Below, piece after piece: positions 1 through 64,000 of a stretch of DNA of 64,000 bases. The notes below the pieces were generated by a model, which had not been told where the DNA came from, did no database searches, and saw only the letters and a program-made list of their open reading frames with translations. Location of the stretch: the NCBI GenBank assembly GCA_963738835.1, contig CAVTYH010000009.1, positions 77 through 64,076 of the forward strand. Reading direction: 5' to 3'. How positions within the stretch are numbered: the first letter of the stretch is position 1; every line of letters starts with the position of its first letter. The position numbers and the translations under genes were made by a program. The stretch comes from Pirellulales bacterium. Its GTDB lineage: Bacteria > Planctomycetota > Planctomycetia > Pirellulales > JADZDJ01.

Positions 1-824
1 GGTGGGCGCCTCCGAGCGGTTCGTCGATCACATCGTCGATCACACCGAATTTTAGCAAATCCCGCGATGTGAGTTTTAACGCCTGGGCCGCCTGTTCCTT
101 GTAGTTGGCGCTCTTCCACAGGATGCCGGCGCAGCCTTCGGGACCGATAACCGAGTAGTAGGCGTGCTCTAAGACGGCGACTTTATCTCCCACGCCAATG
201 GCCAATGCGCCGCCGGAGCTGCCTTCGCCGATAACCACGCAAATGATCGGTGTGGGAAGTTGCGACATCAGAAACATGCTTTCGGCAATCACTTGGGCGA
301 TGCCTCGTTCCTCCGCTCCGACGCCGGGGTACGCGCCTTGAGTATCGATCAGACAGATTACCGGTAGGCCGTACTTGGCAGCCAACCGCATTTTAGCCAT
401 GGCCTTGCGATAGCCTTCTGGATGCGCACAGCCGAAGTGGCAAGCATTTCGTTCCTTAAGTGTTTTGCCCTTTTGCTGGCCGATGAACAGCACTTTGTAT
501 TGATCGAGCTTGGCGAAACCGGTGCGAATGGCCGGATCGTCGCGGAACGATTTGTCGCCGTGCAATTCGACGAACTCATCGAACACCAGCGACAAATAAT
601 CGGTAGTCATGGGCCGATCGGGATGCCGCGCCACCTGCACCGTTTGCCAAGGGTTTAAACTTGTGAAGATTTTTCGCTTGAGATCGGTAAGTTCGCGCTT
701 TCAGCCGCCGCAGGTCTTCCTGACGCTCCGGAGTCTTATCGCGCTCCGCTTCGACCGCAGCGATCTGCTCTTCAAGCTCGTAGATCGGCTTTTCGAACGA
801 CAAGCGGTGCAACGCGGTGGCCAT
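1..824 (-). CDS. accA: acetyl-CoA carboxylase carboxyltransferase alpha subunit. The C-terminus is cut by the window edge and the frame is broken by about 1 nt near 691-699.
   Basis: ORF 576..824 (MATALHRLSFEKPIYELEEQI...RRLKA) continues in a second frame as ELTDLKRKIFTSLNPWQTVQVARHPDRP...ICLIDTQGAYPGVGAEERG...VIGEGSSGGALAIG down to position 1. A TGA at 701-703 closes that second frame upstream. Confidence 0.85.
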
Positions 825-856
825 GAGATTCTACGGATTTGAAAAATAAATGTTGA

Positions 857-1741
857 CTACGATTGGGAAGTCTTCTCTTCTGTTTTCGACGGTGTCGGCA
901 TGCGAATAAACACCTTCATGTTTTTTAACGCTTTTGAAACGTCGTTCATTGATTGCGGTCGGTTGGCAGGATCCTTGGCTAACATTTTACGGACCAACTC
1001 CGCAAACTCCGAGGTCACATCGCGGCCAGTCGATTCCAGCGGCGGCGGCGGGTTTTGCAGATGCTTTGTCAGTAATTCTTGTGTGTTTTGTCCGGTGAAC
1101 GGCGGTTTGCCAGCGATCAATTCGTGGAACATGCAGCCAAGCCCGTAGATGTCGGATCTTTCGTCAACGCCCCGGCCGCGAATTTGCTCGGGCGACATAT
1201 AGCTCCGCGTCCCTTGAATTTTCGACTTGCCTCCAAACAGTCGACCCAGAGCGCCTTTGCGTCGTTCGGCTAAGGCAAAATCGATAAGTTTGACGGTCCC
1301 CTCTCGATTCATCAAAAAATTGTCGGGCTTGACGTCACGGTGGATCCAACCCTGGCTATGCAAGTATCCCAAGCCGGCGGTGGCTTGCTCGAAAAGCTTC
1401 GCCGCCAGCGGAGCAATACCGTCGACTCCCACGTCGAGCAGACTTTGTTTCAAATTCAGGGCGGGAAACAATTCCATCGCCAAATACACCGCCCCGCGAT
1501 ACATTTGGAAATCGTAGATGTGGATGACTTGGGGATGATCGAGATCGCGGCCGACGCTGAACTCGCGTTTCAGCAAATTCACCTGGTCCCGATTTTGGGC
1601 ATAAGCATCGACGAGAATTTTGAGTGCTCGGCGTTTCTGCTCGGTATCGTCGATTACTTCCCAGACCTGGCAACTGCGGCCGGTGCCGACAATCGACAAC
1701 AGTCGATAACGCCCAATACGTTTATCTTCCAACCAACCCAC
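857..1741 (-). CDS. Ser/Thr protein kinase (kinase domain only, 294 aa)
   Basis: Hanks-type motifs are present: GTGRSCQVW glycine loop, ALKIL lysine, HRDVKPDNF catalytic loop, DFALAE, SYMSPEQ. Confidence 0.9.
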   Translation of the reverse strand: MGWLEDKRIGRYRLLSIVGTGRSCQVWEVIDDTEQKRRALKILVDAYAQNRDQVNLLKREFSVGRDLDHPQVIHIYDFQMYRGAVYLAMELFPALNLKQSLLDVGVDGIAPLAAKLFEQATAGLGYLHSQGWIHRDVKPDNFLMNREGTVKLIDFALAERRKGALGRLFGGKSKIQGTRSYMSPEQIRGRGVDERSDIYGLGCMFHELIAGKPPFTGQNTQELLTKHLQNPPPPLESTGRDVTSEFAELVRKMLAKDPANRPQSMNDVSKALKNMKVFIRMPTPSKTEEKTSQS

Positions 1742-1842
1742 GGTTGAATCACCAGTTGCGATGAACTTCTAGTGCCCCTTCGATCCCAAACTTCATAGCT
1801 TACTCCAACAGTCTCCAGCCGACAATCGGACGCGGCGCCTGT

Positions 1843-2592
1843 TCAGTAGCCAACACAGACCAAAAAAAGTCCCTGCGGCGGCGCGGTCGGGCCTGCGCGT
1901 CGGCGATCGCGGGCCGCCAAGACATCGGCAATCCAGTTTTCGCTTTGCCTCCCCTGCCCGACTTCGACCAGCGTGCCGACCAAATTGCGCACCATGTTGT
2001 ACAAGAACCCATCGGCTTCGACTTCAAATTGCACAACGTGGTCGTCTGGCGCTTCGGCACGATGCACGATCAGATCGAAAACGGTCCGGATCGTTGTTTC
2101 GCGCTCCGAGCCGCTGGTTTCGAAGCTCGCGAAATCGTGCCGGCCGACCAGCACTTGCGCCCCCCTGCTCATCGCTTCGACATCCAGCCGGCGATTAATC
2201 TGCCAGGCATAGCGCCTGCGGAAAACGTCTCGCACGCGACCGTCACAAATCACATAGCGATAACGTTTGTGCTTGGCATCACGCCTGGCATTGAATCTCG
2301 GCGCAGCGTCCTCTACGGATACCGCCGACATGTCGTGCGGTAGCTCAGCATTAATTGCTTTGTGCAGTACTTCTATCGACAGAGAGCTTTCCGTCTCGAA
2401 GCTAACGACCTGACCAAGTGCGTGCACGCCGGCATCAGTGCGGCCGCTGGCAAAAACTCTCGATTGCTGGCCAGTGATTTTCGCCAGTGTTTCTTCGAGC
2501 GTTCCTTGCAGCGTTCGCAATTCTGGCTGCAACTGCCACCCGGCGAAATCGGTGCCGTCATATGCCAGTGTCAGTTTAATAGTGCGCGTCAC
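1843..2592 (-). CDS. truA: tRNA pseudouridine(38-40) synthase
   Basis: 249 aa with LAYDGTDFAGWQ and the SGRTDAGVHALGQV catalytic Asp motif. Confidence 0.9.
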   Translation of the reverse strand: MTRTIKLTLAYDGTDFAGWQLQPELRTLQGTLEETLAKITGQQSRVFASGRTDAGVHALGQVVSFETESSLSIEVLHKAINAELPHDMSAVSVEDAAPRFNARRDAKHKRYRYVICDGRVRDVFRRRYAWQINRRLDVEAMSRGAQVLVGRHDFASFETSGSERETTIRTVFDLIVHRAEAPDDHVVQFEVEADGFLYNMVRNLVGTLVEVGQGRQSENWIADVLAARDRRRAGPTAPPQGLFLVCVGY

Positions 2593-2607
2593 GACCAGAC
2601 AGCTCGA

Positions 2608-3627
2608 CTATACATTCTGTAGCGCTTTTGCTCGCACCAGTAACTCGGCAATTTGCACGGCGTTGGTCGCTGCACCTTTACGAAGGTTGTCGCTCACGCA
2701 CCAAAACGCCAGACCGTTGGGGCTGGAAATATCTTCGCGGATACGGCCGATGAACACATCGTCGCTGCCGTCGCAGTCTTTCGGCATCGGATACAACTTC
2801 CGTTCCAAATCGTCAATCACAGTAATGCCCGCTGCATTAGCGAAAAGTTCCTTGGCGTCATCCACCGTCAATTTTCGCTCGGTTTCGACCAGAATGCTCT
2901 CGCTGTGGCAATTGCTGACTGGCACCCGAACGCAGGTCGGGCACACTTGAATTGAATCGTCGCCAATGATCTTCCGCGTTTCGAGCACCATCTTCATTTC
3001 TTCCGACGTGTACCCCTCGTGCTTGTGCGAGCCGATTTGCGGAATCAAGTTGAACGCAATGTCGTGGACGAATGTTTCGTTCTTATGCACACTGCCGTTA
3101 AGCTTCGCCCGAGTGCCGCTTTCTAAATCGCGGCAACCGGCCAGGCCCGCTCCGCTGGTGGCTTGATAGGTGCTAACAATCACTCGCTTCACGCGAGCCG
3201 CATCGTGTAGTGGTTTGATGGCGACGACAAGTTGTGTGGTTGAACAGTTGGGGCTGGCGATGATGCCCTTGTGATTAAGCACGGCATCGGGATTGACTTC
3301 CGGGATGACCAGCGGCACATCGGGATTCATTCGCCAATAGCCACTTTCGTCGACCACCACGCAACCGCGTTCCACCGCCCAGGGCACAAATTCCTTTGCC
3401 ACTTCGTCTGGCGTGCTGCCGATTGCCACGCCAATGCCGTTAAACGCATCCGGCTCCAGCTTTTCGACCGTATGTTCACGGCCGCGGAAGGCGACTTTTG
3501 TGCCAGCTGAGCGGCCGGACGCTAGAAACTTGAATCGCTGGCAAGGAAAATCTCGCTCTTCCAGCAATTGAAGAATGATGCGTCCCACGGCCCCTGTTGC
3601 ACCCACCACGGCAATCGACTCAAACAC
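2608..3627 (-). CDS. asd: aspartate-semialdehyde dehydrogenase
   Basis: 339 aa with N-terminal VVGATGAVG Rossmann motif, IIASPNCSTTQL active-site Cys and STYQATSGAG. Confidence 0.95.
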   Translation of the reverse strand: MFESIAVVGATGAVGRIILQLLEERDFPCQRFKFLASGRSAGTKVAFRGREHTVEKLEPDAFNGIGVAIGSTPDEVAKEFVPWAVERGCVVVDESGYWRMNPDVPLVIPEVNPDAVLNHKGIIASPNCSTTQLVVAIKPLHDAARVKRVIVSTYQATSGAGLAGCRDLESGTRAKLNGSVHKNETFVHDIAFNLIPQIGSHKHEGYTSEEMKMVLETRKIIGDDSIQVCPTCVRVPVSNCHSESILVETERKLTVDDAKELFANAAGITVIDDLERKLYPMPKDCDGSDDVFIGRIREDISSPNGLAFWCVSDNLRKGAATNAVQIAELLVRAKALQNV

Positions 3628-3793
3628 TGATTTGCTCCTTTGGAGGTCAGGCTTCAGCCCGATCGAATTATCGTTGATTTTGGACGACGCAGTCGAAGCT
3701 GCGCTTGTCAGGCAAAAAGCCTGAACTACAGCTAGGACCCATTAGTATAGGCAGCGGTTCGCGGCCGTATCAACCGCACCATTAAGAGAGAGA

Positions 3794-5058
3794 TTAGCCC
3801 AAATTCTTCCGGGCTTTCTTCTGCAGATTGCAGATATCGATGACCTTGCCATTTTCATCGATCGCCATGTGAAATCGCTGTTCGCCTTCCAGGCGGTGCA
3901 GCGTGAGATGATACGCCTGCTGCGTTGTCGCCAAATACGGCCGCTCTTCAGGTTTTTGCGGTGCCCGAAGCCTGCCCCAGGAACCGTCGCCCAAATAGAC
4001 AATGCCGCTCGGATCAATGTGTCCGTCCTTCATCGGGTGCGTGCGCTTAAAGGTATGATCGTGATGCTCAAGCACGACGTCGACATTGTATTTTTCGAAA
4101 AGCGGACACCAATGGGTGCGATTGCCTTCGCCTGTCCCTCCTTTGCCGTCTTCCGACGATGGCGCCGGCCGATATGACGGATACGCCGGCACGTGGTTGA
4201 CGACAATCAAATTCGGAAATCCTTCCCGTACGGCCAGCGTCTTGTCGAGCCAATCGGTTTGTTCGCCGTCAATCGGCGCGACGTGACCGGTGTCTAAAAG
4301 CACAAGGCTCAAGTAGTCGCCGAAATCGAGTGAGGCAAAACTCTTTTCGGCGTACAACCCGTCATGCAGTGCAAAAAAATACGGGGCGTCTTTGCGCGGC
4401 TTGCCGTAGCCACCGCTGACTTCATGGTTGCCAATGCACACGACCATGGGTATCAAACGACCACGCTGTCAACCATGTTCTGGCTGTAATTGCGCATGAA
4501 CTGGAATGCGATGTCGGAATGTCGCCCATCGTCGTAGCCTAAATCGCCGCCGATCAGTGCAAACATCGGGTCCTGTTTGGCGGCGATCTTGTTGTTTGCC
4601 ACCGCATGAACATTTACGCCGCAATCGCCACCGGAAACGAAATGAAACGAATCGGTCGCTTTCGCCGGCATGGTGCGGAACCGATACGCCGGCGATTGCC
4701 CACCGATACGGAATTCGTACTCCGTGCCAGGCTTCAGATTTGTGAATTCGGCGCGGAAGACATGCTGATCGGTAGTCGGAAATGGATGAGACTTTGCCCC
4801 AATTTTTTGAGCGTCTGTTTTTCCCAGCGGTGCGCACGAAATGCTCGCATCTTTGATCTCGCCTTGTTTGCCGATCCACTGCACCGTCATCGTCGTGGTC
4901 GGATCTCGCTGCCAGGTGAGAAAGAGGGTATCGGGCCTAAAGCCTGTACTGTCAGCGGCCGACTTCTCCGCGCCGGAAATAATCGTTCCGCCGCCAAACG
5001 CCGCCGCCATGCCGCCCAAGCTGGTCCCCAAAAAACGCCGACGATCAATTCCCAACAT
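3794..5058 (-). CDS. Tat-signal metallophosphoesterase (purple-acid-phosphatase-like), split by a 1-nt deletion near 4455-4468
   Basis: ORF 4453..5058 starts with the twin-arginine signal MLGIDRRRFLGTS and ends ...GGDLGYDDG...NMVDS. ORF 3794..4456 continues ...GRLIPMVVCIGNHE...VNHVPAYP...LEHHDH. Total length is 1265 nt (3n+2), which fits a single missing base. Confidence 0.75.
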
Positions 5059-5284
5059 ACATGCGCCTCTGGCAGCTAAGGTCGTGACTGGTTTTCAATT
5101 CCCACTTCAGAATTTGAAGCGGTACCGTGCGCGAAGTCAATTGCAGTCAAAGTTAAAATCAGGTTAAAAGTCGCAAATCATATGGTTCTAAGGAACGGCA
5201 ATCCCATTGACTGAGGTTCGCAGGCACTTGATAGCGGAGTATAGAAAGAATGGTCTCTCGCAACCCGCTCGAAGTTGGCGACCC

Positions 5285-6367
5285 TTAGCGAGAACGTCCT
5301 GCACGAGTCGCCGGGTGCTTCCCCCCTGCCCTGCCCTGCCTCGTTCGACTCGCTTCCGGAGTGCTGACTGTTTTGGCGATGTTCGCGGGCTCAGCCGGGA
5401 AATCAGACGATTTATGGTTAACCAGTCGCCTCACGACCCACGGAGAGACAAATGCCATGTTGCCGATCAGCATTGCCAGGCCAAATGTCCACATGCCCAG
5501 GAACATGCCAATCCCCAAATGCACCCCCGCCGCAATCGCCAACACAATCGGCCTAGTAAGCCGCGGCCAGACAAGCACGCAGTACGAAGCTTCCCAGAAC
5601 ACGGTGATGTGTGTGAGAGCATAGACGAGAATTGGATATCGAACCAGCCACGTTGCGGAAAGCGATTGATACTCGAGATTAGCGACTGCCATTAGAACTG
5701 CGTCACCGTTCCACCACATTTCACCTTGAATTTTGCCGATGCCTGAGAATAGATAAATCACGCACATATGCACCTGCAATAGGCGAATTGCGATGTTGGC
5801 ACCAACGCTTTCCTCAATGGGAAGGTTCCGACCGATACTCCTTCGTTTGAGCCAACGATCGAGTGAGTATGCGGCACCGCTCGGGCCAATCATCAAGTAA
5901 AGCGCCAACATCGCATTCGTGTCGTCCAAGCCGAACTGCGCGAATGAAGCTCGATTGATATATGAGACAGTGGCAAAGAACGCGAGGACGGACATCGTTC
6001 GAGTCCACAAGCCGACTGTGAACAAGGTGAAAATAATTAAAGCTGCGGCGTGTGCTATCCAAAGAAGGCCAGTCGAGTGAATCCAATAAAAATAGCTCCA
6101 CTGGAATGGAGAATGTTCCGGAAGGCTGCCGATTGTCTCTGGCGTGAGCCAACCGTGGGGACCAAAGAATCCCGGTAAATCGAGTGTCCACACCAGATGG
6201 GTGTAAAGGAGCATGAGGCCAGCAAGGATGCGAATTAGCCCCAGCGTAGCGGGATCGGACGGCGAAAACCAAAACGAGTTCCAGCCTGCGACTGTGCCCC
6301 GGTGCAGGTCACGAAAATAGTTGGCGACGAGGTTCATAAGCTTTGGGCGTCGAAGGATTTTGTCCAC
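5285..6367 (-). CDS. polytopic membrane protein, HTTM (vitamin-K-dependent gamma-carboxylase-like) domain candidate
   Basis: 360 aa. N-terminal WFSPSDPATLGLIRILAGLMLLYT followed by repeated hydrophobic helices resembles HTTM-domain proteins. Assignment is from memory of the family only. Confidence 0.55.
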   Translation of the reverse strand: MDKILRRPKLMNLVANYFRDLHRGTVAGWNSFWFSPSDPATLGLIRILAGLMLLYTHLVWTLDLPGFFGPHGWLTPETIGSLPEHSPFQWSYFYWIHSTGLLWIAHAAALIIFTLFTVGLWTRTMSVLAFFATVSYINRASFAQFGLDDTNAMLALYLMIGPSGAAYSLDRWLKRRSIGRNLPIEESVGANIAIRLLQVHMCVIYLFSGIGKIQGEMWWNGDAVLMAVANLEYQSLSATWLVRYPILVYALTHITVFWEASYCVLVWPRLTRPIVLAIAAGVHLGIGMFLGMWTFGLAMLIGNMAFVSPWVVRRLVNHKSSDFPAEPANIAKTVSTPEASRTRQGRAGGKHPATRAGRSR

Positions 6368-6966
6368 AATGTTCTGTATGAGGACGGTTCATCCAGCGGC
6401 CGGTTTCGCTCCAGGGCTTGCACATCTGGCAATTCGTGTCGAACCAACTCCAACGTTACTTTCTTGGCGCCTGTGGACTCTAAAAGGTGCATTGCAAATG
6501 ATTTCGCAACTGCGTTGAATGACTCCCACTCCGCCTGCCACCGATTCCGAACATCTGGCGGTGCATCTGCAGGCAGATTTGGTGGCGGCAAATGGCCGTC
6601 CAACTTTTCGCTCAGCATAAAATGACGGTGGTAGAAAAGTCGTGGCCATTCTGTTTGCTTATCCGGAAATGTATGGGTTTGAGTTGTGCCGTCGGGCATT
6701 TCAATTTTGTAGCGGACCAAATGACTTGGACCCGGCTGTGGTGCAAAGAAACGATATCCATGATCGAGATACGCGAAATCCAGATAAGGACGAAATGTTG
6801 CAGCGAGATTCTGTTGCAACTCGCTCGACGGCGGCATTGCCATCGGTGCCGAAATGATTGCCGTGAGGTGCAGCAACAGCGCGATGCTGATCAGCACTCG
6901 CCAATGCGTGGCGAGTTTTTGCGGCGGAAGGGCAGTCGGCGGATTAGCGGCAGCGCTGGCCATCAC
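6334..6966 (-). CDS. hypothetical membrane-anchored protein, translationally overlapped with the HTTM-like gene
   Basis: 210-aa ORF with one N-terminal TM helix (WRVLISIALLLHLTAIISA). It overlaps the downstream gene by 34 nt. No recognisable domain. Confidence 0.5.
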   Translation of the reverse strand: MMASAAANPPTALPPQKLATHWRVLISIALLLHLTAIISAPMAMPPSSELQQNLAATFRPYLDFAYLDHGYRFFAPQPGPSHLVRYKIEMPDGTTQTHTFPDKQTEWPRLFYHRHFMLSEKLDGHLPPPNLPADAPPDVRNRWQAEWESFNAVAKSFAMHLLESTGAKKVTLELVRHELPDVQALERNRPLDEPSSYRTLWTKSFDAQSL

Positions 6967-7144
6967 TACGGCTTATCGGAAACGGATGCCGTTGGCAATG
7001 AAGACCTGGCAGAATTTAGCGATTATGTCGGAATAAGTGGGCGGTTGGCAGCAGGCGGTTCCAGAACCGATGAGTCGAAGCAGCGGCCTTCTCTTCTTAT
7101 CTCACGCAGCAAACGCTTGCCGAATTCAGCACACTGGATGATTC

Positions 7145-7183
7145 CAAAAAGCGAAAAACGCCCCCGCACGGCGGACCGTGCGG
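7145..7183 (-). terminator. rho-independent terminator downstream of the TIGR03000 gene
   Basis: Perfect 8-bp GC stem ccgcacgg/ccgtgcgg (7164-7171 / 7176-7183). On the minus strand it is followed by gggcgtttttcgcttttt. Confidence 0.55.
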
Positions 7184-7254
7184 AGGCGTGGGCTCAGTTG
7201 CTGTTCTTCGAGGATGATTCGCTTCCGCGAGCCACTGACTTTCGAATAAACTGC

Positions 7255-8338
7255 TTATCGATTAGCAGCAGCCGTGCTGGCCACTGCGTTCGAGGTGAAG
7301 TCGAACGTCAAATCTTTATCCTCGCCGCCAGTCAGCGTAATTGTTTCCTCTTTGCTCACCTCGCGGCCATCGACATTGGCGGTGACACGCACGGTGTAGT
7401 CTTTCCAGTCGGTTCCGGGAGCGAGCTTCGTGGTGGTGAACTCACGCACATCGCCATTGGAAGTTGTCTCGTGACCCGAGAGAGTAACCTTGGCATCGGC
7501 CGGAACGTGCAGCGTCAGCTTCGTCTTGGTCTTGCTGCCGGCTGCGACGGGAGCGTCCTTCGAGCCGTCCAAATTGAAGGCCAGACCGGCTAACTCGCCA
7601 GGTCCGAGCGTAACGTTCTTGGTCTCGGTCACCGTGCTGCCATCACGAGTCATTTCGGCCCGAACTTCATAGGCATATCGGTTCCCCGACTGTAGCCCAC
7701 GGCTCACGTATTGCCGCTGAGTTCCCGTGCTCGTAGTCTCAACGCCATTGACGTAAATTTTGGCATCGGCCGGTACGCTCACGTTTAGCAGAGCGGTTTG
7801 TGCACCGTCCATGCTGCGATACATTGCGCCTGGGCATGGGTGTCGGCGGCGTGTCGCTGCCCGGACCCGGTGTCGGAGGAGTTGGCGTTGTCGGCGGAGC
7901 CCCGGCAGGACCAGTTGAACCTGGAGTGGTCACCGGGCCATCGTAAATCACGGTGCCGCCCGAAGAACCGCCGCTGGAGCCCCAGCTACCGCCGCTCGAT
8001 CCATAGTAGCCGCCGCTAGATCCCCAGCTGCCGCCGCTCGAGTAGTAATAAGCATGGTGCCAGTGGTGTCCGCCCCAGCTACCGCCTGAAGAACCGCCGG
8101 ACGAACCGCCGCTGGAACCCCAGTATCCGCCGGACGAACCCCAGCTTCCGCCGCTGGAACCGCCGCTCGATCCCCAGTAATCGCCCGAGGAACCCCAACT
8201 TCCGCCGCTAGAACCCCAGCTACCACCGCTGGAACCGCCCCAGTGATGGAACGCTTGTGAACTCCGCACGTCGACCACCAGGCCGGCCACTGCCACAGCC
8301 GCGGCGATCGACCACTTGGTCAGGTACCTTCGCAACAT
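7255..8338 (-). CDS. secreted TIGR03000-domain protein with a Gly/Ser/Trp/Tyr-rich N-terminal region, split by a 1-nt insertion near 7831
   Basis: Signal peptide MLRRYLTKWSIAAAVAVAGLVV, then about 100 aa of SSGGSWG repeats and a Pro/Thr linker. A second frame then gives MYRSMDGAQTALLNVSVPADAKIYVNG...YAYEVRAE, a duplicated TIGR03000-like module. Length is 3n+1. Confidence 0.75.
7952..8248 (-). repeat. coding low-complexity repeat (SSGGSWG / GYWGSSGG units with a central HHWHHAYYY)
   Basis: About 99 codons made almost entirely of G, S, W, Y and H. Seen directly in the translation of 7739..8428. Confidence 0.8.
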
Positions 8339-8743
8339 GAATGTGCTCCCTGTGATTTCGTGAATTCGATTGACTTTTGGGCGAGACTTTATCACCTCAA
8401 AACATACAAACACTAGCACGCAATTCAAGTAGATTGGGTAATTTTTTCCGGTTAGGTTCTCTGCGATAAACCCACGAAATCTCTAGGCAAGTTGCACTTT
8501 TGGTGCCCGGATTGCCAACTCTGCGTTTTGCGACCTCATCTACGCCGGCTATTCGGTTACAAACCCTTTAACCGTAACCGATTGAGTTCCGAACGACCTC
8601 CAGCAACTGAGCGGTTTCTTCCCGGCCGTGCAGCCTGCACAATCCGGCCGATCCGACATCGCGGCAGTCAGGCTGAACGATTTATAATCTGGCCGCCTTC
8701 CTTCCCCCATCCTGCGTTACCCGCACACGCCACAATATCCGCC

Positions 8744-9841
8744 ATGGATGGCAACTTACGCCCTCGTCGAACTGCATTGGCAATTGCCATCTTGGGGCTA
8801 CTGCTGGTTGGTATTGGTTGGTTGGGCATTGTCCGTAGCGAGGAAATTACCGAGGGCACGGGCCGGCTGGTTCGTCAACAAATCGTGTGGTCGGTTCTCG
8901 GGCTCATCTTGGCGGGGGGCTTGAATTCGTTCCATTACCGCTGGTTCGCGCGGCAAGCGGCGCCGATTTATTTGCTGGCGATTGCGGGGCTGCTTTCGGT
9001 CTACGCGTTTCCGGCGGTCAACGGGGCGCATCGTTGGATTCGCTTAGGCGGCGTGGGACTTCAACCTTCCGAGTTCGCCAAGCTGGCGTTCATCATGGCG
9101 ATGTCTGCCTTCCTCATGCACCGCACTCTACAGCCGGGTGTCATTCATTTGGTGCGTCCGCTCGTGCTCGCCGGTCTGCCCCTGCTGCTGATTCTCAAAG
9201 AGCCCGATCTGGGCACGTCGTTGGTTTTCTTGCCGGTGCTCTTTGCGATGCTGTTCGCAGCGGGCGTTCGGCGGCGCGATCTCGCGCAACTGGTTGCGAT
9301 CGGGCTGATGCTACTGCCGTTGTTGTGGAGCCAGATGAGCCACGAGCAACGCTCACGGGTGACGGCGCTGTGGGAACAAAACGGACCACGCGAATCTTCT
9401 ACGCCCGATGGCTTTCATCTCGATCAGGCCAAGCGAATGTTCGCCATCGGCGGCATGTTTGGCAGCGTGATCTCGACCGATGCAAACACCGACGACGACT
9501 TGCCCGCCTGCCGCGTTCCCGAGCCGCATACCGATTCCATCTTCTGTGTGATCGGCGAACGCTTTGGCCTGGTGGGCGCCGGCGTCGTGCTGCTTCTCTT
9601 CACCGCACTCATCGGCTCGTGCCTCTTGGTTGCTGCCGGCACCGAAGAACCGTTTGGTCGTCTGGTGGCCATCGGGGTCGCAGCGCTCTTTGCCGGCGAA
9701 GTGCTGATCAACACCGGCATGCTCGTCGGCCTCTTGCCCATCACCGGCGTCTCGCTGCCGCTAGTGAGCTACGGCGGCTCCGGCCTCATCGGCCATCTCT
9801 TATCGCTCGGCCTGGTGATTAGCGTTGCTCGCCATACTTAG
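8744..9841 (+). CDS. SEDS-family peptidoglycan glycosyltransferase (FtsW/RodA/SpoVE)
   Basis: Motifs GLQPSEFAKLAFIMAMS, KEPDLGTSLVF, PEPHTDSIFCVIGERFG and VSLPLVSYGGSG. I place the start at ATG 8744 (MDGNLRPRR), not at the ORF-track start 8492. Confidence 0.85.
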   Translation: MDGNLRPRRTALAIAILGLLLVGIGWLGIVRSEEITEGTGRLVRQQIVWSVLGLILAGGLNSFHYRWFARQAAPIYLLAIAGLLSVYAFPAVNGAHRWIRLGGVGLQPSEFAKLAFIMAMSAFLMHRTLQPGVIHLVRPLVLAGLPLLLILKEPDLGTSLVFLPVLFAMLFAAGVRRRDLAQLVAIGLMLLPLLWSQMSHEQRSRVTALWEQNGPRESSTPDGFHLDQAKRMFAIGGMFGSVISTDANTDDDLPACRVPEPHTDSIFCVIGERFGLVGAGVVLLLFTALIGSCLLVAAGTEEPFGRLVAIGVAALFAGEVLINTGMLVGLLPITGVSLPLVSYGGSGLIGHLLSLGLVISVARHT

Positions 9842-10237
9842 CCCGACCGTGCCAGAACAGATTTTATTTGCCCCGATCGAGAAGCACGCGCACAAAAAAT
9901 TAAAATCGAGGGGACAATGTTTGGGAAACGAGCCTGGAAAACAAGCCGTTTTTGAAAAACATTGCGACATGACTGTGACACGGCAATTGTCAGTTTTCCG
10001 TGGTTCGTTGTTATTATCCTCCCTCGCCCTTTGGGAGAGGGCCGGGGTGAGGGGGCTGCATGCTGTGTGGTCTGTCGCAACTGACAACCGGACCCCTGAC
10101 GACGAACGACTCGCACCAAAAATAAAACTTGAGGGTAAAGTATTCGCGCGAAATCCTCGTAAAAACCAGTGTTTTGCGCCCCACACTTTGTCATCACTTT
10201 ACCCTGCCGCGCACGAGTGGCAGCCGAGTGGAATATT

Positions 10238-10340
10238 CACCGCGGAGGACGCTGAGTCACGCAGAGGAGTCGCAGGAAGTTTAAAAGCATGCTTGATCAC
10301 TCCGCGCTTCCCTCTGCGAACCTCTGCGTCCCCTGCGGTG
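10238..10340. repeat. inverted pair of a GGAGRACRCTGAGKCACGSAGAGG-type intergenic repeat
   Basis: caccgcggaggacgctgagtcacgcagagg (10238-10267) is about 80% identical to the reverse complement of ctccgcgcttccctctgcgaacctctgcgtcccctgcggtg (10300-10340). The same family recurs at 21338-21468. Confidence 0.6.
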
Positions 10341-10924
10341 CATTGCTGGACTTACCGCGCGCAGTCTGGCCCAACCTCGGGCGGCGCTGGCCCGAGGCGG
10401 GGAAATGTAATGCTCACTTGTCAAAGACCGGCAGCCGGCGCTGGCATGGGGTTGAAATGTCTTGTTAGACCGGAAACAAAGGGTCGGTCAGCAACCCAAG
10501 ACATCCCGCGCAGCCTGTCGGCCGGGACTCAAAGTTCCACCGGCCATTGTAGCAATAAGTGTACAAATGTCAACATATGTTTTGGGCCAAGCGTACCGAA
10601 TCAATGGATGAAAGAGTCAAGAATCGGGAGTCGGGGATCGGAAAAGCGAGCAGGGAGCGTCAGCGACCGGAGCCCCGTTGTGCACTGGCTTCCTGGCTCC
10701 ACACATCAATTGATCGCAGGTCTCACTTTGTCGGGATGGAGACCTGCGGTTGCCCTGGTGACACGGTCCGAAGACCATGCCAGAACAGCGCAATCTGCGG
10801 CAGATCACTGGCGGCGATATTGCGTCACAAACGGCAGTCCTGCAGACCAACGTAGAAAACAATTGACGGTAGACAGCGATGCCGTAAAATTGCAACGTTT
10901 GTTTGCCGCAGAATTGCGGCACAA

Positions 10925-11650
10925 TTGGAAGTTAGGCGAACGAGGTTTCTAGTGACACTGACGGAAGACCAACGCATTGGTCTCGACATCGCGCTGAACA
11001 AAGCGCAGCTACTTGGCTTTGAAGTTGATTCATCTCGAAGTATTGCCGCCGCTACCTTCAAAGTATTCACACTGCCGGAATACGGCCCAGTACCAGACGA
11101 TAGGCGGAAACAGCTGCTCTTCTATCCGGTAAGGCGCGTGGCCGCGCGTTATTTGCGACACTCTGCACTAGGTGCGCCTTGGGAAGTCCTGGGCTTTGGC
11201 ATCGATGAATTGCTCACAATCGTTCTCGGGCTCGATCACCCGTCGATTCACGGCTGGAGATTCTTCGACATCCACGAGACCTCGATACGGAATTCGGATC
11301 TCGGGCGCAGCCTGGATTGGGAGTCAGGCACCGACGGTAGGACGCACTCAATCACGCTATCACTGCTGGATCGCCATTGGACCTTGGAGTTGACAGTCTG
11401 GTTCGACTTTTTAGCCGTGAACTCGCCCACGGGGTTGCCGATCGATCTGGATTCGTTCATTGCCGGAGGAAAGCGCTGGTGGGACGGCCTTCACGGAGGG
11501 GATGAACGGACTCGCGGCTTCGGCTTGGTTCCAAGTTCCGCGCCAGGTTATGGCGATATGCCATGTCCAAGTTGCGGTACACTTATCACGATCGGCAGGC
11601 ACACGACCTTGGCACATTGTGCAGGCTGCGGGGCTGAGTTTAGACGTTAG
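10925..11650 (+). CDS. hypothetical protein with C-terminal zinc-ribbon (CPSCG...CAGCG)
   Basis: 241-aa ORF with an alternative GTG start at 10952. Lower GC than flanks. No recognised domain apart from the CxxC-x14-CxxC tail. Confidence 0.5.
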   Translation: MEVRRTRFLVTLTEDQRIGLDIALNKAQLLGFEVDSSRSIAAATFKVFTLPEYGPVPDDRRKQLLFYPVRRVAARYLRHSALGAPWEVLGFGIDELLTIVLGLDHPSIHGWRFFDIHETSIRNSDLGRSLDWESGTDGRTHSITLSLLDRHWTLELTVWFDFLAVNSPTGLPIDLDSFIAGGKRWWDGLHGGDERTRGFGLVPSSAPGYGDMPCPSCGTLITIGRHTTLAHCAGCGAEFRR

Positions 11651-11668
11651 CATTCACCCGCCGCAAAA

Positions 11669-12205
11669 ATGCGGCATAATTACGAGTTTGGCCAACTCGC
11701 AGGCATGAGCACTATTTCACATCGTCGTGGTTCAAAGTGGTGGCATACAGCCATTTTACTTCTGTTGTTCCCATTGCTTCTCGTCATTGTGCCATTGGCT
11801 ATCATATTTTTCATTTTCACAAGCATTTGCTTGCGAATTGTCATCTGGTCCTGTTGGTGCGTTCGTGGACGGGACATTTTATTTGTGTATTCGGATAGTC
11901 CGGTTTGGCATGACTATATCGAGCAGCACATTTTGCCACAGCTTGGCGAATGCGCTGTCATCCTCAATTGGTCGCAGCGCAAGCGTTGGCATTTCTCGCT
12001 GGCTCGGATGGCCTTTCACCATTTTGGCAGTTATCGCCAGTTTAATCCGCTCGGAGTCGTTTTTCGTCCGTTTGGGCGAACACATATTTTCCGGTTTTGG
12101 AAGCCATTTCGAGATTTCAAGCACGGTCATCCTGAAGCATTGCAGAAGATGCAGGCAGAGTTTTTTCAGTTGATTGGAGTTCACAGCCATTGGCCGTCGG
12201 CCTAA
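11669..12205 (+). CDS. hypothetical N-terminally membrane-anchored protein
   Basis: 178-aa ORF. TM segment WWHTAILLLLFPLLLVIVPLAIIFFIF is followed by a roughly 110-aa soluble domain. This is the most AT-rich coding stretch of the islet. Confidence 0.5.
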   Translation: MRHNYEFGQLAGMSTISHRRGSKWWHTAILLLLFPLLLVIVPLAIIFFIFTSICLRIVIWSCWCVRGRDILFVYSDSPVWHDYIEQHILPQLGECAVILNWSQRKRWHFSLARMAFHHFGSYRQFNPLGVVFRPFGRTHIFRFWKPFRDFKHGHPEALQKMQAEFFQLIGVHSHWPSA

Positions 12206-12390
12206 CCTCAATATGGCCTCGTCCTGTCAATAGCACGCAGGTTGAGCGGGATCGGGGCGGTGGGCAGCAGGTACAGGATGATGTCACGAAGTTATGCAGG
12301 GCTCTCTGGAACTTTCTTGCCAAGTCGGGCGTCCAAAATCCTTGATAGGGCGGCCGGATTTCTTTCGTCGAGTCTTTCCACGGGTGTACG

Positions 12391-12948
12391 ATGTCAACGG
12401 TCCAGAGATCGCTTGAGCAACTTACCATCCCCCTGCCCTGCACCGTCGATTGGAATTCGATGAGTGGCGACGAGCGGGTGCGGTTTTGTCGGCAGTGCCG
12501 GCAACGGGTTTATAACCTCTCGGAAATGACGCGTGCGGAGGCGGAAGCGGTTTTGCAGCCGTTATATAGCCCGACCGTGTCGCTCGGGAATCACGCTGCG
12601 GAACAGCACGTTTGTGTGCGGTTCTATCGCCGGCCCGATGGAACCGTTGTCACGCGCGATTGCTTCGCTCTGCGGCGGGCTTTGCGCAAGGGAGTGCGGG
12701 CGATGTTTGCCGCAACAGCAGGCGTGGTGCTCGTCTTGCTCGGCTGTTTGGGATTCGCGCCAAAAACGGATGGATCGGCAATCAGCGCCTGGACGAAACT
12801 TTGCGAGATGGAACCGTTGCGAATCCTCTTCGGCGGCCGGCGTTATCAAGTGATGGGCGCCGTTTGCTTGCCGATTCAGGGAAAGCCGGGACCGATGGGT
12901 AATGGAGCGCCGAGGCCGGAGTCGCCCACGGATGGAATCGGGGACTAG
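12391..12948 (+). CDS. hypothetical Cys-rich protein (CTVDW...RFCRQCRQRVYNLSEMTRAEAE N-terminal module plus one TM helix)
   Basis: 185-aa ORF. The N-terminal C-x14-CxxC module resembles a recurrent planctomycete family of unknown function. Confidence 0.55.
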   Translation: MSTVQRSLEQLTIPLPCTVDWNSMSGDERVRFCRQCRQRVYNLSEMTRAEAEAVLQPLYSPTVSLGNHAAEQHVCVRFYRRPDGTVVTRDCFALRRALRKGVRAMFAATAGVVLVLLGCLGFAPKTDGSAISAWTKLCEMEPLRILFGGRRYQVMGAVCLPIQGKPGPMGNGAPRPESPTDGIGD

Positions 12949-12966
12949 CGGAGATAGCCAGAGGCT

Positions 12967-13045
12967 AACGGCCTCCGGAGAATCAAAAGTAGATGTTGAA
13001 GGTACTGGTTGTTCTCCGGAGGGCGTTGCCGCACCGGCTGGCAAT
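12967..13045 (+). repeat. ~80-nt hairpin repeat, copy A
   Basis: aacggcctccggagaat...gttctccggaggg. The 11-bp arms cctccggagaa (12972-12982) and ttctccggagg (13012-13022) pair. A homologous copy lies at 14087-14168. Confidence 0.7.
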
Positions 13046-13209
13046 AGGCGCAACAGCTTGATGAAAGTCGCACTAGTTGCATTCTCGCGAGAGAAATCGT
13101 TCCCATATCTTGCGAGCGGCGGCTGAATCTTCTGCGCACCTGATGTTGCGGAACTTTTTCGGCAACTAGCGCGTTCAATGTGTTCTTCAGCGGCCCTTGC
13201 GGTGAATTT

Positions 13210-14007
13210 CTAATATCTCGCCACATCTTTTGACGTCGCGTCCGGCTTCAGCGTTTTCAAAAACTCTTCCGCCTTGGCCGTCATCATGCGCAGTTCGCTG
13301 GCGACGGCGATGAATTGCATGCCCTGAGCGGCACGCTTGAGCGCCGCTTCGGCGTTCATCACATGCATGCCGGTGGGCGTGCCGGTTTTTTTGCCGGCGG
13401 CGACGATGCGGTCGAGCAGGCCTTCGAATTCAGCGTCCGTGGTTTCGCTGCCATCGGCCGCTCGCATGTTGGCCCGTAGATCGACTGGGCCGACGAAAAT
13501 GGCATCGACGCCGGGCAGGCTGTAAATCGCCTCGGCATTGGCGACGCCGGTAGGGCTTTCTGTCTGCAGGACGACGAGAATTTCGTCGTTGGCCCGTTTG
13601 TAGTAATCGCCGGCAGTCGCATCGAAGTTCAGTCCGTGCAGGCCGCCGCCGAGACTGCGATTGCCGAACGGCGGATACTTGGTGGCCGCAATCACTGCCT
13701 TGGCTTGCTCCACCGTGTTGATCATCGGCGCGACAATGCCCCAGGCGCCGGCATCGAGCACCCGCTTGATCAAGTGATGATTTCCCTCCGGCACGCGCGC
13801 CAGTGGCACACAGCCGGCATCGGCAATCGCGCCGAAAATTGCTGCGGCAGTGGACCAATCGATCGGCTGGTGTTCCATATCCAACGTGAGCCAATCGAAG
13901 CCGAGCCTCGCCAGCACGCGGGCCGCATACAAATCGCCCAGTGACAGCCACGTGCCGAAAGATGGCTGGCCAGCGCGAAGTTTCTTCTTGACGGGATTGG
14001 TTTTCAT
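13210..14007 (-). CDS. HpcH/HpaI-family 2-keto-3-deoxy-acid aldolase
   Basis: 265 aa with [54 protein letters not shown] and VQTESPTGV motifs typical of the family. Confidence 0.85.
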
Positions 14008-14086
14008 TGAGAAGTGAGGGCAAAGAAAGATGAACGGGTGAAGGCGTTAACGGGTAATAATGAGAATCTATGATAGCCGGCGGTCA

Positions 14087-14168
14087 ACGGCCTCCAGAGA
14101 ATTGCCACTTAATGGTCAACTCGGGTGTTGTTCTCCGGAGGGGGCATTGCCCTCGGCTAATTGCCAAT
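14087..14168 (+). repeat. ~80-nt hairpin repeat, copy B
   Basis: aacggcctccagagaat...gttctccggaggg with arms 14092-14102 and 14132-14142 (one mismatch). It is in direct orientation relative to copy A. Confidence 0.7.
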
Positions 14169-14371
14169 CGCGAATCGCATTCCGCGTCCAGCAAACTACC
14201 GATTCTGCCCGAAATTCGCTAGCAGCGGTGCAAATTATTCCAATTCTGCCGATTACACCTCTGCACCACTCCGCCTGTTTTGCCGTAGAATAATTCAGCC
14301 GAGATGGTCTCGGCCACTGAACAGCACAGACCGAATCCAAATCGACCGACAGCAGACAAGGACGCATAATC

Positions 14372-15173
14372 ATGAAGCGATTTTTCATTCCCACGCTCAC
14401 CTGCCTCTTCATTGCCAGCCTGGCGCTGGCGCAGCAACCTAATCCTGCGGCCAGACCGGCTCCGGCACCCGGCGGCGCCCAGCCTGCGGCACCGGCGAAT
14501 CCCGACCTTGCCACGCCAAAGCAAAAGGCCAGCTATGGCATTGGCTTGTCGATCGGCGCCGACATGCCGCAACAGCCAACTGGGTGCCGATGATCTCGAT
14601 CTGCGAACGCTCTTACGGGGCATCAGCGATGGCATTTCCGACGCCAAGCCGGCGGTGAGCGAAGAGGAACTGCAGAACATTATGCAAGAGTTCCACAAAT
14701 CGATTGTCGCCCGCCAGCAAGACAAGGCCAAAGCCATCGGCGATAAGAACAAAAAGGAAGGCGATGCCTTCCTCGCGACCAATAAAGTCAAAGATGGTGT
14801 GAAGACCACAGCCAGTGGATTGCAATACAAAGTGATCAAATCGGGTCCGGCAGGCGGCGTCACACCCACGGCCCGAGATACGGTGACCGCCAATTACAAG
14901 GGCACGCTGCTCGATGGCACGGTGTTCGACAGCTCTTACGATCGCGGCAAGCCGGAAAAATTTGGCGTGAGCGATGTCATCAAAGGCTGGACCGAAGCGC
15001 TGCAACTCATGAAAGTCGGCGACAAGCTGCAATTGTTCATTCCTGCCAATTTGGCTTACGGCGAACACGGCACGCCCGACGGCACCATTCCGCCCAATGC
15101 CACGCTGGTGTTCGAAGTGGAATTGATGGACGTCGCCAAAGGCACCGACGCACCCAAGGGCTTCCAGCAGTAG
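14372..15173 (+). CDS. FKBP-type peptidyl-prolyl isomerase (Mip/FkpA-like, secreted), split by a 1-nt insertion at about 14567
   Basis: Signal peptide MKRFFIPTLTCLFIASLALA...KASYGIGLSIGADM, then in the next frame RNSQLGADDLDLRTLLRGISDG...GLQYKVIKSG...VIKGWTEALQLMKVGDKLQLFIPANLAYGE. An extra c follows ATG 14564-14566. Length is 3n+1. Confidence 0.85.
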
Positions 15174-15291
15174 CGCTCGTAGCAGCGGATTGCAGAGGTT
15201 GATTGTAAATCACAACTCAAGCCCAGGGGTTGCGGGCACCATCGCCGCGATGGTCGCTGGGCTGGCTTTCAATCCGTTTCGATTCACTGTG

Positions 15292-16536
15292 ATGTTCACA
15301 ACCATGTCGGCTCATCGCCTATCGCCTATCGCCTACCGCCTACTTTTTTCTGCCTTCTGCCTTCTGCCTTCTGCCATCTCCGCTCAGCCGCGGCCGTCGT
15401 TCGATGAAGCGCACCGGCGGATGGTTGAGGAAGAAATTGTCGGCGGCGGCGTCAAGAACGAGCGCGTCATTCAGGCCATGCGCGATACTCCGCGGCACGA
15501 GTTTGTCGCGCCGCAGTATCGGGCCAACGCCTATTTCGACATGTCGTTGCCCATCGGCGAGAAGCAAACCATCAGCGGCCCGTTCGTCGTGGCTTACATG
15601 ACCGAACAGCTCGACCCGCAGCCGACCGACACCGTTTTGGAAATCGGCACCGGCAGCGGCTACCAAGCGGCGGTGCTCAGCCCGTTGGTGAAGGATGTTT
15701 ACACCATCGAAATTGTCGAGCCGCTGGGTAAAAGCGCCGAGCGCACGCTGAAGCGGCTCAAGTACAACAACGTGCATGTGAAAATCGGCGATGGCTACCA
15801 AGGCTGGCCGGACCACGCGCCGTTCGACAAAATCATCGTCACTTGCTCGCCGGAAAAAGTGCCGCAGCCGCTCGTGGAGCAACTCAAAGAAGGCGGGCGG
15901 ATGATCATTCCTGTCGGCGAGCGCTTCGAGCAAATGCTGTATCGCTACACGAAAAAAGACGGCAAGCTCGTCGCCGAGCCGCTGCGTCCCACCCTGTTCG
16001 TGCCCATGACCGGCACGGCGGAAGCCGGTCGCGAAGTGCAGCCCGATCCTTTGCATCCGCACATGGTCGATGGCAGCTTTGAAGACGAAGCCGGCACAAC
16101 CGGCGAACCACGCGGCTGGTACTACTGCCGGCAGATGAAAATCGACGAAGCAGCCGATGCGCCCGACGGCAAACATTTTCTGACGTTCAGCAACGATGTG
16201 CCGGGCCGCATGAGCCGCGCTCTGCAAGGCTTTGCGCTGGACGGCAAAAAAATCGGCGAGATTGAAGCTAGCGCCATGATCCGCGGCCGCAACATTCAGT
16301 CGGGCCAGTCGGTCGAGCAATTGCCGCAAATCTCGCTCACGTTTTACGACGATAGCTGGACCATCATCGGCCGCGTTTTTAGCGGCCCGTATCGCGGCAC
16401 ATTCGCCTGGCACCCGGTCACCGACATCCTGCGCGTGCCGCCAAAAGCCACCAAGTGCATTATGCACATCGGCCTCTTGGGCGGCACCGGCGAGTTTTCG
16501 ATCGATAATGTTGCGATTCGACCCATTCCGCGGTAA
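15292..16536 (+). CDS. pcm: protein-L-isoaspartate O-methyltransferase with predicted signal peptide and an extra ~190-aa C-terminal beta-rich domain
   Basis: RVIQAMRDTPRHEFV, LEIGTGSGYQAAVLS and DKIIVTCSPEKVPQPLVEQLKEGGRMIIPVG are present. The start is uncertain (ATG 15292, ATG 15304, or internal) because the 5' end runs through heptamer repeats. Confidence 0.8.
   Translation: MFTTMSAHRLSPIAYRLLFSAFCLLPSAISAQPRPSFDEAHRRMVEEEIVGGGVKNERVIQAMRDTPRHEFVAPQYRANAYFDMSLPIGEKQTISGPFVVAYMTEQLDPQPTDTVLEIGTGSGYQAAVLSPLVKDVYTIEIVEPLGKSAERTLKRLKYNNVHVKIGDGYQGWPDHAPFDKIIVTCSPEKVPQPLVEQLKEGGRMIIPVGERFEQMLYRYTKKDGKLVAEPLRPTLFVPMTGTAEAGREVQPDPLHPHMVDGSFEDEAGTTGEPRGWYYCRQMKIDEAADAPDGKHFLTFSNDVPGRMSRALQGFALDGKKIGEIEASAMIRGRNIQSGQSVEQLPQISLTFYDDSWTIIGRVFSGPYRGTFAWHPVTDILRVPPKATKCIMHIGLLGGTGEFSIDNVAIRPIPR
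15314..15376 (+). repeat. two adjacent heptanucleotide tandem repeats: (ATCGCCT)x3 plus a variant copy, and (TCTGCCT)x3 plus a variant copy
   Basis: Seen directly: atcgcct at 15314, 15321, 15328, then accgcct at 15335. Also tctgcct at 15349, 15356, 15363, then tctgcca at 15370. Confidence 0.9.
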
Positions 16537-16721
16537 TTTCCGTGCAGCGGCGCGGCCTTGGCCCGCGCTGAAGCGCCGGGCCGAGCCCGGCCGCTACACG
16601 ACGCGCATATTTACGATGCCGATTATTGTGCCGGCGCTTTGATTTTCCGCCCCGTAGCGCAGATAAACAGTATGCTTTCGCTAACCGCGGTTCTTGCAGA
16701 ATTCAATTTTTGGAGTCCTCT

Positions 16722-17648
16722 ATGATTCGCGTCGCTCTCCTTTCAACGGTCTTCGTGCTCTGGTCGATCGTTGCCGCCTCGGCTGCCGATGTTAGCGGTA
16801 AGTGGAAGGGCAAAATCGAAATCAACGGTGAATCAGTCAACTTAACCTACGACCTGAAAGCCGACGGCGATAAACTCACCGGCACCGCCGAGGGACCCGC
16901 CGGTAAGTTGGAATTGGAGAACGGAAAAATCGACGGCGATAAGATCACGTTCCAAATCAGCTTCGGCGACAACCACATTCAGCACGAAGGCAAGCTCGCC
17001 GACGGCAAAATCAAAATCGTTACCCACATGCCCGGCGGCGATCACGAATACAGCATCGCCCGCGCGGTGGATCTCGGCGGCAAATGGAAAGGCGAGGCCG
17101 AATTTCCCGGCGGCCTAATAATGGAATTAATTTACGATCTGAAAGTCGACGGCGACAAACTCACCGGCAGCGTCGAAAGCCCGCGCGGCAAAATTGAAAT
17201 TGAAAATGGCAAACTCACCGACGATGGTTTTACATTCACCACGAATCGCGGCGGAACAAACGTCAAGCATGAAGCAAAACTGGACGATGGAAAAATTGCC
17301 ATCACGGTACACACCTCCAGCGGCGATCGCAAATACACGCTCTCACGGGTCATCAATTTCGTCGGCCCTTGGACGGCAACTTTCAAAGACGATACCGGCA
17401 ACGATTTGCCGCTGACTTTCGATTTGAAAATCGAGGGCGATAAACTCACCGGCACCGTCAAAAGCCCCCAGGGCGATGGCGAAATCACGGGGGGCAAAGT
17501 CAGCGGCGATGAAATCAGCTTCGACGTCGAGTTCAACGGCAATACGATTACCCACAAAGGCAAATTGGCTGGCGACGAAATCCAGCTCAAAGTCAATGGC
17601 TTCGGCACCGCGTGGGATCTGAAACTGAAACGTCCCGCCGCGAAGTGA
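16722..17648 (+). CDS. secreted protein made of three tandem ~95-aa modules
   Basis: GGAG-type RBS at 16712-16715 and signal peptide MIRVALLSTVFVLWSIVAASA. Three repeats follow the pattern GKWKG...YDLK.DGDKLTG....P.G...I..GK...D.I.F......H.GKL..G.I. Confidence 0.7.
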   Translation: MIRVALLSTVFVLWSIVAASAADVSGKWKGKIEINGESVNLTYDLKADGDKLTGTAEGPAGKLELENGKIDGDKITFQISFGDNHIQHEGKLADGKIKIVTHMPGGDHEYSIARAVDLGGKWKGEAEFPGGLIMELIYDLKVDGDKLTGSVESPRGKIEIENGKLTDDGFTFTTNRGGTNVKHEAKLDDGKIAITVHTSSGDRKYTLSRVINFVGPWTATFKDDTGNDLPLTFDLKIEGDKLTGTVKSPQGDGEITGGKVSGDEISFDVEFNGNTITHKGKLAGDEIQLKVNGFGTAWDLKLKRPAAK

Positions 17649-17680
17649 GATCGCCACGACGCCGTCGCGCCCCTACATAG

Positions 17681-17701
17681 TCCGACCGTATTCGGTCGGG
17701 A
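17681..17701. repeat. REP-like hairpin (tccgaccg-tatt-cggtcggga)
   Basis: Its context tacatagtccgaccgtattcggtcgggat is nearly identical to 28517-28546. Confidence 0.7.
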
Positions 17702-17786
17702 TGCTGCCTCGCGGAACAAGAATTGCGATACTTCTCGGCGATCGTCGACGATCCCACGGCTTGCCATTTTCCACTGCCATTCAACT

Positions 17787-17806
17787 CCCGACCGAACACG
17801 GTCGGG
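17787..17806. repeat. REP-like hairpin (cccgaccg-aaca-cggtcggg)
   Basis: Perfect 8-bp stem. Same family as 17681 and 28524. Confidence 0.7.
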
Positions 17807-17815
17807 CTCTATTAA

Positions 17816-20262
17816 ATGCCCAGCGTATCCCGTTCTCAATGGCTCACAATCAATTACGCGGTCACCATTTTCATCAGCGCTTTTCTGCTGTTTCAGGTCC
17901 AGCCGATTGTCAGCAAGTACATTTTGCCGTGGTTCGGCGGCAGCCCGGCGGTTTGGACTACGTGCATGCTGTTTTTTCAAACGCTGCTGTTTGCCGGCTA
18001 TGCCTATGCCCATTTCAGCTCGCAGCGGCTCAGCCCCAAACAGCAGGCCCTGCTACACCTTGCAATCATTTTGACGGCGCTGGTCATGTTGCGCGTGGTG
18101 CCGGGCGAGAGCTGGAAGCCGACCGATAGCACCGACCCGGTGGGCCGAATTCTGCTGCTGCTGGCGGCCAGCGTGGGGCTGCCGTACTTCGTGCTGTCCA
18201 CGACTGGCCCGCTTGTACAATCGTGGTTCGCTCGTTCGTTCCCCGGCCGCACGCCGTATCGGTTGTATGCGCTGTCGAATCTTGGCTCGCTGCTGGCACT
18301 GCTGAGCTATCCGGTGTTTTTCGAGCGGATTTTTGATGTACCCCATCAGGCCGCGTTTTGGTCGTGGGGATTTTGGATTTTTGCGCTGCTCTGCGCCGTC
18401 GCCGCCGCAAGTTTGTGGCGAAAGGTTCCGAGTTCAGACGTCAGCGACCCGAGCCGCGACCCTCAGGAAGCGGAAGTCGGCGGCGTGCTTGTTCCGTCGT
18501 TCCCTGACGGTCACCACTCGGTAGAGCCGCCACACTGGTGGCAATACGCCCTCTGGCTCATTCTTCCCGCGCTCGCCTCCGTCACACTGCTGGCCACAAC
18601 CAACCATGTTTGCACCGACGTGGCCGTCATGCCGTTCTTGTGGGTCATTCCATTGTCGTTGTACTTGCTCACGTTCATCATTGCGTTCGATCATCCGCGC
18701 TGGTATCGACCGAGTTGGATCGCGCTGGCCTCGCTCTTGGTCATCTATGGCACCGCTTTGGGAATTGGCTCGACCGACCTGTTCGATTGCGGAGTGGTTG
18801 GCCGCTGGTTGCACTCCGTCTGCGACTTGTGCGCAGGCGCCCCGGGACAAACCGAATCGCCGGCGATCGAGTCTCCCACCATCCACGTGGGCTTGGGTCT
18901 TTACCTGGCGCTGAATTTCGTGGCCATGTTTTGCATCTGCTTGCTGTATCACGGCGAATTGGTGCGATTGAAGCCGCATCCCAAATATTTGACCGCGTTT
19001 TATCTTTTGATCTCCGCCGGCGGCGCCATCGGCGGCATTGCCGTCACCTTGGTTGCCCCGCATGTGTTCCATACGTTTTACGAATGGGAACTGGCCACGT
19101 TCATTGGCTACTGGTTAGCGCTGGGCTTGTTGCTTCGCGGTCTGATTCAATTCGCCCTGCGCAGTTACCGCGAAAGATCGACCGGCCGAGTGGCATTGGC
19201 GGTTGTTGCCATTGTCGTGGTCTTGCTGGCCGATCGCATTGGCTGGCTCGATGTGACCGACTATTTGCAATATCCCACCGAGGGCGTGCTACTGCGCACG
19301 CGAAACTTTTTCGGCACGCTATTGGTTCGCGAGTACGACCCGGGAGACCCGGAGCATTGCATTATTCTGAAGCACGGCGCAACAACCCACGGACTGCAAT
19401 TTCTGGAGGGCGATCATCGCGGAGAGGCAACCACCTATTACACCGCGTTCGGCGGTGTAGGGCGCACCATCCGTTACCTGGAAGGCTTGCCGCAAGTGCC
19501 GGCGCTGGCGGACAACGAAACTCACGAACCCGAAAATCTGGAGGCCATCGCCGCCGTTCGTCAGGCGGAAGATGCCGCCTATGCTCAAGCGAGCAAACGG
19601 CCCGATGACTCCGCGGAAACAGATCACGCCAAAACCGCTGCAGCGCCACTTCGAATTGGCGCGGTCGGGTTGGGAGCCGGCACCCTGGCGGTCTACACCC
19701 GGCCCGGCGATTCGATTTCGTTCTACGAAATCAATCCGCAGGTCATCGATATCGCCGACAGCGGCAAATGGTTCACCTTTCTTCCCGATTGCCGCGCACG
19801 CGCGCCAAGTGCGACGTAAAACTTGGCGACGCCCGATTGACGCTGGAAAAAGAGCTTGCCGACGGAAAAAAATTCGATTTGCTGGTGCTCGATGCCTTCA
19901 GTGGCGATGCAATTCCTGCGCACTTGCTTACGGAAGAAGCGTTCCAAATTTATTTGCCGCAAATAGCTACCGCGACAGCCGACGGCCGCGATGGAGCCAT
20001 CGCCATCCACATCACCAACCATTATGTCGATTTGGAACCGGTGGTCCGCGGATTGGCGGGAAAATTCGGCCTGAAAACGGTCCACATTGAAAACCCGGTG
20101 ATCCCGGACCACGGCGTTTTCCACTCCGACTGGATCATTCTGACCCGCAACCAGTCGCTGTTAGACGCTCTGGCCCCGTTTGCCACTCTGACCAGTTCGC
20201 ACCCGAAGCCCGCTATTCTCTGGACCGACGGCTTCAGCAACTTGTTCGACGTGCTGAAGTAA
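17816..20262 (+). CDS. polytopic membrane protein fused to a spermidine-synthase-like (aminopropyltransferase-fold) domain, split by a frame break near 19797-19804
   Basis: N-terminus FISAFLLFQVQPIVSKYILPWFGGSPAVWTTCMLFFQ plus many TM helices. C-terminal IGAVGLGAGTLAVY...FYEINPQVIDIA, then in the next frame KCDVKLGDARLTLEKE...DLLVLDAFSGDAIPAHLLTEEAF. Length is 3n+2. Confidence 0.75.
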
Positions 20263-20367
20263 GGCGTGAGGAATAATCAGTCCCGTTCAGCCAAATCCAT
20301 CTCTTGACTCCTTGAAACCGACGGAGCCAAACTGTGGTTCGATGTTTTGATCGTAAGCCGCAGCAAA

Positions 20368-21312
20368 TCACGCGGTGATTCCCTTCGTCAGCGCCATAAA
20401 CGCGCCTTCTAAGTTCAGCTCGTCTTCCTTGAATAGTGTCAGCTTGTGGCCGTGGGTGATGAGCTGCGTTGCCAGATCGCTGTAATCGGTCACCCCTTCT
20501 TTGAGTGTGACGACGATGTTTTGACCGGTGTGATTTTCACCCGGCGCTATTTCAATTCGGTCGACGGCGCTGTGCTGTTCGATCAGTTTCGCGGCGGCTT
20601 CTTGCGGACTGGCAACGGCGATTCGCAGCACAATCTGAGGCCGTACCTTCTTAATTAACTCCTTCACATCTTCATTCCACTCCAACACGCCGCGTTCGAT
20701 GATGCCGATTTTGTTGCACATGTCGGCCAGTTCTGGCAAGATGTGGCTGGAAACCATCACAGTCTTGCCCATCTCGCCAAGTTGCCGGATCACGCGGCGA
20801 ATTTCGATGCGCACACGCGGATCTAATCCGCTGGCCGGTTCGTCCAAGAGCAGAACTTGCGGATCGTGCAACAGCACGCGGGCCAGGCCCAAGCGTTGAT
20901 TCATGCCGCGCGACAGGCTGGTGGCCAAGGCATCGCGCTTGTAGCCCAAACCAACCAGCTCCAATACGTCTTCGCACACCTTGCGGCGTTTTTCGCCATT
21001 GATGCGGTACGTGGCAGCGAAGAATTCCAGATACTCGATCACCTTCATGTCGTCGTACACGCCAAAAAAATCGGGCATGAAGCCGATCAGTCGCCGGATT
21101 TCCTTGGGCTTGGTGTAAATCGAATAATCGCACACATAGGCTTCACCCCAGGTGGGATTCAAAAGCGTGGCCAGCATGCGCATCGTCGTGGTTTTGCCCG
21201 CGCCGTTGGGGCCGATGAAGCCGAACACATCGCCCTTGTTGAGCTTGATCGACAGCGATTTGACGGCAAACAGCTCGCCGTATTTCTTCGTTAAATCGCG
21301 GGTTTCAATCAC
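20368..21312 (-). CDS. ABC transporter ATP-binding protein
   Basis: Walker A GPNGAGKTT, signature LSRGMNQRL, Walker B LLLDEPASGLD. I place the start at GTG 21312 (VIETRDLTKKYG). The longer ORF-track N-terminus runs through a repeat element. Confidence 0.9.
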   Translation of the reverse strand: MIETRDLTKKYGELFAVKSLSIKLNKGDVFGFIGPNGAGKTTTMRMLATLLNPTWGEAYVCDYSIYTKPKEIRRLIGFMPDFFGVYDDMKVIEYLEFFAATYRINGEKRRKVCEDVLELVGLGYKRDALATSLSRGMNQRLGLARVLLHDPQVLLLDEPASGLDPRVRIEIRRVIRQLGEMGKTVMVSSHILPELADMCNKIGIIERGVLEWNEDVKELIKKVRPQIVLRIAVASPQEAAAKLIEQHSAVDRIEIAPGENHTGQNIVVTLKEGVTDYSDLATQLITHGHKLTLFKEDELNLEGAFMALTKGITA

Positions 21313-21337
21313 GGGGTGGCCTTTCCAGTCCGATTTT

Positions 21338-21468
21338 ACCACGGAGACACTGAGGCACGGAGAGGCAAAGAGGGAATGTCGAATGACGAAATTCAAATGA
21401 CGAATGAATGACCAATGACGAAATTCCAAGGAGCGATGTTTGCTCTGTGCCTCCGTGTCTTTGCGGTT
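21338..21468. repeat. composite intergenic repeat: GGAGACACTGAGGCACGGAGAGG-type arms around AATGACGAA-type short tandem units
   Basis: Left arm 21338-21372, core gaatgacgaaattcaaatgacgaatgaatgaccaatgacgaaattcc, right arm tttgctctgtgcctccgtgtctttgcggt (21440-21468). Arm family is shared with 10238-10340 and the core is shared with 23672-23811. Confidence 0.65.
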
Positions 21469-21485
21469 CAAACATGGCTGACCTC

Positions 21486-23782
21486 TCAGTGGTTTTTTAC
21501 CGGCAGCACAAATCGGTACACCGTGTCGTGGCGGTTCATTCGATCGTCTTTTAGCGGCTGGCCGTTGAGCTGCATGGGCGCGGCAGCCGGACCGCGACCG
21601 ACGAGGATAGCGCGGCCGTAATTCAGCTGATTACTCAAATCGACAAACGATTGAAAACGATTCAACAAGCCCGAGTAATTTGCGCCTCCCGCCAGATCGT
21701 AGAACATCATCACTTGCAAAATTCGGAGGGGGTCGATGCAGGCGCGATTGTAGGGGGGCGTTTGGTCCTTGCCGGCAGTGGAAGGTCGCTCGGTCAGTAG
21801 CGCCGCCGCGGAGATCGGATCGCGGCGATCGAACTGCACCGTTTGTCCCGCGTTCAGATCTTCCAGCGGATAGGCGAGTCCGCCAAAGAACACGACGCAA
21901 TTTCGCAGTGGAGCATCCAGTCGATTGGTGAGAGTTCCGCGCAGCTGGCCGCCGGCCGTGGCGGTTAGTGCTGCTTCAGCTCCGCCGGCTTTGGCGTCCC
22001 AACGGGCGATGAAGTTTTTGCTCGACCAAATCGACACCGGCGCCGCCACAATGTTTCCTTGTTGTCTATCGACTACGTACGGCTCATCAAACAGCGGCGC
22101 GTTCACGGCCGCCGAACTCATACCGCCGAGTCCGGTCCCATGTAACCCGAGCCAACTGAGCAGCGAATGCGACGATTCGCTTGAAGTGCTACCGCTGGAC
22201 GCGGCATCGCCAGTTTCGTTTTTCATACCCGTAAACTGTGGTTGCAGCGTCAAATCGTAACGTGCATTCTCGGCGCTGAACAAATTGAACCACGTAGTCC
22301 CCCGCACAAGGCCGGCGTTAACATCGACGTCGATCAAATCCAATTGATTCGCGTGCAGTTGATCGCCTTTCGACCGATTGGCCCAAGCATATGCGGCCAC
22401 GCTGAACAGCACGATGCAAGTCGAAAATACAAACCAGGCGATCCATTGGCGTTTCAGCCACCGATGGATGACAAAGTAGTTCAGTGGAAACAAAAGTCCG
22501 ATGTAAATCAGTGCAGTCGCCGCCACGGCCCAAAAAGGAACCAATTGCACGTCGGCAAATTGATCGAGCGCCGCCCGCAATTGACCGCTGATATCGATGA
22601 AGCCCAATCGCTTCGCCTGGCTGAAGTTTTCCTGGCCGCTCGTCCGACCCGTTCGCTGGACACGGCGTCCAAGCAGTCGTTCCAAAAACTTCGTGCGGGC
22701 CGGCCACTCGGCCAGCGGCGATGTATGCAAATCGAGCCCCACGACAAGCACCTGGCCAAATCCCAACGACGAGCGAAACACAAGTGGAAAACTGGTTTGC
22801 CCCATACCGATCTCGAGTTCCTTTCGATCGGCGTGGACGGTTTTCCATTGTGGCGCCCGCAGCGATTTTGCCTCCAGCCGCTCTTCCTCGTCGGCTGCGG
22901 CAAATGTTTCGATGGCGGCGCGGAAATTTCGCAGCGGCAAATCAATGGTTTGGTCCAATTCACCTGGCGCGAACCGCGCCAGTGGCGCACCTGTGCCGAA
23001 GAGCCGCTCGGCGCCATCGCCGCAGGCAATCAGCAGCGTGCCTCCCAAGCGCACCCAGTGCTCGATGGCGTCCACGGCCCGTGGGTCGAACATCGATTTA
23101 TCGATTGCCGCTGCTCCGGCAACCGCCAGCAAATCGATACCTTCATAACCATACCACTGGTCGGGCAAACGCTTCGGACTGTCGACCGTCACCACCGTGG
23201 CGCGATCAACTTGTTGCTCGTCGATCCGGCGTGCCATCTCTGGCAAGCCGATCGATTTGCCCAGCTCCACCATAAACTCATTCGTGGCGGGCACAGCGAC
23301 CGGTGGATTATTGCCACCGCTGGTTGATAAAGCTTCGACTTCGTCGAGCAGCCGCTTGCCAATTGCTATTCTCAGCAGTACATCAGGCGATTTGCCCGCG
23401 CGGCCAATTTTGAGATACGCCAAATGGTCGCCGCCGGTGGTCCAAATCAGTCGCGGACCGATGAACCGAACGGGTACCCCATCGCCATCGGTGCTTGCAA
23501 TTCAAGCTGACCCGAGGCCCCGGAATCGCCCAGCGCCCCGCTGAGCGTCAGATTCACCGGCGTCCAACAGCCCAGCCTGTAATGGTTGGCGAAGCCGATT
23601 TGCAAGCTTTGGACTTCAGGAAAACCGGAATCAGAACTTCCAGCACCATAGGCCAAACCCGATAGACAAAAAATGACGAATGACGAAATTCGAATGACGA
23701 ATGAAATTCCAATTTCCAAAATCCAATGACCAAATGACAGCGCTGGCGACAGGCGTTTGGAATTTGCAGCTTGGGATTTCAT
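21486..23782 (-). CDS. large hypothetical membrane protein, split by a 1-nt deletion near 23490; start uncertain
   Basis: ORF 23447..23782 (...VQSLQIGFANHYRLGCWTPVNLTLSG...QLELQAP) continues in the frame of 21486..23423 as DGDGVPVRFIGPRLIWTTGGDHLAYLKIGRAG... It has an internal GGTLLIACGDG segment and two mid-protein TM helices. The annotated ATG 23782 lies inside a repeat arm. Confidence 0.55.
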
Positions 23783-23811
23783 TCGTCACTGGTCATTCGA
23801 ATTTCGTCATT
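23672..23811. repeat. imperfect inverted repeat built from AATGACGAA / ATTCGAATGAC units
   Basis: Left arm is 23672-23707 and right arm is 23776-23811. atgacgaaattcgaatgac is present on the left and gtcattcgaatttcgtcat on the right. Confidence 0.7.
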
Positions 23812-23842
23812 CCATAAGCCGCCATTGCAAAACGGATTGCTA

Positions 23843-24382
23843 CTACGCCTTGGCCGTTTCCAACACACGGGCGGTTTTGATCGTCACGGGTTTTAACGGC
23901 CTGTCGTTGCGGTCGGTCGGCACGACACCGATGGCTTTCACCACTTCCAAGCTGGCTGTATCGGCGGTTTTGCCGAAGGCCGTGTACTGGCCATCGAGGT
24001 GCGGATGGGCTGCCAAACAGATGAAGAACTGCGAGCCGGCCGAGTTGGGATCGCTGGTACGGGCCGCGGACAGCACGCCGGGCTCATGCTTTGCTTTGTT
24101 GAATTCGGCCTTGATTGTGTAACCCGGGCCGCCGGTGCCAGTTCCCTCCGGACAACCGCCTTGAATCATGAAGCCCTTGATAATGCGGTGAAAAATGAGC
24201 CCGTCGTAGTAGCCAATTTTCGCCAGGCCAAGCAAGTTGGCTACGTGGCCGGGGGCGACATCGGATGCCAGATCGAGCGTGATCTTTCCGGCCGAGGTAT
24301 CGAGCTGCAGTTGATATTTTTTGTTTTTCAGGTCGAGCGTTTTCTGCGCCGCTTCAACTTCCGCTTTACGATTTTTTGCCAT
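23843..24382 (-). CDS. cyclophilin-type peptidyl-prolyl isomerase
   Basis: 179 aa with YYDGLIFHRIIKGFMIQGGCPEGTGTGGPGY and SAGSQFFICL. Confidence 0.9.
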   Translation of the reverse strand: MAKNRKAEVEAAQKTLDLKNKKYQLQLDTSAGKITLDLASDVAPGHVANLLGLAKIGYYDGLIFHRIIKGFMIQGGCPEGTGTGGPGYTIKAEFNKAKHEPGVLSAARTSDPNSAGSQFFICLAAHPHLDGQYTAFGKTADTASLEVVKAIGVVPTDRNDRPLKPVTIKTARVLETAKA

Positions 24383-24485
24383 GATGCACTCCCTTCATGA
24401 AGTCGTGATCCGATGCGTTCGATCGTCCGCCAACGTACCAGAAGTATTGCAGACGTACAACGATACAAACGCCGTGGAAAACGAT

Positions 24486-25028
24486 TCAAAATGCTGTTCG
24501 ATAGTAAGCCAAAGCCCGCGGCAATTGCGATTGAATCCACGGCGCTTTGGCATCGGAATATGCATGAGAATTGTCGGGATGCAGCAAGCGGCAACGTTGC
24601 TTTTCGGTTTCGTATTCCTGGGCGATTGCCGGATGAGCGCGAAGGTAATCGCGAAATGCCAGATGCTTTTCAATTTCTGGACTACCTAATTGAAAACAAT
24701 GCAGTTGGGCGATTCGTCGGCCTGTGGCCAGATCGTCTAGTGTGCAATAGCGCCTGCCTGAAATCCCGTACTCGCCCCACCACCGATACCCGAGAACAGC
24801 GATCAACGGTTCGGCCGTATCCAATTCTGCCAAATTGCGAACCACCGGCATGAGGTCGAGAATTGGCTTAGCGTGAATTCCAGGAATGGCGGTCGAACCA
24901 ATGTGGTGAATCGCAACGATGTCGCTGCCTAGCACCGACGCCAAACGAGCCGCCTCCCGCTCGGCAGCCGCCTTCCAATCGGGCGAGTGCGGTGCTAATT
25001 CCACTGCGATGGACGCCGGCATTTTCAA
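24486..25028 (-). CDS. GrpB-family protein
   Basis: 180 aa with IHHIGSTAIPGIHAKPILDLM and AFRDYLRAHPAIAQEYETEK. Confidence 0.8.
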   Translation of the reverse strand: MKMPASIAVELAPHSPDWKAAAEREAARLASVLGSDIVAIHHIGSTAIPGIHAKPILDLMPVVRNLAELDTAEPLIAVLGYRWWGEYGISGRRYCTLDDLATGRRIAQLHCFQLGSPEIEKHLAFRDYLRAHPAIAQEYETEKQRCRLLHPDNSHAYSDAKAPWIQSQLPRALAYYRTAF

Positions 25029-25615
25029 CCACTCTTTTTCGACGAACTGATCAAACTTTCGATTCTCTTCAATCGTTCGGCAAACGCTGCATCGTCAAGC
25101 ACCGCGGTTGCGCCAAAAGTCGCCACCGGCTTGGGCAGTTCTGCCCAGCTTTTGCAGCCGGCGATGTAGGGGCTGTCGCTCACGATATACGGTTGCGGCA
25201 TGCGAAAAGTTCGGACGACAAGCACAAACAGGCCGGGGTGGCGGTAATGAAATCGCTGCCGGATTGTGTCGTTGGACAAAATGTGCTCGCCGGACAGATG
25301 TTGGAGGACGGCCAAATCGTGGACTTCAAAGACTTCATGAACGACGGCGTACAGACCGACCAGAAATTTGCCCGGCTGCGGCTCATGGGGGTCGCCAACA
25401 CTGCTGGACAAGCCAGCAGTGGCACCCGGTTTAAGCGCGGACGCGTCTTGATGAAATCGCGTGGGCAGCAGCCAGAACTCGCCATGTTGGACGCGAAAGC
25501 CATCGCACCCTTCATCGATGCCCCCTTTGCGCAGAATGATGGTTTGCTTGCCCGCTGCCAAAGCGGCGCAGACGACGGCCCATTCTTTAAAGGCAATGTT
25601 GTTAACACTTAACAT
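25025..25615 (-). CDS. DUF1802-family protein
   Basis: 196 aa. N-terminus AFKEWAVVCAALAAGKQTIILRKGGI...FWLLPT matches my memory of DUF1802. 4-nt overlap with grpB-like gene. Confidence 0.65.
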   Translation of the reverse strand: MLSVNNIAFKEWAVVCAALAAGKQTIILRKGGIDEGCDGFRVQHGEFWLLPTRFHQDASALKPGATAGLSSSVGDPHEPQPGKFLVGLYAVVHEVFEVHDLAVLQHLSGEHILSNDTIRQRFHYRHPGLFVLVVRTFRMPQPYIVSDSPYIAGCKSWAELPKPVATFGATAVLDDAAFAERLKRIESLISSSKKSG

Positions 25616-25620
25616 GACGC

Positions 25621-26130
25621 TTACTTGATTTTATCGAGCGCCTCTTTCGCTAATCGCGATAACCGCGGATCGGGATCGCCTGCCGCTTGCTGCAAGGCTG
25701 TAGCGACGGCGGAAGCAGGCGGGCCGATTTGACCCAGGGCCCACGCAGCCCGCTGCCGGATGGCAATTTCGCCGTGATCTTTAAGCGCTGCGGTGATGGC
25801 CAAGACGATGTTTGCAGAATCGCTGCTGGGCAAGCCATCGCCGGAGCCTAATCGACCTAACAGCGTGACGGCCCAATAGGCGACGTCCAATCGTGCATCA
25901 CTTGCCAGTGTCGCCAACTTCATTGCATCTTCCGCGCGCGGCGGGCCGAGCGATTCTAGTGCCGCATACACCCAATCGCGCACCGCGCTGTCGGCATCCC
26001 CCATGGCTTCAACCAGGTTGACTGCCGCGGGCTGGGCTGCTTCCGCTAGGCGAGCAAGTTGTTCGGCGGCCGTAGCGCGCACGGCAATATCAGTGCTTTT
26101 CAAATCAGCGGTTAGTTTGGCGAGATCCAC
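25621..26130 (-). CDS. HEAT-repeat protein
   Basis: 169 aa with repeated D..VR..AA.AL..LG helical-pair units. Confidence 0.7.
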   Translation of the reverse strand: MDLAKLTADLKSTDIAVRATAAEQLARLAEAAQPAAVNLVEAMGDADSAVRDWVYAALESLGPPRAEDAMKLATLASDARLDVAYWAVTLLGRLGSGDGLPSSDSANIVLAITAALKDHGEIAIRQRAAWALGQIGPPASAVATALQQAAGDPDPRLSRLAKEALDKIK

Positions 26131-26520
26131 GGATCGGTTCCTCTCGGCGTTTGGGCCGCATCATCCACAAGAGTGCCATGCCCGCGAGCCCCAACGGAAA
26201 CAATCGCGGCCGCGTAATCAACAGCATCGGCAGCACCACTATGGCAAAAGGCAGCCACACCGGCAGCGTACGCAATTGCGGTTCAGCCAGCCAGAGGACG
26301 CCATGAACACGCCAATTTGCAAGCACGCTCCGCGCAACGTTTCCAAATTGCGGCTGTCGGCATCGACTGTCAGCAGCAGCCCGCCGATGGCGAGCAGTAC
26401 GACGGCGATAAGTCCGATTTTGCGGCGAAACATGCGTCGGTAGGCGGCAGGCGATTTAAAGGCGGCGAAGGCATCGCCGGTGGCCAGATCGTTCCGGGCG
26501 AGAACGGCAGAGATCGGCAA
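26105..26520 (-). CDS. small three-TM membrane protein, split by a 1-nt deletion near 26327
   Basis: ORF 26239..26520 reads ...IGLIAVVLLAIGGLLLTVDADSRNLETLRGA. The frame of 26105..26326 continues VLANWRVHGVLWLAEPQLRTLPVWLPFAIVVLPMLLI...LGLAGMALLWMM. Length is 3n+2. Confidence 0.4.
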
Positions 26521-28521
26521 TCAACTTCGATCGAGCGTGTCGACCCAACGCGCCAGCTCGGCCATTTCGTCGGCCGTAAGGAGCCGTGGGTTTTCGCCAA
26601 CGTCGATCACCGTGACCGGATGTTTGGCCTCCCGCAATCGTTTGATTCCCGCCGCGACCGTGGGGGGCGATTTTTTCGCACTGGTGGTGAGAACGGCCAG
26701 GCGCTGAGCGGGATCGTTCTCTGGCGGCCGAACGCCTAGTGGCAGAGGCGCGCTGATGGCCCCCACTCCGCGCACCAAATCGCGATTCTGCGCGGCCAGC
26801 AAATACGCCATGCCGCCACCGGCTTCTTGACCGACGACGACAATCCGGGCCCGATCGATATTGTATTTCTGCACCACTTCGTCGATCGCTTTGCGAATGA
26901 ACTCGGTCTCTGTCCGTTGCCAAAGGGCCGCCTCGGCGCTTTTGGGGGCGAGCAGAATCAGATCGGACGACTCGCACACTGGTTTCCACTGGTTAATCAG
27001 CTCATCGTCCTTATAGCCGCCCGCCGGATGCAGCCACACCACCAGGCCGTACGGCACGTGCGAATTGTATGTTTCCGGCACGTAGGCGATGCAATTGTTG
27101 GGCGCCTCGGGCACTTTGATTTCGATCTTGCCGGTGGCGGGCGGATTTTCATCGGCTGGTTGCTTGGCATCTCGCGCTGGGGGTAACTTCTCGGGCACGG
27201 CTTCGGGCAGCGTCGAGAGTTTGGCTTCCAGGGTTTGCGTTTTGCCGTCGCGCTCGATCTCGATTTTGATTTGCTTCAGCGGTTCGAGCGCCGCCAGTTG
27301 CTCTTGCAACCGCAACCGGTCTTTTACGGCTTCACCGTCGATGGCAACGATGCGGTCTCCGGGCTTAACGCCGGCCTGAGCCGCGGGACTGTCTTTGTAA
27401 ACGTCGCGGACCATAACGCCGACTTTCTTGTCAGCATCTTTTTCATCGCCCGACGGCTCGGCTTCGCGCATCGGCAGCACGCCCAAGAACGGATGAACGT
27501 ACGGCAGGAGTTTGGCAATAAGTTCGGCCGATTTTTCGATGCGCTCTTTGTCGCGGAGGACGGCGATGGAAACCTTCTCGCCGGCATAGCGTGGGCCCAG
27601 CTGATGCCGCAGTTCCGATTGGCTGGCGACCGGAACGCTTTCGATCGCCACAATTTTATCGCCGGCTTTCAGTCCCGCTTCGGCGGCTGGTGATTTCGGA
27701 TGACAAGCCGCGATGATGGGCTCGGTGGTGTACGGATCGCCGCTGCGCAAACTGACGCCGAGCAATCCGGGATGCAGGTCTTCGCCCTTCTTCAGCCGGT
27801 CGAGCACGCGGTTGATTTGCTCCAGTGGCACGGCAAAACCGATGCCCGAGTCGTACCATTCGACGCCGGCCATTTCGCCCGTTTCCATCGGCGACATGGG
27901 CACTAGCACACCCAGCACTCGGCCGTGAATATCAATGAGCGGCCCGCCATAGTTGGAGGGTGAGATTTTCGCATCGGTTTGAATGGCCTTGCCCCACACG
28001 CGATTGAGGGCGCTGATGATGCCGACCGAGATGTTTGTTTTGCCCGCCTCATACACGCGGCCCACGGCGATGGCCCATTGACCGACTTGCATCTGCGCGA
28101 CCGGCGTCGATTCAGGAACCGGAAGTTGGCGTTTGGCATCGAGCTTGTTGATGGGCACTTTCAACAGCACGAGCATGCGGCTGGTGTCGCGTGCAACGAC
28201 TTCCGCCGGAAGGCGCGTTCCATCGGCCAGATCGACGAGAATCTGGGCCGGCTTGTTTACGAAGTTGATGGCGCTGGAAATAATGTAACCATCCGACGAG
28301 ACAACGAGCCCGGTCGTCGGGCCGTTGGCGACCAGCATTTCTCCGATGGTTTCCAAGCCTCCCAAAGTTTCGATGCGCACCACGCTGGGAGCTACGCGAT
28401 CGACTGCTGCTTTCATGGCCGCTTCTTCGCGGACCGCAAGGTCGTCTTCACCATAAAGTAAGGGCGCGAACAGTAGAAGGCAGAAGGCAGGCAGCAGAAT
28501 GCGGCAAACGATTTGGTACAT
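26521..28521 (-). CDS. trypsin-fold (S1C/HtrA-like) pseudo-protease with two PDZ domains fused to a C-terminal alpha/beta-hydrolase (esterase) domain
   Basis: Signal peptide MYQIVCRILLPAFCLLLFAPLLYG. The protease-fold core is present, but IQTDAKISPSNYGGPL replaces the GNSGGPL nucleophile (Ser to Tyr) and the TN.HV His is absent (SSAINFV). Two PDZ domains (AGLKAGDKIVAI, AGVKPGDRIVAI). C-terminal VVWLHPAGG...VVVGQEAGGGMAY esterase-like motif. Start set at ATG 28521, downstream of the REP hairpin. Confidence 0.8.
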   Translation of the reverse strand: MYQIVCRILLPAFCLLLFAPLLYGEDDLAVREEAAMKAAVDRVAPSVVRIETLGGLETIGEMLVANGPTTGLVVSSDGYIISSAINFVNKPAQILVDLADGTRLPAEVVARDTSRMLVLLKVPINKLDAKRQLPVPESTPVAQMQVGQWAIAVGRVYEAGKTNISVGIISALNRVWGKAIQTDAKISPSNYGGPLIDIHGRVLGVLVPMSPMETGEMAGVEWYDSGIGFAVPLEQINRVLDRLKKGEDLHPGLLGVSLRSGDPYTTEPIIAACHPKSPAAEAGLKAGDKIVAIESVPVASQSELRHQLGPRYAGEKVSIAVLRDKERIEKSAELIAKLLPYVHPFLGVLPMREAEPSGDEKDADKKVGVMVRDVYKDSPAAQAGVKPGDRIVAIDGEAVKDRLRLQEQLAALEPLKQIKIEIERDGKTQTLEAKLSTLPEAVPEKLPPARDAKQPADENPPATGKIEIKVPEAPNNCIAYVPETYNSHVPYGLVVWLHPAGGYKDDELINQWKPVCESSDLILLAPKSAEAALWQRTETEFIRKAIDEVVQKYNIDRARIVVVGQEAGGGMAYLLAAQNRDLVRGVGAISAPLPLGVRPPENDPAQRLAVLTTSAKKSPPTVAAGIKRLREAKHPVTVIDVGENPRLLTADEMAELARWVDTLDRS

Positions 28522-28523
28522 AG

Positions 28524-28542
28524 CCCGACCGTGTCGGTCGGG
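28524..28542. repeat. REP-like hairpin (cccgaccg-tgt-cggtcggg)
   Basis: Same family and same flanks (acatag...gat) as 17681-17701. Confidence 0.7.
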
Positions 28543-28595
28543 ATTGTTAGCGGTAAGCTGAAGGCGGTGGGCTGCTCTGGTCATTTGCGCTTTCG

Positions 28596-29632
28596 TCATT
28601 CGTCGCCCACCTTAAGCGTCGTGTCGATCAGTTGCCCGGACCGCAAAATCAGCAAATGCACGTCGGCATCACGGTCCAGATGTTCCAACTCTGTTGCTAG
28701 CGCAGTGCAAGTTTGAACCAACTGGTTTTCAACGTAGACGACAAGATCGTCGGGATGAATGCCAGCCTTTGACGCGGGAGAGCCAGGGCGCACCGAATCG
28801 ACAAACGGCGGAGTTCTTTCGAGCACATTGGGCACCATTATCAAGCCCAAATCGTTGACCGTGAGCGGATTCTGCGGTCGCTTATTCGCGGTGTTCGAGG
28901 GTGTAGGCCGCGCTTGCCCGGCTTTGATTAACTCGACTGCTTCGACAAGTTCGTTGGCCGGCAGGGCGTAATTCAGCCAGGTGTTGTTGCGCGAAGCTGC
29001 GCAGCTCCTTGCCGAGCATGCCCAGCAGCTGACCCTGAACATTGGTCAGCGCCTCCGCCCGCGGCGCCGGGGTTGTTCGTCATTGCGTCGAGCACATAGA
29101 CCGGTCCGTGATACGGCGTTTCGTAGGTGCCGCGCCGAGCGGCCAGCGTGGTCACCGCCGAAACTGCTCCGTGCAGCACGCTCACCGATTCATCGCCGGT
29201 CGCGACGCCAAACAGATTAGAGAAGGCCAGAACTCGCGTGCCTTCAGCGCCCGTGGCTGCTTGCTTCAGATCGAAGTGCGGCAGATCGGCGGCCTCGATT
29301 TTCAGCACGGCCACATCCAGCCGCGGATCAGTCCCCAGCAGCTTGGCATCAAATTTACGACCATCATCCAGTGTGACGGTGATCGTTTCGCAATCCAGCA
29401 CGTAGCTAAATGCGGTCAGCACATGTCCTTCGGCAGAAACGAGAAAGCCCGATTGATAGGCTGGGAGTCCGCGAATTCCGCCGGCACCGTAGATTTTGAC
29501 CACTTTCGGCTGCACGTCGTGAATGACATCGGCCAGTTTGGCGGCCTGCGCAAGCGACGGTGCGCTGCACAGCGTTATGGCGGCCAACAGGCCCAGCGCG
29601 TAGCCGTTACGTGATTTTGATCGATGTTTCAT
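28596..29632 (-). CDS. trypsin-fold/PDZ protein with Ser-to-Ala nucleophile substitution; two 1-nt insertions near 29052 and 28992
   Basis: Signal peptide MKHRSKSRNGYALGLLAAITLCSA, then GHVLTAFSYV (His) and DVAVLKIE (Asp). Frame 1 gives LDAMTNNPGAAGG, frame 2 gives ALTNVQGQLLGMLGKELRS and frame 3 gives NNTWLNYALPANELVEAVE...PASKAGIHPDDLVV (PDZ). Length is 3n+2. Confidence 0.7.
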
Positions 29633-29641
29633 CGCTGCTCT

Positions 29642-31524
29642 TTATTTTGCGGCTGCTTTCTGCAATTTGAAACTGGACAATTCGAAGACGCCAAATACAT
29701 CGTCGCCGTGGCGAACTTCCATTCGATGCGGCAGCAGCCGACCCTGCTCGACGCGGTAGTCGCTGAAATATACCTCGCATGGATCGGCATCATCATCGGG
29801 TGGAAACATTTCGATGCACTTCAGCGTACCGTCGGCTGGGTCGCAATAAAATTGGGTTTCTACTTCATCGCCAATTCCCAGCAAGACATCGTACAAGCCG
29901 GTGTGCCGCGGCAGAGGGCATGTTCCTTCGTAGGTCACCAGCCCGAACTTGCCCGGTCCGCCGACCAGCAGTTTCCGCCACAGATGCAACGCTGCCAGCA
30001 AGCCGCCGCTGCCAGGCGGATTGAGAACGGCATCGAGTCCGTCGGACACCGAGATTTTTGAGTCGCCCGTCGGCAAATCGATTTCAGATTGGTCATCGGC
30101 AAGGTGAATCGTGATTTTGTCTCCCGCGGCCGGTTGCAATGGCATCGGCTGGTCACCAACAACGGGCTGACCAACAATTGTCCAATTGCCGCCAGCCGTA
30201 GAAAAATCGCCGCGGGCAACAAGCTCTTTCCAAATACGCTGCACGTTTTCGCGATTGAAATAAAAGTTGGCGTAGCCTGTGCGCTCTTCGTACTGTTTTT
30301 TTAGTGCCTCGGGCACCGGCGTGCGGATGGCCTCTTCCAAATCGGAATCGGGCTTGGGCAGTTGCCTAGGTTGTTCGCCAGGTTTGGGCTGTTCGCCAGG
30401 TTGCGGTTGGTTGCCGGGCTTTTTCTGATCGCCAGGACGCTGTGGGCGCGGCCGGGCGCCGGCGGTTCCATTTCCTTTTGCGCTTCAAGTTTTGCCAGCA
30501 GCTCTGTTTCGGTGTGAACGCCCATCAGCCGGACGAACGTGTCATACGTTTTTTCATCGCGCCGATAGCTGAGCGCCACGCGCCAGCCCTTCGGGAAAAT
30601 GCCGAGTACATTTTTGAAAGCATTGACGCTGCGAATCGGCCGACCGGCGAATGAAACAATTTCGTCGTCGTACCGCAGGCCACGCCGATAGGCGTCGCTG
30701 TGTTCCAGAATATCGCTGACCAGCACGCGTCCATCATCGGAAGTCGAAGCGCGCGCGCCCAGCGTGGCATGATCGACAATCCGGCCGGCTTTCAGATGTC
30801 CGACGAAGTTTTCAATTTGATTGATGGTAATGGAGTAACCCACACCGACGTTCACCCGGCCGCGCTTCTCGAACGAACCGCGGCCATTGATGCCAATCAA
30901 CCGGCCTTGGGCATCGAACAGGGGTCCGCCCGAGTTGCCGGGGTTGATCGCGGCGTCGACCTGCAAGCAATCGGCGTATTCCAACAGCGTGCCGGCGGGA
31001 TACTGATAGCGATGCACGCCGGAAACCACGCCGTAGCTGACGGATGGATGAAAATCGGTTGCCAGCAAAAACGGATTGCCCATCGCGAAGCACCAATCGC
31101 CAACTTGCACGTCGTCGCTGTTGGCAATTTCTGCCGCGGGAAAATCGTCGCGACCGTACAATTTGATCAGCGCCACATCGCCCACCGGATCGAGCCCCAC
31201 AATGACGGCGTCGTATAACTTGCCATCAGTCATGCCGCACTTCATGAACGTGCCGCACGGCCGGGCGACGTGAAAATTCGTCAGCGCGTAACCATCTGGC
31301 GAGATGACGACTCCTGAACCACCCCCCTGCCCTCCTGGCGCGAAGATGGCCAATACCGAAACGCTGGCTTTGGTCACCGCGGCGACTCGGGCGGCCTCCG
31401 CTTGCGAAACGACGGGATCCACAGCGAGGGCTGAATTATCAGCCGCCATCGACAGCCATGCCGAACTAAGCGTCGGAATAGTGATCGCAGCGCACAAGAA
31501 TCTCGATACCCAACCTAATTTCAT
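29642..31524 (-). CDS. HtrA-like serine protease (intact triad) with PDZ, Pro/Gln-rich linker and a C-terminal ~230-aa domain, split by a 1-nt deletion near 30441-30456
   Basis: TNFHVARP (His), DVALIKL (Asp) and AAINPGNSGGPLFD (Ser), plus a PDZ domain. ...AQKEMEPPAPG continues in the frame of 29642..30340 as RPRPQRPGDQKKPGNQPQPGEQPKPGEQPRQLPKPDSDLEEAIRTPVPEALKK... Length is 3n+2. Confidence 0.75.
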
Positions 31525-32723
31525 TTGAGCGTCCTTGCTTCTGCAAGATTGAGATAATCGCCCGCGTCCGAATCTTCGCCATAATCGACCAAAATTGAAA
31601 GCCGTTTTGCGCCGGTAATGTCTAAATTGACGTCGAGCAGCGTCTCTTTGCCGGTAATCGGCTTGTCGAACAGTTTCTTGCCGTCGGCCGAAATTTGCAG
31701 CCGCACATTGCCGCCGTCGCCGACCGAATCGTCGATACCGGCCGTCGCCTGGAACGTTTTCATACCCGCCGGAAGTCGATACACAAGTGCCGTACGGCTG
31801 TAGAGCGATAAGCCCTTGGTGTACGTTTTTCCGCGTAATCGAATCGGCTGATGTTCGCGCCCTTCATCGCGCCGCGGCGCATAGTATTGAGCCAGCGCCG
31901 GGGCCGCTTTGCCGAAATCCAAATACGGCGTCCACAGCACCGACTCTGGTTCAAGATCGCTCAGATAAGCGATTTTGCCGCTGGAAAAATCGATGCGTGT
32001 GATGCTGTCGATCGGACGGCTAAACTGTTCGCCGGTCGTGGTTGTAATTTTCAATGAACCAGCGTCGAGTGAAATCGCTTTGGCCTTCAAACGCCATCCC
32101 ATGGCGTCTTCAACCTGACAAATTGCCTCGGGAAGCTTGTCGGCTGATTTGTGAACGAAAATGAATCCATCGACCTTGGCATGTTTGACGGGAATGGTTT
32201 CTCCATCCACTCGAAATAAAACCTGCTCCGCGGTAACGCCTTCGATTGTACCTTCCATGAAATCAACGGCGTCCTTCTTGCGCACGGCGAGCATGTCGGT
32301 GGCTGGGTCGTCGCTAACACCGGCCGGCCAGACGGCAGCAGCGGGATCGTCGGGCTGGGAAAATCGAACGGAGCGAATCACGGACACCGGCAGTTGAAAG
32401 ACTTTACCCGAGCCGGTTGCCAGATCGGCCCGACCATCCTTGACGGTCACCGCCGTTCCGCTGACGTATGAACCATCGATAAGATCGATCCAAGTCGTCA
32501 ACTTTTCAACCACGTCGGCCGTTGTCGCGGGCTTCGATTGCGCCGCGACCGAAAGGACATTCTCGGTCGACAATGTGATTTCTCTTTGCGGCGTTTGAAG
32601 CGTCAGTTTGTCGGCGGAAAGTTGTTGGAGTATACCTTTCGTGGTGGTGCCATCGATCGCAGTCACCTGTACCTCTGGCGCAGCAACTGCTAACACGGCG
32701 ACAAATAAAATCGAACCAACCAT
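31521..32723 (-). CDS. secreted protein with C-terminal NPCBM-like carbohydrate-binding module
   Basis: 400 aa. C-terminal YLSDLEPESV...LRGKTYTKGLSLYSRTALVYRL...FQATAGIDDSVGDGGNVRLQISADGKKLF...LSILVDYGEDSDAGDYLNLAEA pattern. 4-nt overlap with the next gene. Confidence 0.7.
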   Translation of the reverse strand: MVGSILFVAVLAVAAPEVQVTAIDGTTTKGILQQLSADKLTLQTPQREITLSTENVLSVAAQSKPATTADVVEKLTTWIDLIDGSYVSGTAVTVKDGRADLATGSGKVFQLPVSVIRSVRFSQPDDPAAAVWPAGVSDDPATDMLAVRKKDAVDFMEGTIEGVTAEQVLFRVDGETIPVKHAKVDGFIFVHKSADKLPEAICQVEDAMGWRLKAKAISLDAGSLKITTTTGEQFSRPIDSITRIDFSSGKIAYLSDLEPESVLWTPYLDFGKAAPALAQYYAPRRDEGREHQPIRLRGKTYTKGLSLYSRTALVYRLPAGMKTFQATAGIDDSVGDGGNVRLQISADGKKLFDKPITGKETLLDVNLDITGAKRLSILVDYGEDSDAGDYLNLAEARTLK

Positions 32724-32847
32724 CCGTTGATTACCTCTTCTCTGAAAACGACCCGCGATCAGATCCTATGACCGATAGGAACAGCTGTCCTCAAATGCGT
32801 TGATATTTGGCGGTTGGTCATAGGTCAATTTCTTGATACCTTCCATT

Positions 32848-34044
32848 CTATTTTTCCTCTTCGTCGGAAGCCAGCTTACGGAAGTACTGCTCGATGATGT
32901 CGCGGTAGTGCGACGGGAACTCTTTGCTGATTTGCTGCATCGCTTCTTCGCGGTCTTTGGCCGGCAAATCGCCCCAACCGCTATGGTTGCCGATGTTCTT
33001 GCTCTTTACATCGCCGGCCCCTTTGCCACGAGCCAGTCGACTTTCGTTGGCCGGATTCCGAGAGCGGATTCCCTCCGGATCGCCCGCATTGCGCCCTTGC
33101 TGGCGATCTTGTCCTTGCTGCTGATCGCGCTGGTTTTGCTGGGCCTGGCTCATGGCGTTAGCGCGGTCTTCCATCTCTTTGATCAGCTTGTCGAGCGAGG
33201 CGATGATGCCGTCTTCCACGCCGCGAACTTGCTTGCCGGCGTGCCCAAAATCGAGCCGACGCGTGACATCATTCATGCGGCGAGCAATATGATCGAGCGA
33301 ATCGTCCTCCAGCGCCGCCAAATCGGTCTGCATCAAATCGGCAACCTGTGCATAGCGACGCGGGATGTTCTTGCGCTGTTCCAACAATTTGGCGATCGTC
33401 TTCAGGCCATCGTCCTTGTGCAGCATCCAGTGGTGGCAAACGCTTTGGTAGAACAGCAGCGCGGCAGGGTCGACAACATCGGTGGGTTGCAAATCTTTCA
33501 ATTGCGCCTGGGCCTCGTCGTAAAGCCGCTCTTGGGCAAGCCACTGACCCAGGCGGAGCCGGAGGTTGTTGCGAACAAAGGCTGGCGTTTTCTCGTCGAT
33601 TAGCGCCGGGAACTCCGGCGTTCTTGTGAGACCGTGCGAATTATAACAGAGATCGACAATTTGCTTGGACGTGGGATCGACCAGCGCCAAGGTGGCGACA
33701 ACACGCTCCAGGATGGGCTTAGCTTCTGCGGTTGACGTTGCATCGTCTTTGGCTTCCGGCCACAGCGCCAACACCTGCTTACGAAGCGCCTGATCCGGTT
33801 TCTGTTCGTCGAGCCAGGCCAGAACTTGCGTCCGCACTTCGGTTGCCGTTGGCGATTTCCAAGATGGCTCGCCGGCAAATTCATCATCCAAGGCAACTTG
33901 AGCGAAAGCAGAATTAACGCTCAATGCAGCCAGTAAGATTGCCGAGATCACTGCTGTAACTCGAGGGTGCCCTGCCAGCAACGGCGACGCTGCCTCCAGT
34001 TTTTCCAATGCAGATTGGCGTTCATTGATTCTTTCCAATCTCAA
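32848..34044 (-). CDS. hypothetical secreted protein, last gene of the MoxR/BatA-type cluster
   Basis: 398-aa ORF with a hydrophobic segment VTAVISAILLAALSVNSAFA, a helical repeat region and a Gln/Arg-rich tail. It overlaps the upstream gene by 23 nt. Confidence 0.55.
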   Translation of the reverse strand: MRLERINERQSALEKLEAASPLLAGHPRVTAVISAILLAALSVNSAFAQVALDDEFAGEPSWKSPTATEVRTQVLAWLDEQKPDQALRKQVLALWPEAKDDATSTAEAKPILERVVATLALVDPTSKQIVDLCYNSHGLTRTPEFPALIDEKTPAFVRNNLRLRLGQWLAQERLYDEAQAQLKDLQPTDVVDPAALLFYQSVCHHWMLHKDDGLKTIAKLLEQRKNIPRRYAQVADLMQTDLAALEDDSLDHIARRMNDVTRRLDFGHAGKQVRGVEDGIIASLDKLIKEMEDRANAMSQAQQNQRDQQQGQDRQQGRNAGDPEGIRSRNPANESRLARGKGAGDVKSKNIGNHSGWGDLPAKDREEAMQQISKEFPSHYRDIIEQYFRKLASDEEEK

Positions 34045-36297
34045 TATCGTGAGTGGTCTTGCGCACGCGGTCTTCGCGCTCGGAAAGGCGTTTCAAGGCT
34101 TCGATCAAGTCGGGCTGATCTGCCTGTTCGACACCTTCTTGCAGCAGATCCGAATAGCGTTTGGTGCGGGTATTCACGCGCATTTGCAGTGCGCGGATCA
34201 TTTTCAACTCGGCAATGGCGTTCACCAGCGGTCGATCTTGCTGCTGGCCCGCACCTCCACCCTTCTTCATACCGCCGGGTTGTTGCTGACCGTTGCGGCG
34301 CTGCTGCTGATCTTTTTGAGCCTTTTGCAGGGAGGCCACCATTTCTTCCAGCGATTTGATAATGTCTTGCTCAATGCCTTGCGTGATCTGCCCGACCTTC
34401 GATTGCCCCAGCCGAGCGGTCACCGATTCCATGTCTTCCCGCATTTGTTCGACAGACTCGGGAAACGCAACCGACGAGCCCTCCTCGCGCAGCAGCGACA
34501 ACGTCTTGTCGGCCTCGACGGAAATGTTGGCTTCCTTGCGGCTGAGTTTGCCCGATTCAATTTCCAGATCGCGCGTGCGTTCTTCCTCGGGAATGCGATC
34601 CAGGCCGATGGTGCCTTCATAGACTTCGGCCTGTAACTGGAGCATTTTTCGGAAGCGGCCTTCGAGCATTACCAGCACGCGCTCGATTTCTTCTTCACGC
34701 AACTGACGGAGGATTTCTTCCAGTTCGGCCTTCGCCTGCTTTAGCTCCGCGATGGCTTTCTCTTGTTCCTCGGCGGCGCCGCGACGCTGCGCGTCTTCCA
34801 GCCTGCGCTCGGCTTTGCGCATTCGCTCTTCAGCCTGGCGAACGCGCTTCCGGGCCGGGCTTTCATCGTTCTGCTGATCTTCGTTGGGATTGTTTTGCTG
34901 GTTCTGGGCATCGTTCTGCTCATCGCCCTGCTGATCTTGGGGCTGACCTTTGCTCCCCTTTTGCGATTTGCCCGACTTGCTGTCGGATTTCTGCCCGGAC
35001 TTGCTGGACGATTTTTTGCCGTCCGCCGATTTGCCGCCGGATTTTTGACTGTCCGATTTTTGCTGGTCCGACTTTTGGTCATCGGACTTCTGGTCAGAGT
35101 TTTCATCTGACTTGTCGGATTTGTCGCCCTTGTCTGACTTATCGCCCGATTTGCCGTCTTTCCCGCCAGTGGATTTTTTGCCGGACTTGCTGCCTTTCTT
35201 GCCGGCGGATTTTTTGTCGTCCGATTTATCGCCGGATTTTCCATCGGAATCGCCATCGGACTTTTCGCCATCAGCGTTGCTATCGGGGTTGCCGTCCGAC
35301 TTCTTGCCGTCGGCTTTGCCGTTTGATTTGTTGTCGGATTTTTTGCCGTTGGCGCCTTTCTTGTCCGACTTACCGCCCGATTTGCCATCGGAGGATTTCT
35401 CGTCCGCTTTTTCGTTGCCGTTGGCGTCCGATTTTTCATCGGCGTTGCCATCCGAATTGCGATCGGCCGACTTGCCGGACTTATCGCTTGACTTGCCATC
35501 GTACTTTTTGCCATCCGACTTCTTACCGTCCGATTTGCCGCTGCCTTTTTGATCGCCATCTTTTTGATTCCCGTTGGCCTTTTCGCCATCCTGGCCTTGC
35601 TCACCGTCTTTGGCGTCGGCATTCTTGCCGGCGTCGGGGTTATTGCGATCGTCGAATTTATTCAGATCGCGCCTAGCTCCACCGCCTTATCGGCGATTTT
35701 GTCTTGTCGTTTGGCAAGATCTGCTTGATCCCCCTGCCCTTCCGTTTCGCCTTGGATGCCTTGCTGCTCGCGGATTAATTTGTTGATGCGTTCGATGAAG
35801 CGTTTGATTTCCGCCCGTTCGTTGGGGATTTGCTTATCGCGATCGCCACTCATCAGCAATTGCAGCAAACGATTCAGGTCCTGCTGAACCGTGGTCTGGC
35901 CTTTGGTGGCCTGATACAGCTGATCTTGCTGCAACAGTTTGACGAGCTCTTCAAACTGCGAATCGATTTGCCGTTCCTTGCTCTGGGCAAAGGCCTGCCG
36001 CAAAAGAGCCGCTCGCTTGGGATCGGTCGATTGCATCACTTCGGCCATGCGCAGAACGACCCGTTCCAGCTCTTTATATTTGCCGGCCAGCTTGGCTTGT
36101 TCGGGTGCGAGAGCGACATCTGCCGTCGATTTATCGGAGATTGCCGGAGCTGCTGCATCGGCTTCCGTTGTACCGCCGGAGTTATCGGACGACCCGGCCG
36201 GTGACTCCGTCGACTGAGCCACAGTCAGCCGGACGACGCCCACGAGCGCCAACGCCAAAGCGGTCGCCACCGGTAGCCACGGTTTTGATTGTGCCAT
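34022..36297 (-). CDS. secreted coiled-coil protein with a ~260-aa Lys/Asp/Ser/Gly low-complexity linker, split by a 1-nt deletion near 35667-35672
   Basis: Signal peptide MAQSKPWLPVATALALALVGVV...KIADKAVELG, then the frame of 34022..34822 is open upstream as RDLNKFDDRNNPDAGKNADAKDGEQG...(DGKS)n...RKAERRLEDAQRRGAAEEQEKAIAELK. The ORF-track entry 34741..35622 is the wrong frame of the same low-complexity DNA. Length is 3n+2. Confidence 0.6.
34850..35640 (-). repeat. coding low-complexity tract (D/K/S/G/N-rich); multiple frames open on both strands
   Basis: Irregular reiteration of gacttgcc / gatttgcc / ggattttt units. Several long ORFs overlap here in the ORF track. Confidence 0.8.
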
Positions 36298-36482
36298 GTC
36301 CGTAATCCTTGCGATTGGCGTTCGGGCCGGCCTATCTGCAATCGCCGTACCGACTTCTGTTATAACACCGCTGCCCGGGTTTTAGTGTCACGAGGTTGGC
36401 TAAAAGTTCCGTCACTGCCCAGTTTTTGGGCGTTCTAGCCTGATTTACTGTACGAATTTGCCCATCTGTCGAAGACTTCTTA

Positions 36483-36504
36483 GCCCCCGGCTTCCGCCGG
36501 GGGC
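36483..36504. other. strong GC hairpin in the 230-bp gap between two cluster genes
   Basis: gcccccggc-ttcc-gccgggggc, a 9-bp perfect stem. There is no convincing T-tract on the minus (coding) strand. Confidence 0.5.
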
Positions 36505-36526
36505 CATTTTGGCAAACTGTAAATGG

Positions 36527-39022
36527 TCATTCCTGTAAGTCACGTAGTTTGTTCTTGAGCTCGTCTTTCTGGCGTTTCACCGTTTCCTGATTCAGCTTTT
36601 CTTGAGTCGTGATGATGTCGCGGAGCATGTCTACGACCTCATTAAACGTCTCTAATTCTAACATCTTGTCCAAGACCAGTTTCATTTCCGCCAGGATCGC
36701 GTCGGCCTGCTTGACGGCTTCAGAAAGCTTCAGCGGACCGGCTGCTGGGTCGTCGAGTACGCGGCGGAGCTCGACCAGCCGTGCCGCGATACATGGGAAA
36801 CATCTGGGTGCTAATGTGCCGCAGCGGGTCGGCAATTTGGTCTTTGAGCCGGGTTTGCAATTCCGGCGTATCAATGCGGTTGTTGGTCATCTCTTCGCGC
36901 AGTTCGTCGAACGAATTGGCCACGGTTAGCGTTTCGCTGGCCGATCGATCGCCGTTGTCCAGCGCCCGGGCCACTCGCACCTCGCGCTGCTCAAGTGCCC
37001 GCTTTAACAGCCGCGTGCCGCGCTGCTCGGGAGTTTCGCCCGGCGGAGCGTTGTCGTCGTCCGGTTTGTCGCCGGGCTCGGCGCCGACACGCGTGTTTTC
37101 TTCCCCTGGCTCGTGACCCGCCTGATTGGCCTCAAGCTGTTTGCCATTGGGCGGAGAGAAATTAAGCCGCACCAAAAGATCGCGCGTGTCGTTCATTTCG
37201 CCGTAGATGACTTCGAATTGCCGGCGGAGCATCAGCTCGCGCCCTTCGAGCATCGAGAGTAACTGCTCCGGCGCGACGATATCGAGCTGATACCGTTCGC
37301 CTTGCCCGATGTTGGCGCCGGATGGCAACGCGCAGTTATCGGCGGCCTTGAGCGTCACCAGCAGCTTGCCGCCGATTTGCGGGACGAACGCCAGCAGCGC
37401 GATCGATTTGTTCTTGAGTGCTGATGCCGTCAATGAGCGATTTTTCATCGGTCGATGTGATCCGGGCCAGATCTTCCGGCGCTTTTATTTTCTGTCGCTC
37501 CAATAATTCGCCGATGGCACGCTGGTGTTTTAGATCGAGCGATTCGTCATTGGCCGCATCGATGGTTAGCTCGCTGCGCTGTACACCGTCGCGCGTGAGC
37601 GTGGAAGTGCGAAACGACTTTTCAGCGGGAGATTCCTGATTGAGTTGATATTCGAACCACAGCTTCGCCAAACCGTAATCGTCGCGGACGTCGCCGACCA
37701 CGGGCAGTCGGGCTTGTGGCGTGATGGCCGTACTAATTCCGTGCAGCCGCAGTGCGACCACCGGTACGTCGTCGGGTCGGGCCGCCAAAACGAGCCGCAC
37801 CGGATCGCGGCTGCGAATGCCATCGGCATCATGCAGATCGAACAGCAGCGTTGTGTCTTCCATTAGCTCTGGCAGGGTCACGTCGAAATGCCGCTGATCG
37901 CCGCCGGGCGGCAGTTGCACTTCCGTGAGCGTGCCGGCCTTATCGCCATGCACGATGGTGATTGGCACTGCCACCAGGTCTTTGTTTGACTCGCAATGCA
38001 AGGTCACCTTGGTTCCCTGCGGCAACTGCACCAGCGCGCTGGCAGGCACGGTGTTGGCGGGGCGGCCGGTATAGGCGGGGTATTCGCACGCCAATTCGAC
38101 GTGGCTGAGTGCAGGGTTATCGACAACTTCCAGCCGAAAACCGCGGTCACGGTCGTCTCCGCCGTAAATGTCGAAATCGATCGACGACATCACACCTTTG
38201 AAAACGTACGAATATTTTTGTTCGCGGTCGCGCGGGCCGGCGACGCCTACGGTGCTCATGTTGTCGCGACCACGCGTGCCGTCTTGGGTCCGATAGCGGA
38301 CTTGCACGGTGTCTGGCGCGGTGAATCGGCCCGTCAGATCGGCCGCCGCCGTGATTTCAACGTCCGAACCCTTGGCGACTTTCAGAATTCGATCGGCCGG
38401 AAAGCTTTGCATTTTCACATGATTGGCCCGCGGCCAGAGCAAGTCTTTATCCAACAGCACGACGCGATTCACCCAAGTGGCAAATGCTTCGCGTGCCGTC
38501 ACGGCAAACACCAAGACCGACATCGCCAGCGCCGCCGCAAAACCTAAAGTGCGCAACAGGGGCGAGAACCGGAATACATCTCCCAGCCGCACATCTTCCG
38601 AGCGCTCGATGGCTTGCCGGCGAGTGTGCCGAAGCATTTCGGGATTGAAATCGACGGCATGCGACGGGCGGGTGTCCAATTCGACCGTCGTGAGCAAACT
38701 GTCGCGATAATCGTGGAAGCGACGCTCCAGGAGCACGGCCAAATCGGAATCATCCAATGGCCGGAAAGCGCGGCGGATCAAATACCGATTCACCACGTAC
38801 ACGCAGCGCCGCCGCCAGCGCCACAAGCATGACCACGCGAAATTGCCAAGGCGGCTCGAAGAGCCAATCGAATGCCAAAGAAAACCAAAACGCCAGCCCC
38901 AACAGCACCACGACGGCAGCCAGCCCCTGCGTCCACACATAAGTGCGAATGCGCAGTCGCAGCGCAGCCAGCAAAGCGGCAATGCGAGGAGCGAGCGGTT
39001 GCTGTTCAATTTCAATGGACAT
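36527..39022 (-). CDS. large (~830 aa) two-TM membrane protein of the MoxR/BatA cluster, split by three 1-nt insertions near 38803, 37419 and 36791
   Basis: Four ORF-track pieces join cleanly: 38750..39022, 37336..39015, 36720..37448 and 36527..36874. The joins read ...MLVALAAAL | VYVVNRYLIRRAFRPLDDSDL..., ...SLIDGIS | LKNKSIALLAFVPQIGG..., and ...ISTQMFPM | IAARLVELRRVLDD... Total length is 3n, consistent with three +1 events. Confidence 0.6.
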
Positions 39023-39028
39023 TATTTT

Positions 39029-41639
39029 TCACGCCAGGCGACACAATCGCCGCACTAACCATTCCACGCACAAGCAGCCGGCGATTAACGCCAACAGAAA
39101 GTGCATCCAATGTTCTTCCCAGACGCGATCTTTCTGGCCAGCCACATAGGTTTCTTGCGTCTTGTCGGCGAGCTGAGCGGCCAGCGGCTCGGTGCTGCTT
39201 GCTCCAATTGCCGCAGGCATGCCGATGTACAACCGACCGCCGGTGCCGTCGGCCAGCTCCTTGAGCAGTTTGTCATTTCGTTCCGGATGCTCTTGCTCCA
39301 GCTTCGGCATGAACACCTGCAGGCGTTTGGTGAGTGGCTCGTTGGGGGCATCGGGATGCAGCTAGCTCCACGCGGCATTCGCCTTCCTGTGTGACCGTGA
39401 ATTGCCCCAGGTACATGCCTTTGCGCGACGGATCGGCCGTGAGCGCAACTGAAATCGGATGGCCATCGCGCTGTGTCACTTGCATCGTCACTTTTGGCAC
39501 ATCGAGTGGCTGGTGCTGGGGATTCGTAAGCAGCGCCCGTACGACGACCGTGTTGCCGACAACATAGCGATCGCGCTCCACCAGCAAGTTGCCGAGCTTC
39601 GAACCGCGCAGCAGCCGGCCTTGCGAGACGTGGCGAATCAGCTTGGTGTAGAACAGGTCGAAGTAGCGTTCGTCTACTTCGCGCAGTCGCCACATTTCGC
39701 CGCTGCCCATGTAAAACACACGGCCAGAACCGTAAAACTGCCCGGCGAAGTACACCGGCTTCTGATCGGCCACGGCCGCCTCCGGATCCGAATACAACGC
39801 ATAAGTTGTCGCGCCGAGTTTTGGTCCCCGCACTCGGTAGTAGCCATACACGCCTTTGAACGAATCCCAAACTTCGTGGCTGGTGGCGGCACTATCGTCA
39901 AGCCACAGGAATTCCGATTCCAGACCTTCGCGCGTGAAATCTAGCGGCCACGGTTGAGTCGATCCATAGCGGGCATCTTCTAACAGCGCCAACCGGCGAT
40001 TGAATTCTACCGGATAGAGCTTGCGTATCGTGGCCATCGTCGGCGATTGAACCCAGGCGTCGGTGTAGACTGGCCCTGCGACGACGATCAGGCCGCCCGA
40101 TTCTTCGGCGACCCATTTTTCGAGCAGTTCGATTTGCACCGGATCCAACTCGCGCCAATCGGGATCGAACGCCACAATGGTGTCGTACTCCGCCAGTTCC
40201 TGCATGGTGTGCGGAAACGTATCGAGGATTTGGTTGGCGTCTTGCGAGACGCCCTCGGTGGCCGATTGCAGCAGCACGTCGACCACCACGTCGCCGCTCT
40301 TGGCCAACTCGCTGCGGCGCAGCATGTTGCGTAGGAATTGATATTCCCGCGTCGGGCCACCGGCAAACAGCAACACGTGGTTTTTGCGATCGACAATATC
40401 AACATCCACTTCCTGCTGGTTGTCGGAAACGTCTTTGTCTTCGGCAATCGGCTTGATTCTGAAGCGTATGACGCGCCGACCGGCAGTGTCGAAGCCAGGA
40501 ATGTCGAACTTCACCGGCACAATTTCGGAATCGCCACCCAACGTGACCCGTTCGGATTTATCGAGCACCGATTCTCCGGAGCCAGATTTCGATTCGCCTG
40601 CCGCAAGCACATTCAATTCAACAGCGACGGTGCGACCGGCCAGTCCCTTCGATTGCACATAGCCGGTGACTTGGAAGCTGTCGCCGGGATAAGCCCGCGC
40701 CGGGGCAATCAAATCGCTGACTCGCACATTCGTGGGCCGAGTTGCCGAACCGATGCCGACGACATGAACGGGAATTTTGGCTTCCTGAGCCGCTTTGATG
40801 GCGGCCGAGACATCGACGCCGGCATTTTGTCCGCCGTCGCTGAATAGCACGATCGCCGAAACGGGCGCCCCACGGTCGTCGGCGATAATTTGCCGCACGG
40901 CCTGACCAATTCGCGTTTCAGCGCCTTGCGGATCAAGCTCCTTGCGCCAATCGATCTTTACAGTCTCCTTACCTTCCGATGTCGATGGTGAGTCGCTTGC
41001 CGGCTCGCGCGGGAAGCGTCGCAACGCAGCGACCCGCCGCAGATCGGCATCGAACCGCACGACATCGACATCGTGGGTCTGCCGCAGCGCGTCAAGGAAT
41101 TTGCCATCGGCCAATGCGCCAGCCACTTGATCGATCCGCCGCGGCGGGCCAGAAACGCCAGGCGTCGATCCAGAGTTTCCGGTCAGCGACTCGTCGTTAT
41201 CGCTGCGGCTCATGCTCAGGCTCGTATCCACGAGCAGGATTGCCCGCGAATTATGAATTACTTTCGTTTCGCTGCGCCGCTGAACATCCAAATACATCAG
41301 CAGCACACCGGCAAACGCAGCCAACCGCAAGAGCGCCAGCAGCGCGCCAATTCCAGGCTTCAGTTCCACGCTATCGCGACGGTACATGTACACCACGAAG
41401 GCCAGGACGATTACACAGACCAATACCAAGAGCGGCGTTTGCCACCACTCGGAGAACGATTGCAGCCGTGTCGATTCAAAACGAGTCCGCGTTAATGCAT
41501 GGGCAACGGCTGTTGAGCCCGATTCTGCCACGCTTTGCAAATCGGTCGGCACACTCGTCGTCGAAAGAGCCGCAGCGTGCGCCACGACACCAACGCTGAG
41601 CGAAATCGCAAGTGCAAAAATCAGTTTCATCCTGGCCAT
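39029..41639 (-). CDS. VWA-domain membrane protein (BatB-like), split by a 1-nt insertion near 39360
   Basis: Signal peptide MARMKLIFALAISLSVGVVAHA, TM helices, and the MIDAS motif AILLVDTSLSMS. ...QEGECRVEL continues in the next frame as HPDAPNEPLTKRLQVFMPKLEQEH...C-terminal TM. Length is 3n+1. Start ATG 41639 abuts the upstream stop. Confidence 0.7.
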
Positions 41640-41640
41640 T

Positions 41641-43863
41641 TTAGCGCACTCCTTGCAAACGAGCCGGATGGTAACTGATGGAGTAGGCCAACAGTTGTTC
41701 GCCAATCAACAGCGCAATCAACACAAACAACAAGGTCTCGCTGAGATTCGAGCCCTGCATTTCCTTGGCGTTGAGATACAAATCGGCAGCGGGATGATAT
41801 TCAAAGACGACGTCTTTCAGCTCGGTGCCCAACTGCTCGCGACTAATTTGCTTGAGATTTCCTTCAGCAGCATCAACGTTGTAGGCAAACGCAAAGCTTT
41901 CCTGAGTGTTGTCGTTGGCCGTGAGCTGCACCTCATAGATGCCACTGGTGTCAGTGTCTGGAAATTTCGCGATCGCCGGACCTTTTTCTTGCGGCTCAGC
42001 TTTGACGACCACCTTGTCGGCAGTGCCTTCAACGGGCGTAAGGAATTCCACTTGCGGTTGATATTTTTGTGTGTCGACCGGAATTTCCAGCGGCGCGCCA
42101 ACCTGCCGCGAGGGGTCGGCATCCTTGCCTGACGCTAGGTATGACTCCAACTCAAGCATGGTGACCACGAAACTTGGATTATCGCGGGCCCAGTTGTTCC
42201 ATTTCGGCGCGGCAGTGGTGAGAAACGCCACGACCCGGCCATCACCCAGTTTTTTATCGATCACCAGAGGCGCGCCGTTTCGCACCCGGGCAATGACGCC
42301 GGTGGAACTGGCTTCCCCGGGCTTCCAGCCCTTTTTTACGGCGAAATATTTTTCGATATTCACCGTCTTGATGAAGGGATTATTCTCGCCGGCGAAAATG
42401 CGAAAGATCGGATGATCGGTAATTTGCAGGTCGGGCGATTTTTGCAAAGCATCCACCAACAGCGGCACCGAGGCCTCGATTGGCACCGGAAACAGGCCGG
42501 TTCCGTCGGCGTACAGCTGGTTGAGAAAATCCGGCCGTGATTGATCGCCGAGGAAAAAAGCCACACCGCCGCCCGCCTCAACGTACTTCGTTAGCTTTTC
42601 GATCGCCGTAAGCGGCAAGCGATCGATGTTGCAAAGATACACGGCGTGGAACGCATCCAACTCGTGATCGTCCAAAAATCGCGGCGCTTCCACGCGCGGC
42701 CGCAAACCGGTGGGCACGGGCCCTGGTTGCGACAATGTAGATTGCAAAAAGTAACCATCGCCACCGCGGGCGGTGCCTGCTTTCAGGCCGCCGTCGATAA
42801 TCAGAACGGGCACGCCGGTGGGAAAATCGATCACCGATTGCCGTACGTTGTCTAGCATGACTGCATCAGCCGCGAGAGATGCCGAAATGCGCCGCTCGCC
42901 GGCGCTGGCAGCTCGCACTTCGAATTCTTTCGTGACGCTGCGGCCGGGCGCAATTTTGTCGATCTCGATTGCGGGCCGCTGCACCCCCTGCTCTTCCAGC
43001 CGCACCGAAACGTTTGTGGCCGGTGTCTCGCCAAAGTTTTGTACCGTCAGCTCCATCGGCAACGGCACGCCGGCTGCACGAGTGCCGCGTGCTGGGCGGA
43101 GCGATGTGATCGCCAGATTCGGCCGCATCGAATCAACGCACGGAATGAAATGGATCTTCCCGCCTGCTGCATTGATTTTTAACAGTAGCTTACGTAACTC
43201 AGCGGCACCTGCCCAATCTTTGGCCCGCAAATCAGACACCACAAACACGATGTGCTGTTCATCGCCGCCGTCGCCAATCATTTGCGTGGCGGCTTTGAGA
43301 GCTTCCGCCGGTCCCACGGAGAGTTGCGAAACGTGCAGCCGCTGTAAGGTTCGATCGAGCTTCTTGAGAAACTCGCCAGTGTCGACTGTTTCGCTCATCA
43401 AGTCGCCCTGCGTTCCCTTCGAGGGATGACTGGCCTGAGAAAATCGCAGCAGCGTGAACTCCTGCCGGCTTGGTTGCTCCGAGGCTTGCTTGCCCAGCCT
43501 GGCAATGAACTTTTTGGCTTCGTCAAACGCCGTGGTATCTGACCAGTGGTCGGACATCGAAAAACTGTCATCCAGCAGCACGATGTGATGCTGTCGATTG
43601 CCGCCGAACAATCCGCTTTGCACGAGCGGTTGCGTCACCATTAGCACTGCCGCCGCTATGGCCACGATCCTCAGCAAGAGCAGCAACAATTGCTTGAGCA
43701 TCACCCAAGTGCGGTTCCGCTTCTGGCTGACGAGCAAAAACTCCATCGCCGCCCAATGCACCTTGCGATGGCGCATGAGGTTGATCAGATGGATCAGAAT
43801 CGGCAACGCCACAAGGCCCGCGGCAATGGCGATCGGCAATGGATAAAGGAATGACGGCATCAT
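41641..43863 (-). CDS. BatA-domain (N-terminal double-TM) protein with VWA-like and glutamine-amidotransferase-like regions
   Basis: N-terminus FLYPLPIAIAAGLVALPILIHLINLMRHRKVHWAAMEFL and HIVLLDDSFSMSD (DxSxS). Confidence 0.75.
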   Translation of the reverse strand: MMPSFLYPLPIAIAAGLVALPILIHLINLMRHRKVHWAAMEFLLVSQKRNRTWVMLKQLLLLLLRIVAIAAAVLMVTQPLVQSGLFGGNRQHHIVLLDDSFSMSDHWSDTTAFDEAKKFIARLGKQASEQPSRQEFTLLRFSQASHPSKGTQGDLMSETVDTGEFLKKLDRTLQRLHVSQLSVGPAEALKAATQMIGDGGDEQHIVFVVSDLRAKDWAGAAELRKLLLKINAAGGKIHFIPCVDSMRPNLAITSLRPARGTRAAGVPLPMELTVQNFGETPATNVSVRLEEQGVQRPAIEIDKIAPGRSVTKEFEVRAASAGERRISASLAADAVMLDNVRQSVIDFPTGVPVLIIDGGLKAGTARGGDGYFLQSTLSQPGPVPTGLRPRVEAPRFLDDHELDAFHAVYLCNIDRLPLTAIEKLTKYVEAGGGVAFFLGDQSRPDFLNQLYADGTGLFPVPIEASVPLLVDALQKSPDLQITDHPIFRIFAGENNPFIKTVNIEKYFAVKKGWKPGEASSTGVIARVRNGAPLVIDKKLGDGRVVAFLTTAAPKWNNWARDNPSFVVTMLELESYLASGKDADPSRQVGAPLEIPVDTQKYQPQVEFLTPVEGTADKVVVKAEPQEKGPAIAKFPDTDTSGIYEVQLTANDNTQESFAFAYNVDAAEGNLKQISREQLGTELKDVVFEYHPAADLYLNAKEMQGSNLSETLLFVLIALLIGEQLLAYSISYHPARLQGVR

Positions 43864-44768
43864 GTTCTCCGCTGCATTCCCAGCCGATTGCTGATGAAGT
43901 GCGCCAACGCCGCATCAAGCGGATCGCTGGTGCGGACCAGCTTGTAGTCAACGGCGTTTTGAGAGCACGCTCGGCGGATCTCTTCTAAGTAAGCGTTCAA
44001 AGCTTCCAGGTAACCCTCGCGCAGCGCCCGGGGATTGCACGTCAAATTCTCGGGCAATTCCAAACCTTCAAAGCGTGTGGGGCCGGAGAATTGAAAATCG
44101 AGTTCGTCATCATCCAAAACGTGCAGCACCATGACGTCATGGCCACGCTGGCGCAGCAGTTTGATGCCTTTGATGAAACCGGCGCGCGGCGCCAGCAAAT
44201 CCGACAAGATGATCATCATCCCGCGGTGCGGAAAGTTCTCGGCGGCGTTGCGGAGAATCTGCTGCAAATCGGTCTTCTTCTGAGGCGCGCTGACTGAGAG
44301 CGATTGAATGATCGAGTGCAAATGGCTGCGCTTGGTGCGCAGCGGCACGGTCGCCCGCACCGCCTCGTCGAAAGCAATCAAGCCTACGGCGTCTTGCTGT
44401 CGCAGCAGCAAATATGCCAAGCTTACGGCGGCGGTGCAGGCGTATTCGTACTTGTCCATTGGTCCGCGGCCGTAACGCATGCTGTTGGAAACATCGACGA
44501 CCAGCGTGCACCGCAAGTTGGTTTCTTCCTCGAACTGCTTGACGTAGAATCGATCTTGCTTGGCCCAAACTTTCCAATCGACGTGCCGTAAGTCGTCGCC
44601 CAACGTGTATTCGCGGTGCTGCAAGAATTCGACCGACTGCCCGAAGTGCGGACTGCGGTGCATGCCGGAGAGAAATCCCTCGACAATGTGCCGAGCGCGC
44701 AGGTCCATCCTGGCGATGCGCTTGATGGCCTCGGGATGCAGGAAGCGTTTGTTATCGACTGTGGCCAC
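43860..44768 (-). CDS. DUF58-domain protein
   Basis: GQSVEFLQHREYTLGDDLRHVDWKVWAKQDRFYVKQFEEE...VVDVSNSM. 4-nt overlap with the next gene. Confidence 0.85.
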   Translation of the reverse strand: MATVDNKRFLHPEAIKRIARMDLRARHIVEGFLSGMHRSPHFGQSVEFLQHREYTLGDDLRHVDWKVWAKQDRFYVKQFEEETNLRCTLVVDVSNSMRYGRGPMDKYEYACTAAVSLAYLLLRQQDAVGLIAFDEAVRATVPLRTKRSHLHSIIQSLSVSAPQKKTDLQQILRNAAENFPHRGMMIILSDLLAPRAGFIKGIKLLRQRGHDVMVLHVLDDDELDFQFSGPTRFEGLELPENLTCNPRALREGYLEALNAYLEEIRRACSQNAVDYKLVRTSDPLDAALAHFISNRLGMQRRT

Positions 44769-44870
44769 GAGGGGTGAATGTGTGAAGGGGTTGACAAGTG
44801 AAAAAGTGACAAAAGCAATCGTGGTCGCTGTGTAGCGGCGGGGCTATGTCCTGCACTCGCGACGCACAAT

Positions 44871-45923
44871 CTACGACGCAAAAATCTTTTGAAACCGCGA
44901 ATCGCTGGTCAGGTCGCTCTCTTTCGTCGGCGTGATGTCAATCAGACGATTGACAACATCGTCGGAGCCAATCCCTTCGCTTTCAGCGGAAAAATTCACA
45001 ACTAGGCGATGCCGCAGCACCGGTTTGGCAAGCGCTTGAATGTCTTCCGTGGAAACGTGGGTCCGCCCGTGCAGCAGCTCGCGCGCTTTGCCGCCGAGAA
45101 TCAGGAATTGAACCGCTCGCGGCCCGGCGCCCCAGGAGATTTGATCGTTGATAAAATCCGGGACTCCTGCTTCGCCGACGCGGGTTTGCCGGACGAGCGA
45201 AAGTACGTAGCGGATGACGTGATCGGTGACGGGCACTTCGCGGACCATGTGTTGCAACTCGATAATCTCATCCGCGGTAAGCACTGGCACAATGTGATCG
45301 GCCATCACTGCTGTGGTGCGGCGCGCGATTTCAAACTCCTCGCCGAAGTTCGGATAATTCACGAAGATTTTGAACATGAATCGATCTTGCTGCGCCTCGG
45401 GCAACGGATACGTCCCTTCCTGCTCGATTGGATTTTGCGTGGCCAGCACAAAGAACGGATCGGCTAGTTGATGCCGTACGCGGCCGACCGTGACTTGTCG
45501 TTCCTGCATGGCTTCTAACAGCGCGGCCTGCGTTTTCGGCGGGGTGCGGTTGATTTCGTCGGCCAAAATGACGTTGGCGAACAGCGGCCCCTCCAGAAAA
45601 CGGAATTCGCGGCTGCCGGTGCTGCGGTTCTCTTCGATGATTTCCGTGCCGGTGATGTCGGCGGGCATCAGGTCGGGAGTGAATTGAATGCGGCTGAACG
45701 AAAGATTGAGCGCTCGGGCCAGCGTGCTGATCATGAGCGTCTTGGCCAGCCCCGGCACACCTTCCAGCAAACAGTGGCTGCGGCTGAAGAGCGAAATCAA
45801 GAGCTCTTCAATAACCTGATTCTGGCCAACGATCACTTGCGAAAGCTGCTGTAGAATTTTCTCGCGAGCTTCGTTTAGTTTGCGAATGGCGACGGAATCG
45901 GGCTGGAAAGCAGTATCAGACAT
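44871..45923 (-). CDS. MoxR-family AAA+ ATPase
   Basis: [17 protein letters not shown]...[12 protein letters not shown] (Walker A), [11 protein letters not shown] (Walker B), [26 protein letters not shown]. Confidence 0.9.
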
Positions 45924-45988
45924 GAAGTGGGCTCCAAGTTGGAAGGACGAATCGCTGACTCGTCGATTGCGCGGTTAGGTGCTGAAAA

Positions 45989-47035
45989 TCAGCGCTGATA
46001 AATCGGGAGGATGTTGTTGTCGAATTGCAGAATCGTGAGGTTGACCGCGGTGGTGTAAATCGGACCAACATAGCCTTGATTCCAATACATGCCGTTGCGG
46101 TCTTCAGAGGCTTCATTTACCAGGCGGGTGTAAATCTGATCGCGATATTTCTCCCACTTTTCGCCCCCTTCGCGGTACATGACCTGAGCGTAGTAATAGT
46201 GGGCATAGTGCCAGTGGCCAAAGCTTTGATTGCTGATGTTGTTCAGGTTTTTTTCGGAATACGCCAGCATTTTGGGTACGTACTTGTCTTCGTAATCGCC
46301 GGCGTTGAACAAGCAGGCGATGGCGGCGGCAGTGATGGCTGGCCGCGGACCGCCACCTTTGGAACTGTACTGCACAGCGCCTTCATCAGGCAGAATGCAA
46401 CTGTGGATATAGCCGATTGCCTTGTCGATGATTTCTTTGGGAACGGTAATGCCGGCGTTGCGGCAACCGCGGAGGCCCTGGACCTGAGTGATGGTGGTGG
46501 AGCCTTCGTCAAAACCACCGCCGTCTTTGGCACTAACGTAGCCCCAACCGCCGGCATCGGTTTGTGCCCGTCCGCAGAATTCCACCGCTTTGGTCAGCAC
46601 CTGAATTAGTTGCTGCCGGCGGGCTTCGTCTTCCTCTTCCCCCAGCACTTGCGAGAGGAACAGCATCGAGTAGCCGTGGCCGTAGGTGTAACGGTCGTCG
46701 CGCGTCGGATCGCCGATCAGGCCGTTCGATCGGGCGTGGCTGCACAAATAATCGACCGCCCGACGGATGTTCGGAGCATATTTGCCTTGCGTCGTGGTAG
46801 AGCCTTCTTGCAACAGCGCGACACCTGCAAGTGCCGTCATTGCGGTCGGATAGAGCCCATCTTTTGCAGACCATTGCCCGAGCCGAGATTGTGTGTTGGC
46901 GACCCAATCGAGCCCGCGAGAGATGCAGCGTTCCACGCGCGGATCTCTCTTCCCTGCGGCCTCGCTGCTGCCGCAGTAACACAGACTGCTAAGTGCAACC
47001 AGTACTGTAGTAACCCGCTTGAAATGCGAAACCAT
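45989..47035 (-). CDS. secreted prenyltransferase/squalene-oxidase-repeat (alpha-alpha toroid) protein
   Basis: Signal peptide MVSHFKRVTTVLVALSSLCYC plus QTDAGGWGY-type repeats. Start set at ATG 47035 rather than 47185. Confidence 0.75.
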   Translation of the reverse strand: MVSHFKRVTTVLVALSSLCYCGSSEAAGKRDPRVERCISRGLDWVANTQSRLGQWSAKDGLYPTAMTALAGVALLQEGSTTTQGKYAPNIRRAVDYLCSHARSNGLIGDPTRDDRYTYGHGYSMLFLSQVLGEEEDEARRQQLIQVLTKAVEFCGRAQTDAGGWGYVSAKDGGGFDEGSTTITQVQGLRGCRNAGITVPKEIIDKAIGYIHSCILPDEGAVQYSSKGGGPRPAITAAAIACLFNAGDYEDKYVPKMLAYSEKNLNNISNQSFGHWHYAHYYYAQVMYREGGEKWEKYRDQIYTRLVNEASEDRNGMYWNQGYVGPIYTTAVNLTILQFDNNILPIYQR

Positions 47036-47105
47036 GATATGAGCGGAGTTGGAGTTGTTAATTGAGGAAACGAACCGCGATAAGCGCAGCTTCAAACTGT
47101 AGACA

Positions 47106-50100
47106 TTATTTTTGTCCGGGCGCCGCCCCCGCGACATTTGGTTGTGCGTTCGATCCAGCTTGTGGCTGTTGTTGGGTGCTGGCACCGCCTGTCGACATCA
47201 TGCCGCTGAGCGCACGAAATATTGAACCCGCCTTGGTGCGTTCCAGTGCCGAAATTGGTTTTTCAAACACGCCGTCCTGAAATGGTGGCTCCGGCGGGAC
47301 TGGAGTGTCGGTAAATTTCAACGCGATCGCATCGGGAGACATCTGCAATGTCACGGTATGATCTTCCAGGTTGCCCAAAGCATCGATCACGGTGACGACC
47401 TGCGGCAGCTTATCGTCCTCATACAATACGCGGCCGTTGCGCTTGTCGAGGCACAAAATAGAGCCCTGAATTTGCTGCGGACGATTGTTCGCCACGGTTT
47501 GCACATTGCGAGTAAACACCAGCAATGGCAGTTCGGTTGGCAGATCGATTGCCAGGCACTGCTGCACCAACTTTGCCGGGGCTGGCCACATCGGCTTTCC
47601 CGTGGTTCGGTCGAAAGCGTAGACGCTTCCGGTAATTTCCGGTCGCACTTCAATGCCCATCGGATTGTAGCCGTTGTAACCCTGCATGGTCGCGGGAATT
47701 CGATTGGGATTGGAACCAACGTTGTTACGCGCCGTGAGCAAAATGTCCTGCTTCGATGAGCGCAAGACATAAATTGATTTCAAATTCTGCTCTTTTTCCA
47801 GTTGTTCGTTGATCAACTTCTTGCCGTCAGCCAGAGAGAGCATGACGAACTTGCCGTCGGACTGCATGAGAGCAGCTGAATCGCCGCCGACGATGGTTCC
47901 CTGCACTCCCGCCGAAAAGCTCTCGGTCCAAACTTCGCGCTGTGTCAATGGATCGATCAGCTTCAGCACCTGGCTGCCATCGGCGACCCCCTTCCACGTC
48001 AATAAATAGCGACCGTATGTGGTCCAGCGCTGTTCAGCTGGCGGCACGGCGCACTCCGACAATAGTTCGCCATCCGCAGCGCGGACCGCCCAGGCTTTGC
48101 CTTCAGTGGGCGAGGCCAGGATTAGAACTTCGTCGTCGCCAAAGATATCGCAGCCTGGCTCGACACCATGGCGAACCCAGCGCACGTTGCCAGTCAGCGG
48201 ATCGACGGCGAAGACATCGCGCCCCCGCTGGTAAAAGACCGCGGTCTCTGTGCAGGGCCCGACATTGCCGATGGGCTGGGTTGCCGCCCGCATTTGAATG
48301 CGGCGACCTCCCCAGGGCTGCATGGCCACCATCGGCACCTGATACATCCCGATGGGCGCCGTATCAACCAGATCTTTTCGCCACAGAATACGGTTCACGC
48401 TACGCGCCTGGCGATTTCAACATGTCGACTGCAATGGCTTGCGATCCCGTACAAACCACCAGCACGTGTCCGCAAACGGTCGCATAGGCGGCGGCCATCC
48501 AATTCGGCCCTTGCTGAAAAACGCCGTTTTGATTTCCGTCGTTGAGTCCAAAGCGAAATCGCTCTTTGCCCAATCCGTCGTATCCGACAATTTGCGACGA
48601 CTCTGGGCTGAAGCCGATGGTGATGTCCTGAACGAAAGGCTGGCGGCTGCCGCGAATTTCCAGAGGATACAGGCGATTCACGCCAGGCAGATGTGGCGCT
48701 TTCGAGGCCACGCGTTCGATTTTCACTTCTCCTTCTGGCCAGGGCCCGCTGTTCGATTTGGCTTGCCGCAACGGCGATTCGGCCGGAAGCGAGGCCAGAA
48801 TTTGCTGCACGCTCTTGCCGTTCAAGACTGGCTTTTCGCCCTGCGACGCTGCCAGGTTTCGGTATTCCCGCAATGCCTGATCCACCTGCCCGGCATCGTT
48901 TAACAGTGCGGCGAGCTTCGCACTGGCGGCGGCGCGGCGGGTGTCATCGGTCGATTTTTGGATTTGCTGCAATAGTTGCTCGCGCTCCAGCAGTGTATCC
49001 GAGCCGGTTAACTTTTCCGCCAAGAGTTCGCGAGCACGGTTGGCCGCGGGATGATCACCGAAGCAATCGATGAATTGCCGCAACTGGTAGATGTTGCCAC
49101 TGTCGGATGCCTGTTTCAGCTGTTCGTTCACAGCGGCATCGACCTGGGGCAGATCGGCCTGGTGCGCGGCGGCCAGCAGCGATTGAAACTGCGCACGAAT
49201 CCATGCCGATCGGGTCACGGCGAAACTCGAATCAATCTCTTCCGGCTCGTCAGGCTGTGGTCCTAGCGCCGCAAGCTTCAGGTAAGCATCCAGGGCCGCA
49301 ATCGTGTTGCCGTTCTTTTGCAAGCCGCTGGCCAGCACACGGAGAAACACTGCACGTTCGTGATCCAGTTGGACGAGTTGCTCAAGATCATCAACGTCGC
49401 TTTTATGCTTTTGAAAATCTTTGCTGAGGCCGGCGATCAGCACTTCAATCAGCAGATCGCGGTTGAAGGGGCTATCGTCGGACTGAAAGGCACGACGAAC
49501 GTCGGCGATGGCCTCGTCCACTCTTCCGTCTTCCAACGCAATTTCTCCGCGATGGGCTAGCGCCCATGAATCGTTTGGGTTCTTCGCCAGTGCCGCGGCC
49601 ACGCGCTCTTGGAGCGGCTCAAGTTGAAAGAACGTTTCGACATAGTCGACACCCTGCGAAATCACTTCTCCCTGGTAGCAAATGAGATTGCCGGGAATCG
49701 TGCCTCTGCGTGATTTGGCCTCGGCCGTGATTTTGGCAGCGTTCAAATCGATACGAGCGACCTCGGCGGTCGTGAGCGGTAGGAAGTAATTGTCGCCAGC
49801 CATAAAACCGCGGCCGCTGGGCATTGCCGTGGGGGGCAGTTCCAGGTTTTGCGGTTTCCAGGCGGGCTTGCCATCGGCCAGCTTGACCGCCGTCAGTTGC
49901 CGCTTGCCGACCAGCACAATATTCCCCTGATGAACGCCAGCTACGAAGAGGTTCTCGCCACGCTCGAGCGGCTTATCCCATTTCACTTTTCCATCTTGCA
50001 AATCTAAACAATGCAACTGACTGGAGTCGGTGGGAGTAATGACCACGCTGCCGTCGGCAATGGTGACCGTTGAATCGAGCCAACGATCGGCCGGATTGGA

Positions 50101-52011
50101 ATTGGGAATCTGAACATTATTCCAATTCTGCCGCATCATGGCGGGATTGAATTGCGGACGCGCATATCGGTAACCCCACAGTAGCGAGCGATTGGGTACA
50201 TCTACAGCCACCACCGCGCCGGCCGCCGTGGGGCAAACCAAAACGCCGTCAGCATAGCTGGGTGTGCAACCCGCCAGACGTCGATACGGATCGTTCTGTA
50301 TGTTTTGATTCGGCTCGACCACCGCGATCTGCTGCGACCAATCTAAATGACCCGTTTTTGAATCGAGCACACACAGTTTGATTTCCTGCTTGATTTCGGC
50401 CAACACGTATAACTTGTCTTCGAGCGGCAGCGGCGGTCCCAGGAAAAATGCGTTGGCCAATTGCACTTCGTCCTCGCCAGACTGTCCGCCAACAACCCAT
50501 TTCAACTTGCCCTGGGTGCGCAGTTCGACGGCCGCCAACTTATTTGGTTTGAACGGAATCGAAATGCCGTCGAACACGAGACCGCCACGGATGGGCCGAC
50601 CATTCACGATTAACCGTCCACCGCCATTGACGATAATTTGGCCGTTCATGTCGGGATCGGGCGGGCTGTCCAAATCGTCGATTAGGTAAACTCGCTCGCC
50701 GTCGCTGGAAAGCGTGCCGTAGGTGGCGTCTTCCCAAAATCGTTCGCGCAGCGCCGGGCTGTTTTTCGGATCGAACCGTGCGGCCGTGTTGGCGCTGGAA
50801 GCGGCAATTCTTTGTTCCAGCGACGATTCGCTCAGCGACGGCCACCAGCTGCGTTTGCCGGTAGCGAAATCGACGGCCACCAGATTTCGTGAAGTGCGCA
50901 TCAGCACCACATCGCCAACGGCCAAGGGCTGCATCACAGGCAGTGCGGGCAATTGCTGATCGATATACTCTTTGCGCTTATCGACCAGCGCCTTCTCGAG
51001 TTCCGGATGATTCGTGGTCGAGACGCGCCACCGCGGATTCATCAGCGGCATTCCGCCGGCGCTGTTGGCATTGCGGGCCGGATTCCCATGCACCAAAGTC
51101 CAGTCACGAATTTCCTCCGACGAGGAAGTTTGCAGATTGAGTTGCGCATTCTGTAGCCATGCAATCGCTGGCTCTCTTTCGTTGAACAGCCTTTTCGGCT
51201 TGCCGGCAATTTGCACCGTGGCCTGCGGATCTTTTTTGCGAAGCCTTTCGAGGGCCTCCTTGGCGAGGTCTTGCTTGCCGCCCTTCAGGTAACTAGTCGC
51301 CAGGAGCACGGAAAGAGATGGCTCCAACGCAGCGGCTGCGGCCGGCGCGTCGCTCAATCGTTTGAAGCACTCGGCCGCCGCCAGCGGACGATTGTGATCC
51401 AATAGCCTACGGCCCAACAACAACGTGGCTTGGTAGCCTGCTTGCGTGTGAAAGAACCGGCGAGCCACTTCTTCCAGTTTTGCAGTGTCGCCGCATGTTG
51501 CCGCGGTGGCTAGTAATTGCCGAGCCTTCGCGCCAAATTGCAGTTCGTACGCCTGCCGTCCCTCGGGAGGCATTTCACCAATCAGTCGCTGCGCTTGGGC
51601 CTTCAGACTGATATAACTCTGCTTATCGGCAGGCGTTTGAAAAAAGAAATCTTCGTTGCGCTGAAGAATCTCGTCGAGCAGCGTGAGCGAGTCGCTGTAA
51701 CGTCCGTCATCGAGCAGTTGTTTGGCTCGTTCCCACTGTCGAGTCGAATCGCGATCGACTGGGAGAAACACACCATCCAGCGCGTCGATTTCCATATCAC
51801 TCTGCCCCGGCGGAGGCCTGCGGAAACCGAATTGGACAAACCCGCCCCCCGGTGCAATCTGCACTTGAACCGGTAGTTGAGCCGCTGCCCGCTGAGCCGC
51901 TGCCCCGTAAAGAATGACCCCAGTCAGACCCACAAAAGCCGTCACTACCCTGGCCAATCCCGGCCAATTTCGGGCACGGCGAACGTTTCGATCCATCATG
52001 GCCTTCCTCAT
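47106..52011 (-). CDS. giant (~1630 aa) secreted TPR + PQQ-like beta-propeller protein, probably one gene split by a frame break near 48412-48420
   Basis: ORF 48400..52011 ends ...SQAIAVDMLK in the middle of a propeller-blade motif. The frame of 47106..48398 is open from 48416 as NRQARSVNRILWRKDLVD..., which completes the A-D-x-x-G-x-x-LW blade pattern. Length is 3n+1. Confidence 0.65.
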
Positions 52012-52563
52012 CAGGCGGCGACCGGCCTAATTGCCGAACGTCACCCAAGTTAGTGTTCCCAGCGACGAGAAAGTTCAACGCCGGCAATCAGCCAAAGATC
52101 GACTTGCTGGCCCGGCGGTTGGCAGGTTCCCTGGCCTTCCCTGCCCGAAGGCATTCCGCGTGCCGACATTTGATCTAAGTTTTTGCCACCTTTTATCTTA
52201 AACCGCATTCGCCGATTCGGCAACCAAATCTGGCTCGGTGGCGGAGGGGCTAGTTGACGGCGCAAAAAAACCCGAGAAATCTGGCTTTCTGCCGCTACAT
52301 TGCCGCCCACAGGTGCTACGTTCCATAAGTGGGCTGAGCTAACGCACAAGGCCTGGGAGTGAGATTATTCGACCCGTGGCTTTGCCGCAACCATTCGGCG
52401 GTGTCGGTTTTGCCGGACTGACCGGCTACGACGACCTCGCCCGAAATTGCGCAACATGCCAGAACGCGCCGCTCGACGAACAGCGGCCAGCGTGAAACAT
52501 GGGCCGTCCCGCCCGGAACCCTGTTTTTTCCGCAAATTCTGCGGATTTTACGGGTTCTTAGGA

Positions 52564-52592
52564 TTGAAATTTTGGCCAACTGCGATTAAATC
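52564..52592 (+). promoter_or_regulatory. candidate sigma70-type promoter for the HU-like gene
   Basis: TTGAAA (52564-52569), 17-nt spacer, TAAATC (52587-52592). It lies about 70 nt upstream of ATG 52661, which has an AAGGAGG RBS at 52644-52650. Confidence 0.35.
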
Positions 52593-52660
52593 AGCACATT
52601 CCTACGTCAAACCGATACGTGTCTCTCAACTCAACGTACCCGCAAGGAGGGTTCTCGATT

Positions 52661-52996
52661 ATGGGGAAAGTCGCCACGAATTCCGCGAAAAAGTCGCCGT
52701 CGAAGAGTGAAGTTCTGGCTTCCATCTCGGAAGCTACGAGTGTTGCCAAGAAGGATGTGGCCGCAGTCCTTGAGGCTCTGGGCAACGAAATCAAGAAGGC
52801 TCTGGGTGCCAAAGGCCCCGGCACCTTTGCGATTCCCGGCTTGGTGAAAATCGAAAAGAAGAAAGTGCCGGCCCGTCCGGCCAAGAAGGGTGTGCCCAAC
52901 CCGTTCAAGCCAGGCGAGCTGATGGATGTTGCCGCCAAGCCGGCTAGCACGAAGATTAAAGTTCGCGCTTTGAAACAGTTGAAGGCGATGGCCTAA
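52661..52996 (+). CDS. HU/IHF-family DNA-binding protein with Lys-rich N-terminal extension
   Basis: KSEVLASISEATSVAKKDVAAVLEALGNEIKKAL...GTFAIPGLVKIEKKKVPARPAKKGVPNPFKPGE...KVRALKQLK follows the HU fold pattern. Strong RBS. Confidence 0.8.
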   Translation: MGKVATNSAKKSPSKSEVLASISEATSVAKKDVAAVLEALGNEIKKALGAKGPGTFAIPGLVKIEKKKVPARPAKKGVPNPFKPGELMDVAAKPASTKIKVRALKQLKAMA

Positions 52997-53022
52997 TCGC
53001 CGATCGACGGCCAAATTCTTTC

Positions 53023-53090
53023 ACGGCCGCTCGAGTGTGTCATTCACGCCTTGCTGCGCGGATACACGCTTGAGCGGCCGTTGGTTTTTT
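53023..53090 (+). terminator. rho-independent terminator after the HU-like gene
   Basis: acggccgctcgagtgtgt (53023-53040) pairs with acacgcttgagcggccgt (53064-53081), with 2 mismatches or wobbles. It is followed by tggtttttt. Confidence 0.6.
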
Positions 53091-53107
53091 CATCCTCACC
53101 TTCGCGC

Positions 53108-54286
53108 TCATTTCTGAATGAGTTCAATCTCGGGCGCACTTTCATTCGGCGTGTGCTTTAAAAGTTCGCTCAATTGAAAATTGTGATACGGCTGATCGGC
53201 GGCCGATTGCCCGTCGCTGCTGGCATTGGCGATCCATATTTTGGTGCTCGCGGGCTCGAACAGTACGCTGTGCAAAGTGGAGTGCGTGGCAATTGGCCGC
53301 TCCAACAATTGCCGCACGCTGCTGGCATCGAACTTGCCGTGGCCATCGGCAGCACGCCGCGCCAATTCGTCATAGCGACTGCCGGCGGAAAGCAACACGC
53401 AATCGGCCACCGGCTTGGGGAGCAGCGGATGCGCCTTGCCCGGTTCGATGGTTTCGAATTTATCCCAGCCCGCGGCCACGCCCACCGCGCGGTTCGTCTT
53501 GCCGTCGGCAATGACGTAGTAGTATTCGCAAGTTCGCTTGGCTTCGCGAAACACGGCCAGCGCCTGATCTAAATCGCCGGCCTGTTGCAACACTTCGCGC
53601 ACCAAGACGGCCATCGGTGTGCCGTTCCAGTGCCCAATGCCGCCGCCGCCCATTTCGCCGATCGAAACGTGCTGGGCGTTCATCCCCGTGACCGAGCCAA
53701 TGAAACCGGCAAATGTCACGTTGGCAAACGGAATGCCGCCGTCCGGCTCGCCGATAATCAGCACCGCGTGGTCTTGCAAATGCCAATCGCAGGAGTAATC
53801 CAAAATGCGGCCGTGATACAGCGTGCCATCGGTCGTGGCCGAGTTCATCACGGCAAACCCGCTGCAATGAAACAGCTCGGGCAAAAAGTTGGCCGCCGCC
53901 ACGTCGCCCAGTTTCAAATCGGCTCCTGCCGCCACACCGGCCAATTCCTGCCGATACCAATCGGGCACATGCGGCGCTTGCACCACGGCGAGCGTGTCGA
54001 TAATCCACCGCGGCTTTACTTCGATGCCGCCTATTTCGACTGCCGAGACGCGCTTGCTATCCAAAACATTGTGCAAGTTCTCGCGCACCGATTCCTTCAG
54101 GAGCGCGCCATGCTGATAGCCCATCTCGTACGGTGTGCCTTTCAGATGCAGCACCGGGTAACCATCGACCCGCTCCAACCAACCTTGTCCGCAGCGCGCC
54201 ACCGTTTCGGCTAGCGCCGTGGCTGAGAGCACGAGAACAAGCAGCAGTGCGGTCAGTAGATTTGAAACGATGAATCGGCGTCGCAT
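53108..54286 (-). CDS. secreted peptidase C45 / acyl-CoA:6-APA acyltransferase-like Ntn hydrolase
   Basis: Signal peptide MRRRFIVSNLLTALLLVLVLSATALA. GTPYEMGYQHGALL, putative nucleophile context LFHCSGFAV, and YHGRILDY. GGAGG RBS at 54295-54299. The ORF-track N-terminal extension runs through repeats. Confidence 0.75.
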   Translation of the reverse strand: MRRRFIVSNLLTALLLVLVLSATALAETVARCGQGWLERVDGYPVLHLKGTPYEMGYQHGALLKESVRENLHNVLDSKRVSAVEIGGIEVKPRWIIDTLAVVQAPHVPDWYRQELAGVAAGADLKLGDVAAANFLPELFHCSGFAVMNSATTDGTLYHGRILDYSCDWHLQDHAVLIIGEPDGGIPFANVTFAGFIGSVTGMNAQHVSIGEMGGGGIGHWNGTPMAVLVREVLQQAGDLDQALAVFREAKRTCEYYYVIADGKTNRAVGVAAGWDKFETIEPGKAHPLLPKPVADCVLLSAGSRYDELARRAADGHGKFDASSVRQLLERPIATHSTLHSVLFEPASTKIWIANASSDGQSAADQPYHNFQLSELLKHTPNESAPEIELIQK

Positions 54287-54335
54287 ATTTAATTCCTCCG
54301 TGAAGTTGCCAATGTGGATCGCGATCTTACCCAAG

Positions 54336-54357
54336 CCCAGGGGTTGCAACCCCTGGG
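54336..54357. repeat. perfect 22-bp palindrome CCCAGGGGTTGCAACCCCTGGG, copy 1
   Basis: Seen directly. It shares flank ccaagccc...ttgc with copy 2. A half-site caagcccaggggttgc occurs at 15218-15233. Confidence 0.9.
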
Positions 54358-54422
54358 TTTGCGCCGCGGGCGATAACTTTATAAACAAGGAACCACGGCC
54401 GCAAGATCGCGCAAGACATGGT

Positions 54423-54648
54423 GAATTTTGTCGCGGCCGTTGCGCACCCTTGCGCCCTGTCATGTTTTGGATTTGGCAAGATTTCTCGAACGAAATGCGC
54501 GCCTGCAGTTTTGTCGCAACCGAAGGGGTCCCACTTTTTTTTGCGCAAAATCCCCCAATTCTGTCGCAACGCGTCTCAATTTGGCCCGAGATTTCCCGAG
54601 CGCCGCCCACGCCGGCAGCGACAAAACTCGCCGAATTGTGTCGCAAAG
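54423..54648 (+). promoter_or_regulatory. iteron-like array: five copies of (A/G)-A/T-T-T-N-TGTCGC
   Basis: gaattttgtcgcgg 54423-54436, cagttttgtcgcaacc 54506-54521, caattctgtcgcaacg 54556-54571, inverted agttttgtcgc at about 54616-54629 (minus strand), cgaattgtgtcgcaaag 54632-54648. Confidence 0.5.
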
Positions 54649-54733
54649 TGAATTCATAGCGATTCGCTTTCTCATCGAGTGCGCCAGGTTCAAGCGTTGC
54701 CGCTATTCAAGTTGCGTCGAGACGTACTCCAAG

Positions 54734-54755
54734 CCCAGGGGTTGCAACCCCTGGG
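54734..54755. repeat. perfect 22-bp palindrome CCCAGGGGTTGCAACCCCTGGG, copy 2
   Basis: Identical to 54336-54357. Confidence 0.9.
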
Positions 54756-54928
54756 CTTGCCGGGACACTCATGCCAGGCATTGCATGACAAGTGTACATC
54801 CTAACACATACGTGGCCTGATTTGCAGGCCCTTCATTTGCACCCGCGATTCAACTTGCAGTCGCCCCGGTCGCGGGGTACTCTTGGTCGTTATTCAAGCT
54901 GCCCGTCTTCTGCGATTAAAGCCAATTC

Positions 54929-55201
54929 ATGCCCATTTCCTGGAACGAAATCCGCCACAACGCCGTCGCTTTTGCCCGCGATTGGGCCGACGCCGCGCGG
55001 GAAGATAGCGAAGCTCAAACGTTCTGGAACGAATTCTTCGCTGTCTTCGGCATCAAACGCCGCACCGTGGCCAGCTTTGAAGAACCCGTCCGGAACATCG
55101 CCGGCCGCTGGAGCTTCATCGACCTCATCTGGCCCAGAATTCTGATTGTCGAGCACAAAGACCGCGGTAAGTTCCCATCGAGATGGACTCGAATCGCCTA
55201 G
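54929..55201 (+). pseudogene. N-terminal ~75-aa stump of an MmeI/type-IIG-like N6-adenine DNA methyltransferase-restriction enzyme
   Basis: MPISWNEIRHNAVAFARDWADAAREDSEAQTFWNEFFAVFGIKRRTVASFEEPVRNIAGRWSFIDLIWPRILIVEHKDRGK matches the conserved N-terminus of this family of roughly 900-1000 aa. After EHKDRGK the sequence diverges and stops. Confidence 0.6.
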
Positions 55202-55260
55202 TTTTGCCGCCGATACTAAGATAGAGACAGTACACTGCCTTTTGACTGCAAACGGTTTCC

Positions 55261-56433
55261 ATGGCTACCACAGTTTCTGTCAATCCAGAACTCATTCGCT
55301 GGGCGATCGATCGCTCCCGTTTGTCGGCAGAGGAATTGGGGAAATTCCCAATCGAGAAATGGAAAAGCGGTGAAAAGCAACCAACGCTAATCCAGTTGGA
55401 AGCTTTCGCAAAGCGAACAATGACACCGTTTGGGTATTTGTTCCTTTCCGAGCCGCCGGAAGAAGAATTGGCGATTCCGGACTTCCGAACTCTGGGCGAC
55501 ACTCCCATTGATCGTCCTAGCCCGAACTTAATCGATACACTCCAAAGTATGCGACGGCGGCAAGCTTGGATGCGGGATTACCTAATCGAACAGGGGCAAG
55601 AAAAGCTGCCTTTTATAGGTGCAGTTAAACGCCTTGATGGAGTCGACGAGCTAGCGGAACGAATTCGTCAAACGTTGGGGTTACCACGGAATTGGGCATC
55701 GAAATACTCAACTTGGGAACATGCACTGCGCATGTTGCGCACAGCAGCGGAAGAAATCGGTGTGATGGTAGCCACGAGCAGCATCGTGGGATTGAACACT
55801 TCTCGTCCGCTCGAACCAGAGGAATTTCGCGGGTTTGTGCTTTCCGACAGCTATGCGCCGCTAATCTTTGTAAATGGCGCGGACTCCAAGTCAGCTCAGA
55901 TGTTCACAATGGCGCATGAACTCGCGCATTTGTGGCTAGGTCGCGATGGGCTTTTCAATCTCATCAATATGCAACCGTTCGATGATGCAACGGAAAGATT
56001 CTGTAACCAAGTTGCCGCGGAGCTTCTGGTTTCTCGCCAACTCCTTGCGGAACGATGGGAGGAGGCTAGGGCTACAGACAAACCTTTTGATGCTATTGCG
56101 CGCTGGTTTAAGGTTAGCCCACTGGTGGCGGCGCGTCGTGCTTTGGATCTGCGATTGATCAACAAGGCAGCATTCTTCGTCTTTTACAATCAATACAAAG
56201 AAGAATGGCAACAACAGAAAGCTCGTACCAAGGCGTCCAAAAAAGGCGGTCCGAACTTCTACGACGTCCAGGACGTACGCTTAGGCCGACGATTTGCCTA
56301 TGCAGTCATTCGCGCTGCTCGGGAGGGACGGTTGCTATACCGTGACGCTTACCAATTAACGGACTTGAACGGCAACACTTTTGACCGCTATGCCGTTACC
56401 CTCGCCAAAAGGATGAGGGATGAGCGCCAATAA
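55261..56433 (+). CDS. XRE-type HTH fused to ImmA/IrrE-family zinc metallopeptidase
   Basis: N-terminus KWKSGEKQPTLIQLEAFAKRTMTPFGYLFL (HTH) and the HEXXH motif in FTMAHELAHLWLG. 390 aa. Lower GC than flanks. Confidence 0.8.
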   Translation: MATTVSVNPELIRWAIDRSRLSAEELGKFPIEKWKSGEKQPTLIQLEAFAKRTMTPFGYLFLSEPPEEELAIPDFRTLGDTPIDRPSPNLIDTLQSMRRRQAWMRDYLIEQGQEKLPFIGAVKRLDGVDELAERIRQTLGLPRNWASKYSTWEHALRMLRTAAEEIGVMVATSSIVGLNTSRPLEPEEFRGFVLSDSYAPLIFVNGADSKSAQMFTMAHELAHLWLGRDGLFNLINMQPFDDATERFCNQVAAELLVSRQLLAERWEEARATDKPFDAIARWFKVSPLVAARRALDLRLINKAAFFVFYNQYKEEWQQQKARTKASKKGGPNFYDVQDVRLGRRFAYAVIRAAREGRLLYRDAYQLTDLNGNTFDRYAVTLAKRMRDERQ

Positions 56434-56938
56434 ACGTTATTTGCTTGATTCAAACGTCTTCATGCAAGCCCATCGACAGTATTATGGGTTCGATATTTGC
56501 CCTGGTTTTTGGCGTTCGCTCGTTTTGCAGCATAGCAACAAGCGAATTTTTAGCGTTGATCACGTGAAATCGGAGATTGCTAGAGGCAAGGATGCTCTCA
56601 AGAATTGGGCAACAACAAAAGCACCCGATGCGTTTTTCAAGAAGACCGATGATAAAGCAGTCATCAATTGTTTTGCACAATTGATCGACTGGGTGGAAAA
56701 AGAGCCACAGTATGCACCCGAGGCTAAAGCCGAATTCGCCTCTGTCGCTGATGGTTGGGTGATCGCGCATGCAAAAACTAACAATCTGGTTGTTGTTACC
56801 CAAGAAGAATACGCACCTGATGCCAAAAAGAAAGTGCCGATGCCGAATGTGTGCATCAACTTTAGTGTGGAATTTGTCAACACGTTTTCGATGCTCCGTG
56901 ATCTTGGAGTGCGATTTGGCCTGAAAAAGCGAAATTGA
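56420..56938 (+). CDS. DUF4411-family (PIN-like nuclease fold) protein
   Basis: N-terminus YLLDSNVFMQAHRQYYGFDICPGFWRSL is the DUF4411 signature as I recall it. 172 aa. It overlaps the peptidase gene by 14 nt. Confidence 0.75.
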   Translation: MSANKRYLLDSNVFMQAHRQYYGFDICPGFWRSLVLQHSNKRIFSVDHVKSEIARGKDALKNWATTKAPDAFFKKTDDKAVINCFAQLIDWVEKEPQYAPEAKAEFASVADGWVIAHAKTNNLVVVTQEEYAPDAKKKVPMPNVCINFSVEFVNTFSMLRDLGVRFGLKKRN

Positions 56939-57062
56939 CGAAACCAATCCATGTTGCGCGCACAAGCCCGGGGACCAGCGCGGCGATGGTGCCCGCCACC
57001 GCCGGGTGTGAGTGGAATAAACGTTGTCAGCGACATTGTTCCGGCTGATTGGCGCAGCCGCA

Positions 57063-57368
57063 TCACACTTTTCTTTCGTCGACGCCGGAACGCAGGTGAA
57101 TGGTCTTGGTGTCGAGATTGTGAGCGGTCGTCAGATAGCGGATGGTGCCGCTTTTGGCCCGCATCAGAATGGAATGCGTGATGGCCGTCCTGCCGCGCAC
57201 TTCCACTCCCTGGAGAAACGGGCTATCGCAAATGCCAGTGGCGGTGAACAGAATTTCTTTTCCCCGCGCTAAATCTAACGAACGAAACGTGGCATTCAGG
57301 CGATCGCCTCAGCCGGCCTCGAGCAGCGATTTTCGCTCGGCTTCGTCGCGCGGCCAGATTTTGGCTTG
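57063..57368 (-). pseudogene. glpX: diverged duplicate of the last ~100 codons of glpX, with an in-frame TGA
   Basis: Colinear and gap-free with 60819-61125 at roughly 85% identity. It translates as ...KIWPRDEAERKSLLEAG*GDRLNATFRSLDLARGKEILFTATGICDSPFLQGVEV...HLRSGVDERKV*. The TGG Trp codon of the intact gene is TGA here (about 57308-57310). Confidence 0.85.
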
Positions 57369-57370
57369 GG

Positions 57371-57426
57371 AAAAAAAAGGGGACATTCTACTTTATCAAA
57401 TAATGTAGGATGTCCCCTTTTCTTTC
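57371..57426. terminator. bidirectional terminator-like hairpin (A-run, 13-bp stem, T-run) exactly at the end of the glpX homology
   Basis: aaaaaaaaggggacattctac-tttatcaaataat-gtaggatgtccccttttctttc, with one mismatch in the stem. Confidence 0.6.
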
Positions 57427-57540
57427 TCCCATTCAACGCATCTTGCCTTGGACGCATTCACGGTAATTTTGCAGTGACCCAGGAGTCGTGACTTCATAAC
57501 AGTAGACTCTCCGCACGCAACTAAGCTTGGAATTCATTTG

Positions 57541-57797
57541 TCAGATAAGACAAATAAATATCGCTATCTGAATTAAGAGCCCAATGGCGAACCCCAAAAT
57601 CGCTCGCTTGAACGGAGTGAACACCCCGGCCCCGATCATCGCACCGGCGCCGAACCAAAGAACCAACAATGTCTGTTCAGAAATTACGTTTGGACGCCCT
57701 GGGCGTGGCGATTGTTGAACATGATCACGAGCATGCCGCACCCGAGAGCAATGAATGCAATTCCGACAAACAATCGTTTCAAAGAGAATTGCCACAT
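57541..57797 (-). CDS. small membrane protein with planctomycete-type M-x-x-FSL-K-R-L N-terminus, possibly frame-broken near 57685-57720
   Basis: ATG 57797 gives MWQFSLKRLFVGIAFIALGCGMLVIMFNNRHAQGVQT*, with the stop at 57684-57686. The adjacent frame continues ...LLVLWFGAGAMIGAGVFTPFKRAILGFAIGLLIQIAIFICLI* to 57541. Confidence 0.35.
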
Positions 57798-58046
57798 GCC
57801 CACCATCATAACCGATCAGCGTTGCAAAGCGGTGGGCGGAGCGTATCCTTAGGAAATGCCTACGGATGAAGCAAATAGCGGTACATGTGCGTGACTTGTG
57901 TTGTCTGACAGAATATTGAGCAACCGTATCGGCCTCGGCGGGCACAGGCTAGTTTAACGGCTTTCGGGCAGTGATTCCAAATTCAGACCACCGCCTGTAA
58001 AGGGTCAGTTTGAAGAGCATAAACAGAGTGGCCACGTTGAATGGTT

Positions 58047-58230
58047 CCGGTCCTTCGGACCTCACGAATTCTATTTCGCCGTATCCTGCCCCAACCTGAC
58101 GGTTGGGGCTATTTCCTGCCGGACCTTCGGCCTCAGATCCGTAGGCGCGGAGGGCTGATAGGGAATAGCCCCGATCGTGAGATCGGGGTCGACGTTCGCG
58201 CAAAATCGATTCAGAGGTCCGAAGGACCGG
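58047..58230. other. 184-nt nested-hairpin element (structured RNA or MITE-like repeat)
   Basis: A 17-nt perfect inverted repeat ccggtccttcggacctc (58047-58063) / gaggtccgaaggaccgg (58214-58230) encloses three stems. These are hairpin 58089-58108, a 12-bp stem 58105-58116 / 58161-58172, and hairpin 58169-58188 with a GTGA loop. Confidence 0.5.
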
Positions 58231-58444
58231 CACAACGAAGCGGTTCAGATTGACAAATATCATCGGTCTTACGGCAACAATGTCGGTCGTCTGTCGTTTG
58301 GAAAAACGATTTTTGATCGCTCGATCTCTCACCGTAAAGTCGTGCCGAACCTTGGAATTCAAATTGAGGCCAAAACTTTTTGAATCCGCGGAACTCATCT
58401 CCAAGCTGGGTTGACGACATGCAAGCGACGACGACAATGCGCTC

Positions 58445-58609
58445 ATGAAGAAAAAGACCAGCACTCCAGCGGCGATTAGCGAATTGATCAAAGAATACCC
58501 CGCCAAGAGTGCCAGCGAGATTGCGAAGATGGCGAAAGGGCTGGGATACACCGCCGTTTCGACGTCCATCGTGAAGACGATTATGGCCCGAACGTCGCAT
58601 AGCAAATAA
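58445..58609 (+). CDS. small (54 aa) basic helical protein, candidate DNA-binding
   Basis: MKKKTSTPAAISELIKEYPAKSASEIAKMAKGLGYTAVSTSIVKTIMARTSHSK. It is too short for the ORF track. It resembles small K-rich HTH-like proteins. No clear RBS. Confidence 0.35.
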   Translation: MKKKTSTPAAISELIKEYPAKSASEIAKMAKGLGYTAVSTSIVKTIMARTSHSK

Positions 58610-58966
58610 ATTCAGCGGTGCGTCGAGACGCCTAAATTTCAGGCGAGAAAAGTTCGCGGGAACCAATTCCGCTGTTTTTGGTTCTTGGAAGCATTCAAGC
58701 CGTCGTCAGATTGCTTTCGAAGAAGACTTCAAAAAAACACCCGCGTTTAGAGCGCGTCTCACAACCATGTAGCGGCGGCTGTCCTCAGCCGCCAGCGAAC
58801 CGCTGGGGACAGCGGTCGCTACACTATGATGGGACGCGCTCTAGCCCAGTAGTTTGTGGGCGATGAAGTACACGATTGCCGCGGCAATGGTCAGCAGCGC
58901 CGCTGCACTGCGTGAGCAACCGGCGCTCGTGGGAGGCGCGGTGAACTTTTCGGGAGATTCCTGAAA

Positions 58967-59119
58967 CTATCGCGATTGCAAGGCTTCTACGAAGTCTTTG
59001 GCGTCCTTGAGCCCGGTGTTGGCCGCCTTGCGATACAGCTTGATCGCCTCGATTTTACGGCCGGCGAAAACGGCGGCTATGATCTGCTGAACCTGCTCGT
59101 CGGGCAGCGATTTGTCCAT
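58967..59119 (-). CDS. small protein resembling the ribosomal L7/L12 C-terminal domain (50 aa to an in-frame TAG)
   Basis: MDKSLPDEQVQQIIAAVFAGRKIEAIKLYRKAANTGLKDAKDFVEALQSR*. The IEAIKLYR...GLKDAKD.VE motif is present. AAGG lies about 13 nt upstream. The frame stays open for 41 more codons after the TAG. Confidence 0.5.
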   Translation of the reverse strand: MDKSLPDEQVQQIIAAVFAGRKIEAIKLYRKAANTGLKDAKDFVEALQSR

Positions 59120-59227
59120 TTTGGTTGCCTTCGTTTGAAATTGCCGCTTCTGATTGCCGCTTGTCTGTCAGAATATGTCAAGGTGTGTGTGTATTCTTAC
59201 GGGCCACCAAACAAGGGAGCAATCGCC

Positions 59228-59974
59228 ATGAAGACATGCAAGCGCTGGAAATTTGCGGTCACGGCAGCCACGGCGCTGTCGGCCTTGCCCGTTTTGGCAC
59301 AGGGGCCGGGTGGCGGACAAGGATTCGGCCAGGGGGGACGCATGGTCAGCGATTCGCCCAACGACCCCTCGACTCTGCTAACAGCCGAAGCGGTGCAAAA
59401 AGAAATCGCGTTGACCGACGACCAAAAGGCGAGTTTGCAAAAACTCCGAGACGAAAGAGCGGCTGCCGGGCAAGCCTTCTTCGCCAAATTCATGGGTTTG
59501 TCGCAAGACGAAATGCAAAAGCGGATGGAAGAGCGCACGAAAGAAAGTCGGGATGCGATCTCCAAAATCCTTGCCCCCAAACAAATGGAGCGATTAAACG
59601 AGATTAACTTTCAGGTGGCCGGGGTAACGGCTCTCGGCTTCGAGGTCGTGGCTGAAAAAATCGGACTGACCGCAGATCAGAAGGAAAAGCTCAAGGTGCT
59701 CGGCGATGAAAGCAGACGCCGGCTGGCGGAGTTGTCTGCCACGTACAACGGCCCGCAACTTGACGACCAGAAACGGCAAGAACGTAAGAAAAAGCTGGAA
59801 GAAATCAGGTCGCAGCGGAAGGACAAATCTGTCGCGCTGTTGACCGAAGAGCAAAAAGCCAAATTCGAGCAGCTGCAAGGAGACAAGTTCGATACTAGCA
59901 CTATCCACCCGACGTATGAAAGTTTTGGCAGCCGCGGCCGAATCGATGCTCCGGGTCGTGTGCCGGCACGATGA
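59228..59974 (+). CDS. secreted LTXXQ-motif (Spy/CpxP-like) helical repeat protein
   Basis: Signal peptide MKTCKRWKFAVTAATALSALPVLAQG and repeated LTDDQKASL, LTADQKEKL, LTEEQKAKF motifs. Start set at ATG 59228. Confidence 0.65.
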   Translation: MKTCKRWKFAVTAATALSALPVLAQGPGGGQGFGQGGRMVSDSPNDPSTLLTAEAVQKEIALTDDQKASLQKLRDERAAAGQAFFAKFMGLSQDEMQKRMEERTKESRDAISKILAPKQMERLNEINFQVAGVTALGFEVVAEKIGLTADQKEKLKVLGDESRRRLAELSATYNGPQLDDQKRQERKKKLEEIRSQRKDKSVALLTEEQKAKFEQLQGDKFDTSTIHPTYESFGSRGRIDAPGRVPAR

Positions 59975-60029
59975 AGCAATCAAAAAGCGTCGGCATTCAA
60001 AGGTTTCAGGATTTCTGACCCTTCAATTT

Positions 60030-60752
60030 TTACTTTTGGTTTCCTGTGCCATCGCTTGGAGCACGGTTAATCGCCGCCAATGCCAGCAGGATCAGGCAGG
60101 GAAGCAACAAAACCCACACGCCGAAACGAGGTGTCGCAACTCCGGCCAGCACGGCGCCCACCAGGAAGCCCGCCCAGAGACCCGCCAACAGGGAAGCGCG
60201 GCCAACGTGCGTATCCCAAGGTCCCTGCGCGTCTTTGAGTAGCGCACCCTTGAGCGCCAGGGCCAAGTGGCTTCCCATTTTGTTCAGCGTGCCGGTAATG
60301 AAGGTGAGGTTGACCGTTTCTGCACCAATGCGCGAGAGTGTTGTGTTCATCACACCCATGGCGAAACCAAGCGTGGCGATGCTCACCACAGGGCCGAACG
60401 AAGCCCAAAGCGTGACGCCGATGTTAACGGCCAGCAACACTGCGACCAAAGCAAGCGTGAGCCGCCGGGATTTATGCGTTTCGGAATAGATCAGCAATGT
60501 TCCCGCGAATACGCCGACGACAAAAGACGCAATTGCCACCAGCGTAGGAGTTGCCGCGGAAAAATCGCCCTCTCCCATCATCACGCCACTCTGGGTGGTG
60601 TTTCCGCTCATGAACGACAGGAAGGCCCGGTAGCTGATGAAGCCATAGGCGTCGACATATCCGGCGATCATGGCCACCAACACGGCGAGTCTTTGCCCAG
60701 ATTTTTCTGAAGCGCGTGCCGATGATTTCGCGGAATTCGTGAATGTCGCCAT
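60030..60752 (-). CDS. YoaK/DUF1275-family membrane protein
   Basis: 240 aa with AGYVDAYGFISYRAFLSFMSGNTTQ and about 6 TM helices. Confidence 0.75.
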   Translation of the reverse strand: MATFTNSAKSSARASEKSGQRLAVLVAMIAGYVDAYGFISYRAFLSFMSGNTTQSGVMMGEGDFSAATPTLVAIASFVVGVFAGTLLIYSETHKSRRLTLALVAVLLAVNIGVTLWASFGPVVSIATLGFAMGVMNTTLSRIGAETVNLTFITGTLNKMGSHLALALKGALLKDAQGPWDTHVGRASLLAGLWAGFLVGAVLAGVATPRFGVWVLLLPCLILLALAAINRAPSDGTGNQK

Positions 60753-60818
60753 GCGGCGCTCTCTGCGGTGAAATGATTACAGAAAGAGGAGTCTGGCGAT
60801 GCGAGCAGCCGGAGAGCG

Positions 60819-61865
60819 TCAAACTTTTCTTTCATCGCCGCCGGAACGCAGGTGAATGGTCTTGGTTTCGAGATTGTGGGCGGTGGTCAGGTAGCGGACG
60901 GTGCCGCTTTTGGCCCGCATCAAAATGGAATGAGTGATGGCGGTTCTGCCGAGGACTTCAACTCCTTTGAGGAACGGGCTGTCGCAAATGCCGGTGGCGG
61001 CGAACAGAATTTCGTTGCCCCGTGCCAAATCGAGAGAACGGAACGTGGTGTTCAAGCGGTTGCCCCAGCCGGCCTCGACCAGCGACTTTTTTTCAGCCTC
61101 GTCGCGCGGCCAGATTTTGGCCTGCATGCCCCCACCCAGACAGCGCAGCGCCGCCGCCGCCAACACGCCCTCGGGCGCGCCGCCGATGCCGACGTACAGG
61201 TCGATCATCGATTCGCTCAGGGCCGGGGCCAACGCGGCCGAAATATCGCCATCGACAATCATTCGCAGCGAAGCGCCCACGCGGCGCACTTCGTCGATGT
61301 ACTTCTGATTGCGCGGCCTGTCTAAAATCATCACCACCACGTCGCGCACTTGCTTGCCCAGAATTTTGGCGGTAATGCCAATCACGTCCGCCAGCGGCGC
61401 ATCGATGTTGATGGGCAAACTGCGATCGTTGATCCAAGCCTTGCGAACCGCCGACGGATAGGTGAGCTTCTGCAAGTAAAAAGCCGGAATCTCTTGCAAC
61501 GCCGGCTGACTGCCGTTTTCGGGCATCGCCGCTGCGATGCAACTGATGGCATTTGGCAGGCCGCGGCCGACATTGGTTGTGCCATCCACCGGATCGAGCG
61601 CAATATCGAACCGCGGTGTTCCAGTGCGCCAAGTGCCCACCCTTTCCCCTTTGAACAGTCCGGGCGCTTCGTCCTTAATGCCCTCGCCAATGACCACTTC
61701 ACCGCTAATTTCCATCAAATCGAACATGCCGCGAATGGCGTCGCAGGCCGCGGCATCGGCGGCTTCCTTGTTGCCTTTGCCAATCCATTGCATGCAATTG
61801 AGGGCGGCAATTTCCGTGGCCCGCAGAAAATCGAACTCGTGCAGTCGTTGTACATCAGCAGTCAT
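60819..61865 (-). CDS. glpX: class II fructose-1,6-bisphosphatase
   Basis: 348 aa with ATEIAALNCMQWIGKGNKEAADAAA, IALDPVDGTTN, VGIGGAPEGVLAAAALRCLGG and LFAATGI. Confidence 0.9.
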   Translation of the reverse strand: MTADVQRLHEFDFLRATEIAALNCMQWIGKGNKEAADAAACDAIRGMFDLMEISGEVVIGEGIKDEAPGLFKGERVGTWRTGTPRFDIALDPVDGTTNVGRGLPNAISCIAAAMPENGSQPALQEIPAFYLQKLTYPSAVRKAWINDRSLPINIDAPLADVIGITAKILGKQVRDVVVMILDRPRNQKYIDEVRRVGASLRMIVDGDISAALAPALSESMIDLYVGIGGAPEGVLAAAALRCLGGGMQAKIWPRDEAEKKSLVEAGWGNRLNTTFRSLDLARGNEILFAATGICDSPFLKGVEVLGRTAITHSILMRAKSGTVRYLTTAHNLETKTIHLRSGGDERKV

Positions 61866-62115
61866 AAGGAAGCACCCAGGAGAGAATAGGGGCGGAACGA
61901 TCTAGCGGGCCTGCGGTTTGGTGAGGCGACTCTCGCCCTAATTAGTCAGCGTTCATCAAATTCGTTCGTGACGGTCTGGCCTGTTTCTTGTTTTAACCCG
62001 TTCCCTATCTTTTCTTTGGAAGCGAATTACGTCAATGCTCGATGAGCGCCAAAACCGATTGACAGCCGCACGGCGGTGCGCCGCGTTGGTGGAAGCGAGC
62101 TTTACGAAGGCGACT

Positions 62116-63623
62116 TTACACTCGCGCGGCGCCGATAGCGCGTTTCAGCGTGTCGCGCATCAGTTCCCAGGGGCCGTCTTTGCCGGTGAAGAGTTTGAAT
62201 TGCAGGCTGGCTTGCCGCACGAACATTTCCACGCCGCTGACGACGATGCAGCCTTGCGCGCGGGCTTCTTTGATGAGCAGCGTGTTCTCGGGGTTGTAGA
62301 CCATGTCGAAGACGACAATGCCGGGGCGAAGGTGGCGCTTGTCGTACGGCGTTTCGTCGACGTTGGGGTGCATGCCGACCGGGCTGCAATTGACGATGAT
62401 GTCGGGAGAGATGGCGTGGCGGTTGTTCCAATCGAGAGTTTCGCAGCCCAGCGCGTGAGCCAGTTGCTGGGCACGTTTGAACGTGCGGCCGGCGATCACC
62501 ACTTTCGCGCCGTAGCGGCCCAGGCCGTAGGCCATCGCGCGGGCTGCGCCGCCAGCGCCAAGCACGAGGGCTTTTTTTTCCTCCAACCCGCCGTGGGCTT
62601 GCACTGCGCCACCGGCGGTTTGCAGCGCCGAGCTGACGGCCCGTTCCAGGCTGTCGATGGCGGCGCGAAAGTCGGTGTTATAGCCGATCAAGTCTTCTCC
62701 TTCGAACACCAGTGTGTTGGCCGCACCGATGCCTTTGACCGCCGGATCGAGCTTGGTCAGCTTATTCAGCACCGCTTCTTTGTGGGGAATCGTGACGCTA
62801 AGTCCGCGGATGCCCCACAGGTGCGTGTCGGCCAGAAACTGATCGAGATGCTCTGACGGCACGCGGAATGGCACGTACACGGCATTCAAACCGGCTTGTT
62901 GGAGAGCCGTGTTGTGAATGAGCGGGCTGAGGCTGTGGCCGATTGGGTCGGCAATGACGCCCAGCAGTGTGGTGTCGGGCTGGATCGATTCGTAATGATA
63001 AATCTGCGACATCTGGTCGAAGCTCAGCTGACCCGGCGCCAAGAGCCGCTCGTGATGGAACGAGGCATACGTGAACGGCGCACCAAAGCGTCCGCACAGA
63101 ATTCGCGACGGCGTGCCCAGATCGCCCATGCAGATGCCGACCGTGGGCACCTTCGCCGCTTGCACGAGCTGCATCATCCGCAGGTTATCGTGGGGACTGT
63201 TGGCCAGCGTGGCGAGTTTGATGATATCGGGATCGAGCGCGGCCAGCCGGGCGTGAACCGCCGCCAAGTCTTCCGGGGTTTGACGGAAATCGTGGTAACT
63301 GATGATGCGCTTGGTTTTGCCGTAACGGCGAATGCTCTTAGCGACATCTTCTTCCAGATCGACATATTCCACGCCATCGACGATGGCCGCCCGCAGCACC
63401 ATCTGCCGTTCTTCTTCGTTGCCCTTCCACTTGCCGCCATCGACTTCGCGGCGAATGGTGCAGACCACCGGACAAGGCCGCTCGCCGAGCAACCGCTTAA
63501 GATTGATTTGACCGTTAATGTAGTCGAGCCGCAATTCGACGAGCTGCGCCCCTGGCTGACCAAGTGACGATGCTCGGCAATCATATGCCGATGCCGGCCG
63601 CGACCGATGGAGACGCAAATCAT
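62116..63623 (-). CDS. aroDE: bifunctional 3-dehydroquinate dehydratase (type I) / shikimate dehydrogenase, split by a 1-nt deletion in a G4/C4 run at about 63549-63552
   Basis: MICVSIGRGRHRHMIAEHRHLVSQG continues in the frame of 62116..63618 as AQLVELRLDYINGQ...IISYHDF... This is followed by GVIADPIGHSLSPLIHN, SVTIPHKE, GYNTDFRA and VLGAGGAARA. Length is 3n+2. Confidence 0.85.
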
Positions 63624-63625
63624 GA

Positions 63626-63657
63626 ACGGGTGAAGGGGTGAACGGGTGAACGGGTGA
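63626..63657 (-). repeat. four tandem TCACCCGT/TCACCCCT octamers immediately upstream of the aroDE start
   Basis: Plus strand reads cgggtgaa ggggtgaa cgggtgaa cgggtga. A related ttcacccgttca lies upstream of the aldolase start (about 14024-14040). Confidence 0.75.
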
Positions 63658-63680
63658 TGAAAGCGAACCGCCCGTTGTGC

Positions 63681-64000
63681 TTAACGCTTGGGTTTTCCCG
63701 GCAGTGTCCAGGTTTCGGCATGGTTAATCATTCCGACAATTGTAGCCAGAATTCCATCATACGCACGGTACAGCTTTGCGCCATTATTTCGGGGGAGATA
63801 GCCGCATTTAACGGAAAATTCGATCCAAACCTGGGTTTCAGCGGTCTCAGCGTCGGCGTCTGACAACTTACTTTGGAATGCGGCAACGTAGCGGCGTTTG
63901 CGCCAAGCTTCCGCGAGGTTCGCACAAACGGAGCGTGAGCTGCGTCGAATCTGATCGGTCAACGAATACGTTTCCTCTTTGGGAAAACGCTTCGAGAGCT
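63681..64000 (-). CDS. four-helix-bundle protein (23S rRNA intervening-sequence protein family), N-terminus beyond window edge
   Basis: ...SKRFPKEETYSLTDQIRRSSRSVCANLAEAWRKRRYVAAFQSKLSDADAETAETQVWIEFSVKCGYL. The frame is open to position 64000. Confidence 0.8.
   Translation of the reverse strand, partial: LSKRFPKEETYSLTDQIRRSSRSVCANLAEAWRKRRYVAAFQSKLSDADAETAETQVWIEFSVKCGYLPRNNGAKLYRAYDGILATIVGMINHAETWTLPGKPKR

Follow-up and report, generated by a model that had tools for sequence, protein, structure and literature searches.

Toxin-antitoxin modules built on IrrE/ImmA-type peptidases

VapBC52 of Mycobacterium tuberculosis is the described system that most resembles the locus reported here. 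For Rv2514c/Rv2515c, toxicity and rescue were shown in 2019, and the gene order is antitoxin (Rv2515c) followed by toxin (Rv2514c) (PMC6504116). VapBC52 was characterised in 2026 as a tRNase toxin held by an ssDNA-triggered, self-cleaving antitoxin, with structures 9VZY and 9VZZ (PMC13273310). VapB52 cleaves itself at an FR motif, its C-terminal domain occludes the toxin active site, and the D6A variant of VapC52 is inactive (PMC13273310). A “cysteine switch”, in which C229 provides a fourth zinc ligand, was proposed to hold the VapB52 peptidase in an auto-inhibited state. The structural neighbours of VapB52 include PrpR, IrrE and C.Csp231I, and CapP is the model for ssDNA-activated peptidases of the IrrE family (PMC13273310). 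A role in defence was also proposed: protection against phage D29 was observed upon overexpression of the toxin alone, not with the co-expressed pair (PMC13273310). Even for the mycobacterial module in its native form, defence is no more than a proposal.

The pairing of HTH-DUF955 proteins with DUF4411 proteins had already been described in 2017 (PMC5499597), and ImmA-type antitoxins have been predicted to pair with PIN-like toxins (PMC5499597, PMC10440598). In NetFlax, PIN-like toxins pair with the ImmA/Rosmer antitoxin hub D25 (PMC10440598), the hub of RosmerTA (RmrT/RmrA), where an HTH + ImmA-type zinc-peptidase antitoxin is likewise combined with a swappable toxin.

The probable antitoxin-toxin gene pair

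We analysed a stretch of 64 kb from a planctomycete (Pirellulales) genome, referred to as the window. The locus comprises the following features:

54929..55171, + strand: what is left of a restriction-modification gene of the MmeI family (type IIG/IIL), codons 1-81 with the PD-ExK motif IDL...VEHK (Pfam, PADLOC, alignment with contig L082)
55172..55260, + strand: stub-cassette junction with spacer, a candidate promoter/operator region for the cassette (alignment with contig L172)
55261..56433, + strand: antitoxin/sensor gene, VapB52-type, 390 aa (Peptidase_M78, E 1e-17; PDB 9VZY_A)
56420..56938, + strand: toxin gene, predicted DUF4411 PIN-like nuclease, VapC52-type, 172 aa (PF14367; PDB 9VZY_D/9VZZ_A)
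57063..57369, - strand: glpX pseudogene copy (last ~101 codons, one in-frame stop; 300-nt direct repeat), right boundary of the patch

The antitoxin consists of an N-terminal HTH, a D74-F75-R76 motif, an M78 (IrrE/ImmA) peptidase with the site H219-E220-x-x-H223 (HELAH) plus E245, and a C-terminal helical domain. Its best sequence match in the PDB is 9VZY_A (E 2.9e-17; residues 11-355 aligned, 32% identity over 329 residues), while that of the toxin is 9VZY_D (E 1e-6; 30% identity over 142 residues), followed by 9VZZ_A (E 7e-6). The two proteins of the window thus find as their best matches the two chains of a single complex. About 35 residues at the antitoxin C-terminus lie beyond the sequence alignment with VapB52. 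The N-terminal HTH has no Pfam match; it is backed by the HTH cro/C1 chain of 9VZY, to which it is homologous, and the predicted N-terminus matches P22 c2 and C.Csp231I in fold. The nearest folds of the whole antitoxin model (AF2, pLDDT 87, helices 302-389) are PrpR, PprI/IrrE (one entry with ssDNA) and HTH repressors. An XRE-like HTH fused to a HEXXH ImmA/IrrE peptidase, as read earlier from the letters alone, is therefore supported by the Peptidase_M78 match, the HELAH site, 9VZY and the folds. The toxin matches DUF4411 from end to end (E 1.6e-53, profile positions 1-159 of 159), so that profile searches bear out both family assignments; its match to PIN is weak. In the predicted toxin structure (AF2, pLDDT 90.7), the top solved folds are VapC toxins. 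The fold library predates 9VZY and 9VZZ, and the nearest-fold lists consequently leave out VapBC52.

The residues expected to matter are strongly conserved. Among 48 antitoxin homologues, H219, E220, H223, E245, D74 and R76 never vary, and F75 is kept in at least 90%; residue mapping places F75/R76 at F75/R76 of VapB52, H219/H223 at H216/H220, and E245 at E245. Among 52 toxin homologues, no variation is seen at D10, E52 or D111, and E129 is kept in at least 90%; D10 corresponds to D6 of VapC52. The acidic PIN residues that the earlier reading had suggested looking for in a DUF4411 model can hence be assigned, by alignment, to D10/E52/D111/E129 on a VapC fold. Two positions differ from the mycobacterial proteins: N143 of the toxin sits at the Asp of the VapC52 “PDVC” motif and is Asn throughout the subfamily, and F232 of the antitoxin sits at the position of VapB52 C229, with Phe at least 90% conserved in the subfamily (48 homologues).

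The antitoxin gene lies 5’ of the toxin gene and overlaps it by 14 nt, exactly as given in the sequence-only reading, and the same overlap is found in all five homologous loci examined (L087, L089, L090, L091 and L172). Both the pairing and the 14-nt overlap are kept from 88% down to ~32% identity, two viral contigs included. At E <= 0.001 the antitoxin has matches in over 5,000 protein clusters (90% identity); the closest 120 matches are ~390 aa long and 62-88% identical, and their source names point to Planctomycetota.

Taken together, the window pair resembles VapBC52 in having a DUF4411 PIN-like toxin encoded after a ~390-415-aa HTH/IrrE-peptidase/helical antitoxin, in the antitoxin-first order, in an FR motif at equal numbering (F75-R76) and in the Asp equivalent to D6. 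It differs in its ~30% identity, in the Phe that replaces the switch Cys and the Asn that replaces the “PDVC” Asp, in its planctomycete host and in being nested in an MmeI remnant. Other systems are further removed. With RosmerTA, likeness is confined to the antitoxin, which matches ten PADLOC RmrA models weakly (E 2.7e-9 to 9e-4), two of them spanning most of its length (~30-314); the characterised RmrT is a membrane-depolarising protein (PMC10440598), whereas the window toxin is PIN-like and matches no PADLOC model, RmrT included. The top PADLOC match of the antitoxin peptidase region is capP (E 4e-14), but near the pair there is no CapH-like substrate gene, no CD-NTase/effector operon and no other CBASS gene. 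Moreover, CapP cuts its partner CapH, in contrast to self-cutting in the VapB52 model, and the Cys switch is absent from the window antitoxin. Canonical VapBC shares the PIN fold and, by alignment, the acidic active-site positions of the toxin; the window antitoxin, however, is ~4 times larger than canonical VapB, is an enzyme and is unrelated to it.

Taken by itself, the cassette belongs to a known family and is in no way unusual within it. We consider it likely that it is a VapBC52-type type II toxin-antitoxin/abortive-infection module, placed behind an 81-codon MmeI stub and acting by a VapBC52-like mechanism. In such a mechanism, the 390-aa antitoxin would keep the DUF4411 toxin dimer inactive by means of its N-terminal HTH and C-terminal helical domains. 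ssDNA arising from phage infection or DNA damage would switch on the IrrE/ImmA-type zinc peptidase, which would cut its own chain at the conserved Phe75-Arg76 linker. Once the antitoxin has lost its N-terminal domain, the toxin would be freed to cut tRNA anticodon or variable loops, leading to growth arrest and an aborted infection. For the planctomycete host, we infer the trigger, the site of self-cleavage, tRNAs as targets and a defence against phage from homology to the mycobacterial system. One step may not carry over: as the switch Cys (C229) is Phe (F232) here, ssDNA gating in the window antitoxin may differ or be absent. A large subfamily that does without the proposed cysteine switch makes a useful natural test of the VapB52 mechanism.

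The sequence-only reading had proposed a module of the toxin-antitoxin or abortive-infection kind, whose effector is PIN-like and whose other component is an ImmA/IrrE-HTH protein, and homology of both proteins to VapBC52 agrees with this. Its further statement that DUF4411 is without a defined activity or trigger is contradicted by the work on these homologues (PMC6504116, PMC13273310). Nor is this kind of system uncharacterised, as it had supposed, the pairing having been published in 2017 (PMC5499597) and a homologous pair characterised as VapBC52. On its own the cassette adds little; VapBC52-type modules are abundant outside actinobacteria.

The same peptidase fold allows another function for the pair. 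IrrE(PprI)/DdrO of Deinococcus and ImmA/ImmR of the Bacillus element ICEBs1 share with the window antitoxin the M78 fold and the HEXXH+Glu site, and the peptidase-HTH protein could be a stress or element-induction switch of that kind, with DUF4411 a regulated housekeeping or repair nuclease instead of a toxin. The M78 domain and the fold common to IrrE/PprI and PrpR are in keeping with this. However, in those systems the protease cuts a separate XRE repressor to induce genes, whereas here the HTH is fused to the peptidase and the partner is a nuclease toxin; no separate XRE-type repressor gene and no mobile-element genes adjoin the pair. In addition, the top match over the whole length comes from a toxin-antitoxin complex of solved structure, namely its antitoxin chain, IrrE reaching only E 0.007, and toxicity with rescue by the partner has been shown for a homologous toxin (PMC6504116). 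We therefore regard a purely regulatory pair as very improbable.

We give still less credence to the idea that the cassette, like the adjoining MmeI gene, is a relic in decay and has lost its function. The surrounding patch does hold two other gene fragments, and a Logan contig of otherwise identical sequence carries a frameshift in the peptidase gene. But both ORFs have the full length of their families and intact catalytic and motif residues, and dN/dS is ~0.06-0.07. Against the related contig L172 the antitoxin gives dN 0.065 and dS 1.17 (dN/dS ~0.06); for the toxin against L173, dN is 0.115 and dS is saturated, so that dN/dS is well below 1. Both cassette genes are under purifying selection. 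An exact-protein look-up with the toxin and with glpX returned at most one 1.2-kb Logan contig, and a search for sequencing runs gave no result.

The MmeI stub and the history of the locus

Upstream of the pair, an ORF running from 54929 to its stop at 55201 has matches to two models, Pfam MmeI_N (E 2e-15, profile positions 2-72 of 181) and PADLOC REase_MTase_IIG (E 8e-19, positions 3-82 of 912). The D...EHK nuclease motif is kept, while the PD-ExK domain is severed about midway (MmeI_N 2-72/181). Its closest homologue, on contig L082, is an MmeI-type gene that is complete, although gene calling splits it into two ORFs; in a protein search with the stub all matches are 157 aa or shorter, and the complete gene was taken from the contig instead. 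Codons 1-81 of the stub align to the N-terminus of this gene with 78% aa identity, and no alignment extends past LIVEHKDRGK. The end point had been placed correctly in the sequence-only reading; the extent, given there as ~75 codons, is 81 codons (to 55171). When the 754-aa remainder of the L082 gene was run by tblastn against the 64-kb window, no other MmeI sequence was found, and the helical spacer, the gamma-class methyltransferase and the target-recognition and C-terminal domains of MmeI are thus absent from it. For this reason, the MmeI-type ORF is a remnant and not a gene, with the remaining ~820 codons gone. What is left shows no decay: its score of 149 bits lies close to the mean of 153, and all 34 conserved positions are unaltered.

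From the stop codon of the stub to the next ATG there are 59 nt, in agreement with the ~60 nt noted before. The spacer contains a 20-nt block at 55203-55222, TTTGCCGCCGATACTAAGAT, that is identical in the related contig L172. That contig begins with ...GTCGAACACAAG (VEHK), and L172 and the window have the spacer in common. Among more distant homologues of the cassette, the spacers could not be aligned and no conserved flanks or operator appear. At the locus no sigma-70-like promoter was found and no promoter or terminator prediction stood out, nor was there any Rfam family at gathering score or any tRNA.

The metagenomic L172/L173 lineage has the same stub-cassette junction as the window and, 3’ of the toxin gene, an MmeI C-terminal tail; no such tail follows the cassette in the window. 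Its cassette differs from that of the window at 20% of nucleotides. The cassette probably replaced the MmeI body either in an ancestor common to the L172/L173 lineage or through a transfer common to it, the junction being inherited or co-transferred, and the C-terminal tail was probably lost later in the window genome. Since the junction is common to a lineage with a 20%-divergent cassette, the displacement is old. The earlier proposal that the cassette displaced an MmeI-type body is supported by the tail which L172/L173 keeps beyond the cassette, but the event is old, which comes near the fixed, ancestral stub-plus-cassette arrangement against which that proposal had been set.

Composition sets the cassette apart. 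GC is 0.51 in the antitoxin gene and 0.45 in the toxin gene, compared with 0.57 for the window, as expected from the AT-richness reported in the sequence-only reading; GC3 is 0.52 and 0.47, respectively, compared with ~0.71 in neighbouring genes and 0.74 in the stub. The low-GC tract runs past the cassette to ~58.9 kb. Recent acquisition, as might be read from the low GC3, was rejected: L172/L173 show equally low GC3 beside high-GC3 flanks, and dS is >1. In more distant cassette homologues GC3 is host-like.

A defence-island-like hotspot, also suggested before, is weakly supported. There is no other PADLOC match between 53 and 63 kb and the flanks are housekeeping genes, but signs of a small variable patch are present: synteny breaks off at 54.2 kb, the end of glpX is duplicated, and there is ORFan DNA of low GC. 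In the closest genome (L002, ~82% nt), collinearity with the window is limited to 43745-54219, after which LRR/amt/PII/glnD genes follow. The glpX fragment and the 3’ end of the intact glpX (60816-61115) share 86% identity. Of the 43 differences between the two copies, 30 are at third positions of codons, and dN/dS is 0.10; a duplicate decayed in situ was rejected on this value. A metagenome scan with glpX gave a closest match of 83% aa.

MmeI remnants around other defence cassettes

Restriction-modification (RM) or defence units are known to replace one another between conserved flanks. In that kind of swapping the flanks are neighbouring genes; here, they are both ends of the displaced gene itself. 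The window stub retains the MmeI_N nuclease motif, and in related loci an MmeI_C tail is kept beyond a complete defence module of another kind. In two unrelated lineages, complete type II RM cassettes lie behind MmeI stubs cut at codons 80-82. The ~81-codon remnants end 1-3 codons past the EXK nuclease motif. The inserts are a type II N-methyltransferase/REase pair, a Vsr/C5-methyltransferase/REase set and, in the window, the toxin-antitoxin pair. One of the two RM-cassette lineages carries one or two MmeI_C tails, far-side MmeI_C tails occur in L173 and L174, and stub-tail fusions that have no body occur in P0108 and P0089. If anything about the locus is new, it may be this recurrence. We put forward tentatively, and as a rather doubtful proposal, that unrelated defence modules are repeatedly flanked by MmeI remnants (the first ~81 and the last ~55-100 codons), which may be homology arms or a specific insertion site through which a defence cassette takes the place of an intact restriction gene.

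A specific form of this proposal holds that the MmeI ends are portable homology arms with which a selfish cassette spreads by homologous recombination with intact MmeI genes of recipient genomes, replacing the bodies of RM genes, instead of having been inserted a single time. It draws on the junction and spacer found again in L172, the MmeI tail after the toxin in L173, the RM cassettes behind codon 80-82 stubs in two lineages and the body-less fusions. The undecayed stub, with its host-like GC3 of 0.74, also stands beside an old junction and a cassette of GC3 0.47-0.52, which fits a stub repeatedly refreshed from functional genes. On the other hand, only three loci were examined with their DNA context, two of them chosen partly for stub length, and the stubs are mutually 68-72% identical in nucleotides, which is too low for recombination between those lineages. 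The window lacks the MmeI tail, and no recombination breakpoint could be mapped. A truncation hotspot was rejected as well, the truncation points of 120 stub matches being spread over codons 62-142 with no peak. Spread by portable arms is thus unlikely in our judgement. If the locus pattern were true, it would document a route for swapping defence genes via the victim gene’s own ends and would bear on the turnover of defence repertoires; homology arms or an insertion site would, in turn, explain a fresh-looking stub beside an old junction.

The good state of the stub could also mean that the 81-88-aa MmeI_N ORF is a functional small gene, selected for ahead of various defence cassettes. The ORF is intact, none of its 34 conserved positions is altered and it scores as well as longer genes do; similar-length stubs are found on many contigs, including a 65-member cluster. 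However, as the match ends at position 72 of the 181-position MmeI_N model and so covers about half of it, 81 residues would be unlikely to fold alone, and the far-side MmeI_C tails of L173/L174, together with the stub-tail fusions, point to one degraded gene. A selected small gene is accordingly improbable. Finally, dN/dS between stubs is 0.28-0.50, higher than the 0.10-0.25 obtained against L085, which provides the only comparisons with fuller gene copies where dS is unsaturated.

A VapBC52-type cassette behind an MmeI stub

All three open reading frames (ORFs) of the locus were confirmed in the window at the coordinates proposed by an earlier sequence-only reading:

54929-55201, MmeI stub ORF, 90 aa, matching positions 2-72 of the 181 in the Pfam MmeI_N profile (E 2e-15)
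55261-56433, antitoxin ORF, 390 aa, HTH and Peptidase_M78 domain with the motif HELAH
56420-56938, toxin ORF, 172 aa, DUF4411 end to end (E 1.6e-53), overlapping the antitoxin ORF by 14 nt

The antitoxin ORF starts 59 nt past the stop codon of the stub. When the two cassette proteins were searched against the sequences of PDB chains, their top matches were the two chains of one entry, 9VZY. The toxin matched best the chain named “DUF4411 family protein” (E 1e-6), and the antitoxin the one named “HTH cro/C1-type domain-containing protein” (E 2.9e-17, residues 11-355 aligned). This entry contains the M. tuberculosis VapBC52 complex, Rv2515c/Rv2514c (PMC13273310). Rv2514c was reported in 2019 to be toxic in M. 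smegmatis and to be rescued by Rv2515c (PMC6504116). The VapC52 toxin is a PIN-fold tRNase that cuts anticodon or variable loops, while the 46-kDa VapB52 antitoxin binds the toxin dimer (1:2) via its N-terminal HTH domain and C-terminal domain (PMC13273310). ssDNA activates the IrrE-type peptidase of VapB52, by which the antitoxin cuts itself near a conserved F75-R76 motif; toxin release by this self-cleavage is those authors’ inference, and VapC52 overexpression protects against phage D29 (PMC13273310). The HTH-DUF955 and DUF4411 pairing was described in 2017 as a predicted three-component toxin-antitoxin (TA) system (PMC5499597), and PIN-like toxins are among the known partners of the ImmA/Rosmer antitoxin hub (PMC10440598). 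The cassette is a divergent member of this already characterised VapBC52-type TA family. Its initial reading as a TA or abortive-infection module was right in kind but missed that the family is characterised, and the view of the effector as one with no defined activity or trigger is outdated, given the published toxicity, tRNase activity and ssDNA trigger of VapBC52 (PMC6504116, PMC13273310).

Residue correspondences were taken from HMMER alignments. Toxin D10 corresponds to VapC52 D6, mutated in the inactive D6A variant, and E52, D111 and E129 are also common to VapC52; these four would be the acidic residues anticipated for a PIN-type fold. Antitoxin F75/R76 correspond to F75/R76 of VapB52, H219/H223 to H216/H220, and E245 to E245. 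Across alignments of 52 toxin and 48 antitoxin homologues, each of these corresponding residues is either invariant or conserved to at least 90%. In contrast, C229, the proposed auto-inhibitory fourth zinc ligand of VapB52 (PMC13273310), is replaced by Phe (F232) in the window subfamily, and the Asp of the VapC52 “PDVC” by Asn (N143) throughout that subfamily. This natural change from Cys to Phe makes the subfamily of some interest for the mechanism of the proposed switch.

AF2 models of both proteins are confident (pLDDT 90.7 for the toxin, 87.1 for the antitoxin). Against a fold library older than 9VZY, the nearest solved folds were VapC toxins for the toxin and, for the antitoxin, PrpR, PprI/IrrE and HTH repressors such as C.Csp231I; PrpR, IrrE and C.Csp231I are also among the structural neighbours of VapB52 (PMC13273310). 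PADLOC holds no model for the toxin, and on the antitoxin gave only capP and weak RmrA matches.

The AT-richness noticed in the cassette was borne out by GC3, which is 0.52 and 0.47 for its two genes, ~0.71 for the genes next to it and 0.74 for the stub. Compared with its closest relative, the antitoxin shows a dN of 0.065 and a dS of 1.17, and the toxin a dN of 0.115 with saturated dS; relative to these sequences, both genes are under purifying selection. On a Logan contig (run ERR11718635, 1-1218), the toxin is 100% identical and the peptidase gene is split into two frames relative to the window; the split is due either to a genuine frameshift in a variant or to misassembly.

More than 5,000 clusters at 90% identity are related to the antitoxin. 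Its best 120 matches are ~392 aa long and 62-88% identical, with source names, where given, of Thermoguttaceae, Gemmataceae, Planctomycetaceae/Planctomycetota and Phycisphaerae. Adjacency and the identical 14-nt overlap were seen in all loci examined with an intact upstream gene, and two IMG/VR contigs predicted to be viral (L179, 4873-6486; L180, 193-1744) keep the pair adjacent, with gene order unchanged, at ~32% identity. Homologous cassettes lie beside an Eco57I-type enzyme, transposase, AAA_21 ATPase and SNF2 helicase at one locus, behind MotA/ExbB, FRG and DUF1828 genes at another, and among ordinary planctomycete genes at a further one.

Probable displacement of the MmeI body

The stub ORF matches the first 82 positions of the 912-position PADLOC type IIG model. 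The closest homologue with a complete MmeI gene lies on contig L082, where gene calling splits it into ORFs of 150 and 754 aa; the stub is 78% identical to it over codons 1-81 (54929-55171). Similarity stops after LIVEHKDRGK, as first noticed, but the stump had been put slightly too short, at ~75 codons. The 754-aa remainder has no match in the whole 64-kb window, and the stub is therefore a true stump rather than a frameshifted gene.

The nearest genome, L002, is collinear with the window only up to 54219, and no closer metagenomic contig was found in the collections searched. A related cassette lineage is represented by L172 and L173, two JGI contigs overlapping each other at 98%, with an L172 antitoxin 88% (aa) and 80% (nt) identical to that of the window. 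The first nucleotides of L172 (...GTCGAACACAAG, VEHK) are the final part of this stub, and the contig shares the stub-cassette spacer with the window, including an identical 20-nt block. On L173, the toxin gene is followed after ~150 nt by the 50 C-terminal codons of an MmeI gene, which are 84% identical to L082 (E 7.5e-23); an esterase gene comes next. In that lineage, stub end and tail thus show an MmeI gene with one end directly on either side of the cassette, which lends indirect support to the proposed displacement of such a gene. The window has no MmeI tail, and homology to L173 stops 11 nt beyond the toxin’s stop codon. Since window and L172/L173 have the junction in common, its age is no less than that implied by the 20% nucleotide divergence between their cassettes: the replacement is old, and the stub-cassette junction in the window genome is not recent.

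No decay is seen in the stub of the window: it scores 149 bits versus a mean of 153 for longer genes, with none of 34 family-conserved positions changed. Because a neutral pseudogene of the junction’s age would be expected to lose several of these, either the stub is under selection or functional MmeI genes have renewed it through recombination.

MmeI stubs and tails around other defence modules

Other short MmeI_N proteins are stubs preceding different complete defence modules:

L174/L176/L177 contigs (L174, 6001-10100), 80 homologous codons ending VEHKSTG, followed by a type II pair of methyltransferase (PADLOC E 3e-132) and restriction enzyme (E 4e-60)
L178 contig, 7001-9808, 81-82 homologous codons ending VEHKTAGR, followed by a set of Vsr, C5 methyltransferase (E 6e-166) and restriction enzyme (E 3e-118)

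In the L174 group an MmeI_C tail follows the restriction-modification (RM) cassette, with a second tail remnant further on (one or two tails in L174). Among the remaining short proteins, P0006 has the stub joined in frame, at the same codon, to unrelated sequence, while in P0108 and P0089 the whole body is deleted and the stub fused straight to the tail, in P0108 at a shared “KAH”. The junction falls at codons 80-82, 1-3 codons past the EXK nuclease motif, in all three real-replacement loci, two of which were picked partly for length. Truncation points show no peak among the 120 stub matches, ranging from codon 62 to 142, and many of these matches were probably cut short by a frameshift or by the end of a contig. 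Identity among the stubs is only 68-72%. That such stubs and tails recur around unrelated defence cassettes is the one finding here that might be new.

Behind the closest complete MmeI-type gene (L082/L083) lie a PIN-domain gene and a 68-aa ORF (L082, 4541-5186), which look like a VapBC-like pair in reversed order, another RM-TA adjacency.

A small variable patch between housekeeping genes

A short variable region runs from ~54.2 to 58.9 kb and has housekeeping genes on both sides, with an AAT-like peptidase gene, an HU gene and a BatA/MoxR cluster upstream and LTXXQ, DUF1275 and glpX genes downstream. No other defence model matched in the patch region and, with such flanks, a defence-island-like hotspot in the usual sense is unsupported. 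The patch contains:

54310-54362 and 54708-54760, 53-nt repeat (two copies), intergenic, between the AAT-like gene and the stub
57063-57369, pseudogenised glpX fragment (last ~101 codons, one in-frame stop), directly right of the cassette
57370-57426, inverted repeat with 27-nt arms, 89% complementary, a 3-nt loop and A-/T-run flanks (GAAAAAAAAGGGGACAT...ATGTCCCCTTTTCTTTC)
58748-58843, inverted repeat, 42 nt

The glpX fragment and the end of the intact gene (60816-61115) form a 300-nt direct repeat, 86% identical, with copies 3.7 kb apart. Third codon positions account for 30 of the 43 differences (dN/dS 0.10), and this mostly synonymous pattern places their divergence in different lineages, at a time when each copy still belonged to a working gene. 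Either one copy came in by transfer or incoming DNA moved it from its place; local turnover is thereby supported. The 3.7 kb between the copies (DUF1275, LTXXQ, an L12-C-like ORF and ORFan DNA) holds no integrase.

Each 53-nt repeat copy holds a perfect palindrome, CCCAGGGGTTGCAACCCCTGGG (chance expectation 0), and is possibly a REP-like element or a terminator. The inverted repeat at 57370-57426 directly adjoins the glpX fragment on its inner side and resembles a bidirectional terminator. Beyond it, 57430-58950 is of low GC (0.52), all its ORFs being without Pfam or PADLOC matches, and 58089-58242 gives three sub-threshold Acido-Lenti-1-like matches (best 31.6 bits, versus a gathering score of 37).

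The mechanically called ORF of the AAT-like peptidase (53108-54646, minus strand) has a ~120-codon N-terminal extension without counterpart in relatives. Nucleotide homology of this gene to L002 begins at 54219, exactly where L002 synteny ends, and its true start is likely the MRRRF... codon at 54286. At the other edge, a 50-aa ORF (58967-59119, minus strand) matches ribosomal protein L7/L12 in the C-terminal domain alone (E 1.7e-6) and overlaps the annotated start region of the opposite-strand LTXXQ-family ORF.
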